Shown: positions 1-64,000 of the stretch, piece after piece
Layout of the letters: the number at the start of each line of letters is the position of its first letter
Numbering within the stretch: position 1 is the stretch's first letter
NCBI GenBank assembly: GCA_002633005.1
Contig: NMRA01000187.1
Location: 367,740-431,739 of the forward strand
Direction: 5' to 3'
Source of the DNA: Phoronis australis
Taxonomy: Eukaryota; Animalia; Phoronida
Length of the DNA stretch: 64,000 nt
Made by a program: the position numbers and the translations under genes
Notes under the pieces: generated by a model
Databases searched by the model: none
Seen by the model: the letters and a program-made list of their open reading frames with translations, nothing else
Told to the model about the DNA's origin: nothing

Positions 1-574
1 TTCCTCCAGGGTGTTTATGATTGAAACTGATAAGGCATGGCGATTTTTATGATTTGTTTTATTTAAGTATGTTCACCAAATAGTCTGGAATATTGGCCCA
101 TGGATTTATCGCGTGTCAATTATAAACGCTCGCTCATCGTGTTAGAACAAAAACATGCGTTTCATATAGTTCCACCCCAATACACGAGTCAAAACATTTA
201 TTTGGTTTTCAATGACGGCACTGCACAGAGGCGCAGACGGAGAGCTAAGATCACCAAACGCAACTATGCTCAGCTCATACCTCACGTCTTCGCCAAAATG
301 AGCCGCGAGAGTTTCTCCACGCTTGGCGGTGAAGCGAATTTGTCCTCATTTGTTTGGTTTCTCTCATCTTGAGCCAAAACTAGTTGGCAGGCGAGATGAT
401 CGGAGCAGTAGCATGATTGATTATCTTCGCTGGGCAATAAAATTTAATTCATCGCCGCGAAATCGTAATTAAAGATTTAATATAGATATAGCATCTTTGT
501 CGTAATGTCATCTTTTAGAGGCATGCGCTCCGTAGATGCGAGAAAACCACGAAAACGGTAGATCACCCAAGATA

Positions 575-1471
575 TCCCTATTAATCATCACAATTAAGCG
601 AAGTACGTGATCACACACCAGTTTTACTCGCGAAAACCTCAGCTTAGTTGCGTCAACGGGACGTTGCCCAGTTAATGTTTTGCAGCAACCCGTTATCTTT
701 ACTTGTTGTCACGGCTTGGTTATATGGCGGAACTATTTGATTGACATGTCGGAGCAATCCATTGAGTAAATTGGCGCGCGGCTATCTTTCATTTGAAACA
801 GGTTAGAGTTCAGTATCTGTCTTGCGGCTAGAAAAATCTATCCTAAGTCACGTGCTCTCATTTAAAATACACGGCAATATCTCACGTAATCTCACGGGGT
901 CTTGATTTTTAGAGAAGTCCTAGCGTAGGTCCTAGCGTTACTGAACTGTATCCTGAACTCGTTGCGTCTGCGCACTGAGCCGTACTAGTCAAGTCATGAG
1001 AGCTCTCAAACCTGCGTCATGCNTCCCTATTAATCATCACAATTAAGCGAAGTACGTGATCACACACCAGTTTTAATCGCGAAAATCTCAGCTTAGTTGC
1101 GTCAACGGGACGTTGCCCAGTTAATGTTATGCAGCAACCTGTTATCTTTACTTGTTGTCACGCCTTGATTATATGGCGGAACTATTTGATTGACATGTCG
1201 GAGCAATCCATTGAGTAAATTGGCGCGCGGCTATCTTTCATTTGAAACAGGTTAGAGTTCAGTATCTGTCTTGCAGCTAGAAAAATCTATCCTAAGTCAC
1301 GTGCTCTCATTTAAAATACACGGCAATATCTCACGTAATCTCACGGGGTCTTGATTTTTAGAGAAGTCCTAGCGTAGGTCCTAGCGTTACTGAACTGTAT
1401 CCTGAACTCGTTGCGTCTGCGCACTGAGCCGTACTAGTCAAGTCATGAGAGCTCTCAAACCTGCGTCATGC
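575..1471. repeat. Near-identical ~448-bp tandem duplication (575-1022 / 1024-1471) separated by a single N
   Basis: The copies differ by only a handful of SNPs and meet exactly at N1023, so this is likely a contig-overlap or haplotype artefact. Confidence 0.9.
848..957. mobile_element. Dispersed non-autonomous repeat family (AATATCTCACGTAATCTCGCG...CCTAGCGTAGGTCCTAGCGTTACTGAAC)
   Basis: The same motif set recurs at ~1297-1406 (duplicated copy), ~14195-14305 (inverted), ~29610-29740 and ~45340-45400. Confidence 0.7.
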
Positions 1472-1601
1472 ATCACTATGATACGAGCACACGCGAATTG
1501 ATACCTTGTGGGTTATTTGTTGAAACTGGTTTGCTACGCCTCAGATTATCAGAACCAATATGAATTTTGCTATAAAACGAGTATAGTAACAAGACACCTA
1601 C

Positions 1602-4600
1602 CATCGGCGTCTGCCTCTTCAATCATCTTATCCAGTTCGTCATCAGAAGGATTTTGCCCCAACGACCTCATTACAGTACCCAACTCTTTCGTGGTGACTG
1701 TGCCGTCGCCATCTTTGTCAAAGACAGAGAAAGCTTCTTTAAATTCTGTAAAAAGCATTTCCCAAAATTTACTACCCGCCACCGTACGACGAACTAGGTT
1801 TGTTCGATGCTGTGACGCTGCCGACATTCTCCGACCGAAAAATGCTGACAATATGGGCATGTAAGTTCACTCACATTTCTTGGAGAGACGATGATAGCAA
1901 GTGAAGAATCAGCGAGTCAGATATGAACCGTAGAAGTTCAGATTTAGTTGATGAAAATGAAGATGAAATTAGATTTTGACGTATTACAGCCTAATTGAAG
2001 AAGGCTTCGGCATACAATTTCATCTACGAAATGGGCAATAGTCTGATATAACGTGCCCGTATTTTGAGAACCAGTTTGATGCCCGTTATTCAGTGGAGAA
2101 TTCGGGAACGTTATGTCAGACCATGACCCCGAAATGTACTACCCCGACCATAAAAAGTATTGAGCATAATCATTCAATCGAAGTTTGACTGTTCTTTCGT
2201 TAACCCATTACGCCTGCTGATATCAATATCAATTAAAAAAAAAGGATTTTATAATCAGAGATTTTGGAATGAGCCTACAATGTAATCCAGCAATATAGGA
2301 ACACACTGGCACTGTGTACTAAGAGAGAGTGCAACAAACACAACGTTCGTTTCATTCTATCTAAAAAGTAATTATGCATGCGAAAAATCAATTCGGAGAT
2401 AGTACATGTATCACAAGTTGTGTGCAATTGGCTCGTTTTAACTCTTAGATAAATATTATGGTATTTAAGTGACCAAACATAACATCAGACAAGGTAAACA
2501 GACCATTAATTATACGTACCTGCTATTTGTTCGTCTGTAAGCTGGTCGGCCTGTAAAAATCAAAACAATCGTCACCTTTCATAAAACCTTTTATCTCACT
2601 GTCATCTTTTCAATGACACATGTTTCTTCGTCTCTAAAACTGTGTTTGCCAATTATCGTTTCTGATGTTATTTAAAACTCATAATCAATACGCATGCATT
2701 GCTGCGCGCGAGGGGTCTACAGAGGGATTCTGTGCATGCGTACTTGTACATTAATTTATAATTGATTGCTTCCATCTCATCAACAATACGACAATAGGAA
2801 TTCTGGATGTCAATGTTCTACCCGCAGAGGAGGTTGTCGCAAAGAGTAGACAGGTTCTGCAGAATTTATGAAGCAGTATTAGTAAATCGGACCCGTCCAT
2901 ACACGAATTCAAAATTGAAGAAACAAATTAGCAAGTTCTAGTACCTTAACGCCAGATAAAATACCCCACTAGCGGCGCTAGTACGACCCCGATACAACGG
3001 TCGGGAGAAACGCTCTCGATCGCCTACATTATTGAATCATCACCCAGTCGCCCATCGTGATTGTATCGTGGTCTCAATGTTTTCGCAAACAAGGTGTTCC
3101 GCGAGCTATTTAGTTTTTTCATGTCTTGTTCGGGACTGGACTAGTGGAATGATTCTATTCAACGGTAAGAAAGGTCTATTTTACGTGTTCACAGAGCGGT
3201 GTGTTTATGATAGCAGCGTGCTGTTTACTTTTTGCCTGGCTTCAGTATTTGGCGGTGTGGGGTTTCTAACTGCTATAGAACATTGCCACTACGAGAATGT
3301 CTGCGACAAGGCGGTGGTCAATACACGTACGAAACGCGTTGATAAATTGTATAGGCACTTATTGCTTCACAAGATCATGTCAACTACAGGGGTTGTATAC
3401 GTCAATAGATGAACTGGTCGACGGTAATGACGCCAATTAAGAAATCACTCGCAACAGGCGAGGAGGTGAGATGGACTTCGTGAACACAACGTGTACGGCT
3501 CCTGTTGATATGAGTACAATACCGAGTCCAGGCCCATTATATATCCCGGGTTTCAAACTGTGCACATTTCTAATGCATGTCTTGTTACATTTCTATAAAT
3601 AATAAAACTGAGAGCTAATCTCCCACGTAAGTGCACTCAGTAAACAACTACGCAAGAATCAGCTTTAGAGTTAACAGTGGGAATCCGTGAAACGTATTTG
3701 ACATGATAAAATGCTGATTTCAAACTGATGATTTTCATGTCTGGAGAAATACAATTTCACATTCAAACGGTAGTGTAGACATCCGATCTAACATCGCACG
3801 TACAATGCTAATTGTTAGCAAAAACAGTCCAATGCTCGCATATTTTTATCAGAGGCGGATCTAAAGGGGGGGGGGGGGTTCAGGGGGCTAANAATAAATA
3901 CTTTAAAAATATTTCGCCAGAAAAACGAAATCAGCCACTGACTAAAAACCACAACAAATTTTACACGGGAGAGGGAAACCCCCTCCCGATCTTCCTTCCG
4001 CTCGGCGCTATGCGCCTCGGATTCTTTCAAATCCTACCCCCCCCCCTTACTGAAAACGTAGATCTGCCACTGATTATGGCCTTCATGACAGCCTTTTGTA
4101 ATAAAATATGCTTAGCATCAATTTGTGATGACGTGTGTGAAAACGGCTTCCAAGTATTAAGCAATAAAAACGCTCTGGTGTATTTTTTCCTGATGTCAGT
4201 GTACTGTGAGCATCAATTTTTGATGATGTGTGTGAAAACGGCTTCCAAGTATTAAGCAATAAAAACGCTCTGGTGTATTTTTTCCTGATGTCAGTGTACT
4301 GTGTAATGACGTGTGATACTCATTTTCAATTCTGCGTCTGTCTAAACTACAACAATATTTATACAAGCCCTCATCCCCGGGGATACTAACACGTATCTCG
4401 TTCTATCTAAACTGAGGTAGTGGCAGGACCGTGGAAAGCAAGCAAGGAGAGTCCTCGGATTTTTATCCCGTTTCTCCGGAAAAAATAATATTCGAGTGTA
4501 ACGATTTCCGTAAATCGTCTATGTCGTTGGTGAGATCTACTTGGCGCGATTGGTTCACTGTTTGTGGTCCATATTCCAGGATACGAGTCACGAAGTCCAG

Positions 4601-5466
4601 TCTGGTTTTGTTTAAAATGTAACTTTGTGCACGGAATATTTTTCGATGCCTTAGAAGCTGATAGTTTTTGTAAAAGATCATCACCTGTTATAAAAATGAG
4701 CTAAAGTAGAAATGTTTCGATCAATTATTTGACAGTTACCTGGTTGAGCAAATCGTCACAGGATATTCAGGTGTACGTACCAAAGAATCACGTAAGGTTT
4801 CTATTAATTCTCAGATTAAATACATCAAGGCTTAAGTTTCGTCTTGTTTGGTTTCCGACTTTGCACAAATGAAACAGTATATCAGAGTTTTAGTGAAACA
4901 GACATTTCCATGGTTTCTTTGCACCGTTATAAATGCCAGTATGGAACTGTTCCAGTGAATAAGAACGCCTGTATATGAAACTAACCACATGAATATAAGT
5001 TTGTTTGCAAGCGTGAGACGTTCTTTTAGTAAAAAGTGTCGATTTTCCGACTCAAAGTAGTGATACATTTCGTACGAACCGTACGCACCCTATCTAATCT
5101 TCCCTCAGTAAACATTTAGAATGATCGAGGATTCTTGGTTGTAATTACTGAACCTTGTTAAAGGCTACAAACTCAGTTGGTAAGTTTGGCTCAAATCCAA
5201 CGTGTCTGAGTAGATCATCGCCACATATCCATCAAATTTCGAAATCCACAATAAAAAAAATAATTAGAATGGATTCTGTCGGGCATTACTTTCATGTATT
5301 ACCATACCACTTGCAGTGATTGTCAGGGATTTGGGAATTTGTGCTTTAATAATTCGATTTCAAAAACATTTTTGGTAAGGATGGTATTATACAAACACCT
5401 CAAATTTACAATAAAACAGCCCTAGCTAGCATCGTGCTCTCATAGTTACAAACATTGACTTACCAT
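1602..5466 (-). CDS. Divergent calmodulin-like gene (CaM-A), 5' part only: exons 5464-5466 (ATG), 2520-2550, 1602-1745; remaining exons not found in the window
   Basis: Exon sizes 3/31/144 nt with GT-AG boundaries match the canonical calmodulin structure. Translation: [60 protein letters not shown]. The ATG-only exon (ATG|GTAAGT) is the least certain part. Confidence 0.85.
3852..4070. mobile_element. Short GGCGGATCT...GATCTGCC inverted-repeat element (MITE-like) with G/C runs
   Basis: Terminal inverted motif and poly-G/poly-C tracts. Related copies lie at ~21971-22105, ~40150-40282 and partially at ~13200-13235. Confidence 0.65.
4126..4303. repeat. ~95-bp-period tandem duplication in CaM-A intron 1
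   Basis: GTGTGTGAAAACGGCTTCCAAGTATTAAGCAATAAAAACGCTCTGGTG...GTACTGTG is present twice. Confidence 0.9.
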
Positions 5467-7479
5467 TCTGAGGGATGTGCCGCCTCCACCCCTCCGATAA
5501 CACTGCAACACTGAACTAGGTGCTTCCGGGCCAATAAATTATAACTACTCCACCGGAGATTGAATATCACTCCGCTCAACTATATCAACACTTCATCCTT
5601 AACATGCGTGTGAATTGAAAAAGCCTACAATACTCCCGAACCCTATTGTAACCCCGTGGCTTACATTGATTGTTGTATTGTTAGTCGGGAATTAATATTG
5701 ATTTATGTTTGCTAGCGGAGGGTTATTTTACGTCCAGTCTTCAACCCCTTTCAGAGAAATAACGTGACGCATAAAAGTGGGCAGGGGGTATTCTTTATGA
5801 AAAATAATTACCTTTTAGTAAATTGTGTATAATAGAGCAAAATGGACTCATGGAACATTCAGCTGTAACAACATGTTTGTACATGTATCTGACCATCGAC
5901 CAACGACATCCGGCGGGGCGATCTCGTTGGTCGACGATCTCAGCTGGGACTTTGGCGTACAGAAGCACTCGCGGCAATATTTTTACAATTACTTTAGATA
6001 ATCTTATCGGATAATCTCTTGGCCAACAATATGCGATGCTCTACAGGCTTGCATAAGAAGTGAACGTGAGATTCGTTTCAGATCATAGCCGTACCGGCCA
6101 TGCAAAATAATCTGTCTTTGCTGAAGAGGCATTAAACCAGTGCTGTGACTATGAAAATGTCTTGATTTAGTTCATTCACCTCTTATCTACGAAATTGGTC
6201 TCAAACGGTTCCGTAGTCTATACAGAGGTGATTCCAGGGTAACGAAATAGCTTACAGTTATATTGCATAAGAAATAACGAACTTCACAAGTCGACAAATC
6301 ACTCCTAAACTGAACAAGGAACAAGATAAGACCAATTTTATAACAGTCAAGGGGCCTAAATCAAACTTGTTTTTTGACAAAAACTACGGGTTAAATGGCA
6401 CTTCAATATATAGGACCCAGTTTGTTTGACCATCGGAAGACAGTGACGAACGCTGTTATTTGTATATGGCACAGCCTACAGGACTGTCAAATAGGAACTC
6501 CATACGTAACAAGTGGAACTCTTTCATTCATCAGAACAACAAGACAATTTAACTCATGGACTCAGGATGAAAAAGCATAACAATTTTGTCGGAGTCTTGT
6601 TGCTCTTTTATTTTTCGTCGTAAAATAACGATCCTCAGCAACAGAACCAGTACTGTTGTTGACGGTCAGAGCTTGCAGTGAAAATAGAAGTGGTCATCGT
6701 GCATGTATCTTATCTCCATCCAAATCACTGTACCCTCTGTTACTTCTCATTGAGGCAATACAGTAACGTTATTCCGCTTTGCTGGTTAACACAGTGAGTA
6801 TCAATACGAGCTAAATGTGCCCGTGATCGTTTATTGGTATCCATATACCGCATGGCGAATTTGAAGAATGGCTCATTTATTAATATGACTATTTATGTAG
6901 TTTGGCTCATTATTTTAATCAACTGATATTGTAGACGCGTTTTCAAAGAAAGAACTAGACTGATTTCATTCAATATCGTCTTTAATATCTGCTATAGACG
7001 TGGTTAAGTTCTCTCGAATGAGTGCGATAAATGTTTATTAAGTGGAATATATTAAATACCGGTAGGCTATTCTGATTGTGTTCCACTGCTGCATTACGCA
7101 ATTTACTTGGGTTTTGTGTTTACGATGTATACTATTTATATACCCGAAACAACATATACTGGAAGACCAATGAATGTGAACTATGGCAAATACGTTACGT
7201 TGTGTAAAAATAATTTGTCCAGGTTCAAACGTCGACTAATCATAAGTCGAAGAGAGATGTGCGTCGGTTCCGTTGCCTGGGATTTTACACAAAAAGAAAT
7301 CCACGACAGTATAAACAGGAGGAGGAAACTACCTTTACCCCCATCCAAAAAAATTTACCACGAACAAAAACTACATCATGGAACCTGAACTTCAACCACA
7401 CTGAGACACTCTACCGCATGAAGGGCTCTTAGTCGCACACTTTTGTCTGTGGTAAAGGGAACTGGTTGGGGGCGGAGTT

Positions 7480-10400
7480 CAGGTTTCGTGGTAACTGAAG
7501 GGCTTTTGTGCGTTTTGCGGAAAGGTGCGCGCTCGTGGTAGGAGTTCAGGTTTCGCCTCCTGATCTGAACGCATTTCAGTACCTGGCTTCAGTGATACTG
7601 AATTTAACCACTGAGAGGTATACATGTTGATGAATACAGAGCCATTTGCCTGACAAGAAACGTGCCCTATCGATAACTAGTTTTAAATTAACTCCACTAC
7701 AAAACGACTTTCACTGGAGAGATGTTTGCCCTTCCAAAGCAAATCCATAGTTTGCTTGAACTGAAATTGGATGCAATACAATAAAACGTCCCCCACGGGT
7801 ATACCGGCGTCGTCGGCTGAAATTGAGCCGCAGTGACAAACACCACTTCATGTGCCTGGTCTCAAACCAAGAAATCATAATTAATCTGGGTACGGCGCAA
7901 GATGAGACGTACTTTGCAACGGTAAGCGGCCCAAATATTTTTTGACAAAAAGGCAAGGATTTACTGCCTTCTACAGTCCACATGCGCCGAAGATATCCTT
8001 CCCGCTCAACACCAAAATCAAAAAACGTCACGAGTGTTTGAGACATATATCACCTAACCATCCCAAAAAAGATATCAGAAAGCCATCGGTGTGTTTATGT
8101 GACCACCGGCAGTTTTTATTACAGTCTAAGTCGAAAATCAAGTGAATACCATAACCGCTGTGAAACCTTCAGATATGGCACCTCGCGCGGCGTATGCGAC
8201 AGATTCCGATTCTAGTTGCGCTACAGGATTTTAGCGCTCCCCACCATACCAGCTGAGGACGAGGAATTGATTTTGAACTGTTTCTGTTATATTGCATAAG
8301 GCCACCCATTCACCCACTGAAAAGAAACAAAAAACACTGGGCTGCACCCATTTCAGCCAATGCATGGTCGCGAATTTTGAAAGTGCTCGAAGAAACGTAA
8401 GCAGGAGTAAGCAAGGTTTGGAACGCCATGATTGTCAAGCGATGCGTATTATAAAATCCCGCATCACATGTGCTTGTCTCAGATAGATTGATTTTTTTGA
8501 AAAATTGAACAACTCAATAACCACCGACTAGATATTCAAACAACCAAAGACACGGATTAACTATGCTTTTTTGGCGTAAGGCGCTATTGAAAATTGCAGC
8601 TTTTGTTGTTTCTATAAAAGAACTTGAACGTTGTGTGTAAAGGAATAGATAATTGGGAAAATTTACAACGTTTATTAAACTTCGTGTTGAATATGTACAA
8701 AACAAGAATATGGTCATGCTATTGATAACAATGTTTTGCTACCAACTTGCCATCTCTATTTGCTCAATTAAAAAGACAGATATAAAGTCCATTTGTCACA
8801 TACGTGATCAAAAGGCAAGCGCATGACTTGTTGATAAACTTGTCCATAACATTATTCGATTTAGTGTCGCGTTTAAAAGGTTTACTGGCTAATTACCGTG
8901 TCAACAACCAAACGGAGAAAGAAATCGCATCAAAATGTAATTCCCCATAAAACGATAAGTTCATGTCCGTAGATCAGTAGTGTATTTCTAAAAAATAGCA
9001 ATAAAATACATGAAAGTATCATTTTCCTCTGTCTTATCATATTTTAAAAAGAAGCGCACTCGGTTTTAGGACAAAAACGCATTTTGGGATTATTTTTAGG
9101 TTGGATAGACTTTTTGAATTGATAAACTTTCAGCTAAAAGGCAGCAGAATCCATTTTAATGATCTATTAATAAATCGCCTATTCCCGTGGGTTCCAGCCA
9201 CTCAGCAGACCCCGGGAAGTTCCTTTGCTGTCCCGTGACATCACAGTATAACTGCGTAAGCAATGTGGCAGAAAACAAATCTCGTTATTCTGCACACGGG
9301 CGTATATGGGGAACAGGATTGTTGAGCGGGTACGACCAGGAACCATCATACAAAAATAAAAGATTGACAAAGAGCCTCAAAATAAATCGAATAAATATAT
9401 AGATTGGCAAATATTCTGCGCGAAAGATTCTCGAGGCACGTGTCTTCAACACGAAAACGCAAATGAAAAACCATGTCAAGTCATTTGTAACGTCACAGGA
9501 CGTTTACGAGCCTACCGATGAACTGGGCACAATACATGCAGTTTCGCTAAGGAAACTGGTATAATCACGTGCTTCGCTTGTAATTCTTGGCGATATCTCG
9601 AGAAGTAATGAATCAGTGTTCTTACATTTTTGAATGATTCGCGCCTCTACGGAACGCGTACCTTGTTCACCCACTTTCACGGCGCCATCTATATGTAGCA
9701 CAAGAAAAGAGTAACAACAGGCATGTTAAGATGACGTCTCCCAGTGTGAAAACACCTTCAAGATTCTGGAACTGTCCCACACAACGTGACTTGTTCATGA
9801 ACTACCGCCATNAACAGTAACCACAAAGTGGAGTTGGAATTCTTCGCCAAAGTCACCTGAATTCCCGTATATATGCTTCATCGAAGACATGTTTAGAAGC
9901 AGAAAGAGTCACTGAAGAAAGTAAGAGCCTTTTAGTTGCTAATTTTAGGTGTAGAATGTATTTTTGACGAGGTGAAAACTTTATCAGTGAGCGGATTTCG
10001 CCTACCGCCGTTTAAAATACACAGGACGAAATTAGTACAGAACGCGATAGAACGTATTGTAGTGCGAATCTGAAGTTCATTTGCCATAACAGCAATGCTT
10101 TTGGACATTTTTCGAACTAAACGGCTAAAAACTCGAAGACAATAACAGAATACACTCTGCTACCGTATTGGACAAATGACCAAACGATAAGCTTTTGCCC
10201 CACTTCCCGTGACGTCACAGTTAAGTCTCACATAATCTCGCGTTATTGTTATAAACTCGCAAAAGGCCTATTATCTTAAGTTCGCACAAAAGGAGCAGAG
10301 AAATTGCCAAAAATAGTTTCGAGTTCGTTTCGAGTACAAAGATTAGAGACCGGGCCCAGGTTTCGTGGTAACTGAAGGGCTTTTGTGCGTGGTAATATTG

Positions 10401-12767
10401 TTGCGTTTTGCGGAAAGGTGCGCGCTCGTGGTAAGAGTTCAGGTTTCGCCTCTTGATCTGAACGCATTTCAGTACCTGCCTTCAGTGTTACTGACTTTAA
10501 CCAAGAGGTCTACATGTTCATGAATACATAATCATTTGCCTGACAAGACATGTGCCCTATCGATAACCAGTTTTAAATTAACTCCACTACAAAACGACTT
10601 TCACTGGAGAGATGTTTGCCCTTCCAAAGCAAATCCATAGCTTGCTTGAACTGAAATTGGATGCAATACAATAAAACGTCCCCCACGGGTATACCGGCGT
10701 CGTCGGCTGAAATTGAGCCGCAGTGACAAACACCACTTCATGTGCCTGGTCTCAAAGCAAGAAATCATATTTAATCTAGGTACGGCGCAAGATGAGACGT
10801 ACTTTGCAACGGTAAGCGGCCCAAATATTTTTTGACAAAAAGGCAAGGATTTATTGCCTTCTACAGTCCACATGCGCCGAAGATATCCTTCCCGCTCAAC
10901 ACCAAAATCAAAAAACGTCACGAGTGTTTGAAACATATATCACCTAACCATCCCAAAAACGATATCAGAAAGCCATCGGTGTGTTTATGTGACCACCGGC
11001 AGTTTTTATTACAGTCTAAGTCGAAAATCAAGTGAATACCATAACCGCTGTGAAACCTTCAGATATGTCACCTCGCGTATGCGACAAATTCCGATTCTAG
11101 TTGCGCTACATGATTTTAGTGCTCCCCACCATACCAGCTGAGGACGAGGAATTGATTTTGAACTGTTTCTGTTATATTGCATAAGGCCACCCATTCACCC
11201 ACTGAAAAGAAACAAAAAAAACACTGGGCTGCACCCATTTCAGCCAATGCATGGTCTGGCGAATTTTGAAAGTGCACGAAGAAACGTAAGCAGGAGTAAG
11301 CAAGGTTTGGAACGCCATGATTGTCAAACGATGCGTATTATAAAATCCCGCATCACATGTGCTTGTCTCAGATAGATTGACTTTTTTGAAAAATTGAGCA
11401 ACTCAATAACCACCGACTAGATTTTCAAACAACCAAAGACACGGATCAACTATGCTTTTTTGGCATAAGGCGCTATTGAAAATTGCAGCTTTTGTTGTTT
11501 CTACGAAAGAACTTGAACGTTGTTTGCAAAGGAATAGATAATTGGGAAAATTTACAACGTTTATAGGATTTCGTGTTGAATATGTACAAAATAGGAATAT
11601 GGTCATGCTATTGATAACAGTGTTTTGCTGCCAACTTGCCATCTCTATTTGCTCAATTAAAAAGACAGATATAAAGTCCATTTGTCACATACGTGATCAA
11701 AAGGCAAGCGCATGACATGTTGATAAACTTGTCCATAACATCATTCGATAGTGTCGCGTTTTAAAGGTTTGCTGGCTAATTACCGTGTCAACAACGGAGA
11801 AAGAAATCGCATCAAAATGTATTTCCCCATAAAACGGTAAGTTCATGTCCGTATATCAGTAGTGTATTTCTAAAAAAATAATAACAAAAGACATGAAAGT
11901 ATCATTTTTTCCTCTGTCTTGTCATATTTTAAAAAGAAGCGCACTCAGTTTTAGTACTAAAACGCATTTTGGGATTATTTTTAGGTTGGATAGACTTTTT
12001 GAATTTATTAACTTTCAACTAAAAGGCAGCGGAATCCTTATTAGTGATTTATTAATAAATCGCCTATTCCCGTGGGTTCCAGTCACTCGGCAGACCCCGG
12101 GAAGTTCCTTTGCTATCCCGTGACATCACACTATAGCTTCGTAAGCAATGTGACAGAAAACAAATCTTGTTATTCTGCACACGGGTCTATATGGGGAACA
12201 TGATTGCTGAGCGGGTACGACCAGGAACCATCATACAAAAATAAAAGATTGACAGAGATCCTCAAAATAAATCGAATAAATATATAGCTTGGTAAATATT
12301 CTGCGCGAAAGATTCTCGAGGCACGTGTCTTCAACACGAAAACGCAAATGGAAAACCATGTCAAGTCATTTGTAACGTCACATGACGTTTACAAGCCTAC
12401 AACCACAGGCACTTGGGTTTATCTGTTCCTCGATCGAAAATGACGTTATGAGTGATCTGGAAATCCGAGCGCCTGTGCCTACAACTGGGCACAATAATTT
12501 CGCTAAGGAAACTGGTATAATCACGTGCTTCGCTTGTAATTCTTGGCGATATCTCGAGAAGTAATGAATCAGTGTTCTTACAGTTTTGAAAGATTAGCGC
12601 CTCTACGGAACGCCTACCTTGTTCACCCACTTTCACGGCGCCATCTATATGTAGCACAAGAAAAGAGTAACAACAGGCATGTTAAGATGACGTCTCCCAG
12701 TGTGAAAACACTTTCAAGATTCTGGAACTGTCCCACACAACGTGACTTGTTCATGAACTACCGCCAT
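7480..12767. repeat. ~2.3-kb direct duplication (7480-9811 vs 10357-12767), highly similar with scattered SNPs and indels
   Basis: Colinear sequence and duplicated spurious ORFs (7711/10601, 7942/10832, 9285/12170). Copy 1 ends exactly at N9812. Confidence 0.9.
7816..8358. mobile_element. MITE-like element with GGCTGAAAT...ATTTCAGCC termini (second copy ~10705-11244)
   Basis: Imperfect terminal inverted repeats GGCTGAAATTGAGCCGCAG / CTGCACCCATTTCAGCC and no coding capacity. Confidence 0.5.
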
Positions 12768-13768
12768 AGACTCTATTCACGCGGCGGACATTAAAATCCA
12801 AAGCGAGGCTCACTGCGATAAACAAAGCGGAAATTTACACTGCGTGAGTTAAATGGCCGGTCTTAGGAGTCCAACCTGAATATTAAACCTTAAAAAATGT
12901 GTCAATAATTAACCACAGAGACTCGTAGAAAATACAGTTAAAGAACAAGTCAATGCACCAAAGAGTTGTTTGACGAAAGGATATAGTTTTTTTTTCAGGA
13001 AAACTAGATTCGAAACATGAAAAGTAAACATGACCAAATTGCGGCGATCGTAGTGTTACGGATTAGGTATCATGCTGAATGCAGGGTTACGTTTCTTCTA
13101 ATAAATTCTTGATGAAAATGCTTTCTACACGAACCAGGTCATCTGGTCGTATTGTTGACGAGTTGAAGATATATTCAACAGTGGTGGCTCATAGCATTTT
13201 GCTGCCCCTGCCCCCTCCCCCTAAATCCGCCTGTGATTTTGTACTTTTTCAAATTGTCACCTCTGTGGTCACAGGTGATTTGAACCGTTGGAGAAAAATT
13301 TTCAATCACAAAGGAGATTTTTAGGCCTCGTGGCCAGGAATTTCGTGTGATTTTTCAATATTTTTGAGAGGGGAATAGGGCCGATATTTGGCCCCAAAAT
13401 TGAGGGCCCTGTCCTTTTCGTAAAGAAAAATGCATCGCGCTTCAACCCATAGTCATGAAAACACAGCCTGGCTGGCCGAAGATTCTCCGGTCCTCTTAAC
13501 TGCTATGGCGGTATCCACTCCGAGATGCGACAAATTATGATATGAAAACAGTTATCAATTTTACACGGACATATTTTCCTTCGTCGCGGCGTATGGTAAG
13601 GACCCAACGCTTCCGAATCCCAACGTCCTTGGGGATTGTAAAACAGAATGTCCGTATTTTTGCTAGTTGTTCGAGCAACGCGGAGTACAACTACGTGGAT
13701 CAGCTACCAGAGCTATCGTAGCGAGCCTCGTTTTGGAACGCGCCTCCTGTCGGCGTGAATAGGGTCTA
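12767..13768. mobile_element. ~1-kb non-autonomous TIR element
   Basis: TAGACTCTATTCACGC (12767-12782) and GCGTGAATAGGGTCTA (13753-13768) are 16-bp inverted repeats with 1 mismatch. Confidence 0.7.
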
Positions 13769-14064
13769 TGAAGTAAATATACGATAAAAGACGACGTGCT
13801 GTGAAATTTGAAGGTGCTATGCCCGCCGGCCGCATACACACTCCGCCTTGGAGCAAATTTCTCAAGCGAGACTAAGTCCTGTGTAGAGGCATGGCGCAAC
13901 TGACACAGCTCAAGATAATTGGTGTGAAGCGGCCGTTTACTCACACACAAATACCACTGAGAAACCGTGACAAGGCGGAAAAGTGGTGGCCAGGATCAAA
14001 GTTAAAAGACAAGACGCTGGGCAGCTGCTTGGCAAATCGTAGAAATTGCTCAAAAATGATCACC

Positions 14065-14130
14065 TGTGTGTGTGTGTGTGTGTGTGTGCGTGCGTGCGTG
14101 TGTGTATGTGTGTGTGCGTTTGCGTGTGTG
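14065..14130. repeat. (GT)n/(GTGC)n microsatellite
   Basis: Directly visible. It explains the CV/HT-repeat ORFs. Confidence 0.95.
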
Positions 14131-16112
14131 AGCCCGCGCGCGAGTGAACATTTTTGCGCAATAGAGATGATCCCTTTTGCCTCGGCCCAGGTAGAGTTCA
14201 GTAACGCTAGGACCTGCGCTAGGACTTGGCAAAAAAGCAAGACTTCGCGAGATTACGTGAGATATTGCTGTGAATTTAAAATGAGAACACACGATTTTGA
14301 CTAGATGGCCGCGAGACAGCTACTGAACTCTACACTAGTTTCGCGTTTAAACATAGCAAGATGATGGGGCCCAACTCTCACTTCTACCTCACAAACGGGT
14401 GAGAAAGTTCTCACCGTGGTGTCAGTTAGCTCTGTGTTGGTTCTGTTTACACAAATTAGTTGCGCTCGATCATCTCGTTCCTTGCCAGATGACCCGTATC
14501 AACTTTAATAGTGTAAACGGGACTTTAAGCGACTATAAAGCATGGTTCGGGTTAGCTTTAGGGCATGATTTCATTTCTGGCCCTTCTGAATTTGCTCGAT
14601 ATGATAAAGCCAAACCCATTCTCGTAAGCATCTTGAGAGTCCCCTCAATCCATTTTTATTTCAGTGCCCTCAATCTATGCTGCCGAGGTACACACTCTCG
14701 AGACCGACCCGGCACAGCGGCAGAACAGGGGCAGGACACTGGTTTGAAAGTTGTAAACTCGTGTCATGATCATTTGTAAGAAAAGGTTTATTCAGATGGG
14801 GCGTCACTGAACAACAAATCTCACGTATCGATAAAGCTGAGATATGTAGGCCTAGCTTAATTTTTTGTAGGGAAAATAAACAATTTTGTAAGACAAATAA
14901 TGTGAAAGACAATTCGTTGGTGACCGTGGGATGGCTAATGAGAGTCAAATAGTTGGCGATCAAGGGAAATTCAGTCTCGATGCGTACAGTTGACGAAGTG
15001 TCATCAAAACAGTATTTATTATCAAATCAAAACATCTTGTCATGTGTTCAGTCCAGGTGGATTCATATTCGATAATGTCAGGAAAACTTATCATTTAGCA
15101 AAAAAGATCTAAATAATTAAACTTCTGTCTCCATGTTGACGTGTTAAAACCGCCCAGCAAACCGTAGGCTTCAATGGAAAATTAGTTACAAGTTTTTTGA
15201 GTGCATGAGCCGGGGATATACGAAACGAGAAGAATGTTGCCAAGTTCATGACTGCTATAATATAAACCTGCCTTCCTTCACTTACCTATATAAAAGTGGT
15301 CCCTGGTTGTTCTCTTACCAAATGGGACTGATTTTCGTGACAAGACTCAACAAACTGACTTGACCTGGCGGTTTATGCGCCGGTCATTGGCTCCCATAAT
15401 GGCTAAGGGTCAGTACTTCCTATGTCCAGTAATCCCTAACTTCCACTCTGAGAAACAGGGCTTAGAATGATCAATAACGAAATAGAGGAAATTAAACTTC
15501 CAAGAAATGCATCGTTCCACAAATAAATAGGATTATGTGTGATAGACATATTTTTGTGTTTTAAAACTTGAGTGAAATAAACGTTGCTGCATAGCAAAGT
15601 CAAAATAATGATAAAAAGTATACGAAAAAATAGTAAACTGGAAATCAAATAAGATGAAATCGAAACCAAAAAAGAAGAAATCCTCTTGAAAGAGGAAAAT
15701 TCCAAGCCCTGTAGTAATGAACTGGTTGAGACCAGTATTACACTGGTAAGTGACCCAAATTAAAAGTTGATGTTTTGAAAGAAAGTTTAATTATAGCGCT
15801 TTTAAAAATCTTTAATCACTTTGCGAGATTTTATCGCTGAGACGTCGCTTTGCAGCGCCTTGCGAGACGTGCGCTTTGGGTGAGTGTTGCTCTTAATTTA
15901 GTTTGAGAGTAGTGAAACAAGACTTAATGTTCCAAAAATAGACAAATTTAATGACATTCGTTCACATTCATACAGAGAACATCAAATGTTATCTCATAAT
16001 CATAAGGCATAAAGTCACAAGCTGGTTTGAATGTCTGTACATCGATTGTCTCAAACAGTGCACTATCGCAGTAGTATACCACCACCAACTTCGCAAGTGT
16101 TGCACTCAACGG

Positions 16113-18791
<2,679 letters not shown>

Positions 18792-18875
18792 TTTATGCTG
18801 CTATCCTAACCAGTGGCTTTGAGAATGAATGAAACTCTGCCTCCGCCAAAATTGACGGTTAGGCTTAGCAGCTTT

Positions 18876-18910
18876 TGATTGGACGAGAGCTACCCGCAAT
18901 GCACCATTGG
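18876..18910 (-). promoter_or_regulatory. CCAAT box plus Staf/ZNF143-like site upstream of CaM-B
   Basis: ATTGG followed 13 nt later by TACCCGCAATGCACCA, ~90-120 bp upstream of the ATG. The same module with the same spacing lies at 23934-23964. Confidence 0.55.
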
Positions 18911-20559
18911 GCTTTATGTGATTAACAAACACTTTTGACTACAAAGCCACTGTCTAACGCATTAAAATCAGTACAATGAATTTGTAACTGTTTAAACATC
19001 GCCTTAGGTCGAGTATAAGGTACTGCGTAGTTTGAATGGTGCGAAATAATGACAGCATAGTTGAGCGGGCAAACATAGGTACACATTAATTCCTTTGCTG
19101 TGACACAATCGACTGCTCACCTTACCACATAAGCCTGCGTTGGAAACCTAACGTTTACTGTTGGGATGAACCATTTTAACCTCAGCCTTGGGCATTTATT
19201 TGCTCTGAAAATGCGTTTGCTATAGGACTTTCACTGAAACTGGTTCCTACCTAAAAGATAACGTCGCAATAGGACTATCGGGAAAACTGATATCTGGCGT
19301 AATCAGATTAGTGACAACGATTTTCGCTCTGCATTAAAACGTCACCGTTTGATAACAAAATTACGAAGTTATTGTGGGTACTTTTTCATTTGTCCAACTG
19401 ATCACGATATTCTGTTCATAGAGAATTTTCATTTTCCGAAAAAAATATAGTCAAACGCTTTTGTTTTTACGCGAGATCGTTATTACAACTGCGGTGCACG
19501 GTAAAAAATCTCGGTTGATAAACAGTGAACGTAAAAATGCAAAATGATAATAAAATTATAACCTAACAGGTAATGTCAAAAAGTCAGTTGGTTCTAGCAT
19601 GCGCTCCGGCACGTTTTGAAACCCATATCTTATTACTTAGCGGCAAAAAGCGTCCGTCCTTCAAATCAAGGATTTCAAAAGCCATACAATCGCATACAAA
19701 CAAATATTTGAACGAGTGGCTTGCAAAATCAGCCACAAGCACCCCTCGAGGGGGCCCCAACTCATACGCATCATTGCTGCCTCTTCTCTCCCCCGTCGGC
19801 AAAAGCACAGGCAATCGCGTCACAGGGCTAGGGAGTCGTTACACCTCTGAAGCTGGTATTTAAAATGACAAGAAAAAGACAATCCCGCATCACTTTTGCT
19901 GATCCTAAGAAGATTTTTTAGAAACTGTACTATCTAAGAATACCGTACCATCGCTCCAATTTTCATTAAAAACACGCAGACCAAAACCAATTCTGTATTT
20001 TGGTTTGTAGAGATGAGAAGGCCATTCATTAACGCACTAACAGAGTCCATGTTTTTAAGTAGTAGGAGTGGATGGCATAATTCATTAATCTCCGAAGTGA
20101 TATTTCAATCATACGCAAGTTGAATGCGGCCATTCAAGAGAGGTGATCCACCTACACTGTATAGTACGGATCGATACTCTGGGATTGGTTAACAGTGGGA
20201 CCTAGCGATTGGACGAGAGAACTCTGCATTGCGCCACTGTACATTGCGTCCGAGTAACGCCTGAATTTTTTTTCAAAATAACAACCTCTGTAAACTTGGT
20301 TGAGGCAATTGTATTGATTCCCACTATGTTTTCATGTATATACGCTTGCGGCGGCTACACTTGCGTGATAATAAAGTTGTCATGTGCGAAGCTGCACATT
20401 TGCTCCTGTAAACCCAATGCAGGTGATAGAGTGGAGGCTGTTTGCTCCCTGTTCATTGCAGGTTGCCTCTCACTGGCCAAGGCACGCCAATAATTTCGTG
20501 TTTGCCCCTTGTTGAACGCTTTGGCTACGAGTGACGTTACTGGTACTAAGATTCCATAG

Positions 20560-21196
20560 CTGCAGTTCCATATATCTGATCGTAATTCAGTACATTTTCT
20601 AAAGTGCATGGGCAATGGAAGCCGTTGACGTAACGTGTTGAGATGTAATTCGCTCCATTCTTCAGTCGCCGTAGGCCTATACGCAATTTTTTGGTTTGTG
20701 TTTTTGAATCCAGGCACAACATTATTTACATTTTATTTTTTAATAAAACGAATTAAAGTCTACATCAATTTAGACCACATGTTACAGTAGTGAAGTCCTC
20801 AAACAAGTCATTGCAACTGTTTTTCACTGGGATGGTCACTATCTGTGTAGCGCAGGAGACAGGAGTGACATCTGGCGGGTTACGTCAATAGTATTGATCG
20901 ATATTTCGCAGAATTGGTAACTTGCAGTTGCGATGTATCTGATTCAGTACATTTTCTAGAGTGTGTTGGCAGTAGGGCGCAATGTAAAGTGCATATTTGA
21001 ATGAGATCTTAGTAATTCGCTTCATTTTGCGACACCCAAGTTTGTTTATGTCTTTAAACCCAAACACAGAGGTATTTATAAAAAAACTTTATTAAAATCA
21101 ATTAAAGTCTACATAAATTCAGACCACATGTTGTACAAGTGAAGTCGACTGGTGACTATCTATGTATTGCAGGAGACAGGAGGGACATCTGGCGGT
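20560..21196. repeat. Diverged ~330-360-bp tandem duplication downstream of the CaM-C stop
   Basis: Shared blocks TCAGTACATTTTCTA, AATTAAAGTCTACA, AGACCACATGTT and GCAGGAGACAGGAG.GACATCTGGCGG each occur twice. Confidence 0.8.
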
Positions 21197-21242
21197 AATC
21201 AACAGTAAAGCAGTGTGTCACTGAGTGCGACAAAATTCGGTC

Positions 21243-23516
<2,274 letters not shown>

Positions 23517-23933
23517 GATGTTGACAAGCACTCGTTCTGTTCCCCTTGCTTTCTCTCTCACTGTCAATAATTAAGTGCTCGATTAAGGTATTTCTATTCA
23601 GCGCTCGCATTTTCATTGATCCCTCTGCGTCAAATACCGATGATGTATCAATACGCAAGAGAGAGATATGATAAGAGGTCTATGCTAATCGGACGCTACT
23701 TGTTCGCTTGACGAGTTCTGCGTTTTACTGTTTCTCAAAAACAAAAATTTATGAAGTTGATGCTACAATTTTACTTTATTTACAACTGATCTAGAAACAT
23801 AGTTTGCATTGTAGACGCGTTATCCAGGCCGAGTTACCTACACAACTAAATTATTGATTACCTGGATCGCTAGGCGTATGAATATGTCCGAAGTGCTTTA
23901 TTGTCATTAATAGTTTGGTCGTCTGCTGCGTCA

Positions 23934-23964
23934 TGATTGGACAACAACTACCTGCAATGCAACA
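23934..23964 (-). promoter_or_regulatory. CCAAT box plus Staf/ZNF143-like site upstream of CaM-C
   Basis: TGATTGGAC...TACCTGCAATGCAACA, paralogous to 18876-18910. Confidence 0.5.
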
Positions 23965-25962
23965 TATTTCAGTGCAAACGAATGAGCGTATTGAGGTTTA
24001 AAAAGGGTAAATATTTCCTAACATTCATAAAGGCACTGTAAGCCATTGTCCGTCGTATTGTATTCACTCGAACAATTACGAACACTCAAGGACAACATGT
24101 GTGTTTTTATAAGACAGGCGTTCTTGTATGAATACATGCCATTTGTTGCTTGAGAACACACTCAACTTTGATCGAACAAATAATGCGCGCCAACTTTATC
24201 TGCTGACAACAACTGCATATATTTACCATCGGCAAAAGTCCGGAGGAAACATATGGCGTTAGGGAACTGTGTGACTATGATATATATTCTACTGAATTTA
24301 GAAACTGTGGAAACGGTCTGGTAGTTGTTAATGTATTATTGTAATATTGATTCTTCTAATGTTGCGTCCATTGCCGGCAACACACTGTCAACTGCAACTA
24401 AGCCAATGAAAGGCGGGTTTAGAGATACCCGAACTGCACAGTAATCGCATGAAAAAATGAACTTCGCGAGAGTTTCGGGGCCCCAGGCCAGGACACGTGG
24501 TAGACGAAAGGAGCAGGGGTTGCTCAGCGAAAAAATACGTTCGCAGAACCATAACTTACAGCAACGACGCTCGTGACGACCTTCAGTTGTTACAATCAAC
24601 AACCTAAAGGCAAATAACCCAATAACGAAAACGTTTATTCACCGGATTGAGGGAAACCTAGCAAATACAGAGTCAATCCTGTCTAACAGTATAGCTTCAG
24701 TACCATTCGATGCCCGGTGTCTTCACAACACTCTTACGCTCTGGTGAGATAATTATGCGACGGTCGCAAATTTTTCCCAGAGACATAAAGTAGTAGCAAT
24801 GCCCGGGGGTGAGGCCTGATCTCACCTGTTTAAACTGTTGTGGCAACTCGCATTTTTTATCATCGTAGACATTTGTGAGCTAATTTTCTGAGAAGGACCA
24901 ATTCTTGTATTATCATCACCGGCACTTCGGCCATTGGCGCCCGCCATAGTATTCTCCTTGACTCCGATTAGACTAAACCAGGCCAGTTAGATTTATACCT
25001 GTTTTGAGGATATGTGAGACCCTAGAAAAAGTACAATTCTGGCTAACGTGGGAAGCATCACATCTCAGAATTCAGATACTACACTTTTTGCACTGTTCTT
25101 CAAGACTTTGTTAGAGAAATTGCTATAAAATGTTCCACTTCTGCATGAGGGGCTATCAAAAATAAGATTTTTATGATTTTCTTGAGTGAACTCAAAAGAT
25201 AAATAAAACAAAACGAAATGATTATTTTGAACAGCGTTTTTGAGATTTTTTCTTGAACATTAAATCAAATGAAACTTGATCATGTTTCTGATATCTTAGT
25301 TTTGCTGTGAATGTGGTTTGTTCTCTTTCTCGAAATTTTACGAAAAAAACATGTGACCCAAATGATGGAAGATCGGTAGGAAATAAAAAATTAAATTCTA
25401 CAGAAAATAAATAGTTAACATCTATAGTTTTGTATTGGACATTTGGATAAATGCATAGACTTGTTGATATCGTCCCTACATAATCGTTGAGAATTTCTGC
25501 CATCGTTTTTACGAAAAAAAGATCTCTGCTATGATTTTTGTATTCCTTTCTCTGGCAAGTTTCGAAAATAGAACAGAAGCGACATTACGGCGGTTAGGCG
25601 CTCTCCAAGCCCATTGCAGAGCAGTACTCACGCCTCGGTGTTGTAATTTTTAACTGAAATAATATTGAATTATGTTTCCCAAGCGAGGAATTATGGTACC
25701 TTCGTAATCAAACATTTTTGAACTGTTGTGGAGTCGAATTTGAGAGCGCATCTCGGTGTACTGACTCAGGCACAACTTGTTGTATTCCTGGATAAAAATA
25801 GATGTAAACGCCCTTCCCAATCCTGCATTCCTATTGGCTGGTAAAACTAGGTCAGACCTGTAGTTCTAAAAATAACGCACCTCATGTTGATATAAGGCGG
25901 AACGGAATCTCGACTCCTTAGATTAATCACATCACTTACAGTTAGTTCAAAGACTGGACATT

Positions 25963-27952
25963 ATGAGAAAGAACTCGTACATAAAATGTTGTGTCGTTGG
26001 TGACGGTGGAGTGGGGAAGACGAGCTTACTTATGAGCTACACACAAAACAAGTTTCCCAGCAATTATATCCCAACAGTCTTCGACAATTATGCAGGTGAG
26101 TATCAAGGCGATAACGGGTTGTTTCACTTGATTACAGACGGCCAGTGGCCAAACATGCTTGTTTTGATTAGATAATTTTTAAGTTAAATTCACGTTGTGC
26201 CCTCTAGAACAAAGGCTATAGGCCTGACTAATTCTTCTAACAGTATGAAGTATAGGTGGAAGATTACAAACAAACGTCACCGAAAATTCTCACACCTGTA
26301 TTAGTGTGACCATTTAAAGTTCTTGAATGACCGCAGTACGTGTACAGTGATTGCTTGATGTGTTTGGTTGCAGTTTTTAATGTCATTTTAGAATAATTTC
26401 ATGTTATTTTGCAGTTAATGTCACAGTCGCTGAAAAGCCATGCACGTTAGCATTGTTCGACACAGCCGGCCAGGTAAGAGCCCTTGAAATCTCTGAGATA
26501 TGCTTGCGAGTGTTTGCAATTCGTGTTCGTTGCAGAGTCAAATTCGGTTCGAAATAGAATCACCAACAGACTGAGTTGTCGTTGACTGGAAATAGTTTAA
26601 GACCAAACTGACTGCTTTAGGAGCCCGGAATATATACCGAGATCATGACTAAACTTCACTCGAGTCTCTTCTCAAAAACTGACCAAGCTCAGGAGTAATA
26701 ACGATTTCTTGGCCGCCAGGTCCTCTAAATCCCAGTTACGATCCTGACTCTAAATCCTAATCCCGGGCCAGCAGACACTAAACCCACGGTACAAATCTAA
26801 GACTCACGCTCCTAAACTCCGCAAACGCGCCGAAAATTCTCCGTAGCCAGTCAAGAAACTCGGTATACGGGATCCGAAACTCCATTACTAGAACTGTCGC
26901 AGGGTGTAATATGAATGATGGCATCGCGTATTCGAAAATGTACTCGAAGCATGGGACACTATTCGTCAGTTTCAGTTCGGAGTCGACTCTCTAATAAAAT
27001 TTGGTGGTCACGGGCTATTAACCATCGACACCGGTTTAGTGACTGTCTTTGGCTACCGCGGTAAAACTTGTTTATGTAGCTTGCATGCGTGAAATGGGCG
27101 TGTCAAATTACACTTACGCCGGCCGTAAAATATGTATAATGTTCTATGAGAAGCCTTTTCCACACAAGCGACACCTATTTCCTTACAACCAAAGGTACGT
27201 GAACATGCGCGCACTCAGTCTTTAATGTGGGGGCTCGAATTTCTGACGATGTGGACCTTTTGCTGACAAAAAGGCGGCAGGACTAAAAAAAAACGGGGTA
27301 CCACCTTCAGAACTGTGAACTGTGCGTCTGCGCCTTTTTGGTGGACTTTGTCTTGTTTTCTGGGACTTTTGTTTCTCTCTTTTTGCCCACTTCGCCAAAT
27401 GGGGGGGGGGCTCCTTCAAGCCCCCAAGCCCGGGCCCCCCTCGCCAGTGGGTGCGCGCATGCCGAATGTCCTGCATGACACGAATCTTGTGCTTGTCGAC
27501 AACCGTGAACATGATCAGTATTCGTCGTCTTTAACATTCTCTTTTGTTCACATTTTCAGGAAGATTACGACCGTCTGCGGATTTTATGTTATCCTGGAAC
27601 AGACGTTTTCTTGTTATGCTTCTCCGTTGTCAACCGGGCATCATTTGAAAACATTGTCGAAAAATGGAACTTGGAACTAAAGCAAATACAGCCGAACATC
27701 CCCAAACTTTTAGTTGGCACACAGGTAGATTTGCGATCTCAAACGGAAGCATGTGATAGCGTGACGTCAGCCGAGGGAAGCAAAATGGCCAGAAAGATTG
27801 GTGCTTGCGAATTCGTCGAATGCTCCGCGTTGACGCAGTTGGGACTTAAAGGAGTGTTTGACAGCGCAATATTGAATGTGATGCAACCTGCAGTTTCTAA
27901 GAAACAGAGAAAGCTAAAGTGGTTGTTTCGTTCTTGCGTTAGAAGTCAGTGA
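25963..27952 (+). CDS. Cdc42/RhoQ/RhoU-like Rho-family small GTPase, 194 aa; exons 25963-26095, 26415-26473, 27560-27952
   Basis: G1 GDGGVGKT, effector loop [10 protein letters not shown]3 [13 protein letters not shown]4 TQVD and G5 ECSALTQ (Cdc42 subfamily type). Splice phases are consistent. TATA-like TATAAG at 25891. Confidence 0.95.
27204..27461. mobile_element. ~250-bp MITE with CATGCGCGCAC termini in Rho intron 2
   Basis: Perfect 11-bp TIRs. A homologous copy lies in the opposite orientation at 62907-63149. Confidence 0.85.
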
Positions 27953-29034
27953 ATAATAATTCTTATGTTGTCTTGTATTTAGATGAAATTTTATTAAAAT
28001 TTTAACAAAATCAAAGTACCTCAAAATAGAACCAAGATTGATTTTTATATTTGTTAAGTATTTATGTATTTTACTGATATTTGTCATTTTGTGATATGTT
28101 TATATTGCGACGTTCTTAAATTAAATGATCAAAGGCCTGTATTATCTGATTCGACAACAGCTATGGACAAAACTTACCAAACGATATCAAGCAATTTGTT
28201 GACTGGGGGTAATGGGTGAATTAAATTCGCATAGGAGGCGGGAAGGAAAGTTGCGATTTACACAAGGCGCAGTAAATGGATAATAAGTAAATCTCGGAAA
28301 TTTGAAATCTAAGATCTTCAAAGCTGCATTTCGTCCTTGTTTAGTTGTCAATATTAATAGAAGCGTTTTAGGGTTTAAAATCATTAAAACGATCGTCCAA
28401 CCTTGAATTATTGCCGCATGAGCCCACAACTCAAGTCACGGGCAATGCGAAAGTATGCCCCATATTCGATTCTACAACCTTGGGGTTGGATAACCCCATT
28501 CGACAATAGCTTTGAAGAGTTTTCTTCAGTAGCTGATAGTTTTGATGCTCTTCTAGGTAACGAAAACAGTACCCTATCTCGGTATGGAATACTATGAGAC
28601 CGAATTTATGAGAGTAGAACGCCTAACTCTATTTCGTTTTTTAGCCAGCTAAACATGGCGAAATACAGCTTCAAAAGAGACGACTAATGCTGTACATGTA
28701 CAACGTAAAACAACTTAAGGACGAATCTTTTGTTGAAGAACAAACCGTATGTTTTCATCCACTGATAACAACTATACTCCTTGGCACCATAAACACTTTA
28801 AAGAGTTAACAAAATAAACATTATGGTATAATCAACAGGCGGGGTCAATTCCGGTGGGTCTCTCAGTTCAAGATGTAAGTACATTCAAATGCCGCCAGGT
28901 GGATTCTGTTGCATGAACGTGATTTGGAAATAATCTCGTAACATAGCTTAAGAGTCAACAGAATCCCAAACGATTTTGATCCTTGCCCAGGATCCTTGGC
29001 TAATATCAAAGTATTCGGGTTGACCGGAAGCTCA

Positions 29035-32000
29035 TCAGGCTGTGCTGCCAAACATTTTTTCCATGTACTCAAAAGTATATGGCTTCGTGTCGTTTTCATC
29101 AAAGTGTTGCTGTTGGCCCACGTGTGGCGCTTTCTTTTCAACAGTCTTCAGTATTTCACCATCCATGTAAGGGTTTATGCTCTGAAAGAAATAGAAGGAA
29201 CTTGTAAGAAAATACTCGTAGCTGGGGTCAACTACTGGCACATCATGGGATATTACTTAACTTCTAAAAGTGGCGCTCACTTCGGGTGTGCGCAATAGGA
29301 TACTTGTTGCGTTACCAACAAGAACATCGAAGCCTTCAGCGATTCAAGAAAAGTTAACGCTTTATAGATTATATTATTGCGTTTGGCGAAGCATGAATTA
29401 AGTGAATTCGTAAACGGCGCATTCCTTGCCTGTGGCTCGAGTTGATAACGGGAATAGAATACCATAAGTAAGTAAAATTATGAGACTGACTCTATGAGTG
29501 TGAAAGGACTAACGCAAAAAAGTTAGTTCTGTTTTGTACCCTGAACTATGAGACTTGAGGTCACCGATCAAACAGAAAAACGCCCACTCGCTGGCAAGCC
29601 AAGCCTCCCGTTCAGTAACGCTAGGACCTCGCTAAAAAGGAAGACTTCGCGAGATTACGTGAGATATTGCCGTGCATTTTAAATGAGATCACGTGACTTT
29701 GACTAGGTCCTAGCGTAGGTCCTAGCGTCTACTGAACGCACGCCAGATCTGGTGTTTTAGAACTGCGTAAGCGAGGATAAGCAATATTTGAAACGTCACG
29801 ACTTCTTTGCTTGTCTCAGGAGGATTTTCTTTCTTCAAAGCAAACACAGACCCGAACCAACTATACTTTTTTGGCCCAATAAGGTGTTCGTTATTAGTAG
29901 TCACCTAAACATGGCGAATGCAGTTTAATGTACCAAGTCTCACGTGATATCATTCCAACATGTAGCACTCATTTTGATATAATTAAATATGCAAGGAGCC
30001 CGTTCAGCAGATGCAAAACATAAGATAACGCATTGTCTTACAAGTGAAGTACGTGATCACGCTAGGTTTACTCGCGAGAATCTAGCGTCTCCGGAATTCA
30101 GCCCTTTATACTAGGGGGCAAACTACCAGTAAATGGCAAAGTAAGTTGACAATATTACTTACGCGTTTGTCTCTGTGACTGGAACCCTTTTTTGCAACCA
30201 GTGTGCCCCTCTTCTCACCGTGAGACACAAATGGGTTTTCGTTCTAAAACATTCAAGTTTAATTAATATAATGTTCACAATAACGTCATAGCATGTTTTG
30301 TTCAAGTTCATTTGTAAATCGCGTCTTTCAGTCACTTTAGATGAAACCACGATGAGGACCGGCAACCAAAATTAATAAAACAAATTAATAAAAAAGTTGC
30401 GCCTATAGTCGCCACGTTTGAGCATTCACATGTGTGTGGTGGTACTCTTCTTTGGTGGACTCGTACGCAATAGGTGGATGACTGAAAACGTCGGTTAAGC
30501 TCATAAGCGATTTACTTAGCGAGTTAACTCAATTCGAACTTGTTTTATTAGCCCATCGTGCCCCCTATCGGCACGGAGAAAACTGATATGATTTTGGAGT
30601 TTCTATTACCTATGTTTCGATGTTTTCTTGCACAGTTTCCAAGGAATAAATGAAAAAGTAACCAGCAACTTCCTCCAGACTTTCGGGAGATGGAGAGTAT
30701 AAGTCGCGGAACTCTTATCTGGACAGCCATGAATGGTAAACCGTGATTTTCTTTGCTTTGAGCTCCGAGAGGATGGACTTCAAAATGCAATTTCTCTTAA
30801 AATAGTGAGCAAATGTCTGGTTAATTCAAATATCAAGTTAAAGTTTGAAATTAAAGACTTGAAACCAGCGAAAGCACGCGCATTTGCCATGATTACTCCA
30901 CGGCTTGTTACTTTGCACATCACACACCTGTGTTTCCATCCCTAACATCTGACTTATCAAAGAGTCCATGTCGTCGAGTTTTGTCTGGCTCTCCTCAGGC
31001 CGCGAGGAAATTTTCTCAGCCCCCTTTGGACAACTGCTCGGAAACATGTGCTCCGTGTCACAGGCGCAGTCTCCCCGCCTCATCTGCCACTGGACGTAAC
31101 GCTGGTTGAACGCGCCTGTATCTGGCACATTGTCTTGACAGTTGTCCTTTTCACCTTTAAAGTAAAATTTTAAATGAGAACACTGCAAAATAGTACCGCA
31201 ACATAAGCTCGGTCGCGGCTTTTCCGCTAGACCATGAAATAGACATTGTTATGTAATGGTGTTTAATTACTCAGTTATTTAAGTAAAGAGTGCATTATTT
31301 ATTCTTTCAACGAAATGCTGTTGAGCGCAATTTTCAATGTTTCGACTAGGCATGCGAAATAAGTTTAGTTTCCCTTAAACTAGAAAGCAGAAGAAAACGG
31401 ATTTTCGGATCGGAAAGGGGAAACCTAAGGATTCAGTGTTGAGTTAGCCGCGGACTATTCCTCCAAGCACCCACGAACCAATCATGACTCAGTATACGCT
31501 CAAAATAATTAACATGATAGTGTCACGAGGATGGTGACATATAAGCGGATATGGTTGATACGGGCAGGTCTCATTTTGATACGGACACGACCGCTCAAGT
31601 CCGTTGTGGGTCTTACGAGGGCGTTTTACAAGTTAACACTTTTCGGTACCCGGGGGGTAAGAATGCGCCGGAGTATACAGTCGATGTACTCAAAGTTCAC
31701 TTCAAATAGTGTACCATGAATATAGTTGATGTAAATATAAAAGCAAGTAATAACAATAAACTTACTTGTTTTTCCTTTAGGACAGGGATTAGGAGGGTTA
31801 CAATATGAAGGTAAGCCGGCATCAGTTTTCACTTCTTGGAACTCGGGGTCTTTGACATGACCGTCGGCGTCAACCTCTCCAGCGCCACCTACAGGAATAA
31901 TCTCATGTTTGCTTACTGGAGGCGGAACAATCCGATCACAGAGTGACACGCAAAACTGTCCTCTGACTCATTTCGCAACAATAAAAACAGATAAGACGAA

Positions 32001-33055
32001 TAGTTACTATCACAATTAGAGTTCTGAACAGTGTGCTGAGGCATTAATACTTAACCAGTAATTTAAGAATTTGAAATCAGAATCATATCAACTGATACTT
32101 TGATACAAATGGCTTACATATGGGTGCGAGCCGACATTGATAAGTGAACTTATTATAAAACTTAAATTTTATGTTTAAACAGGCAAATGCTGTTGTGAAA
32201 GGCAGTCCTCGCATTGTTCGCTGTTTGGACCATATCGAAGCAATACAGGCGTATAACACGAACAAAAAGATATTCGGTGAAAATTTAAGCCATTGAATTA
32301 AGTCCGCTACCATTGCTCGATAGCATTGAGCTCGAGAGTTTTTTCAGAAATAAAATTCCATGCTACAAAACAGAAGCAAACTGTCTTTGGGATTTTTTTG
32401 GCGAAAGGTGACTCAGTACGTAGAGGCGAAAGGTGACTCAGTACGTAAAACCGTTGCTTGGCGATTGTTGAAAAACAGTTGTACAGCTTTAAGACAATGT
32501 TTGCGGCGGTTTGCAGCTGTTGGAATAATGGAGCAATTACAATAAGATGGGAGGCGATGTGATTCAAATGTAAGAAATTGTATATCATTTGAAGAGCAGC
32601 GTATACAATTTGCAGTGCAGAACATTACTCTCAGCAAAACGTGCACGACACATTATTGGCATAACACACTTTCTTGTCTATCCAGCGTGATTCTTTGAAA
32701 TTTTCCACAATACAATACCTGACATATATTGATATCCCATGTTTGTATTTTGAGCCTCGAACTCATTGTCGCGTGGCTGGGCGGGGACAGGGACGTCAGG
32801 AAGTTTGGGGTCTGTCATCTGGTCGGCCCCACTAATGTCTTGGTAATTTGAAACTGGCTGTGGCACGTCGTCGATGAAATCTCCATAATTCTGCTTATAC
32901 GGCAAGCTCCCGTAGTCGTCACCGTAGTCTTGGCTACCAGTGTTACTCTGTTCTATTTGACGGAGAATTTCTTGAAGGAAAAGGTCGTCGTATTTGTCGG
33001 CGAGGCCATGGGTAGCGCAAAGGCACACACTAGCCAATGTGAAAACTAAGAACAT
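29035..33055 (-). CDS. SCG5: Neuroendocrine protein 7B2 (secretogranin V, proprotein convertase 2 chaperone), ~304 aa; exons 32719-33055, 31766-31888, 30928-31154, 30163-30243, 29035-29181
   Basis: Signal peptide, PRDNE..GYQYMSGGAGE, the LPSYCNPPNPCP hallmark, CACDTEHMF, and C-terminal NPF..LVAKK and NPY..TVEKK. Phases are consistent (1,1,0,0). A probable non-coding exon ends at 33983 (GG|GTAAGT). Confidence 0.93.
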
Positions 33056-35396
33056 ATCCGTGTTGTTTGACCTCTGTAACACAATCGGAAACAGTTTAAA
33101 TTCACCTCATAGTAGACATGGTAGTAAATACGAACGCAGATTCGGACGCTTTTTCATGATGTCCTTACGCAACATAAGAAGAAGGGACCCCCTTAGGACA
33201 GGACCAGGGCTATGCGTATTTTGCCCCCTCAATGCTCTTTACGAGATCCTAGATCACTCAAGGACTCAGAGTACTAGAAATAAATGGAGAAACTGTCAAA
33301 TGAAGGTAATATTTGAAATATTCTTGATCATCGACACAACAACTGTAAAAACATGGATGTAACGATTTATAATATAAGTATGGTCAATTAGTTAATTAAT
33401 TCTGCTGTTCAGAACTGATATTCACGAAGTGCACGAACGTGACTTGCCATAGAAATATTGATCGCAAGCGCCCACGTATGTAATAAATCGTGTAGCAAAT
33501 TTACTGACGACGGTTACGTTAGAGAGTGAGACAGAACCCCACGGACAAAGCTTCAAGCCGTGTGCAAGTAACACGTACAATTCTAAACAAACTCATTTTA
33601 CGAATTTCAAAAAACATATCTTCAAATTTCAGAACCATAATACATAGATAGACATGCGGAACTCATCAAGCACTCTGGTATTCGATAGGCCAACAAAACT
33701 CAAGGAAAACTAGACATCGTGAGCTAAGATGTTTTAACCCAGTGAAACAGTAATAAGCTAATGAAGATCAGTGCTTCGCCACGAAATACACAAGGTTTGT
33801 TCTGACGCTTCCTTAGTCAAATGTACAAACCAAGAAAACCATATGCAATTAATTCTTAGGAGCGTGGATACGATTTCAGGCTTCAAAGCAATTTGTGTTT
33901 AATATTTTAACTCTTATCATAAATTAATCCATAACTGCAACATCCAGATATCACGTGTCTCAATAAAATGACACAAACTTACCCAAATCCAAATGGAATC
34001 CGTTGTCTTCAGTTATCCCGTGCGCTTGTGATACAGTAAAATATAAGTGAGCTACTGCGAGTCCCAACTACGTCACAGCATAATGAGACTATCGATTTTT
34101 TCGTTGTCATTAATGCTAATTAGCCAACCTACACAACTCTAGAAGTCTTGTCGTCACCAGCCGGAAATCAATATTGTGATCGCAAGAAAAGAAAAACGCA
34201 GATATGTTTTTAAGTCAAGAGATCTGCATCAAATCACTTCTTCTCCTGATAAGACATCTTTATGGACCAAGGTTTCTATTTTAATGGGCATTCTACGACA
34301 GAAACTCCGACAATAAGTGCGTTGTGTTGGAATATCCATCTTAGCACTGACAGTTTAACGTGTCACGAAACTTCTAAGGAACCGAGAATTTCCGTTGGTC
34401 CACCGGCCTTAGGTCTCTGCTGCCCTACAAAAACTCTTAAATTCAAACGGTGCGCTTCGGTGTATCGTTTCTCTCTTCTCGGACGACATCAATTAAAAGT
34501 GAGACAACATTTTTAAGAGTAATTGTTGACTAAAACAAACACAATGTTCTGCTTATCCTATATAATTTTTCAAGTTTATCAGCTACTCCGGGCTTTATTC
34601 AATTAAACATATGTCACTCAGGAAGTGACGTACGCGACCCGAATCATTTCCCGGCAGCAATGATTGCGCGTCGATTCCTTGGGGACATCTGTTTGTACGC
34701 TCGAGCAAATGGCGATATTGTGCACGGTCCCCAAATTTAAAAAAAAAAAATAAAGTTTACTACCAGTTAATGAATTGAGTTCCAGCAGTTTCAAGCTCTT
34801 TATTGGCAATTTACAATATAAGAGCGCAGTAGACAATTCTGCATAAAATCCTGAAATCGCAGCTTCAATCAAGTACGCAAAACTCAGACTTAAACACATT
34901 ATACAGAAGGTAGTTGGAAAAAGCTCTTGTCAAACTATCTGTTCTACTCAAAACGTAAAATTTTCCAGCAACATGACCGTAGCAGATCGATCAGATCTTT
35001 CCCTAATCACTACATGTATGTTTATTTGAGTAAGGTTGAAACAATTGCATCGTTCATGCTTTCAGAGCTGGTGATGTATGTAATGATCTTAATCCTCAAA
35101 TTAAAGTTTCCAACACGTTAAATTAGTCCAAGACCATGTACACTAGTGTTTTATGTTGTTTCTCCTTTACGTTCAAATTTTCCCAATTTTCATGCAAATT
35201 GTTTGGATTACTATAGGGTGTATGCATTTCTTTAAATATCTTAGTATCGGACAGGACACTGTTAGAAATAAATGCTGTATTCAATGAAAATATTTTTACA
35301 CAGTATAAAGAAGTCTTTACTACTTCTTCTACTGCTGCTGTAGCTGCTACTACTATCGCTGCCAGTACAGTTCTGAGCTAAAATATTTGGCAATTA

Positions 35397-35430
35397 TGAC
35401 GTCATCTCAACTCAGCTCCGGATGACGTCA
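35397..35430. promoter_or_regulatory. Pair of perfect CRE palindromes (TGACGTCA)
   Basis: TGACGTCA at 35397-35404 and 35423-35430, both in ATGACGTCAT context. Confidence 0.45.
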
Positions 35431-38400
35431 TCATGCAACGGACGTAGTAACCAGAGTGATGGCATCGTGCTTGTCATCAAAGTTGTAGCAAGCGAACGTG
35501 ACGGCTAAAGAAGACTAATGGAGCGGCAGGAAGGGTCAGATATTGGGCATGAGAGAGAACAAGGGTAAGTTGGAAAAAAACAGGGACAAAATAGCAAAAT
35601 AGAAATGGAACATGAAAAGCCATGGTAACCGAGTATGATTTGAGAAGTAAAACTATTAGCTTGTTTACGTAAAGGTAATCAGAGAAAACCGTGATTACAA
35701 TTGATGTAAGTATAAACGTTGGAAGAACTACAGCGGTTATTATTAAGTGTAAGAATGATAGTTGGCAAGATCAGACTAAAAACTCAGTTCTAAAATGCCG
35801 AATTTATTGGAATTCCGTAGATAGAAAAGGATTGATCGTCCATATCTATCCATCATAACAGTAAACACGACGGAGTTATTTTGCCTGCAATCAGGTAAAT
35901 CACGTGGTACACTTATTACACGGACGTTCCATGTTAAGGAACTGCTTTCTGATTTTTAATGTAACAAAATCTATTGAGATGTTAAAAAGAGGGACGGTTA
36001 TCATAATTTATAAGCAAGACCTAGTAAATATGAAGTAGCGCATCGTAGTCAGTCTCAATAGTTCTGGGTTTAATAAACTCTTACTTTCATGTGGCAGAAT
36101 TAGTGCTTATATGTACTGTATAAGCGTGTATTTAGGCCCATATGCCTATATCCGAAATATACTATGTTCTTTCAGAAAAAAGCAACTCTAAGAATTGTGT
36201 ATGTAGGGACATGTGCTTAAACTTCAATCATAAGTACAGCCGGCTGTTCCTTGGATAGGTAGAAGAACTAAAACTGGATGTTTTACGTTTTAGTTTTAAA
36301 ATTGCACTACCTTTCAGCAGGACGGCATTACATGGAATGGTCAAGTTGAAAATCAACGATTTTTGGCTCTTTTCCGAAAGTAATTTCAGAATTGAGAACA
36401 TGACAATATATTTGAGGTTGAAAATGTCTACCGGACATTCCCACACGCGCACCTAAGTATACCATTAATGTATAGATGGCGCTGAAGTCAACTATAGTCT
36501 CAAAGTGATGTCTTCCCGCCTTTTCGCTGCTTCCCTGCCTGCCGCTTGGTGGTAGCCAGCACGCAGGTATCACTTAATTTTCCCCGGGAAATTTTTTACA
36601 CCGGCGTTTCTGATTGGCTGGTCAAATTTTCAACAGGCAGCGCTTCACCCAAACAAACTGGCATGACTCATCGAGGACAGAAGTGTAAATGTGGTCTGTT
36701 GTACAGACAAATCGGTGCTTAAAATTTATGTTCAGGAAATGTGAATCCTAGAAATGGTTGCGCCTTTTCGGAGTGCATCTTTCTACTGTCGATGACTTTC
36801 GTTTACGATACTGTCCAGTATTCATTCAGTATGAACACACCGGTTAAATCGGCCAGATATGTTTTTATATATAGTACATGTACGTGCTTCAAGCACGCAG
36901 CTATTAAACATTACTGCAGAAACGAAATAGTTGCCGCTACGCCACTAGCATGACAAGGCTAAAAATCGTTCATAGTCCACCTTTTTTCACGTTGTTGTAA
37001 AGGTGACCAATGACTGCCAAGGTTACATCAACCAATGCTAAAGCGCGTGCTACTGCGTGATACCTGCGTGCTGGCTAGGCACGTGGGGAACCAGCGAGTC
37101 CTGCTTACAGTTGCATAGCACACATCAACGACAACCGCTTTATACCGCTTTAAATTTTTTGTACCTTAAATGCGCACATAAATGGTAAAATTCAAACGTA
37201 CGTAAGGAAAAGTTCTAAAAATCCATAATGAATATTTGATGACATGAAACATTAAAGAGATTTTATTAAAATAAAATGAAGTCCACTTCACTTCTTAAAT
37301 ATTCTGCGAAGGTTTTAAAAAAGAATGTAAAAACACAGAAATAGTGTCACTGCCAGACATCATTTCAATTGAACTAAAATTGCAACAAAGTCAATGACGT
37401 CACTTGAAACAGAAGATGACATCACTACTACTTTTGTGAAAAGAAAACTTGACAAAAGGACATGCTTCACAGCTGCTCCGACTGATGGTCTAGCAACCGA
37501 CTGCGTGGAAGGTTGAAGGAAGCTTTTAAGTAAGTCTTCACGCAGAGGTCAGAGAGTTATCATCCTGTTTCTTGCATGCATCTGGGACCGGATGATTCTT
37601 AAATCTGATGTCATTCAGTTTAAATTAATATTTAAAGCTGCATTTCGTCCTGTTTGGATGGCTAGAAAATGAGAATCGAATTGGACCGCTGTGCTCTCAT
37701 AAAATCGGTCGTATAATGCATCGTTAAGATCTTTTTCCCTTTACCAACAAAAGCGTCGACATCATCAGCAACTCGACAAAACGATTCGAGTAATAGCGAA
37801 TTCCAGTGTTGCCAGATTTGATTGGGAATAAAACTACTAATTAACAGGGCGAGGTGTAACTTTAAATAAGAAGACGGAACTGAAGATTTAAACTGCATAG
37901 CCGGAAACGCAGGAGAAGAAGAAGAAAATGAAGAAGTAACAAGCAGAACGATGCTCCTACAAAAGAACCGTACAATTTTTGAGAAAGACAAGTGCCATAA
38001 AACTTCACACTGACATACAAATTTGGTAGTACTCAGCTTCACGTGTAAAAGGTACGCAACAGATCAACAATGATCATGAACCAAAAAAATACACCGAAAA
38101 CACAGTGAACAAAAGTGAAAAAAATCAAAGAGGCTGATTTTGAAGACTTCACTCAAGCAAAGCAAAAGAAGAACAAAATGATAAAAAACTACGATGTCAA
38201 AAATCCGCAGTAGGAAACCACAAAAAGCTGGAGTGAAGTTTAAGAATGAACTCTCGAAATAAAACTCAAAAATACCGGCAACTTCATGAAAAAAGAGAAC
38301 ATACCACAAGGTAAGCAGATAATCTGGTTTTTGCGCGTGTACTCAAAATATGAGGTCGACAAGCAGGCAGTTGAACCATTTTCCAATAGATATATAACCA

Positions 38401-38829
38401 AGCAGTTAGCTCCAAATATCCACATCATCCCCCTAATGGTGGTGTTGCACCCGACGGTATGAAACGTTGGAGGAAGCCTTAGGTCTTCGAATGGAGGTCA
38501 GGCAGTTACATTCATTGGTGAGACATTTTCCCAAATGAAAGAAAATCAACTTAACAGGAAAACGTGTAAAAAATTAGCATAGTCTGATCAAGTCACCAGC
38601 GTATTTATTTTTAGCATTACTACGTAAAATTTTGCTGAAATTCACTGGTATTCACAGTATTATGACACTGAGAAGCATTCGCTCTTAAAAATCCATTGTT
38701 AAAACATCAATCAATTTCCAGTAGAATTACAAGTAGTTGGTGACGTAAAAAGTCTCCACAGCTGCTCCGACTGTGTGAAAAGTTGAAGGAAGCTTTTGAT
38801 CTTCACACGGAGGTCTGGCAGTTGCCTTC

Positions 38830-39360
38830 CAAGTTAGAAAATAACATTTCTAAAGCAGAAGTCCGCCCCGTTGCACAGTGTAGTGTTGTTTGTGAATTTG
38901 TATGTCCTATGAACGAATGTCTTCGTTCAAACGTCAAACAGTGTTACGTTGGTCAAACGGTTTGCAGTCTTTCCCGTCGGTTATCTATGCATCTTCAAAA
39001 TGGTGTCATCCAAGATCATTTTCTGCAATGTCACGAACGTAAAATTACCCGTCAAGAAATTGTGGAAAACACCTCAATTCGCTACGTGGAGCACGATGTG
39101 CTGCGATTGAAAGTATTTGAGTCCTTTTTAATTGCTTTTGAGAAGCATGTTTAGAATGAGCAGCAAATATGGTCGCGCCGCACGTTACACTTGTTTGGGT
39201 GACTTTCCTGTTACCCCCTTTCATTAGTCATTCTTTGCAGTATTTCACACCCGCCTTGTCCCACTGTGTGTGTCGTCAGCTTATGCTCTGTGGTGGCATT
39301 ACTGCGTCATTTTACATTCTCTTGAGAATGAAACAAGTATGTTTCGAAATATCGTGTGTC
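38830..39360 (+). mobile_element. Penelope-like retroelement 3' remnant (GIY-YIG endonuclease fragment)
   Basis: ORF 38783-39154 has VVCEFVCP..C...CYVGQTVCSLSRRLSMH...IQDHF...LKVFESFLI, the PLE-type GIY-YIG pattern. It is followed by a hammerhead-like motif at 39322-39353. Confidence 0.8.
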
Positions 39361-39593
39361 TTTTAAGTATGTCGCTAGGTCAGTTACTTTATCTATGTTC
39401 ATTTGAGAGTAGTTTTGTTCCGAAGGTTTGAACGTAACAGAATAAAGACTGTGAGCAATAAAAAGTGTCGTGCGTTTAAACAATTCTTTATAACCGAAAA
39501 CTTGCTCCCGAAGTACAGCCAAAAAGTTAGCCTGGCAACATTTTCTCTTCAATGTGTTATTTTGATGCCGTTCATGTTTTCTATGAAACGTTT

Positions 39594-39712
39594 CTAATCC
39601 TAACCCTAACCTTAACCCTAACCCTAACCTAACTCCAAGCCCAAGCCCAACTCCAAACCCAACCCCACACTCAACCCCCACCCCAACTCTAACCCCAACC
39701 CCAACCCTACCT
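39594..39712. repeat. Degenerate telomere-like hexamer array (CCCTAA/CCCCAA)n
   Basis: About 20 hexamer units, visible directly. Confidence 0.9.
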
Positions 39713-39765
39713 ATGGGTTTCCATACACTCAGTCAACAAAGTACTGGGTTGAAATTGGACACATG

Positions 39766-40878
39766 CAGCCGATTTCATAAAGCTGGTTTCAAGTTAAACC
39801 TGGTTTAAACTGGACTTAGACCAGGTTTAAAGATAACCTGCATTTCATAAAGGTGGTTTAACTTTTAGACCAGTGGTCTAGTAAAACCTGGTTTAACCCC
39901 TGTTTAGACCTGGTCTAAGTCAGTTTTCATTTCACCAACGAAGTCTATATTCTTTAAACCTGAATTAAGATCTTAAACCATGTTTAACTTTAGACTTGGT
40001 CAGTACCAGGTTTAACTTAAATACGGTGAGACTTGCATGGTATGGGTACAACTGAATGATGCTGCGGAGTGCATTTGCGAGGCAGTTTTAGAGGGACAAT
40101 GGACTATTTTCAATATTCAGTTTTATTACTGCACCAGATCAATCGTAGCAGGGGCGGATCTAGGATTTTTAAGGGAGAAGGGCAGCCAAGGACTTTTTGA
40201 AAGAGGGCACCAAGTCAAAAATTTGATATCACTAAAATCAAGGGAAAAAGGGGCTCCGGACCCCTTGACCCCCTGGATTCGCCTATGCGTAAACCAGTAC
40301 GTGCTGGAGTGTGTCCTGCGAATTCATCAGAATACGACTGGTCGAGCAGGGCGTCATGGTCGTAAGCGCTACGGATTTGAATTAAGACAGCATCTTCTGA
40401 GTTGCACGTCCACTGTTCTCCGATTTAATGTTGCCGGGAAGGGGTCTTGCCCCCCCCTTTGACCGCGAAAAATAAGCACTAAAGTGACACGGAAATAAAT
40501 TTGGGCATTTATCATGTTACATCTAATCGTAAGCATGTTCTTTAATGTGTGTGTGTTGGGCACAGAAATTAAATTTTTCCTCATGAGAAAAGCTTTTAGA
40601 CCTTTTTCGTAACTGTCTGCACTGATTCTACTAGTGTATGCCATTGTATATTCACGTGATCAAGGTTTCATTGAAGCACTTCAATAGTTTCTTTGTTGGG
40701 TTTACCCAGCTCGACACAGTGGGGTGCCTTTAATACTTTAAACCTGGTTTTACTGAACCAGCTCCCTGGTGTAGCAAAACCAGGCTTTCAGACTCTTAAA
40801 CCATGTTGGTGAAATGCAAGTCAGATCTAAAATTAGACCAGGTTTAGGAACACCAGGTTTAAGTCTTAAAATCGGCTG
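39766..40878. mobile_element. Non-autonomous PIF/Harbinger-like element with subterminal AAACCTGGTTT/AGACCAGGTTT repeats and a nested MITE
   Basis: TIR CAGCCGATTT / AAATCGGCTG, flanked by ATG on both sides (3-bp TSD candidate). Many quasi-palindromic subterminal repeats at both ends. Confidence 0.75.
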
Positions 40879-43800
40879 ATGGAGTTTTTGCCAGTCCCCA
40901 TTGACTGAGGTAGTCACGTGCTGTCGCTCTGAGCTGGTATTTTAATATCTCCATCAGTCTGAGTGGTCTGTTGTCAAGAAACGAAGTGGAGCTACCTGCT
41001 GTTATTGATGAGGAGATGTCGGTTCTTGACGTGTTTTCCGACTGCGTTCAAATGAGGAATGCTGGTGATCATTTTGTGGCCATTAGGCCTACTGGAAGCA
41101 TTGGATTGCGATATACTGTTGAAGGATGACTGTCAGCCACGTATTCTGAACTTCTCCACTTTTGAAGGATGGCAGGCGTAGGTTTCCTTTGAGCTCTCGG
41201 CGTGGTGGTGCTCACCCAGTCGTCCACAGAAAGGACACCAAGGTTGTTACTCCTCCAGCCCAGGAAGTACATGCACCAATAAACCTCAGGACACCTCGTG
41301 TTTCGGATGTTCAGTGCATCAAAAGCAACCTCAGTGATGATGACAGCAATGTCAGTAATAGAAAGTTTCCAAAGGTCCAGCGTGTGGTGTCTGTGGAAAA
41401 CGAAGTTGAAGATGACCAAGACAGATAAGCCATCAAAGTCACACAAACGGCTGCTTGAAGAGAGAACCAATGTTGGTAGCGATATTCAGTGCATCACCAG
41501 CAAACTCAGTGACGATGATAGCAATGTGCAGTTCACTACTGTCCTGGTCTGCCAGACCCATTATACCAGGAAGAGATATCTCTTCCTGATTATACTTATC
41601 ATAATGGCCCTTTGTATCTCTCTTGTACGGAAGTGTTCTCTTCACTCGGTAAATGGTGAGCACTTGACAGGGCATGTGCAGCCTTCTCATGCAGGTTCAT
41701 ACCAGCAAATAAAATTTTCATGTCTTCATTTCTGTTAGTGAAGTGGTCCAGATGGATTCGCATTGATGTTCTGTTTTGTATTTTGAATTATCCACGTTTC
41801 TACCCCAAGCTGCAGAGCACGAAAATGACGATTGGTCAGAGCAATGAGCTATATTGCTCGTTGGTCAGAGTCTGGTATTGATGTCTGACAATAAAGAAAT
41901 TGACTTCTGCAGCGCCAGCCCAAGGTTTTTGTACGAGAATGAACGTACTTACGAGTTTGTATTCCCAAATTAGTAATCTTGGTTTAGCATTTGACAAGAT
42001 ACTTCAGAATAATAGCTATAACGTACAAACAGAATTTTGCTTTCAAAACAGCAATGTTGACTCCCAGGAACTCCGACACGTGTATTTATCGAATGTCCCC
42101 TCATTTTACTCTGATGTCTGCAATTCCTTGCCTTCTATATTATAGGCAGTCTACGTGTTGTGCTAATTTTCATTTTAGTAGCATTGCTCTAAAAGAACAC
42201 AATTTCTATTTATTTTGTTTATAAGTAAAGAAAAAAAACAGATACCATCATTGCCTAGTCCGGAATTTGCTTTCCTTTTTAATTTCGTGTACTAAAGTAC
42301 ATATTTTCAATATCAAAGAATTGACAAACAACACACACGTTTATCTTTAATCGACAAAAAAGCTTTGACCGAGGTAGACCGGTCTTACGTAAGTATTCTT
42401 AGTATCAGCAATATTTATATACAAAATGCTGGCATGATTCTGGGGGTGACATGTGTTTCAGTGTTTTTACAGAAGGCTATTCGCAGAGTATCAGAATAAT
42501 CAAGCAGTTGAGAAAACTAGCAGTGTCCTTTTATATTTATTTGAACTGTCCCTTGCTGTTTAGAGAGTGGTGAAGTAAACTGTAGAATCAGGCCTGTGTT
42601 TTCATTTTAAACACTGCATTGTCGACTCGGTCGCAAGCAGGAAATGCGGACCCACGCAGTTCACTGAATACAATGTCTAATTTATATACCGTACATGCAT
42701 GTGTATCGTGTTAGGCCGCGGTACCACGGAGAGGGCAGTAGCCTCTCCCACCTTCGGCCACAAATTATGGAAAATTCCGTTAAATCAATAAAAAACTTCG
42801 CACTGCGCAACATCTAATAGAAAAAAAAACACCGCAAAACATTATAGAAGCCACACCAACAGCGACATACAGTACATAGAGACGAATTAGATCAAAGAAA
42901 GAGCTCGATGTAGATAAAATTTCCAATTCTCCGATAAAATCCCACAACATTCTCATTCAAGAGGCACAGAATGCCTCTCAGTTCTAACAACCAAGAATGT
43001 GAGAAATAAAGATCATACAATAACATTGGCCTGAAACGCAAGAATGGAAGATTGACAAGCTTGAAAACTAGTGTATTGTTCAATAGTTCAATACACGATT
43101 GTGTCATAATGGCAAAACATATTTTCCTGAAGTATCTCCAAAGCAGTGTCTCATTTAAGGATCATTATCAGGAAAGCAATATCTAAGAGCTTTGGATTGT
43201 ACGTTCGAAACTGGCCGAGTGGATGAGTAAATTTCCGAAATAGTAATGGATATGAATTAATAATAGGTGTTCGATCTAATTCAATTTTTTTACTTTTGGA
43301 CCTACAGCCAAATTCATCAAAATTGTTGGAGCAGCACTACGGAACTTTTTTCTCTACTGACGTCATAATAATGTCGTCTGCATAACTAAGGTTGCAGATG
43401 AAACTTATATTCTCAATAGCCGTGTCCTTCGAAAATGAATTGAACAAGTTGCAAGTAGGAAACAGTCAATCACACTATCTGTTACTGAGAACCATTTACT
43501 GAATGTGAAGTTAGTCTGGTCCCCATTTTTGTGCGCCCTACATCGAACCTGGTCGCAGCGTCTTCGTGTGAGTGTAATCGCCGAAAGTTCCACATTGAAA
43601 CATTGAAATGAACAGCGACTTTTGCTAACAATTTCAGGTATGCAAACGTATGAATATTCGATTATTCAGTTTGCGTATTGTTGTTCTATAATCAAGGTCA
43701 TCTCAGGTATTGCACTGTATTCATGAATGGTGCATAAATCTTCAAAATTATTCGCTGGATATGTTTGATTGTTGCGTGACGTCAGGTGCATTGTTCAACA

Positions 43801-44318
43801 ATAACAACGTGACGCGTGATCATGCGACGTCATTGTTGCTATACAGCGTACAATTTTCATGCAACTGGGCCCTGGTTTGTAAGAATAACTAGATGATTGA
43901 GTAAATATAAGGAAGGTGCGTGGGTGTACGAGAGTGTGCGTGTGCGTGTTTGTGTGTGTGCTTCTGCTTGCTGCGTAACCTGCAAAAGACTGGACAAGCT
44001 TGTTTCAGCAAGTAGACAAGTCTGCTGCACAATTCCCATGCTGCACATGAGAAAGGGGTGTCAGTATCAGGAGACTTCGAGTGATTTCATCTTTCAACTT
44101 TTTATTATGTTTATCAGGTCAATTGGTCATTTTATCGATAGCATTAGATAGATTATGGAACTTTACCGTCTTCTCAACAAACACTACATATACGATTACA
44201 TTTCCAGTCATTAGGTGGGGAAAAGGAAAATATCCAATAAATGTCAACTCAGTGACGTTCACCCATCAGTTTTCGGGTTGATATGTGATATAGTCAGATG
44301 CACTAGATATTCAATGGC

Positions 44319-47300
44319 CTATTCTGTTTTATAGGAAAATCCAGTGCCTTCGAATTCCTTGTCAACCCATTCGCCAATCGCGTTAGTGATTGCTTCTGGC
44401 AAACCTTCCTTCCAGTCACCCACGACGCCCTTCCGAAAAAACGAGCTCTTTTCTTTGTCCATGAAGACTGCGTCCAGAGGTTGGGTACTGGGGCACTTTC
44501 TCATGTTTTCTATGGAGCTCAACGCCGCAATCGACTCCACTTCCTGTGGTGTAACCTCTTTCCCGATGAAGTGGGCGATTTTAGTGATTTCTTTCACCAG
44601 GTCTCTCTTCATGTCTTCGTAGTGTACGACTATCATAGGTTGGTTGTCTTTATGTTCCCACCATGACTTGTACAATTCAGGATATGTACCACTACCGTAG
44701 GGAAGGTCGCCCTTCATCATGCACTGCGCGAATTCCTCTAAGGTGCCTCTAAACGGTTCGTACTGCTTCATTGATGTGAAGAACGAGTACATACTCTTAA
44801 GGACATCTTTAGGGTTTCGCACCAGTAATATTATCTTCACTTTGCCTTCTTGAACCGCAGGTGGGGTCAGACTCCAATGCAAATGTGTGTTAAACACTCT
44901 GGGACTAGCCTTTTTCTTCCATCTCTCCACGAGCGCGCTATTCGACTCAGCTGGTCTTCCAGTAAACACGGTATTATCCAGCTCGAGAAATTCAATGTGG
45001 TCACTCAAGAATTCCTTTTCCAATGCTTGTTTATCGCCGTCGAGAAGCAGGAGTGAAAGAATATACTTCAACCAGTGTGTCCCTGTCTTCACGTGGGTAA
45101 CTAAAAGAACATCCGATTCGCGCATTTCCAAATTTGGAATGACTTTCGATACTCTTTCATAATCGTAGGATTTATTCCTAAATTTGATCCCTTTGTAGAC
45201 GAAGCACTGGTACTGGGGAGCCTAAAAAAACGAATGAGTTAACAAGAGTTGTAAGCGCCTCTAAACACATATGGTAAAATTTATAAAGAGAGACATGGTG
45301 TCAATTTAAGAGATTTTAAAAAATATACTGCAATACCTTTCGTAATCTCGCGAAGTCTTGCTTTTTTAGCGAGGTCCTAGCATTACTGAGCTTTATCCTG
45401 CCTTCTCAAATATGCTGCACGTCTGACCGCGGTATAAGCCCCTTCACAAACACTGACGACTGGACACAAGCTCATGGTGGGAACTCTTTAATTAACAACA
45501 AGGAGTATTTGACTCCAGAGTTCTGCTGCCAACTTCACAAATGATTCATCAAAAGTAAGTTTCAAATTCGTCTGACACGAAGAATTCTCAGCTAACATGT
45601 TTTTCTCAAGAACTGGAGTGGCCCTTTTCGCAAATGTGCAGCTTTTACAGGGAAAAACATGAGAATGATTTATTTGTTCTGGTCGTGTAAATGTCTGCAG
45701 TATCTTTAACCCTCTTTGTTAATTGGACGAAATCATTTAGTCGTCAAACAGCGGACTTGAGGATCTGGGACCCGTTCCAAGAAAACTGACTTAGCTAAGA
45801 CAAATCTTAAATTTCCGTCAATTTCAAAACAAAACTTAAAATTATCTCAAATCTGTTTCAACAAAGGAATCTTAAGTTTGACTTAATTTTTTAACTTAAG
45901 TTTTGTATTAATTTTGACTATCTTAGTGGGTGGAGAACTTTCAAAGTTTTGGATTTATTGAATCAAAACTGCTCTATTGACGAGTCCTTGAGTCAATTTG
46001 CCACGCAGGAAATGATTGAACATGATAGTTCGTGTGAAAAGTGTAGTAACAATTTCCTTTCTGATCTTAATACTGATTTCTTGCCCTCTGAAATATATGA
46101 GGCCATTGAACAATTACCTACTGGCAAGGCTGGGGGTTATGATGGCGTGATCTTTGAAATGCTGAAGTGCACAAAGGTAACGATAGTGCCAGTCTTGCAT
46201 AAGTTATTCAATGCAATTTTTGATTCTGGGTATTATCCCAAGACATGGTGTGACGCAGTGCTTACTCCAGTACATAAACAAGGCAATATCAATGACGAAA
46301 ATAACTATAGAGGTATCTCCCTGTTGTCTGCTTTGGGAAAACTTTTTACCAAACTTTTAAATAATCGTCTTTATTACTGGGCTGAAAATAATGATAAACT
46401 TTGTGAGTCTCAAGCTGGGTTTAGAAAAGGCTACTCTACGATTGACCAAGTGTTTACACTTCAAGCTATGTGCCACAAGTATTTGAGTCGGCAGGGTGGG
46501 AGATTTTACTGTGCTTTTGTAGATTTCTCGAAGGCATTCGATCGAATCCCACATAATTTACTATTCTATAGATTGAAAAACATTGATGTGCATGGTAAAA
46601 TTTTCAACATAATCCGCTCTATGTATAGTAAGTTGCGCACTTGAGTGAAAACTCAAGATGGTCTTACAGAGTTCTTTGATTGTACTGTTGGTACTCGCCA
46701 GGGTTGCATGATCAGCCCATTATTATTTGTGTTGTATCTAAATGAATTTGTGGATCAAATGAGTATGAAAAGTAATATTAATAGCACATATCTCAGCGAA
46801 CAAGTGCCAAGGGTTAACTCCCTACTGTACGCAGACGATATGGTGTTATGTTCCTCTACCGCCATCAACTTACAACGTATGCTTAATTGTTTGGCAGAAT
46901 TTTGCAAATCATGGGGCATGCAAGTAAACTTTTTTTCAGATGTATGGATTAATCAGGGTGTGGTAAATCAAGCGTATTTCTTGACTGTTTTTTCTCAACG
47001 TGTCAACGACTGTTATTTGCAAGGTTGGCAATCTGATATCGAATGTAACGCAAAACTGCCTTACTATGTGGGGTACAAAACAATATATCATCTTGAGAAT
47101 TATCCAGAAATGGTTGGTATCCGGCCACGTGTTTTTATCCAGTCTCTGACTCGATTGCGATGTTCAAATCATTCGTTACTAGTGGAAAGAGGTCGCCACA
47201 CAAATATTCCCTATGAAAACAGGTTGCGTGAATTATGTAATTCTGGGTGTGGAGAGGACGAATACCACTTTGTGTTAGTTTGTAGTGCGTACCAAGACCT

Positions 47301-47757
47301 TCGGGTTAAGTACTTAAGTGATCGTTTATGTCATTCTCCCACGACATCTAAATTTGATTCTCTCATGAGAACTCCAGATAGCATACTTATTAAATTCGTC
47401 CATCACGCTCTCAAGCGTCATAATGTATTATCCAGTTTGAAACGTGGCACCTAACAATGTTCTTGTACATGATATACTTGGGGCCTACGGCCATGTGTAT
47501 ATGTCTCAATAAAATACTAATTCAATATTTCAAGCCTCAGCGACTAAGCAGTTAAGGGGCAACATTTCGATAGTCCAGGCCAGAAAGATTGCGAGGTTGC
47601 CGACACGATACGTACACTCGCTGATCACGTAACAAGCTAAGCTTGCTCTAATATCATTAAGGGTTGCGCGACGTCTCGTTGATCAAAAGTACACAGCGTC
47701 GGTAATGACAGTTAGTAAGCCCATACTCACCAATGACTCCTCACTGCAGGTTGACAT
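44319..47757 (-). CDS. Cytosolic sulfotransferase (SULT-like), ~309 aa; exons 47731-47757, 44319-45221
   Basis: 5'-PSB-like THVKTGTHW, catalytic His in RVFNTHL, 3'-PB RNPKDVLKS, and FFRKGVVGDWK. The frame is open from the acceptor at 45221. The upstream exon MSTCSEESL|GTGAGT is in phase 0. Confidence 0.92.
45930..47525 (+). mobile_element. 5'-truncated, defective non-LTR retrotransposon (LINE ORF2 reverse transcriptase, RTE-X-like) inside the SULT intron
   Basis: NYRGISLLS, QAGFRKG, FVDFSKAFD, GTRQGC.ISP, LLYADD and C-terminal ERGRH...EDEYHF..C. There is an in-frame TGA at 46642-46644 and an apparent internal deletion near 46930. AATAAA at ~47508. The clade assignment is inference. Confidence 0.92.
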
Positions 47758-48388
47758 TTTGAGGATGATTTGGGCCAGACGAGACGTTATGCGTTGAGTG
47801 CATGCGTGTTGAGTATAGCAAAATTACGGTTGGGGGTCTTTAAGCACCACTATGTGCGCGATTGACAGTTTAAGGTAACACCCACCTCGCACAGGATTGG
47901 CAGCTCATGTTAACGCCCATATATATATTTATTCAATAACTAGGCCTCCAGCCCTTGTTACAATCAAATCGCCCTTGTTACAATCAAATCATATGAGGGT
48001 AAATAAACAATGCTTAGGTAATATTAGCAACCACGTCTCTAAGTAAGTGACCATTTCATATACTATATGCCTCTACGAACCTATTCTCCAGAATTAACAA
48101 GGTTGAACTCGTGACCTGGGTTGGTTTTAGTAGCGCAACTTTCTCGTCAGAAAAGCGAGATCACACAAGTCCTCGTGATATAACGTCAAGCATTACTCGA
48201 GTTGCACAAGTCTTGTGTCTACACGACCAGCTCCGGCCGGTGTGTGGCAAAATCTTGACCAAGTTTGCGGTACTATTGTACCACATAAACGCCAAGAAAA
48301 CAACTTAACCATTCCATGTGAATGAATAATTACTTTAAGTTCCCGATCTAAGTATTGCTTTCAAGTTATTGACGCACTGGATATTAAA

Positions 48389-49720
48389 ACAAGAGCAACG
48401 CGGACCGTTGAAATGCGCCCACGAATGCATCGCAAACGGTGTGCTTTTAGGGCTGTTTATTGGTCATAAAAATGGCCACTAGGTGGCGCAAAATACCTCG
48501 ATTCCATCCAAACACGGGAGGATAGCGTCATCTCACCAACAGATGCCTGTATTCAAAATTTTATGAAAATCCGTTGAGGAGGTAAACGTAAAATATTGCC
48601 ACCAGGGGACACACCAGTAGTCAGATCCGTCCGAAAGTCGTTGTTTATTGTCAGCATCATATAAATACACTTGTTAAATTTAGTAAAGATCCTGCAAACG
48701 GTTTAAGAGATACAGCCATGGGCAAAAAAACGAAACTGCCACTAGGAGGCGCCACAGTAGCTGGTCATCGGAAAATCATCGTCAGTCCTCCACTTCATAG
48801 TAAAAAATACATGCTAATTTTCACAATTATCCTGAAAGCGATTTGGTTGATAGAGGGTTGGACGCCAAAAAACAGACTCGAAAACGGTAAAAATGGCCAC
48901 TAGGTAGTGCAAACTCAGTCAAATGAGTCAAATCCAACGGAAAGATAGTGTCACCACACTAACAGAAGCCTATACGACAAATTTTTGAAAATACACTGAG
49001 AGCCTTTGAAGATACAGAAGTTAACGTAAAAAAATAAAATTGCTACCAGGGGGCACACCAGAAGTCAAATCCGTCCGAATGTCGTCGTCGTCCTTTGTCA
49101 ACATCATATAAATGCACTAACTAAATTTAGTAAAGATCCTGCAGACGGTTTAGGAGATAAACGGAGCCATAGGCGCAAAAATACAAAATGCCACTAGGAG
49201 GTGCCACAGTCGTCGAATTCGTCGGAAAATCATCTTCAGCCGTCCTCTTCATACTAACAACATACGTGCCAATTTTCACAATCATCCCTAGAACAGTTTG
49301 TGTGATAGAGGGGTGGACGACTAAAAACATACTTGAAAACAGTAAAAATTGCCACTAGATGGCGCAAATTACGTCGAATCTATCCGAAAACGGGTGGATA
49401 GCGGCATCTCACTAATAGATGCCTACATGCCAAATTTTATGAAAATACACTGAAGACCTTTGAAGATATAGAGGTACGCGTAAAAAAACTAAACTTGCCA
49501 CTAGGGGGCAGAACTGTAGTCGAATCTGTCTGATAGTTCGCTCATGCCGTCCCATCTATGAAAGGAACACGTGTAAAATTTCATGAACATACGTCAAACG
49601 GTTTTGGAGTTAGAGCAGTGGACGCCGGACGGACGCTGGACGGCCGGACGCCGGACGGTCGCCGCCCGGACGGACATGGCGGCATAATGCGTCCACATAT
49701 AAATATGTGGGCGCATAAAA
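48389..49720. mobile_element. Helentron/HINE-like non-autonomous element with internal tandem repeats
   Basis: Starts ACAAGAG in an A-run. Asymmetric sub-terminal IR ATGCGCCCAC (48413-48422) / GTGGGCGCAT (49707-49716). Terminal hairpin at 49687-49716. GGACG microsatellite. ~145-bp subunits in a ~440-bp higher-order repeat. Confidence 0.75.
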
Positions 49721-50292
49721 ATTCGCCGAATGCTCCACAGCAGTCAGTGGTCAGACGCTGTGACCAGCAAACGCCTAAGGACCAATTGGTACTATCTTTA
49801 AAAAACTCCGCTTCTCTCCGTAGTCAGCCGTCATCTTTCCAAACACCCTCCTTCCCCACTAATGACGTAATGTATGAAGGGTCAATTGCATCGATAGCAA
49901 ATTTGTCAAAATATTAACACTAGAAATGTCTTGTGTTATTCGTGAACATAAATAAGAATATTCATCGATTGCAGTAGTGCGTTCAACCCTGAGCAACGAT
50001 GTAATTTTGCTCGATAGTTTCTCTTTACGGGAGATTAGACGACACGAAAAGGTTCAGGTGTCAGGCTATAGCCCAGAACAGCATCGTTATTATAGAATAA
50101 ACTGCGGAATTATTATGCCTTCATAAGTTCGTAAACTGTGAACATGAGTTCGCTACTAGTCAATAAAAATTCTTGAGATAAGGAATAACACGAAATTAAC
50201 AGTATACTTTTATAGCAAATAACGTCGTACGTAATAGGTTGTGAAGCTCAAATGCACCTTTACCTTTGAAACATTATTGAACAGTGAAACTT

Positions 50293-53200
50293 TCACGTGA
50301 ATAATTCAAATGATAACAGTAAAAATTCGAACAACGTAACCATCAGAATGGAATGCAGGCGCGTGACACCGGATTGCAAATGTTCGGATTCACGTTTTTT
50401 GGTTATTGGCTTGATGCTGGTTGTTGTACTGGAAACAGAAAAAGCAGCAGATCTTTTCACAGCAGCTGTTGTTAGAGAAACTGGTTGATTACCACTGAAA
50501 CGATAACATTTGTGCGCCTGTTTTCGCGGATCATGATAGCTGAAGACTTTCACGCACGCATTCTGCAGAGAGGCTACGATTCGCTTTCGCCGAAATGATA
50601 CCGAGAAGCATGATTGGAAGCCCATGGCAATGTCGACGTAATATAGCGCCACCTGACTGCGTCCAACGTCAATTTCCATCACGTTATATCTTTGCAGAGG
50701 GATGTCTGCATCCTGCGGTCTTAGTGAAAACCCAGTAATCGCCTCAACTAACACGACACCTACTCCCGTCTTCAATATATCCGTCGACCAGTGACATATG
50801 TGTAACGTGTACGCGTACTGAGACTGGTCTTTAACATCTACTGAAAGGTGAATAGATGAGTAACTTTCTATCAACTGATGGTACGAGCCAACAATTGAAA
50901 CAACAGCAAATCCACTCCCCGTAGCCGTCACTTTGACGACGTCTGTCTCCATAGGAGCTTTTATTTTCTGCACTTCAAATCGTTTGTCTTTGCTAACGAA
51001 TCTGTGAGAACCAACCAAATTGTCTTGCTGATAAAAACGAACAGAAACAACCAAATTAGAAGTGATACTTTTGACAGAAGAAGCAAGTTCAGACAATGCA
51101 TTCAAGACAACCGCCGTGTCTGGTGTTGAGAAGAAGCCACCTCGCCCATTACTGTGATGAATCAACCATTTAGCGATGTCAAAGGCGTCGGGACCATCCC
51201 TCAAGATGGTAGTAAGCAATGCGTAGGCAGTCGTTTCAATGTCAACGGCAGATGGCATTTCGTAGACGTCACCTGCGACCTTGGTCCAGTACTTCTCACC
51301 GTCCTGCACTTTGGCCACGGAGTCTAACTTTGCAAAAGCTGCATCTTTTAATTCATTATTCACTAGATGCAGTGCATACGTAACAATAGCAGTTGTGTAA
51401 ACATCGTATACTTCACGGAAATGACGACCTAAGTAACTAGAAGCGCGCACAATAGCGTTTGTCAGGTCAACAGTTGCATTCTTGTATTCTTGAAGAGCAA
51501 TCACGACAAAAGCAGTCAACGACATTTTACTTTCAGTATGTATCCCTTGCATACTCGGGTGCAATGTCCGTCCGGGCTCTCTGAACGCCCCATCAGCCTC
51601 TTGTTGACGAAGAATCCAAACTAAAGAGTTGCTCAACAAGTGTTGGTCAACAAAGATGAAGTCACTGGCCCATAGAAAGGACTTGGTAACAAATGCAGTC
51701 AACCAGAGACTTCCACTCTTGTCAGCATTTCCAAATAAGCTGAATGAATTGTCCTTCCTAAAGAAGACCATCCGTCTTTGATAGTCCATCTCCAAATTTC
51801 CGCGAATCTTGTCTTGAATGGAAGAGAGAATTTCTGGAAATACACTCAGATAGCGTAACACGAGCGTACTGGATACAAATGTGATCAGGTTTTGTTCTCC
51901 ATACTCCGTGAGCTGGGGTGTCAATTTTTCCAAGTGTTGAAGAGTTAGTGCAAGCAAGTCGCCAGAAAGATAAACTGATGTTAGGCCTGACTGAGTCGAA
52001 GCTTCAGTTGGTAGCTCTATGTCCTTTAATGTTTTTGACACTGGATTTCCGGTTCGCAAATCCACCAGCACAGAAGTCATGGAATGCTTAAGTAAGCCTG
52101 CTGAAACCACGACAACTACTTGTTTCAGACGGCGCAAACTTATTGCTGACCTGGCTTCGACACTCAGCGTAATATTTCCAAAAACTTTGGGAATGATCCA
52201 GACATCTACAAAGTTTGCACTTTTAGGTTCAACATTTGATGTTGCAATAAATTCTTTTGAAATTCCCATATCACTCACGTCAGTAGCTTCATCGTTTTTA
52301 ACAGAGAAATCTCTTGACTTCTGCAATATAATATTAATGGTCTGAACAGAGTCAATATAGTTCATGACTGAAATCGTCAACAAAAATTGCTCATGTCTTT
52401 TTACACTTAATGGGCACTTCATAAACACATCATGGGTTCTACGAAGAGCAATTTTCGTGGGTTGGAGAACAACTCCTAAACCCCCTGACTCACTCATGGC
52501 AAACCCAAACGCTCTCCATGTCGCAGACCGGTCAGGAACATCCGCGGAATGGCAGAATCTCCCACTTTCATCAGTTCGCCCGTGCAACCACAACCACGTT
52601 TCAGAAAACAGTCTCTCATTTCTCACTTTTTCCCTTTCCATCAATGCTTCATCGTTTCTTGTGATAGGCCATTCCGCTAGAATTTCCATTTTATTTATTT
52701 CTGACAATTTATACACAGCTAAATTCGACAGGACTCGTACGCCCGCTAGTTGAAACATTTCAAGAGATTCTATTCCCAGTAGCAACGGAGGTCTTTCATC
52801 AGTTTTATGTTGTAATTGGAATTGATAGTCAATGTTTACCGAACTGATGTCAGCCACGGCATTTGGGGCGAGTTGGTCGCCAACAGCCAGTCCAACAAAT
52901 GAATGAGGTTTTGCTGTAGCGCAAACAGTAACTTGCTGGTCATGATTTTCCAAAGAAACTGTCTCCCGGTCTTCTTTATTGGCAATCTGTATGTTCACCA
53001 AATTACTACGTAAGACCACACTTGGCAGCCTCATAGAGTGACGGCTTTCTGGAAAATGTATCTTTACCGCGTTGCTGAAACATTCTACTACAAAATGTAT
53101 ACTGTCGGCAATGATTTCTTGCTGAAATTCTGTGAAGACAAGCAACTTACAAGACGGAGAATGAATACTGGTCATGTTACGCCAAATTACGTACTTTCCA

Positions 53201-56200
53201 TCTTTTAGAAAGTCTTGAGAGTTTTCAACCATGATACCTCTGCAGACAAATACGTAAGAGAAGACTTTGTCGAGCTTTGAAGAAAGCGTGACATCAAACT
53301 CTGCACTTTCGCCGCATTTTAAATCATTTGACTTCAAAGAAACATGGATAAATTCCTTATTGAGACTACGAAATTCGTCAATATACTTCAGTTCCTTCAT
53401 ATCATCCAAGCGTGCTTCTATAGCAAGCAACCCTATCAAGTGTTTAGTGTCAAATGAGAACTTTATAATGCCATTTGCGTCAACGTTTTGAAAGCTAAAG
53501 TATGCAATGGTACGAAAAAAGGAACTAGTTTCAGAGCGAATGGTTATCTGCAATCCATTCCATTCCTTATTGACAAGAGATTCATGAGCCATTTCAACAT
53601 GCAGGGATCCATAATATGTTGTATTTGGCATGTAGGCGCTCGGAGAAGAGTCAGTAAAACGAAAACGAACTTCACGCGTGTAAAGAGTGACAACTGATTC
53701 CGTCAATTCTGTAAAATCGGTTCCTATTTCACGCACTTTTACTTTAAAAACTAGCCTTGTGTTGTCAAGTATTCTTTTCCCACCAGCCCAAGTGACAAAG
53801 TCTTTATCTAAGATGGACAATTCATAATTAAACTTAAACGTATCGGAGGTATTCACAATTGGACTCAGAAACCTCAATTGCTCACTTTCAAAAGAAACAA
53901 TGATCGATATCTCGCCCTCCACGTGTTTTGCAAAATCACGGTGCGCTGAAACCGCAACAAGCAAACTGCTGCTTCCAATAAAGTGGTGAGATGGAGCAGA
54001 CAGCTTGATATGGAATACTGGTTCTACGTAATTTAAAACTGAAAAGAACTCTTTTCCATACGAACTGTCGCACACAGACGTTTTTATCATCCATTTACCT
54101 GTAACAGGTATATCCGCTAGGTGAAATTCACCAAAGAACACACCGACCGTAAATATTCTGTTAGCCAATTGTTTCATCGTGTAGCCGTTAGGTTCGATTA
54201 GTGAAACATTTAACTTACAAGACGATGAACATGGCTCCAGTGTTTCCGAATCCAGTCGGATGCACATTACTCTGTACTTTACAATTTCGGATTGTTTGTA
54301 CAACTCTTTGTCCGTCTTTATGAGCAACATGGAACGATTTCGTCGTATTTTTATCAAAGAGGAATTTGACAAACGGAACCTAATTGCTGAATTTTCTAAA
54401 GTAAATTTGACTGTTCCTTCTGCCTGGGGCTTGTCACCTGGTATGAACAAGTTAAACGTGGCCACGGTATGCATTTTTGTCATTACAGACGACGCAGTGG
54501 AAAGTGGATACAAGAATTTGGTATCTTGTAAACTGTATAATGAAACATTACACACAGAATCTGAGTCTATGGTCTTTAAAAGATGCAAGGCGATGACGCA
54601 TTCTGAGTTTGTGTAGCACACGTTTGGAACCAAAAATACATGGGGGACAACTGGGAGTTTCGAAGTTTGTTCTGTCACCGCTATGTCGTCTTGGGTTATG
54701 CGTGGATGGTCTTCTACCATACGAGGCCTTCTCACAGCTGGGAAGTAGAAAACGACGGCATGCTGACCTGGTCTTTGGGAATTGAATGCCTTCACCACAG
54801 CTCTTTGATGTCCCCGCACAATGGCTGATCGTTTGAATAAAATGCTCATACATGTCGGCTTACTTTCAATAATATTATCATGATACACTGTCGCTCGATT
54901 GCTTGCGACATCCACGTGTTTAATGTCGTCAACTGGTTTTAGTTCTATAGAGCTTCGATCTGGTTTGAAGCCAGATAGTCCATATATCTCTGTTACGCTC
55001 ATTCCAGTAATAGGAACAGCTGCAGACCACTGACATATCTGCAACGAGTACTGATATTCGGAATGGTTTTCAACGTGTACTGTCATGCGAAAAAAAGTCT
55101 GTTTGTCCTCTGCTTTGTAATTTTTCGACACAATTGATAAAGCTGCAGTCCCGTATCCTAAGCCAGCTATTTCAATGTTGTTTGTTTCCAATGGCAATTT
55201 AAAAAAATAAGTCTTCATGCTGTCGGTAAATACAAACTGATAATCACCAATCACAGTATTGTGATTGCGGCAACGAAGCTTGATGTCCATGTTGATAGAC
55301 CTGTCTATCAACATGGTCGATGATTGAGACAGTGCTTGGAGAATGACGGCGACAGCGTGGGTAGGTAACATGCTACCTTCTGCTTTCATTTGAATACTTA
55401 GCCAATTCCAGATACGAACTGCTTCCTTGTGATCTTGTCTAATGACTGATACTAGTAGTCCATATGCCGTGGTCTCTATTTCTTTGGCCGATACAGGAGC
55501 ATTGATATCGCCTGTAGACCAGTACATTTTGTTACCTTCTATTATCGCCATAGCTGTAAGTATATCATGTGCCAAGTCCATCACTGTGCTATTGGCTACG
55601 TGAAGCGCGTAGGTCGCTAATGAGATTGCATGAACGTCGTTTAGATCGTCTATTTGGTGATAAAGATAGTCAGTACACAGCTTTATGGCTTCCGCAATAC
55701 CATCTGAACCAATGTCCAAATTTTCTACTAAGGCTATCAACACATGCGCGCTGATGGCAACTCTGTCACTTTGTGCGATGATTTGAATTTCGGGATACGA
55801 AACATTTCCCGGCTCGTGGAAGAAACCATCGCTATTTTGATGCATTAAAATCCATTTTGTCGCTTTTATTAATACGTCTTCGTCGACAAATATGAATGAA
55901 CGAGCTTGGTGAAGCACCTTAGCTGTCAATGATGTTAGCCATAGATTTCCACCTCCCGTCTCCTTAAGAAGTGCACCGAAAGAGCCGTCTGGATGTCTGA
56001 CAGCAAGTTGCTGCTGATACGTAAGGGTCATCTTTCTTAAAATTGTTTTCCTTAAATCGGGACTAGTCGTTGATGATTCGTCCAGATATTTAAGTAACAA
56101 TGTGTCTGAAAAGAGTGAAATTGCATTGCGCTCTCCGAATACACGGTTAAAAGCCAATACTGTCTCCAGTGAATTTGCAACAGCGACCACGACGTCAGAG

Positions 56201-58860
56201 ACGAAAGAAGACATCTTGCCAGAATTGGTCAGGGCACCTAGCGGCACAAACTGATCTGAAGTCGATAAGTTTTGTCTCAAATCTATCAATATAATACTTA
56301 CGAAGGTCTCAAGCACCCCTTCTGGTTCGACCATTATTTTCCCTGTCACAGCATGCGACGCACTTGACGATAATGCCGTGGCTGTTAACGTTATATTACC
56401 CAGCACTTGTGGGTATATCCAAACCTTTACAGTTGCGGTCTCTCCTACTTTGATGAGTGAAGGTATTGTTATTGGCTTTGACTTCCAACGGATCTTTTGA
56501 CCTGAAGTGCCCATTTCGTCGTATCTTACAAGAAAGTCATTCGATTGCCAAAGAGAAATTTCTGCTCGCTTTTCAGATTTCTCCAGATTGGACACTGAAA
56601 TTATCAACAAAAATTCCTCTCCTTTCTTTAGAGCTTCCGGGTAATGCATCAATATTAACAGTGCTTTGCGCACATTAATTTCGTTTTTCTCAGCAATTAA
56701 ACCGAATCCCGATGTACTGCTCAAGGTGAATATGCTGAGAGTAAGGCGCGTACATTCACCTGGTGCTTTTACGATCTTACACACAATGCCGTTGTCATTC
56801 GTTGGCCCAAATATCCACAACCAATGCAGCGGAGACACTGACCAACGTGAAGTAGCGCTTTGTGAACAAAACTTCGATGGCGTCTTCCGATTTGGCTGCG
56901 TCATGACCACATAACCATCCGTTAGTATACGGAGGCCACTATTAAAAAAAATACTCCGCGAGTCCGTTAGCCACATTCTGCACAAGTCTCCATTGCTTAC
57001 CAAGGGATCGTCACCGAGAGATGTGGACGAAACTGATTTGATGAATATCGCTAGTGATTCATATGTCAAAACACTCTGATAAGTTTGGGACTCAGTTGCA
57101 AGAACTGTGACGTATGAACCTGGCTTCGCAGATACGCAGGCCAACATCTCCTCCTTTGAATACAACACATTTTTCGTTGCTCCATCGTCAGCTACAAACT
57201 TCACATAGACTGGGTTTGTTTGACTGCAGTCAACTGTAAATTCCAACATACTTGCTGCTAGCTCATCACTGATGACGAAATACGCACCAAAACTGCATTC
57301 AGGCGAATACTTGGGAGTCATCTGACGAACAACAACATATGTATCTTCCGAAAGTATTGCGCTGCTGCTTTCAACAACCTGACCACGGCAGACAAAAAGG
57401 TAGTAAAATGGCATGGTGCCCACTTTGTGCAAGACTTCTACCACAAATCTGGCCGTCTCTCCGCATGCAAAGTGTTCCACCACGGCAGATACTTGTATAG
57501 TTTGACGAGTTTCAGACGTGAACTGTTCAACGGAAAACCGTTTTGTAGTAGATTTCAGCTCAGCTAATATGATCACTAAACCCTGAAGGTCGGTGGTGTC
57601 AAACGCAAAATTGATAGTGCTACCCTCTTTTGCATCATCGGTAAAGAATGTGCGTATCCTTGGCGCTTCAGAGATATCACGTGACCGTCCTTTTAAAGTA
57701 AACTTCAAATCACCCCACTCGTTTTCTGCAAGACTTCGGTTGAGAAATTCAACTTGAAGAGCTCCAACGTATGTTGTCCCTCTCACGTAAAACGGTGGAG
57801 ACCTTTTCAAAAACTTCAGCTGCACTTCATGTTGGTGAAGACCTACAAAGGCAGTCTCCTTTTCTCTATTTCCTGTCAAATACTCTGAAACTGTAGCTAT
57901 AATTACCATGACACCTACGTCCCCAGTTTTAAATCCATTCATACAATGGGCTACAAAATCGTCTTCAATCGTGTACTCCAAGATTCCAACGAATTCCTTA
58001 CTTGAGTACACAGTAGCCATTGGGCCATTTTCTTGATAACTACGCACTGAGCATGATATTTCCACTTTGAGCGACCCCACAACCTTTGAGTCCTTTTCGT
58101 ATGTAGCAATCACCGTAACTGGAAAACCAGTATTCCCATAAACGTAGTATCTAGGCGCTTCAATTGCAACTTTGAAGAAGGTCCTTGCTAACTCTTCAAC
58201 TTTAAAAATAATTGCTTCCTCAAGAACGTAACCACATGTTGACACTCTCACTTTCCAATCGCCAGTTGTTATTGTTCCAGCCAGTTCCATTTCACCTCGT
58301 GTTACCCCTGTTACAGGCTGCATATTTATCCACTCTTTTACTTTGCATCCGTCGGGGTCAACAACAGTAACGTTCATCTTGCAAGAAACATCACACGGAA
58401 GCAGCAACTGTGTTTCTGAACGTATACAAAATACCTCAAACGTAACTATTTCCGTTGGCTGATAGACCAGCTTATCGGTTTGAATGAACGAAATCGTTGG
58501 TTGTAAAGCAATTCTGACATCAGTCGAATTGTAGAATTCAAAATCGCCACCTTTCAATCTACTTGATATCAAATAGCCTGATCCTGGAGTTGTACCCACA
58601 GGGATAACCATGAACAGTATCACGCTTGACTGGTCAGCAGGCACCAAAGTTGACGCAAACGTTATGGGGTCTGTACTGTGTCCTCGCGAATAATGAAAGG
58701 ATAGATTCCATTCCGATGTAGTTGCACGAGGCATAAATAGGTTTAAAGACGCAGTACATCTAGCACCAACATAACATGTTACTGGAATGGTCGCCATGTA
58801 GGACACAGATGACACTGTTGGAAGGATATATTTAGTGACCAACAGCGCGATAATGAACAT
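50293..58860 (-). CDS. Intronless 2855-aa double alpha-2-macroglobulin/CD109-like (TEP-family) protein lacking thioester motifs
   Basis: Each family motif occurs twice: FIQTDKLVYQP/LIKTDKELYKQ, HWLW/FSETWLW, FGERN/YGEQN, DGSFGA..LWLTS/DNSFSLFG..LWLTAFV, IETTAYGLL/IETTAYALL, TGMSVTEI..LSGF/TGVGVVLV..ITGF. Hydrophobic N-terminus, and an S/T-rich then hydrophobic C-terminus. Confidence 0.95.
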   Translation of the reverse strand: MFIIALLVTKYILPTVSSVSYMATIPVTCYVGARCTASLNLFMPRATTSEWNLSFHYSRGHSTDPITFASTLVPADQSSVILFMVIPVGTTPGSGYLISSRLKGGDFEFYNSTDVRIALQPTISFIQTDKLVYQPTEIVTFEVFCIRSETQLLLPCDVSCKMNVTVVDPDGCKVKEWINMQPVTGVTRGEMELAGTITTGDWKVRVSTCGYVLEEAIIFKVEELARTFFKVAIEAPRYYVYGNTGFPVTVIATYEKDSKVVGSLKVEISCSVRSYQENGPMATVYSSKEFVGILEYTIEDDFVAHCMNGFKTGDVGVMVIIATVSEYLTGNREKETAFVGLHQHEVQLKFLKRSPPFYVRGTTYVGALQVEFLNRSLAENEWGDLKFTLKGRSRDISEAPRIRTFFTDDAKEGSTINFAFDTTDLQGLVIILAELKSTTKRFSVEQFTSETRQTIQVSAVVEHFACGETARFVVEVLHKVGTMPFYYLFVCRGQVVESSSAILSEDTYVVVRQMTPKYSPECSFGAYFVISDELAASMLEFTVDCSQTNPVYVKFVADDGATKNVLYSKEEMLACVSAKPGSYVTVLATESQTYQSVLTYESLAIFIKSVSSTSLGDDPLVSNGDLCRMWLTDSRSIFFNSGLRILTDGYVVMTQPNRKTPSKFCSQSATSRWSVSPLHWLWIFGPTNDNGIVCKIVKAPGECTRLTLSIFTLSSTSGFGLIAEKNEINVRKALLILMHYPEALKKGEEFLLIISVSNLEKSEKRAEISLWQSNDFLVRYDEMGTSGQKIRWKSKPITIPSLIKVGETATVKVWIYPQVLGNITLTATALSSSASHAVTGKIMVEPEGVLETFVSIILIDLRQNLSTSDQFVPLGALTNSGKMSSFVSDVVVAVANSLETVLAFNRVFGERNAISLFSDTLLLKYLDESSTTSPDLRKTILRKMTLTYQQQLAVRHPDGSFGALLKETGGGNLWLTSLTAKVLHQARSFIFVDEDVLIKATKWILMHQNSDGFFHEPGNVSYPEIQIIAQSDRVAISAHVLIALVENLDIGSDGIAEAIKLCTDYLYHQIDDLNDVHAISLATYALHVANSTVMDLAHDILTAMAIIEGNKMYWSTGDINAPVSAKEIETTAYGLLVSVIRQDHKEAVRIWNWLSIQMKAEGSMLPTHAVAVILQALSQSSTMLIDRSINMDIKLRCRNHNTVIGDYQFVFTDSMKTYFFKLPLETNNIEIAGLGYGTAALSIVSKNYKAEDKQTFFRMTVHVENHSEYQYSLQICQWSAAVPITGMSVTEIYGLSGFKPDRSSIELKPVDDIKHVDVASNRATVYHDNIIESKPTCMSILFKRSAIVRGHQRAVVKAFNSQRPGQHAVVFYFPAVRRPRMVEDHPRITQDDIAVTEQTSKLPVVPHVFLVPNVCYTNSECVIALHLLKTIDSDSVCNVSLYSLQDTKFLYPLSTASSVMTKMHTVATFNLFIPGDKPQAEGTVKFTLENSAIRFRLSNSSLIKIRRNRSMLLIKTDKELYKQSEIVKYRVMCIRLDSETLEPCSSSCKLNVSLIEPNGYTMKQLANRIFTVGVFFGEFHLADIPVTGKWMIKTSVCDSSYGKEFFSVLNYVEPVFHIKLSAPSHHFIGSSSLLVAVSAHRDFAKHVEGEISIIVSFESEQLRFLSPIVNTSDTFKFNYELSILDKDFVTWAGGKRILDNTRLVFKVKVREIGTDFTELTESVVTLYTREVRFRFTDSSPSAYMPNTTYYGSLHVEMAHESLVNKEWNGLQITIRSETSSFFRTIAYFSFQNVDANGIIKFSFDTKHLIGLLAIEARLDDMKELKYIDEFRSLNKEFIHVSLKSNDLKCGESAEFDVTLSSKLDKVFSYVFVCRGIMVENSQDFLKDGKYVIWRNMTSIHSPSCKLLVFTEFQQEIIADSIHFVVECFSNAVKIHFPESRHSMRLPSVVLRSNLVNIQIANKEDRETVSLENHDQQVTVCATAKPHSFVGLAVGDQLAPNAVADISSVNIDYQFQLQHKTDERPPLLLGIESLEMFQLAGVRVLSNLAVYKLSEINKMEILAEWPITRNDEALMEREKVRNERLFSETWLWLHGRTDESGRFCHSADVPDRSATWRAFGFAMSESGGLGVVLQPTKIALRRTHDVFMKCPLSVKRHEQFLLTISVMNYIDSVQTINIILQKSRDFSVKNDEATDVSDMGISKEFIATSNVEPKSANFVDVWIIPKVFGNITLSVEARSAISLRRLKQVVVVVSAGLLKHSMTSVLVDLRTGNPVSKTLKDIELPTEASTQSGLTSVYLSGDLLALTLQHLEKLTPQLTEYGEQNLITFVSSTLVLRYLSVFPEILSSIQDKIRGNLEMDYQRRMVFFRKDNSFSLFGNADKSGSLWLTAFVTKSFLWASDFIFVDQHLLSNSLVWILRQQEADGAFREPGRTLHPSMQGIHTESKMSLTAFVVIALQEYKNATVDLTNAIVRASSYLGRHFREVYDVYTTAIVTYALHLVNNELKDAAFAKLDSVAKVQDGEKYWTKVAGDVYEMPSAVDIETTAYALLTTILRDGPDAFDIAKWLIHHSNGRGGFFSTPDTAVVLNALSELASSVKSITSNLVVSVRFYQQDNLVGSHRFVSKDKRFEVQKIKAPMETDVVKVTATGSGFAVVSIVGSYHQLIESYSSIHLSVDVKDQSQYAYTLHICHWSTDILKTGVGVVLVEAITGFSLRPQDADIPLQRYNVMEIDVGRSQVALYYVDIAMGFQSCFSVSFRRKRIVASLQNACVKVFSYHDPRKQAHKCYRFSGNQPVSLTTAAVKRSAAFSVSSTTTSIKPITKKRESEHLQSGVTRLHSILMVTLFEFLLLSFELFT

Positions 58861-59110
58861 TGTCGTACGATGATCACTTTCTGGAAAGGATTGCGTCAGA
58901 TATGCTTCTAATTCGTGGCACGCGACAGTGCTCGTGAAACTGAATGCCTCTCGTGATTTTTTCCGTCGTTGTCACGAGCATCATCAATTGTTGATTAATT
59001 ATTTAATACTTCGGTCCATGTTTACTTAAAAGCAATGCTTTGATCAATTCACATAGGAATAGGAAGGTTTGCCTCATTTTTTGCGCATTTTGACATGGCA
59101 CCGATTTTCA

Positions 59111-59265
59111 TAGCCAGCCAGATAGCTGTAAGAAGACTACGGTCAAAATACAGCTAGGTACCACTGAGTGTTTTTCTTCCGTAGACCTAGCCAGCCAGCT
59201 AGCTGTATGAAGATTGTCGTCAAAATAAAGCTAGGTACCACTGTGTGCATTTCTTCCGTAGACCC
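59111..59265. repeat. ~77-bp tandem duplication
   Basis: TAGCCAGCCAG.TAGCTGTA...AGCTAGGTACCACTG...TTTCTTCCGTAGACC occurs twice. Confidence 0.85.
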
Positions 59266-60650
59266 CGAAATTCCACACAGCCAGGGTAGTTCTGCTAGTC
59301 ACCTCGCCGCGAAACTTGTATCAACATGTAAAGCTTAAGACCGGACGGGGGTGCATGAAAAATATGGTAATCAACCGACACTCACCTTGCCCGTTACAGC
59401 CGTTTAAGTGAAAAACAATGCGATAAACGTCATTTTCTTGCGAAGCTCTCCGCCTTTTCTAAAAATTGAAAAGTATGTCGTCGTTTGGAAAACAGTGCGC
59501 TCGTGTCACACGCACGCGCCATTTCCTAATTTTTGCGACATCTCTCAGGAGATGATGATATGAGCTTGGCAGCAGCAAAATTTCTTCTGAAATTCGGTTT
59601 TTCGGAATCAAAATTCTAAAAACTTATAATGAAGTGAAACCAGTTCCGATAATTTGTTACGCAACCTCGTGAAAGGATAACAGTTGATTGAAGAATCGGC
59701 GAAAAAAGAAACTAGCCAATAGGTGACGCAATATTTCATGGCGCCGAAAGCCGTCGCTAAAGATCGCTCCACAACTTTAGCAGCAGAATAACGGTAGAAC
59801 GCCTTTTTTTCCAACACCGTTAAATAATTCAGTTTACTCAAAGAAGACTGTAGTTTTTAATGATACTAATTTTGTGTCAGATTTTATCTTACCACTTTTT
59901 TTTACCCACATCAGTGCAAAGCTGTATATTTATATACAGCTTTGTACCAAGGCTACCGTAGACCCCGAAACTGCACACAGCCAGGGTAGTTCTGCTCGTC
60001 ACCTCGCCCTGAAACTTGTATCAACATACTGTATAATGCTGATCACCGGACGAGGTGCATGCAAAATCTTGGAATCAACCGACACTCACCTTGTCGGTTA
60101 CAGCAGTTTAAGTGAAAAGTAATTTAATTAACGTCATTTTCTTGCGTAATCCTCCGCCTTTTCTAACAAAGAAAAGTTATTTCGTGGTTTCGAAACCAAT
60201 TCGCTCGTGACACGCGCACGCGCCATTTCCTAATATGCGACATCTCTCGGGAGATGATGATAGCTTGGCAGCAGCAAAATTTCTTCTGAAATTCGATTTG
60301 CTGGTATCAAAATTCTAAAAACTTATAATGAAGTGAAACCAGTTCCGGTAATTTGTTGTGACGTGTACGCAACCTCGTGAAAGAACAACAGTTGATTGAA
60401 GAATCGGAGAAAAAAGAAACTGGCCAATAGGTGACGGAATATATTTCATGGCGCCGAAAGCCAACGCAGAAGATCGCTCCACAACTTTAGCAGCAGAATA
60501 AAGGTAGAACGCCAATTTTTCCAAAACCAGAAAATAATTTTACTTACTCAAATATGCGTGTAGGTTTTAATGACACTAATTTTTGTGTCATATTTTATCT
60601 GGTCAGTTTTTTTTACCCACATCGGCGCAAAGCTGTATATTTAGTATACA
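59256..60650. repeat. Diverged ~700-bp tandem duplication upstream of the TEP gene
   Basis: Units start at CCGTAGACCCCGAAA (59256 and 59956). They are colinear with many substitutions and indels, and no N lies at the junction. Confidence 0.9.
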
Positions 60651-60822
60651 TTAAGCATGCGCAATGCGCAGTTCACAGTGGTGCTACCGTTTTTTTTAGT
60701 CCGCCCAATTTTTGTTACGAAAAGGTTCACAAAGTTAGGAATTCGAGACCCCACATATTGAAGGCTGTGCGCGCATGGATCACATTTGTTTTGGCCGAGT
60801 ACGAACTTTCAAATCAGCGCAC

Positions 60823-60961
60823 ATGTAAACAACGACATATTGATCGACAATTCGGTTTATTGTCTCTAAACCATTGGAATACTGTGAACTTTGGTCGTTT
60901 GTCTTGAGAATAGTTTAGAGACAATAAACCAAAACGTCGATCAATATATCGTTGTTTACAT
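60823..60961. repeat. Long imperfect inverted repeat (~53-bp arms, ~33-nt spacer)
   Basis: ATGTAAACAACGACATATTGATCGAC...TTTATTGTCTCTAAAC versus GTTTAGAGACAATAAA...GTCGATCAATATATCGTTGTTTACAT. Confidence 0.9.
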
Positions 60962-62210
60962 AGAAATAATTTATTACGCGCTAATTTTAAATTTCGCCGC
61001 ACTGATAGACTTGGTATTCCTGTTGGTCGGGTAACCGAAATAGAATCAAATCACTGTAAGGAATATTACGGGACCATTTTACGCAAGTGACAGGTCTAAC
61101 ACAGTCGATGACAAACATGACGAAATGCAGCGTCTAACAAATCTCACACTCAAGTCCCGGCAATCCGGTCGCTCAAGGAAACCATGCACGCCCACTCGGT
61201 GCCAGTTTCTTTGTCATCTTTCTAAATGTTAATGTTCATTAAGAGCCACTAGGATTAGAAATTCATCCATCAAATCCATGATGTATTCGTACTCAAAATA
61301 TTGACACTCATCTTGAGTTTGCACGAAAGTAGAATAGAAAATGTCAAACAACTTTTTCGAGTTCGATAGGACCAAAAGTGAGAGCTCCGCAGGGCCCTGG
61401 TTTGCGTTTGGAGATTTTTTGAGGCAGTGATTTTTTAAAAAGTCACCTCAGTGATATGAACTGTAAAAATAGTGCGGGATAATTTCCAATTTTACAACTT
61501 CAGCAGTCCACTGAGGTGGTTGACTGTATCCCACTTGCCCCAGCAAATGAAGTTCAATTAAACGCCGGTCATGGACGGGCGTCTGAATGGTCGCTCCGAA
61601 AGAGCCATATTGTTAAAAAAAACTACCTTAGGTACGCTGTGAAGCTTCACTAAAAGCGAGGGGCAATGCTTTACTTGAAACAGTGATGAGCAGGTTTCAA
61701 CATGAGTTTCAGGTGCAGATCAGAACCTACGCCATTTGTGACCAGTACGAAGGTGCTCATATTGTGTTATTAGATGCGGCTGTTGAAGCATCTATCGACA
61801 GCGACATCTGTTGCCATTTGTGAAGACAACCGTGCATGATACCGGCAAGCTGCAACTTGCTCATTATTCTGCCAAACCACAATCACTGATCGATTTGCGT
61901 TAGCAGAACGAAGAACAGTGTGTTCTGGATATGAGTGCAGTCACTGGCCATGTAATCGACGCTTCTTGGTAACATACTCGAAGCCAGCACTTTTAACTGA
62001 CAGCGTACATTTGTCGACTGAGAGGTGGCGCTCAAAATTGGAAAAACCCAAAATTCCCAATCCACTATTGTGAGTGGTAGTAGGAATTTCCCGGCAGCTT
62101 TATTGATCACGTACCATCCCGCGCAGCTGCTCACCACCAATTTCGAAGAAATTTCAACTCATTTTTTGACTGTACCGTGCTCACGCTTGGAAATTCATCG
62201 CGAAAAATTG

Positions 62211-62333
62211 ATGAGTAATGAAGCCGAGACAACAGATTCCGAGGACAAGGAAAAATCAAAACGAGAAAGAGGTCGGCTGGCATCGAAGCGATATCACGAG
62301 AGGAAGGGGCAGCGAATTCAACAACTAATAGAG
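62211..62333 (+). CDS. Candidate first coding exon of a small divergent bZIP protein (BATF/ATF3/Fos-like basic region)
   Basis: MSNEAETTDSEDKEKSKRERGRLASKRYHERKGQRIQQLIE followed by GAG|GTATAA. The spacing fits a basic region plus first zipper Leu. No downstream zipper exon was identified. Confidence 0.5.
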
Positions 62334-62906
62334 GTATAACGGGAGGAGGGCAATGACTCGACAAAGTGAAACTAAAAGTTTCAATACACAAAAATAATTT
62401 AAGAAGATGAAGAAGTCATTTGTTTTTTGTTTGTTTTTTACGTTACACTGGCACCACACACGGCAGAAACACAAAAGCGTATGCCAGTCGCTAATTCTCA
62501 TTTTCCAAATCCAGCGAACTCAGTCGGGTAAGTTTTATATAAGAGAAGTTCACCAGATTGGCCACCGAAGACCAAAGTACTAGTCAAAAACACTGAAAAA
62601 AAAATTAAATAAAAAAATATAATAAAAGAACACTGACATACCAACTGATTTGTCAAAGAGCCCAAAACTGCAACTTTGATCGCATCTGTGAGAAACTGTG
62701 CGGACCACGGCACGAGGCCACAACTAGTCAGACCGCATGGAAGAAACAGCCTCGAGAAAATACATGTTTGAGCCTAACTCAAAAGGACTTCAACGAGTAC
62801 AACAGTTAAGGAATGCAACGTAAAGTCCGCAAGCTGTTGTGGCGCAATGTCCATCCAAAGAATAGCGCTAACGAAGAAACGAATGCTGCTTATTAAGCAC
62901 ACGCCG

Positions 62907-63149
62907 CATGCGCGCACCCAGGTGGGCTCGCGGGCTCGAACGAACTCCCATTTGGCGAAATGGGCAAAAAGGTCCGCCTAAGAGAAACAAAAAGTCCAAG
63001 AAAACGAGACAAAAGTCCACTGAAAAATTCACAGACGCACAGTGAAGGTGGTACTCCGTTTTTTTTAGCCCTCCCGCTTTTTTGTCAGCAAAAGGTCCAC
63101 ATCGCCAGAAATTCGAGCCCCCCCACATTAAAGGCTGGGTGCGCGCATG
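62907..63149. mobile_element. MITE with CATGCGCGCACCCAG termini and 5-bp TSD
   Basis: Perfect TIRs, with CGCCG directly repeated at 62902-62906 and 63150-63154. Homologous to 27204-27461. Confidence 0.88.
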
Positions 63150-64000
63150 CGCCGTCATAAAGAGTTTAAATTACCCCACCCCCCACTTTCACTTCCTTTC
63201 GCATTCGTAATCCTTCAGTTTCTAGTGCACGTTTTTTTCTCACCGTGAAAAGTCTGTCAAGAGGGTGTCGACAGTCTAGGTTGAAACCGCTAAAATTACG
63301 TCGTATAAAAAGCGTAAGTAGTTCCCAAAAGAGTATAGCTCAGCCACAACGAAGCTTTATCATTCAATGCGAAGAACGGACTTTGGCATGATCTGCCGAG
63401 GACGCACCATCGCCGCAAGGGGAGCCGGGACGTACCCAATAACGGAAAGAACGGACAAAAACGGGAACGGAGTAGAGAAAGTAGCCGGCGCCACGGCTGT
63501 TAGCGGTGCTTATGGCTGGAGATTTTGAAGTGCATATCATAAGCAATTCTACAGGAAATGTGTCTACCAAGGGTCCAACGCACATCACACATTTTTAAGA
63601 TCTGAATTTATTTTTCACTTTTCCGTGCGGTCTTACAAAGTCTTCAGTAGGATTTTAGTGTTTTACACGGGCCCCATAATGACATTCGGTAACGCTACCG
63701 GAGATCGTAAAATGAATAAATGGTCCGTTAACTCCCTGTCCATCCGGCACATTTCTCTTCTGCCCCTCGAATTTCTGGGTACGTCCATTTCATCTGAAAA
63801 TCCGCAATTCCCATTTTGGCCCACCTCTTTCATCGGTTGTCTAGTGACCTTCACCCTAGTCTGATAATTTTTCTCTATAAAAGAAGGCACAAGTAAAAAA
63901 AAAGCGAAACAACGCAAGCATAAGCCTAGTCTGTACATCAACACCACTAACCAACAAGGCAAATTTTGAAATGTTTCGTTCCCGGGGGAGACGTACTCTC

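Follow-up and report, generated by a model that had tools for sequence, protein, structure and literature searches.

Members of the A2M/TEP superfamily (MEROPS I39) follow a set order of domains, an MG ring, a bait or linker region, CUB-TED, and MG8, and carry the thioester motif GCGEQ. To our knowledge, described animal TEPs have one such module per chain. In TEPs, non-covalent trapping is linked to multimer formation. C5 carries ANA and C345C domains. In CD109 the thioester is intact, and a furin site ahead of MG8 permits protease-triggered shedding; cleavage of the bait triggers a shape change, and the monomeric protein requires thioester conjugation for protease inhibition (excerpts of PMC12927315). 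A2M consists of four identical, separate chains and traps sterically as a tetramer (excerpt of PMC8712716). Some family members have lost the thioester, and other functions have been described for thioester-less TEPs; chicken ovostatin lacks the thioester cysteine and is still an inhibitor, and Mcr has an LDLa domain and a transmembrane helix (excerpts of PMC7016707). Here we describe a double TEP in a 64-kb stretch of DNA from Phoronis australis (the window, 64,000 nucleotides analysed as a whole), in which one chain holds two such modules.

Architecture and transcription of the double TEP

Translation of the window identifies a single stop-free frame on the minus strand at 58860-50293, with 2855 codons followed by a stop (2892 aa when measured from stop to stop). 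It is the sole frame longer than 300 aa within the 64-kb window, and the remaining five frames over the same positions contain 108 to 209 stops each. The three Ns of the window (positions 1023, 3892, and 9812) all lie outside the frame. The original prediction was that this frame encodes two full TEP modules, and Pfam bears it out: across the whole chain MG2, A2M_BRD, A2M, TED_complement, and A2M_recep each match two stretches, in order (MG3 matches one), giving two TED/receptor sets and not one, and each half scanned singly yields the full ordered domain set. A single-module profile of 30 relatives likewise matches twice, at residues 4-1376 and 1408-2792, with profile coverage of 98% for module 1 and 97% for module 2.

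Module 1 (residues 19-1376; 54733..58806, minus strand) comprises MG1-7, a short bait-position loop, CUB, TED, and MG8. Module 2 (residues 1408-2792; 50485..54639, minus strand) has the same domain order and begins at MG1, without a signal peptide. Boundaries of ~58860-54745 and ~54640-50500 had been proposed, in good agreement with these positions. The domain order of the superfamily thus occurs twice in the chain, and its one-module-per-chain trait is not kept, with two modules in one frame. As had also been predicted, the modules are highly diverged, being 29% identical (401 of 1395 aligned columns) with no match to each other at the DNA level in a self-comparison of the window. No third TEP copy is present within the 64-kb window. 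With the frame, the Pfam domains, the profile matches, and sense RNA all in agreement, we are highly confident that a single chain carrying two complete CD109-like modules, encoded by a single-coding-exon ORF (50293..58860, minus strand), is the real architecture.

Structure prediction gives the same picture for each module. AlphaFold2 models, built from 48-sequence alignments of single-module relatives and omitting MG8, have a pLDDT of 78.1 and a pTM of 0.72 for module 1 (residues 19-1218) and a pLDDT of 79.1 and a pTM of 0.74 for module 2 (residues 1405-2604). In both cases the top fold match is native human CD109 (8s3o; TM 0.79 and 0.82, respectively), with activated CD109 forms scoring lower (TM 0.53-0.56). 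Since MG8 was left out and CD109-like homologues served as input, the models confirm the fold of the modules and bear neither on their conformation nor on how the two modules pack together.

The junction between the modules is tiled in DNA run X1 by contigs covering 49710-54695, 54666-54797, and 54768-59171, with 30-base overlaps; no single DNA contig covers the entire frame. The central contig forms a bubble with two alleles, 132 and 141 nt long (runs X1 and X2), whose depths in X1 are 22.8 and 28.7, respectively. The second allele carries a stop-free, in-frame 9-nt insertion just upstream of the motif RRPR, which is kept, and a synonymous change in the last RRPR codon. DNA runs X1 to X4 represent one sample, possibly the window's own source, whereas the RNA runs X5, X6, and X7 come from a separate study (151-nt reads; about one-fifth of each run was read). 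RNA strand was assigned from a plus-strand exon with GT-AG splicing, for which first mates map to the minus strand.

Sense RNA covers 50203-59024 in 22 of 22 bins in both X5 (depth, 2.3-13.4) and X6 (depth, 1.1-14.2), and its depth is 0 in all 22 bins in X7. Over five linker bins (54651-54785) X5 has a sense depth of 6.7-10.6 and X6 one of 2.4-5.0; inside module 2, the X6 depth drops to 0 in one 27-nt bin (54570-54596). The 151-nt sense reads cross the linker, with no RNA joints in 54300-55100 and none inside the frame among the 15 listed of 397. The insertion allele accounts for 3 of 16 reads and 6 of 11 reads, so that both junction alleles are transcribed. The double-TEP gene is transcribed across the junction. 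From the tiling of 151-nt reads, with the zero bin in X6 and 15 of 397 joints listed, we infer one full-length 8.6-kb mRNA. Misassembly of the junction is rejected on the strength of the tiling contigs, the two in-frame alleles, and the RNA from a separate study.

The variants in the frame are consistent with constraint. Thirty-four listed single-base variants, drawn from 40 of 614 rows plus 17 junction rows and excluding one cluster of three bases as well as the position next to the insertion, comprise 15 synonymous and 19 non-synonymous changes and no stop (pN/pS, 0.37-0.47; p, 0.004-0.024). Selective constraint on the frame is moderate. Long-term purifying selection had been proposed for this locus; the listed variants agree that selection is purifying, at moderate strength only.

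Antisense transcript and the rest of the window

A second transcript runs antisense to the double TEP. Its 18.9-kb GT-AG intron (35565..54488, plus strand) is identified by loose read ends at 54488 (3 reads in X5 and 7 in X6) that match 35534-35563. The 3' half of the double-TEP ORF lies within this intron, and the next exon (54489-~54790, plus strand) overlies the module junction. The first exon (35400-35564, plus strand) is accompanied by a pair of CRE sites, TGACGTCA, which lie at 35397 and 35423. Antisense RNA covering the 3' end of the TEP frame (50203-52207, plus strand) reaches a depth of 10-30, two to three times that of the sense RNA, in X5 and X6 and is absent in X7. Inside the antisense intron lies an intronless sulfotransferase frame (44322-45221, minus strand; Pfam Sulfotransfer_1, E 3e-60), whose best matches are 30-35% identical. 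A reverse-transcriptase remnant at 45895-47451 (plus strand; Pfam RVT_1), which we take to be LINE-like, consists of two frames split by a stop.

Elsewhere in the window, calmodulin-like exons at 1573-1866, 16429-17476, and 21959-22420 (minus strand) are clustered and represent two or more paralogous genes. A Rho-family GTPase has exons at 25927-27949 (plus strand), and neuroendocrine protein 7B2 has exons at 30841-31967 (minus strand). Tandem duplications of 94-98% identity (7480-9811 / 10357-12767 and 575-1479) are clear of the TEP frame, and a lone N stands close to their boundaries (1023 and 9812); they may reflect haplotype duplication at assembly joins. High-copy repeats stand on both sides of the TEP frame, at 48467-49721 and 59111-60650, and a weak bZIP_2 match (62022-62336, plus strand; E 0.0008) falls under the Pfam cut-off.

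Chain anatomy, family placement, and origin

The chain opens with a predicted signal peptide (residues 1-19; 58804..58860, minus strand), which has a hydropathy of 1.8 over 19 aa and aligns with the signal peptides of relatives. A pyrimidine run and CAG 20 nt upstream of the ATG (58881..58900, minus strand) form a candidate 3' splice site, which, on sequence only, suggests an untranslated first exon. The modules are separated by a hydrophilic linker of ~31 aa (residues 1377-1407; 54640..54732, minus strand; maximum 11-aa hydropathy, 0.15) that opens with RRPR, a minimal furin-type site (54721-54732, minus strand). The chain closes with a Ser/Thr-rich spacer and a terminal hydrophobic stretch (50296..50484, minus strand; hydropathy up to 1.82); the last 21 aa (residues 2835-2855) are hydrophobic and reach the C terminus, resembling a GPI signal. 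As the N terminus is hydrophobic, the linker hydrophilic, and the C terminus hydrophobic, module 2 lacks a signal peptide, and module 1 lacks an anchor; alignment likewise places no Cys-rich tail on module 1. This predicted anatomy fits one continuous protein.

Alignment places a bait-position loop of ~24 aa in module 1 (56833..56904, minus strand; pLDDT of <50 at model positions 639-658) and one of ~38 aa in module 2 (52609..52722, minus strand; pLDDT of <50 at model positions 652-680). Both are shorter than the loops of six relatives aligned, and they contain at most one Cys. The GCGEQ motif is present in neither module, a loss that the original prediction overlooked. In module 1 the aligned residues are VFGER (residues 907-911; 56128..56142, minus strand), with Cys and Gln replaced, and in module 2 they are EYGEQ (residues 2319-2323; 51892..51906, minus strand), with Cys replaced by Tyr. 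Exactly one C[GA]EQ occurs in 162 of 179 proteins compared. Judged by these motifs, both modules are thioester-less members of the A2M/TEP family. A Pfam scan of the protein finds no ANA or C345C domain and no LDLa match at E 0.01. In alignments, a furin site before MG8, as in vertebrate CD109 (RRR in Conger CD109), is found in neither module, and the iTEP C-terminal cysteine stretch of six aligned relatives is missing from both.

Sequence, fold, and trees agree on a CD109-like identity. Both modules fall inside a 131-sequence group (support, 0.957) containing named CD109/iTEP sequences, and not with A2M, CPAMD8, or C3/C4, in trees whose comparison sequences came mostly from searches with module 2. 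Finer placement is unstable and the branches are long; a grouping with mollusc CD109-like proteins (support, 0.92) shifts when a module is omitted. The lack of LDLa, ANA, and C345C in the Pfam scan rules out an Mcr or C3-like identity.

A whole-protein search gave 18 matches of 1631-2034 aa, and a HMMER search with residues 1601-2800 against 1.84 billion representatives gave 3357 matches, the best 150 of which are 25-34% identical. Neither those best 150 of 3357 nor the whole-protein search includes an orthologue, and the double-TEP protein itself is absent from the collection of 1.84 billion representatives. The best database matches are CD109-like proteins of Mya, Liolophura, Potamilus, Limulus, and Trichoplax. 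One HMMER match of 2854 aa combines one module with EGF/WAP/Kunitz repeats. In A2M-like proteins of echinoderms (P0105 and P0205-P0207; 2.8-3.6 kaa), one module precedes long EGF/WAP/thyroglobulin/Kunitz or similar tails.

A search among proteins of 2530-5000 aa, of limited sensitivity with one mollusc TED as the query, gave 28 matches, 24 of which have more than one module or part-module. Six of the 28 contain two modules that each cover at least 90% of the profile, and all six are single-member clusters. Three of these have a signal-peptide-like junction (hydropathy, 2.35-3.01, versus 0.15 in the double-TEP linker). In the other three, the junction is 237 residues long in one model and 67 residues long, with low hydropathy, in a rodent PZP model, and the remaining model falls into six pieces. 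Short, non-hydrophobic junctions also occur in some of the less complete long models. From the protein models alone, the six are likely merged tandem neighbours, and a genuine double TEP may exist among the database models of other species. Against these doubtful merged models, one coding exon with read support makes the present locus a clean case. A full-text literature search, whose coverage excludes most subscription papers, found no description of a tandem TEP. The claim that the architecture has no described counterpart thus stands for the literature, whereas databases do hold predicted multi-module TEP models; in this well-studied family, the architecture is apparently undescribed.

The two modules are mutual best matches among 175 sequences (531 bits, versus 365 and 433 for the next best), and the same is true over the first 600 aa only (222 bits, versus 105 and 117). 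FastTree trees of 171 C-terminal halves and of 123 full modules (4 and 52 of the 175 rows, respectively, removed for low coverage) place them among CD109/iTEP sequences as sisters with local support of 1.0; long branches could attract them to each other. They have in common 11 cysteine positions that are present in 0 to 3 of 46 other sequences, and 78-79 rare residues, versus a control maximum of 34-36. The mutual best matches, sister position, and 11 rare cysteines indicate one diverged CD109-like gene duplicated head to tail, and on this sequence evidence the modules stem from internal duplication of one ancestor. Fusion of two different TEP subfamilies is ruled out by the same trees, matches, and cysteines.

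Nearby, the calmodulin, Rho-family, and 7B2 genes show up as separate frames of exon size, and the double TEP is one coding exon; TEP genes have 35-43 exons in Biomphalaria and 11-15 in insects (excerpts of PMC7016707). A single coding exon lying antisense in the intron of another transcript suggests a retrocopy, and the intronless CD109-like gene is likely of such origin. An intronless, likely retroposed copy would have been duplicated head to tail, in frame, with loss of the C-terminal anchor from copy 1 and of the signal peptide from copy 2.

Proposed function and comparison with known systems

By analogy with CD109, A2M, and thioester-less ovostatin, we propose that the product is an uncut, GPI-anchored surface protein of two units and that its binding to proteases or other ligands would be non-covalent, a reading to which we give an even chance. 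The chain would stay whole and sit on the cell surface via its predicted GPI anchor, and cleavage of a bait loop would switch the shape of that module, as in CD109. Two linked units with differing bait loops would replace covalent capture, and the tethered second module would increase avidity and reach, so that the non-covalent trap of multimeric A2M would be built into one chain as two units. Because monomeric CD109 needs thioester conjugation (excerpt of PMC12927315), thioester-less modules may not inhibit.

It is possible, and we raise it tentatively, that the chain is instead a polyprotein, in which a furin-type convertase would cut RRPR to give a soluble iTEP-like module 1 and a GPI-anchored CD109-like module 2 at 1:1, possibly associated. 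A genetically encoded TEP heterodimer, as the original prediction had it, would presuppose that the modules touch, and the R-X-X-R site of the linker may split the chain. RRPR directly follows MG8 of module 1 at the opening of the hydrophilic linker, and it is retained in the second allele despite the synonymous change in its last codon and the insertion just upstream. Some furin substrates carry Pro at the P2 position. Processing by furin also belongs to the biology of CD109 (excerpts of PMC12927315). However, the site is minimal and one of six R-X-X-R sites in the whole protein, the sole R-X-K/R-R site lies within MG8 of module 2, and 12 nt compared between two alleles say little about conservation of RRPR, with no orthologue found for comparison.

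A non-inhibitory scaffold serving as an adhesion molecule or co-receptor, comparable to Mcr or to the TGF-beta co-receptor role of CD109, would be compatible with either processing state and seems to us rather unlikely. Both thioesters are gone and the bait loops are short, the 11 new shared cysteines in the MG domains could rigidify the ring, expression is sample-restricted (depth of 0 in X7), and thioester-less TEPs with other functions appear in the excerpts of PMC7016707. On the other hand, the LDLa that defines Mcr in that source is missing from the Pfam scan, and the bait-position loops remain and are predicted to be disordered.

More doubtful still is the fullest form of the uncut reading, in which this first real tandem TEP would be an anchored chain whose units pack into a genetically fixed two-bait cage for thioester-free trapping of proteases or microbes, an independent route to the A2M multimer that would found a lineage-specific family. 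An artefact or non-functional locus (a misassembly, two separate genes that happen to share a frame, or a young fusion in decay) is very improbable. In its favour, no long read or single contig covers the whole gene, it comes from one species only, pN/pS of the listed variants is only moderately below 1, and merged TEP models are common in databases. Against it, the frame is readable without an intron or gene model, both junction alleles are in frame and occur in RNA sequenced by a separate study, a signal peptide is missing from module 2 and an anchor and Cys-rich tail from module 1, and none of the 34 listed variants is a stop.

Two diverged thioester-less modules in a natural chain show that a unit of ~1400 residues can undergo in-frame duplication and be retained. 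With the double TEP, known so far from one species, one can ask directly whether two linked units can stand in for the thioester, and also whether one gene can yield a soluble and an anchored TEP together.

Among known systems, human CD109 (PDB 8s3o, 9fx2, and 9fx3) is the best solved-structure match by sequence (E 1.7e-103) and by fold, with the same domain order, a C terminus predicted here to be GPI-like, and no ANA, C345C, or LDLa in Pfam. It differs in having one module, versus two here in one coding exon, and its thioester and basic site before MG8 are absent here. Invertebrate iTEP/CD109-like proteins (mollusc, arthropod, and placozoan) are the best matches, and the modules fall among them in trees, but at no more than 34% identity, on long branches, and without their C-terminal cysteine stretch. 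The predicted multi-module models, such as those of Solemya (P0180), Anopheles cruzii (P0186), and Geotrypetes (P0190), are similar in having 2.5-5 kaa and at least two modules; their thioester motifs, in contrast, are intact, and those of their modules included in the tree do not group with the double TEP. Mcr/Tep6 and C5 are also thioester-less but have a single module. With A2M and ovostatin the double TEP shares a multi-unit arrangement that could permit steric trapping, whereas its two 29%-identical units lie in one chain, outside the A2M group in the tree.

Follow-up and report, generated by a model that had tools for sequence, protein, structure and literature searches.

The window, the whole 64-kb stretch of Phoronis australis DNA analysed here, carries on its minus strand one stop-free open reading frame that starts at an ATG at 58860, ends at 50293 and encodes a predicted protein of 2855 amino acids (P0001) resembling two CD109-like TEPs joined in a single chain. 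From stop to stop this frame extends over 58971..50293, and the second-longest such frame within the window reaches only 300 amino acids. A run of 2855 codons without a stop has a chance of about 1e-76 at 42% GC, and GC3 of the coding sequence (about 0.40) is close to the GC of the window. That the coding sequence (50293..58860, minus strand) is a single uninterrupted ORF, as the first-pass annotation had claimed, is borne out by the ORF scan, by Pfam matches to two TEP modules and by RNA coverage without joints. Its outer end at 58883 was wrongly taken as the start, the ATG lying 23 nt further in. Position 58883 falls within a splice-acceptor-like tract consisting of a branch-like CTGAC, pyrimidines and a CAG ending at 58881. 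This predicted 3' splice site (58881..58899, minus strand) is located 20 nt above the ATG, sense depth being 0-1 at 58871, and possibly marks a candidate intron of the 5' UTR.

The gene nearest to the TEP gene encodes a sulfotransferase (SULT), whose single coding exon of 900 nt follows a splice acceptor; the two are separated by a broken reverse transcriptase of LINE type. At least four coding exons were counted in each of two nearby calmodulin genes, a third calmodulin gene being visible in part; the Rho-like gene has 3 and 7B2 several. The small genes nearby (calmodulin, Rho and 7B2) had been described as intron-rich, and they do carry introns, but the adjacent SULT weakens the contrast. 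As SULT, like the TEP gene beside it, has a single large coding exon, intron loss may be common here. (CCCTAA)n-like repeats were also seen near 39610, a weak sign of a lineage outside arthropods and nematodes.

Expression and polymorphism of the locus

Three RNA runs from the same species were used, two of which (X5 and X6) cover the ORF while the third (X7) has zero reads on it. In both X5 and X6, sense-strand reads are present in each of the 30 bins that divide 49900-59090, and no splice joint is listed; 843 and 727 reads were placed, respectively, with only 8 and 21 fitting partly. The coding sequence is transcribed without detectable splicing, short reads being unable to show one full-length transcript. 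At 54736, in the linker between the modules, depth is 13 (X5) and 9 (X6), both strands summed and antisense included. Five X5 molecules start at 54857, just inside module 1.

Antisense transcription was detected as well. A loose end in 3 (X5) and 7 (X6) reads matches 35534-35560 exactly and splice sites are present, pointing to an 18.9-kb GT-AG intron (35565..54488, plus strand) of an antisense, apparently non-coding transcript; the joined exons contain no long ORF. SULT, the LINE element and the TEP coding sequence in its 3' half all fall within this intron, whose acceptor lies inside module 2. An antisense-transcribed block also covers the 3' end of the coding sequence (50400..52250, plus strand, limits approximate) at a depth of about 15-35 versus about 5-19 in the sense direction.

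The sole indel listed is a 9-nt insertion allele at 54736, in the linker, which keeps the frame (read by hand). Among the 35 coding SNPs listed, from a table with about 80 further rows, 17 are synonymous versus 23-28% expected (P ~0.01), the share being 7/11 in module 1 and 10/20 in module 2.

Two modules without thioester

Pfam domains MG2, A2M_BRD, A2M, TED and A2M_recep are each matched twice in the protein, which thus displays the MG1-8, CUB and TED architecture of the superfamily twice over. The chain opens with a signal-peptide-like N-terminus, recognised by hydropathy and position (aa 1-18; 58807..58860, minus strand as for all features below), followed by TEP module 1 (aa 19-1374; 54739..58806) with MG1-MG7, CUB, TED and MG8. 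A hydrophilic linker of 29 aa (aa 1375-1403; 54652..54738), with an RxxR motif of the minimal kind at aa 1377-1380, leads to the likewise complete TEP module 2 (aa 1404-2787; 50500..54651), whose MG6 carries a low-confidence insertion of about 25 aa. The protein ends with a Ser/Thr-rich stalk and a terminal hydrophobic tail without cytoplasmic part (50296..50499), which holds two Glu and is GPI-signal-like by inspection, signal peptide and GPI signal both being judged by eye. The two modules are 29% identical. Their sequences agree with the earlier proposal that the upstream copy lacks the anchor tail and the downstream copy the signal peptide.

Neither module retains the CGEQ thioester motif, FGER being found at the expected site in module 1 (56122..56145) and YGEQ in module 2 (51886..51909), while 144 of the 150 best relatives keep CGEQ. 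This motif is also missing from some members of the TEP superfamily, such as C5 and MCR. The first-pass annotation does not mention the loss of both thioesters, the observation that counts most for function. Bait spans are 28 aa in module 1 and 42 aa in module 2 versus 43-69 aa in 11 relatives, and ten cysteine columns common to both modules occur in none of 48 other TEPs. No RxxR was found at the CUB-MG8 junction of either module, where human CD109 has its furin site. Pfam yielded no LDLa domain at E 0.01, as would be found in MCR/TEP6, and no bMG domain, as would be found in bacterial A2M of the YfhM/ECAM type; bacterial A2M is likewise absent from the PDB matches listed for the modules.

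AlphaFold models of the two modules, built without the CUB end and MG8, reached pLDDT values of 77 and 79. They superimpose on native CD109 (8S3O) with TM scores of 0.81 and 0.82, versus 0.52-0.55 for activated CD109. Both modules are thus predicted to fold like native CD109, a pose that may reflect the AlphaFold training set. A low-confidence loop is kept at the bait position in both models.

Relatives and origin of the single coding exon

No orthologue emerged from a phmmer search run with module 2, in which the best 150 of 3344 matches are 25-34% identical. A word search with the whole protein among proteins of 1570-4997 aa returned 18 weak, single-module matches, and an Atlas search returned generic TEP clusters only. 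Phylogenetic analysis revealed that the two modules are sisters (FastTree 1.0, IQ-TREE SH-aLRT 100), a check the first-pass annotation had called for; they have 51 private residues in common, any other pairing having at most 24. Grouping of module 1 with P0004 was rejected (AU p 0.019); one tree from a quick alignment had placed this long-branch sequence between the modules (0.82) and was overruled by the iterated alignment and the AU test. In the best trees, which contain no named MCR rows, both modules fall in the CD109/iTEP grade without a supported sister group. Grouping with the A2M clade is rejected (AU p 0.03), grouping with molluscan CD109 is borderline (p 0.049) and a forced position of the two modules at the base of all animal TEPs is not rejected (AU p 0.40-0.44).

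Metazoan A2M/CD109 genes were said beforehand to have many exons, and PMC7016707 agrees: it gives 35-43 exons for TEP genes of Biomphalaria, a number described as in line with bivalve and human genes, and 11-15 for those of Anopheles and Drosophila. The coding sequence described here therefore lacks introns where its homologues have them. We favour, with some reserve, the view that all introns of the coding part disappeared in a single event, most probably a putative retroposition. An ancestral CD109/iTEP paralogue would have lost its thioester through replacement of the cysteine, an aromatic residue in both modules today, and would have gained cysteines. Loss of the introns of the coding part would have been followed by head-to-tail duplication and by a fusion that dropped the first tail and the second signal peptide, the halves then diverging to 29% identity. 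The order "retropose, then duplicate" is indistinguishable from one in which the fusion came first and retroposition or intron loss second.

A rather less probable course, to which we would give about one chance in three, involves no retroposition: introns would have been lost in place, or TEP genes would be intron-poor throughout this lineage, with tandem duplication and fusion as above. It would fit the single coding exon of SULT and the mere 3 exons of the Rho-like gene, as well as the reduction to 11-15 exons that insect TEP genes have already undergone (PMC7016707). Around the gene, neither a poly(A) remnant nor a target-site duplication longer than 9 nt was found, only 9-nt chance matches, although such absence proves nothing because it is expected for an old event. 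No parent was seen either, X1 and X2 containing no second contig of at least 90% identity; other X1/X2 contigs gave matches of 18-21 nt, which lack collinearity with the gene and were put down to chance. Against this course, calmodulin and 7B2 nearby retain their introns, and a passage from 35-43 exons to a single one over 4.2 kb per module would be explained most simply by one cDNA-mediated event. A candidate 5' UTR intron followed by a continuous coding sequence is, moreover, typical of old retrogenes.

Horizontal transfer from prokaryotic CD109-like TEPs would account directly for the missing introns, yet seems improbable. The first-pass annotation had judged it less likely on the grounds that the motifs appear to be of animal CD109/iTEP type. 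This type, as opposed to bacterial A2M, is supported by Pfam, PDB matches, tree and diagnostic sites. Motifs alone cannot exclude transfer, because CD109-like TEPs also occur in metagenome and bacterial records (P0033, P0142 and P0043 are inferred to be of prokaryotic origin) and the tree forcing the modules to the prokaryote side is the basal one not rejected above. That forced tree, however, leaves the modules outside all animal TEPs rather than nested among prokaryotic rows, and the best tree puts them among CD109/iTEP. At 29 diagnostic sites the modules agree with the animal residue 13-14 times and with the prokaryotic residue twice, and the best putative prokaryotic matches rank only 54th of 207 and 89th of 204. 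The GPI-like tail and a GC3 near the window GC argue in the same direction. An assembly artefact or a decaying pseudogene is largely refuted and would be the least probable of all. X1 and X2 contigs do break at the linker and X7 has no reads on the ORF, but a 132-nt contig bridges the break by overlapping the contigs on either side, RNA reads cover it, and the reads there show the 9-nt indel allele. The synonymous excess among the SNPs listed speaks against decay, and modules that are only 29% identical are not a collapsed or doubled repeat.

Function and relation to known macroglobulins

With both thioester cysteines gone, the protein is likely a non-covalent scaffold and not a covalent protease trap; taken at face value, the missing cysteine excludes covalent trapping. 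According to PMC12927315, alpha-macroglobulins that are monomers, CD109 among them, inhibit proteases only through thioester conjugation, and consequently neither module alone should be able to do so. We consider it an even proposition that this transcribed single-coding-exon gene, with its two thioester-less CD109-like modules, encodes a GPI-anchored protein of non-covalent binding or scaffold type, a reading drawn from the losses and from analogy. The chain would be secreted and GPI-anchored, folding into two bodies in a row that each resemble native CD109. Disulfides between the new cysteines would stiffen the MG rings, and avidity might let the two divergent modules attach to ligands, microbes or an adjacent membrane.

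Two other functions deserve consideration. A protease cutting a bait could be enclosed non-covalently between the two modules, as in multimeric A2M or ovostatin, which we regard as a secondary possibility. Tetrameric alpha-macroglobulins inhibit without conjugation where monomers cannot (PMC12927315), chicken ovostatin is reported to be tetrameric and without CGEQ (PMC12874980), and dimeric inhibitors are known (PMC9156758). The retained low-confidence loop at both bait positions is consistent with such a cage, as is a thioester loss that appears older than the doubling. The bait spans are nevertheless short, particularly the 28 aa of module 1; the 29-aa linker from MG8 to MG1 may not permit a face-to-face arrangement; and the MG ring would tend to become more rigid through the additional cysteines. 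We give slightly less credit still to the more specific scenario whereby a CD109-like retrogene, its thioester lost, regained protease trapping by fusing its copies into a membrane-anchored cage made of one polypeptide. If true, a single chain would perform a task for which A2M and ovostatin rely on separate subunits. The gene may alternatively encode a polyprotein, which we find rather unlikely: a proprotein convertase would cut the linker at RRPR (aa 1377-1380), module 1 becoming soluble while module 2 stays anchored, and the fusion would ensure 1:1 co-expression. RRPR stands at the start of the linker and is left intact by the insertion allele, and CD109 is itself furin-processed and shed (PMC12927315). 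On the other hand, the chain contains 5 further RxxR motifs, and no orthologue was found on which conservation of RRPR could be read. RRPR, besides, fits the minimal RxxR rule only.

Whichever function the anchored, thioester-less scaffold that we prefer may prove to have, no earlier description of a tandem double macroglobulin in one exon with RNA support was found in the literature searched, most subscription journals lying outside its coverage, nor did the search turn up an intronless, retroposed or tandem TEP/CD109 gene. The gene could serve as a natural experiment on whether a pair of tethered units lacking thioesters can trap a protease, and on the role of thioester-less CD109-like proteins in invertebrates. 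If the retroposition is real, it would represent an unusually long retro-derived coding exon, compared with the 35-43 exons given for Biomphalaria TEPs in PMC7016707.

Human CD109 (8S3O native, 9FX2/9FX3 activated) and molluscan CD109/iTEP-like proteins (Liolophura XP_064609639.1, Mya XP_052770025.1, Mercenaria) are the best sequence and structure matches of both modules. Domain order is shared with CD109/iTEP, and the signal-like start and the tail, GPI-like by inspection, resemble theirs. The Phoronis protein differs by having two modules per chain, no thioester, no RxxR before MG8, short baits and 10 private cysteines, with 25-29% identity over the full length. It resembles MCR/TEP6, which also combines a mutated thioester with a membrane anchor (PMC7016707), but lacks LDLa at the bait position and has two modules where MCR has one. 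Chicken ovostatin and tetrameric A2M likewise bring several macroglobulin units together, ovostatin again without CGEQ (PMC12874980), but they are soluble oligomers of separate chains and belong to a clade with which grouping was rejected here. Finally, databases contain no fewer than 29 TEP gene models with two or more modules per predicted chain (2500-4900 aa), including Solemya KAL5012796.1, Anopheles cruzii XP_052864269.1, Hyla XP_056419557.1 and many fish A2M models. At least one CGEQ is kept in 27 of the 29, whereas none is kept here. A strongly hydrophobic signal-peptide- or GPI-like stretch, a mark of merged neighbours, is retained at 5 of 17 junctions examined and is absent from the other 12; several database models are plainly merges. 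The Phoronis ORF, having no intron to merge across, cannot be a gene-prediction merge. It indicates that a macroglobulin body of about 1400 aa can be chained MG8-to-MG1, and consequently some of the 29 multi-module models may be real.

Architecture and expression of the TEP gene

The TEP gene is a single stop-free frame on the minus strand, extending from an ATG at 58860 to a stop at 50293 and encoding a protein of 2855 aa (P0001); the second-longest frame of the window is 300 aa. The uninterrupted frame described in the first-pass annotation was thus recovered, but its end at 58883 was not, since the ATG lies 23 nt lower; on inspection of the sequence, 58883 sits in a 3'-splice-site-like tract ending at 58881. 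Pfam domains MG2, A2M_BRD, A2M, TED and A2M_recep each occur twice in P0001, and MG3 was found only in module 2. By inspection, the protein begins with a signal-peptide-like stretch and ends in a Ser/Thr stalk followed by a hydrophobic, putatively GPI-directing tail. The modules share 29% identity over 1401 aligned columns and are joined by a hydrophilic linker of 29 aa (aa 1375-1403).

Raw RNA runs X5 and X6, labelled as the same species, provide sense-strand depth in 30/30 bins from 49900 to 59090, at about 1-19 fold inside the coding sequence, and no splice joint over it was found among the joints listed for their reads. Only partial fits were seen for 8 of the 843 X5 reads and 21 of the 727 X6 reads on the gene region. 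The gene is real, expressed and unspliced, short reads stopping short of proving a single transcript. A third RNA run, X7, yielded zero reads on the ORF, which suggests tissue- or stage-specific expression. Five X5 molecules start at 54857. Contigs of the DNA run X1 are broken at the linker, where a 132-nt contig spans the break and the RNA depth sums in antisense reads; a 9-nt insertion there, in 4/9 X6 reads, keeps the frame as read by hand. Among the 35 coding SNPs listed (at least 35 in total), 17 are synonymous versus 23-28% expected (P ~0.01), while all four listed in the stalk and tail are non-synonymous.

Origin of the two modules

The main tree was built from an iterated alignment of 50 rows picked from about 200. 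As predicted by the first-pass annotation, modules 1 and 2 are sisters (FastTree 1.0, SH-aLRT 100), sharing 51 private residues, among them 10 cysteine columns present in 0/48 other TEPs; no other pairing shares more than 24. The best trees put both inside the CD109/iTEP grade without a supported sister group. In fast searches, joining them to the A2M clade was rejected (AU p 0.030) and joining them to the molluscan CD109 set was borderline (AU p 0.049). A quick 123-row alignment placed the long-branch TEP P0004 between the modules, a grouping rejected by the same searches (AU p 0.019). Among PDB sequences, both modules match human CD109 best. A library-wide search with module 2 returned 3344 matches; the best 150 of these (25-34% identity, molluscan CD109-like proteins on top) include no orthologue, and 144 of the 150 keep the thioester motif CGEQ. 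In P0001, the thioester sites read FGER (module 1) and YGEQ (module 2). Because an aromatic residue replaces the thioester cysteine in both modules and the same new cysteines occur in both, thioester loss and cysteine gain probably predate the duplication.

Horizontal transfer, already considered less likely in the first-pass annotation, is an unlikely origin on the sequence comparisons. A tree constraining both modules to the side of the CD109-like rows of putative prokaryotic origin was not rejected (AU p 0.40, fast searches), but in it they stay basal without nesting among these rows, 29 diagnostic sites carry the animal state at 13-14 and the prokaryotic state at 2, and the putative prokaryotic matches rank only 54th and 89th. 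The simplest account would be a single cDNA-mediated step removing the coding introns, followed by doubling. A retrocopy of 4.3 kb arises more easily than one of 8.6 kb. We consider a retroposition origin somewhat favoured; no remnant of a poly(A) or target-site duplication was found at the gene. The premise that animal TEP genes are usually exon-rich agrees with excerpts of PMC7016707, which give 35-43 exons in Biomphalaria, said to agree with bivalve and human genes, and 11-15 in Anopheles and Drosophila.

Neighbouring genes, repeats and antisense transcription

As the first-pass annotation noted, introns interrupt the coding sequences of the neighbouring calmodulin genes (4 or more coding exons in each of two genes; one more gene seen in part), the Rho-like gene (3 coding exons) and 7B2 (several exons), but not that of the adjoining sulfotransferase gene SULT (PF00685; 44319-45221, minus strand), which has one 900-nt coding exon downstream of a splice acceptor. 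SULT, with a GC3 of 0.54 versus 0.40 for the TEP gene, is possibly a second retro-derived gene of the window. Between the two lies a LINE-type reverse transcriptase fragment (45895-47454, plus strand) broken by one in-frame stop (46642-46644). The three calmodulin or calmodulin-like genes (1573-2550, 16120-17810 and 21250-23030) cluster on the minus strand with a common exon layout; two differ in few residues and the third diverges more. The Rho-family GTPase frame (25927-27949, plus strand) ends in RSCVRSQ, not a standard CAAX box.

Directly upstream of the TEP gene, 59111-60650 is a high-copy interspersed repeat comprising two ~700-nt tandem copies (85% identical) and two 77-nt copies, its summed contig depth exceeding 1000 times the single-copy level. 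Just downstream, two to three units of ~450 nt form a dispersed-repeat-like array at 48467-49616. Elsewhere, a ~2.9-kb tandem duplication at 7480-12770 (94-96% identity) contains no recognised gene, and a short telomere-like (CCCTAA)n tract at ~39600-39710 adjoins 39790-40830, a region of many imperfect inverted repeats, possibly DNA transposon ends.

Ten RNA reads, listed as loose ends, connect plus-strand positions 35564 and 54489 across an 18.9-kb GT-AG intron. The upstream exon (35400-35564, plus strand) lies head to head with 7B2, and this antisense transcript spans SULT, the LINE fragment and the TEP coding sequence in its 3' half. No long ORF was found across the joint, and the transcript is apparently non-coding. 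Two CRE-like TGACGTCA motifs lie near the upstream exon, at ~35398 and ~35424. A plus-strand RNA block at ~50400-52250, in the TED/MG8 portion of module 2, is 2-3 times deeper than sense RNA in X5 and X6 and absent in X7.

Predicted function and comparison with known TEPs

According to excerpts of PMC12927315, protease trapping by CD109 involves cleavage of the bait, conjugation through the thioester and release from the furin-cut MG8, conjugation being needed by monomeric alpha-macroglobulins and not by tetramers. Unlike CD109, the P0001 modules have neither the thioester nor an RxxR ahead of MG8, and their bait regions span 28 (module 1) and 42 aa (module 2) versus 43-69 in 11 relatives. We infer that the covalent trap has been dismantled. 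AlphaFold models built on 36-row alignments and covering the first ~1190 aa per module (pLDDT 77 and 79) resemble native (TM 0.81-0.82) more than activated CD109 (0.52-0.55). By analogy with thioester-less MCR, we favour a role for P0001 as a rigid two-body binding or barrier scaffold, which would be GPI-anchored judging from its tail. A bolder proposal is that the modules may form a single-chain non-covalent cage, for which chicken ovostatin (excerpts of PMC12874980) and dimeric inhibitors (excerpts of PMC9156758 and PMC12939704) offer analogies. As a second alternative, cleavage of the linker at RRPR would release one soluble and leave one anchored TEP. The echinoderm TEPs P0133 (Anneissia japonica), P0236 and P0237 (sea urchins), some named 'fibrillin-like', carry long C-terminal arrays of protease-inhibitor-type repeats (thyroglobulin, WAP, EGF and others, with antistasin and Kunitz in P0133).

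Searching proteins >2530 aa with a chiton CD109 gave 34 matches, 29 of which carry two or more TEP modules, whole or partial; CGEQ is kept in 27 of these 29. Five of 17 junctions, in Solemya, Anopheles cruzii, Hyla, Danionella and Pomacea, retain a signal- or GPI-like stretch of strong hydrophobicity, and these models are read as mergers of neighbouring genes. Since 29 models are multi-module and the other 12 junctions lack such a stretch, double TEPs occur commonly among predictions and may in some cases be real. In the literature covered, which took in only a minority of subscription journals, no TEP described as intronless, retroposed or a single-chain double was found. MCR is thioester-less like P0001 (excerpts of PMC7016707) but has an LDLa domain, which a Pfam search did not find in P0001. 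What sets P0001 apart from the database double TEP models is its single, RNA-supported exon and the lack of both thioesters, and we regard it as a new variant of the TEP family: intronless, double and thioester-less.
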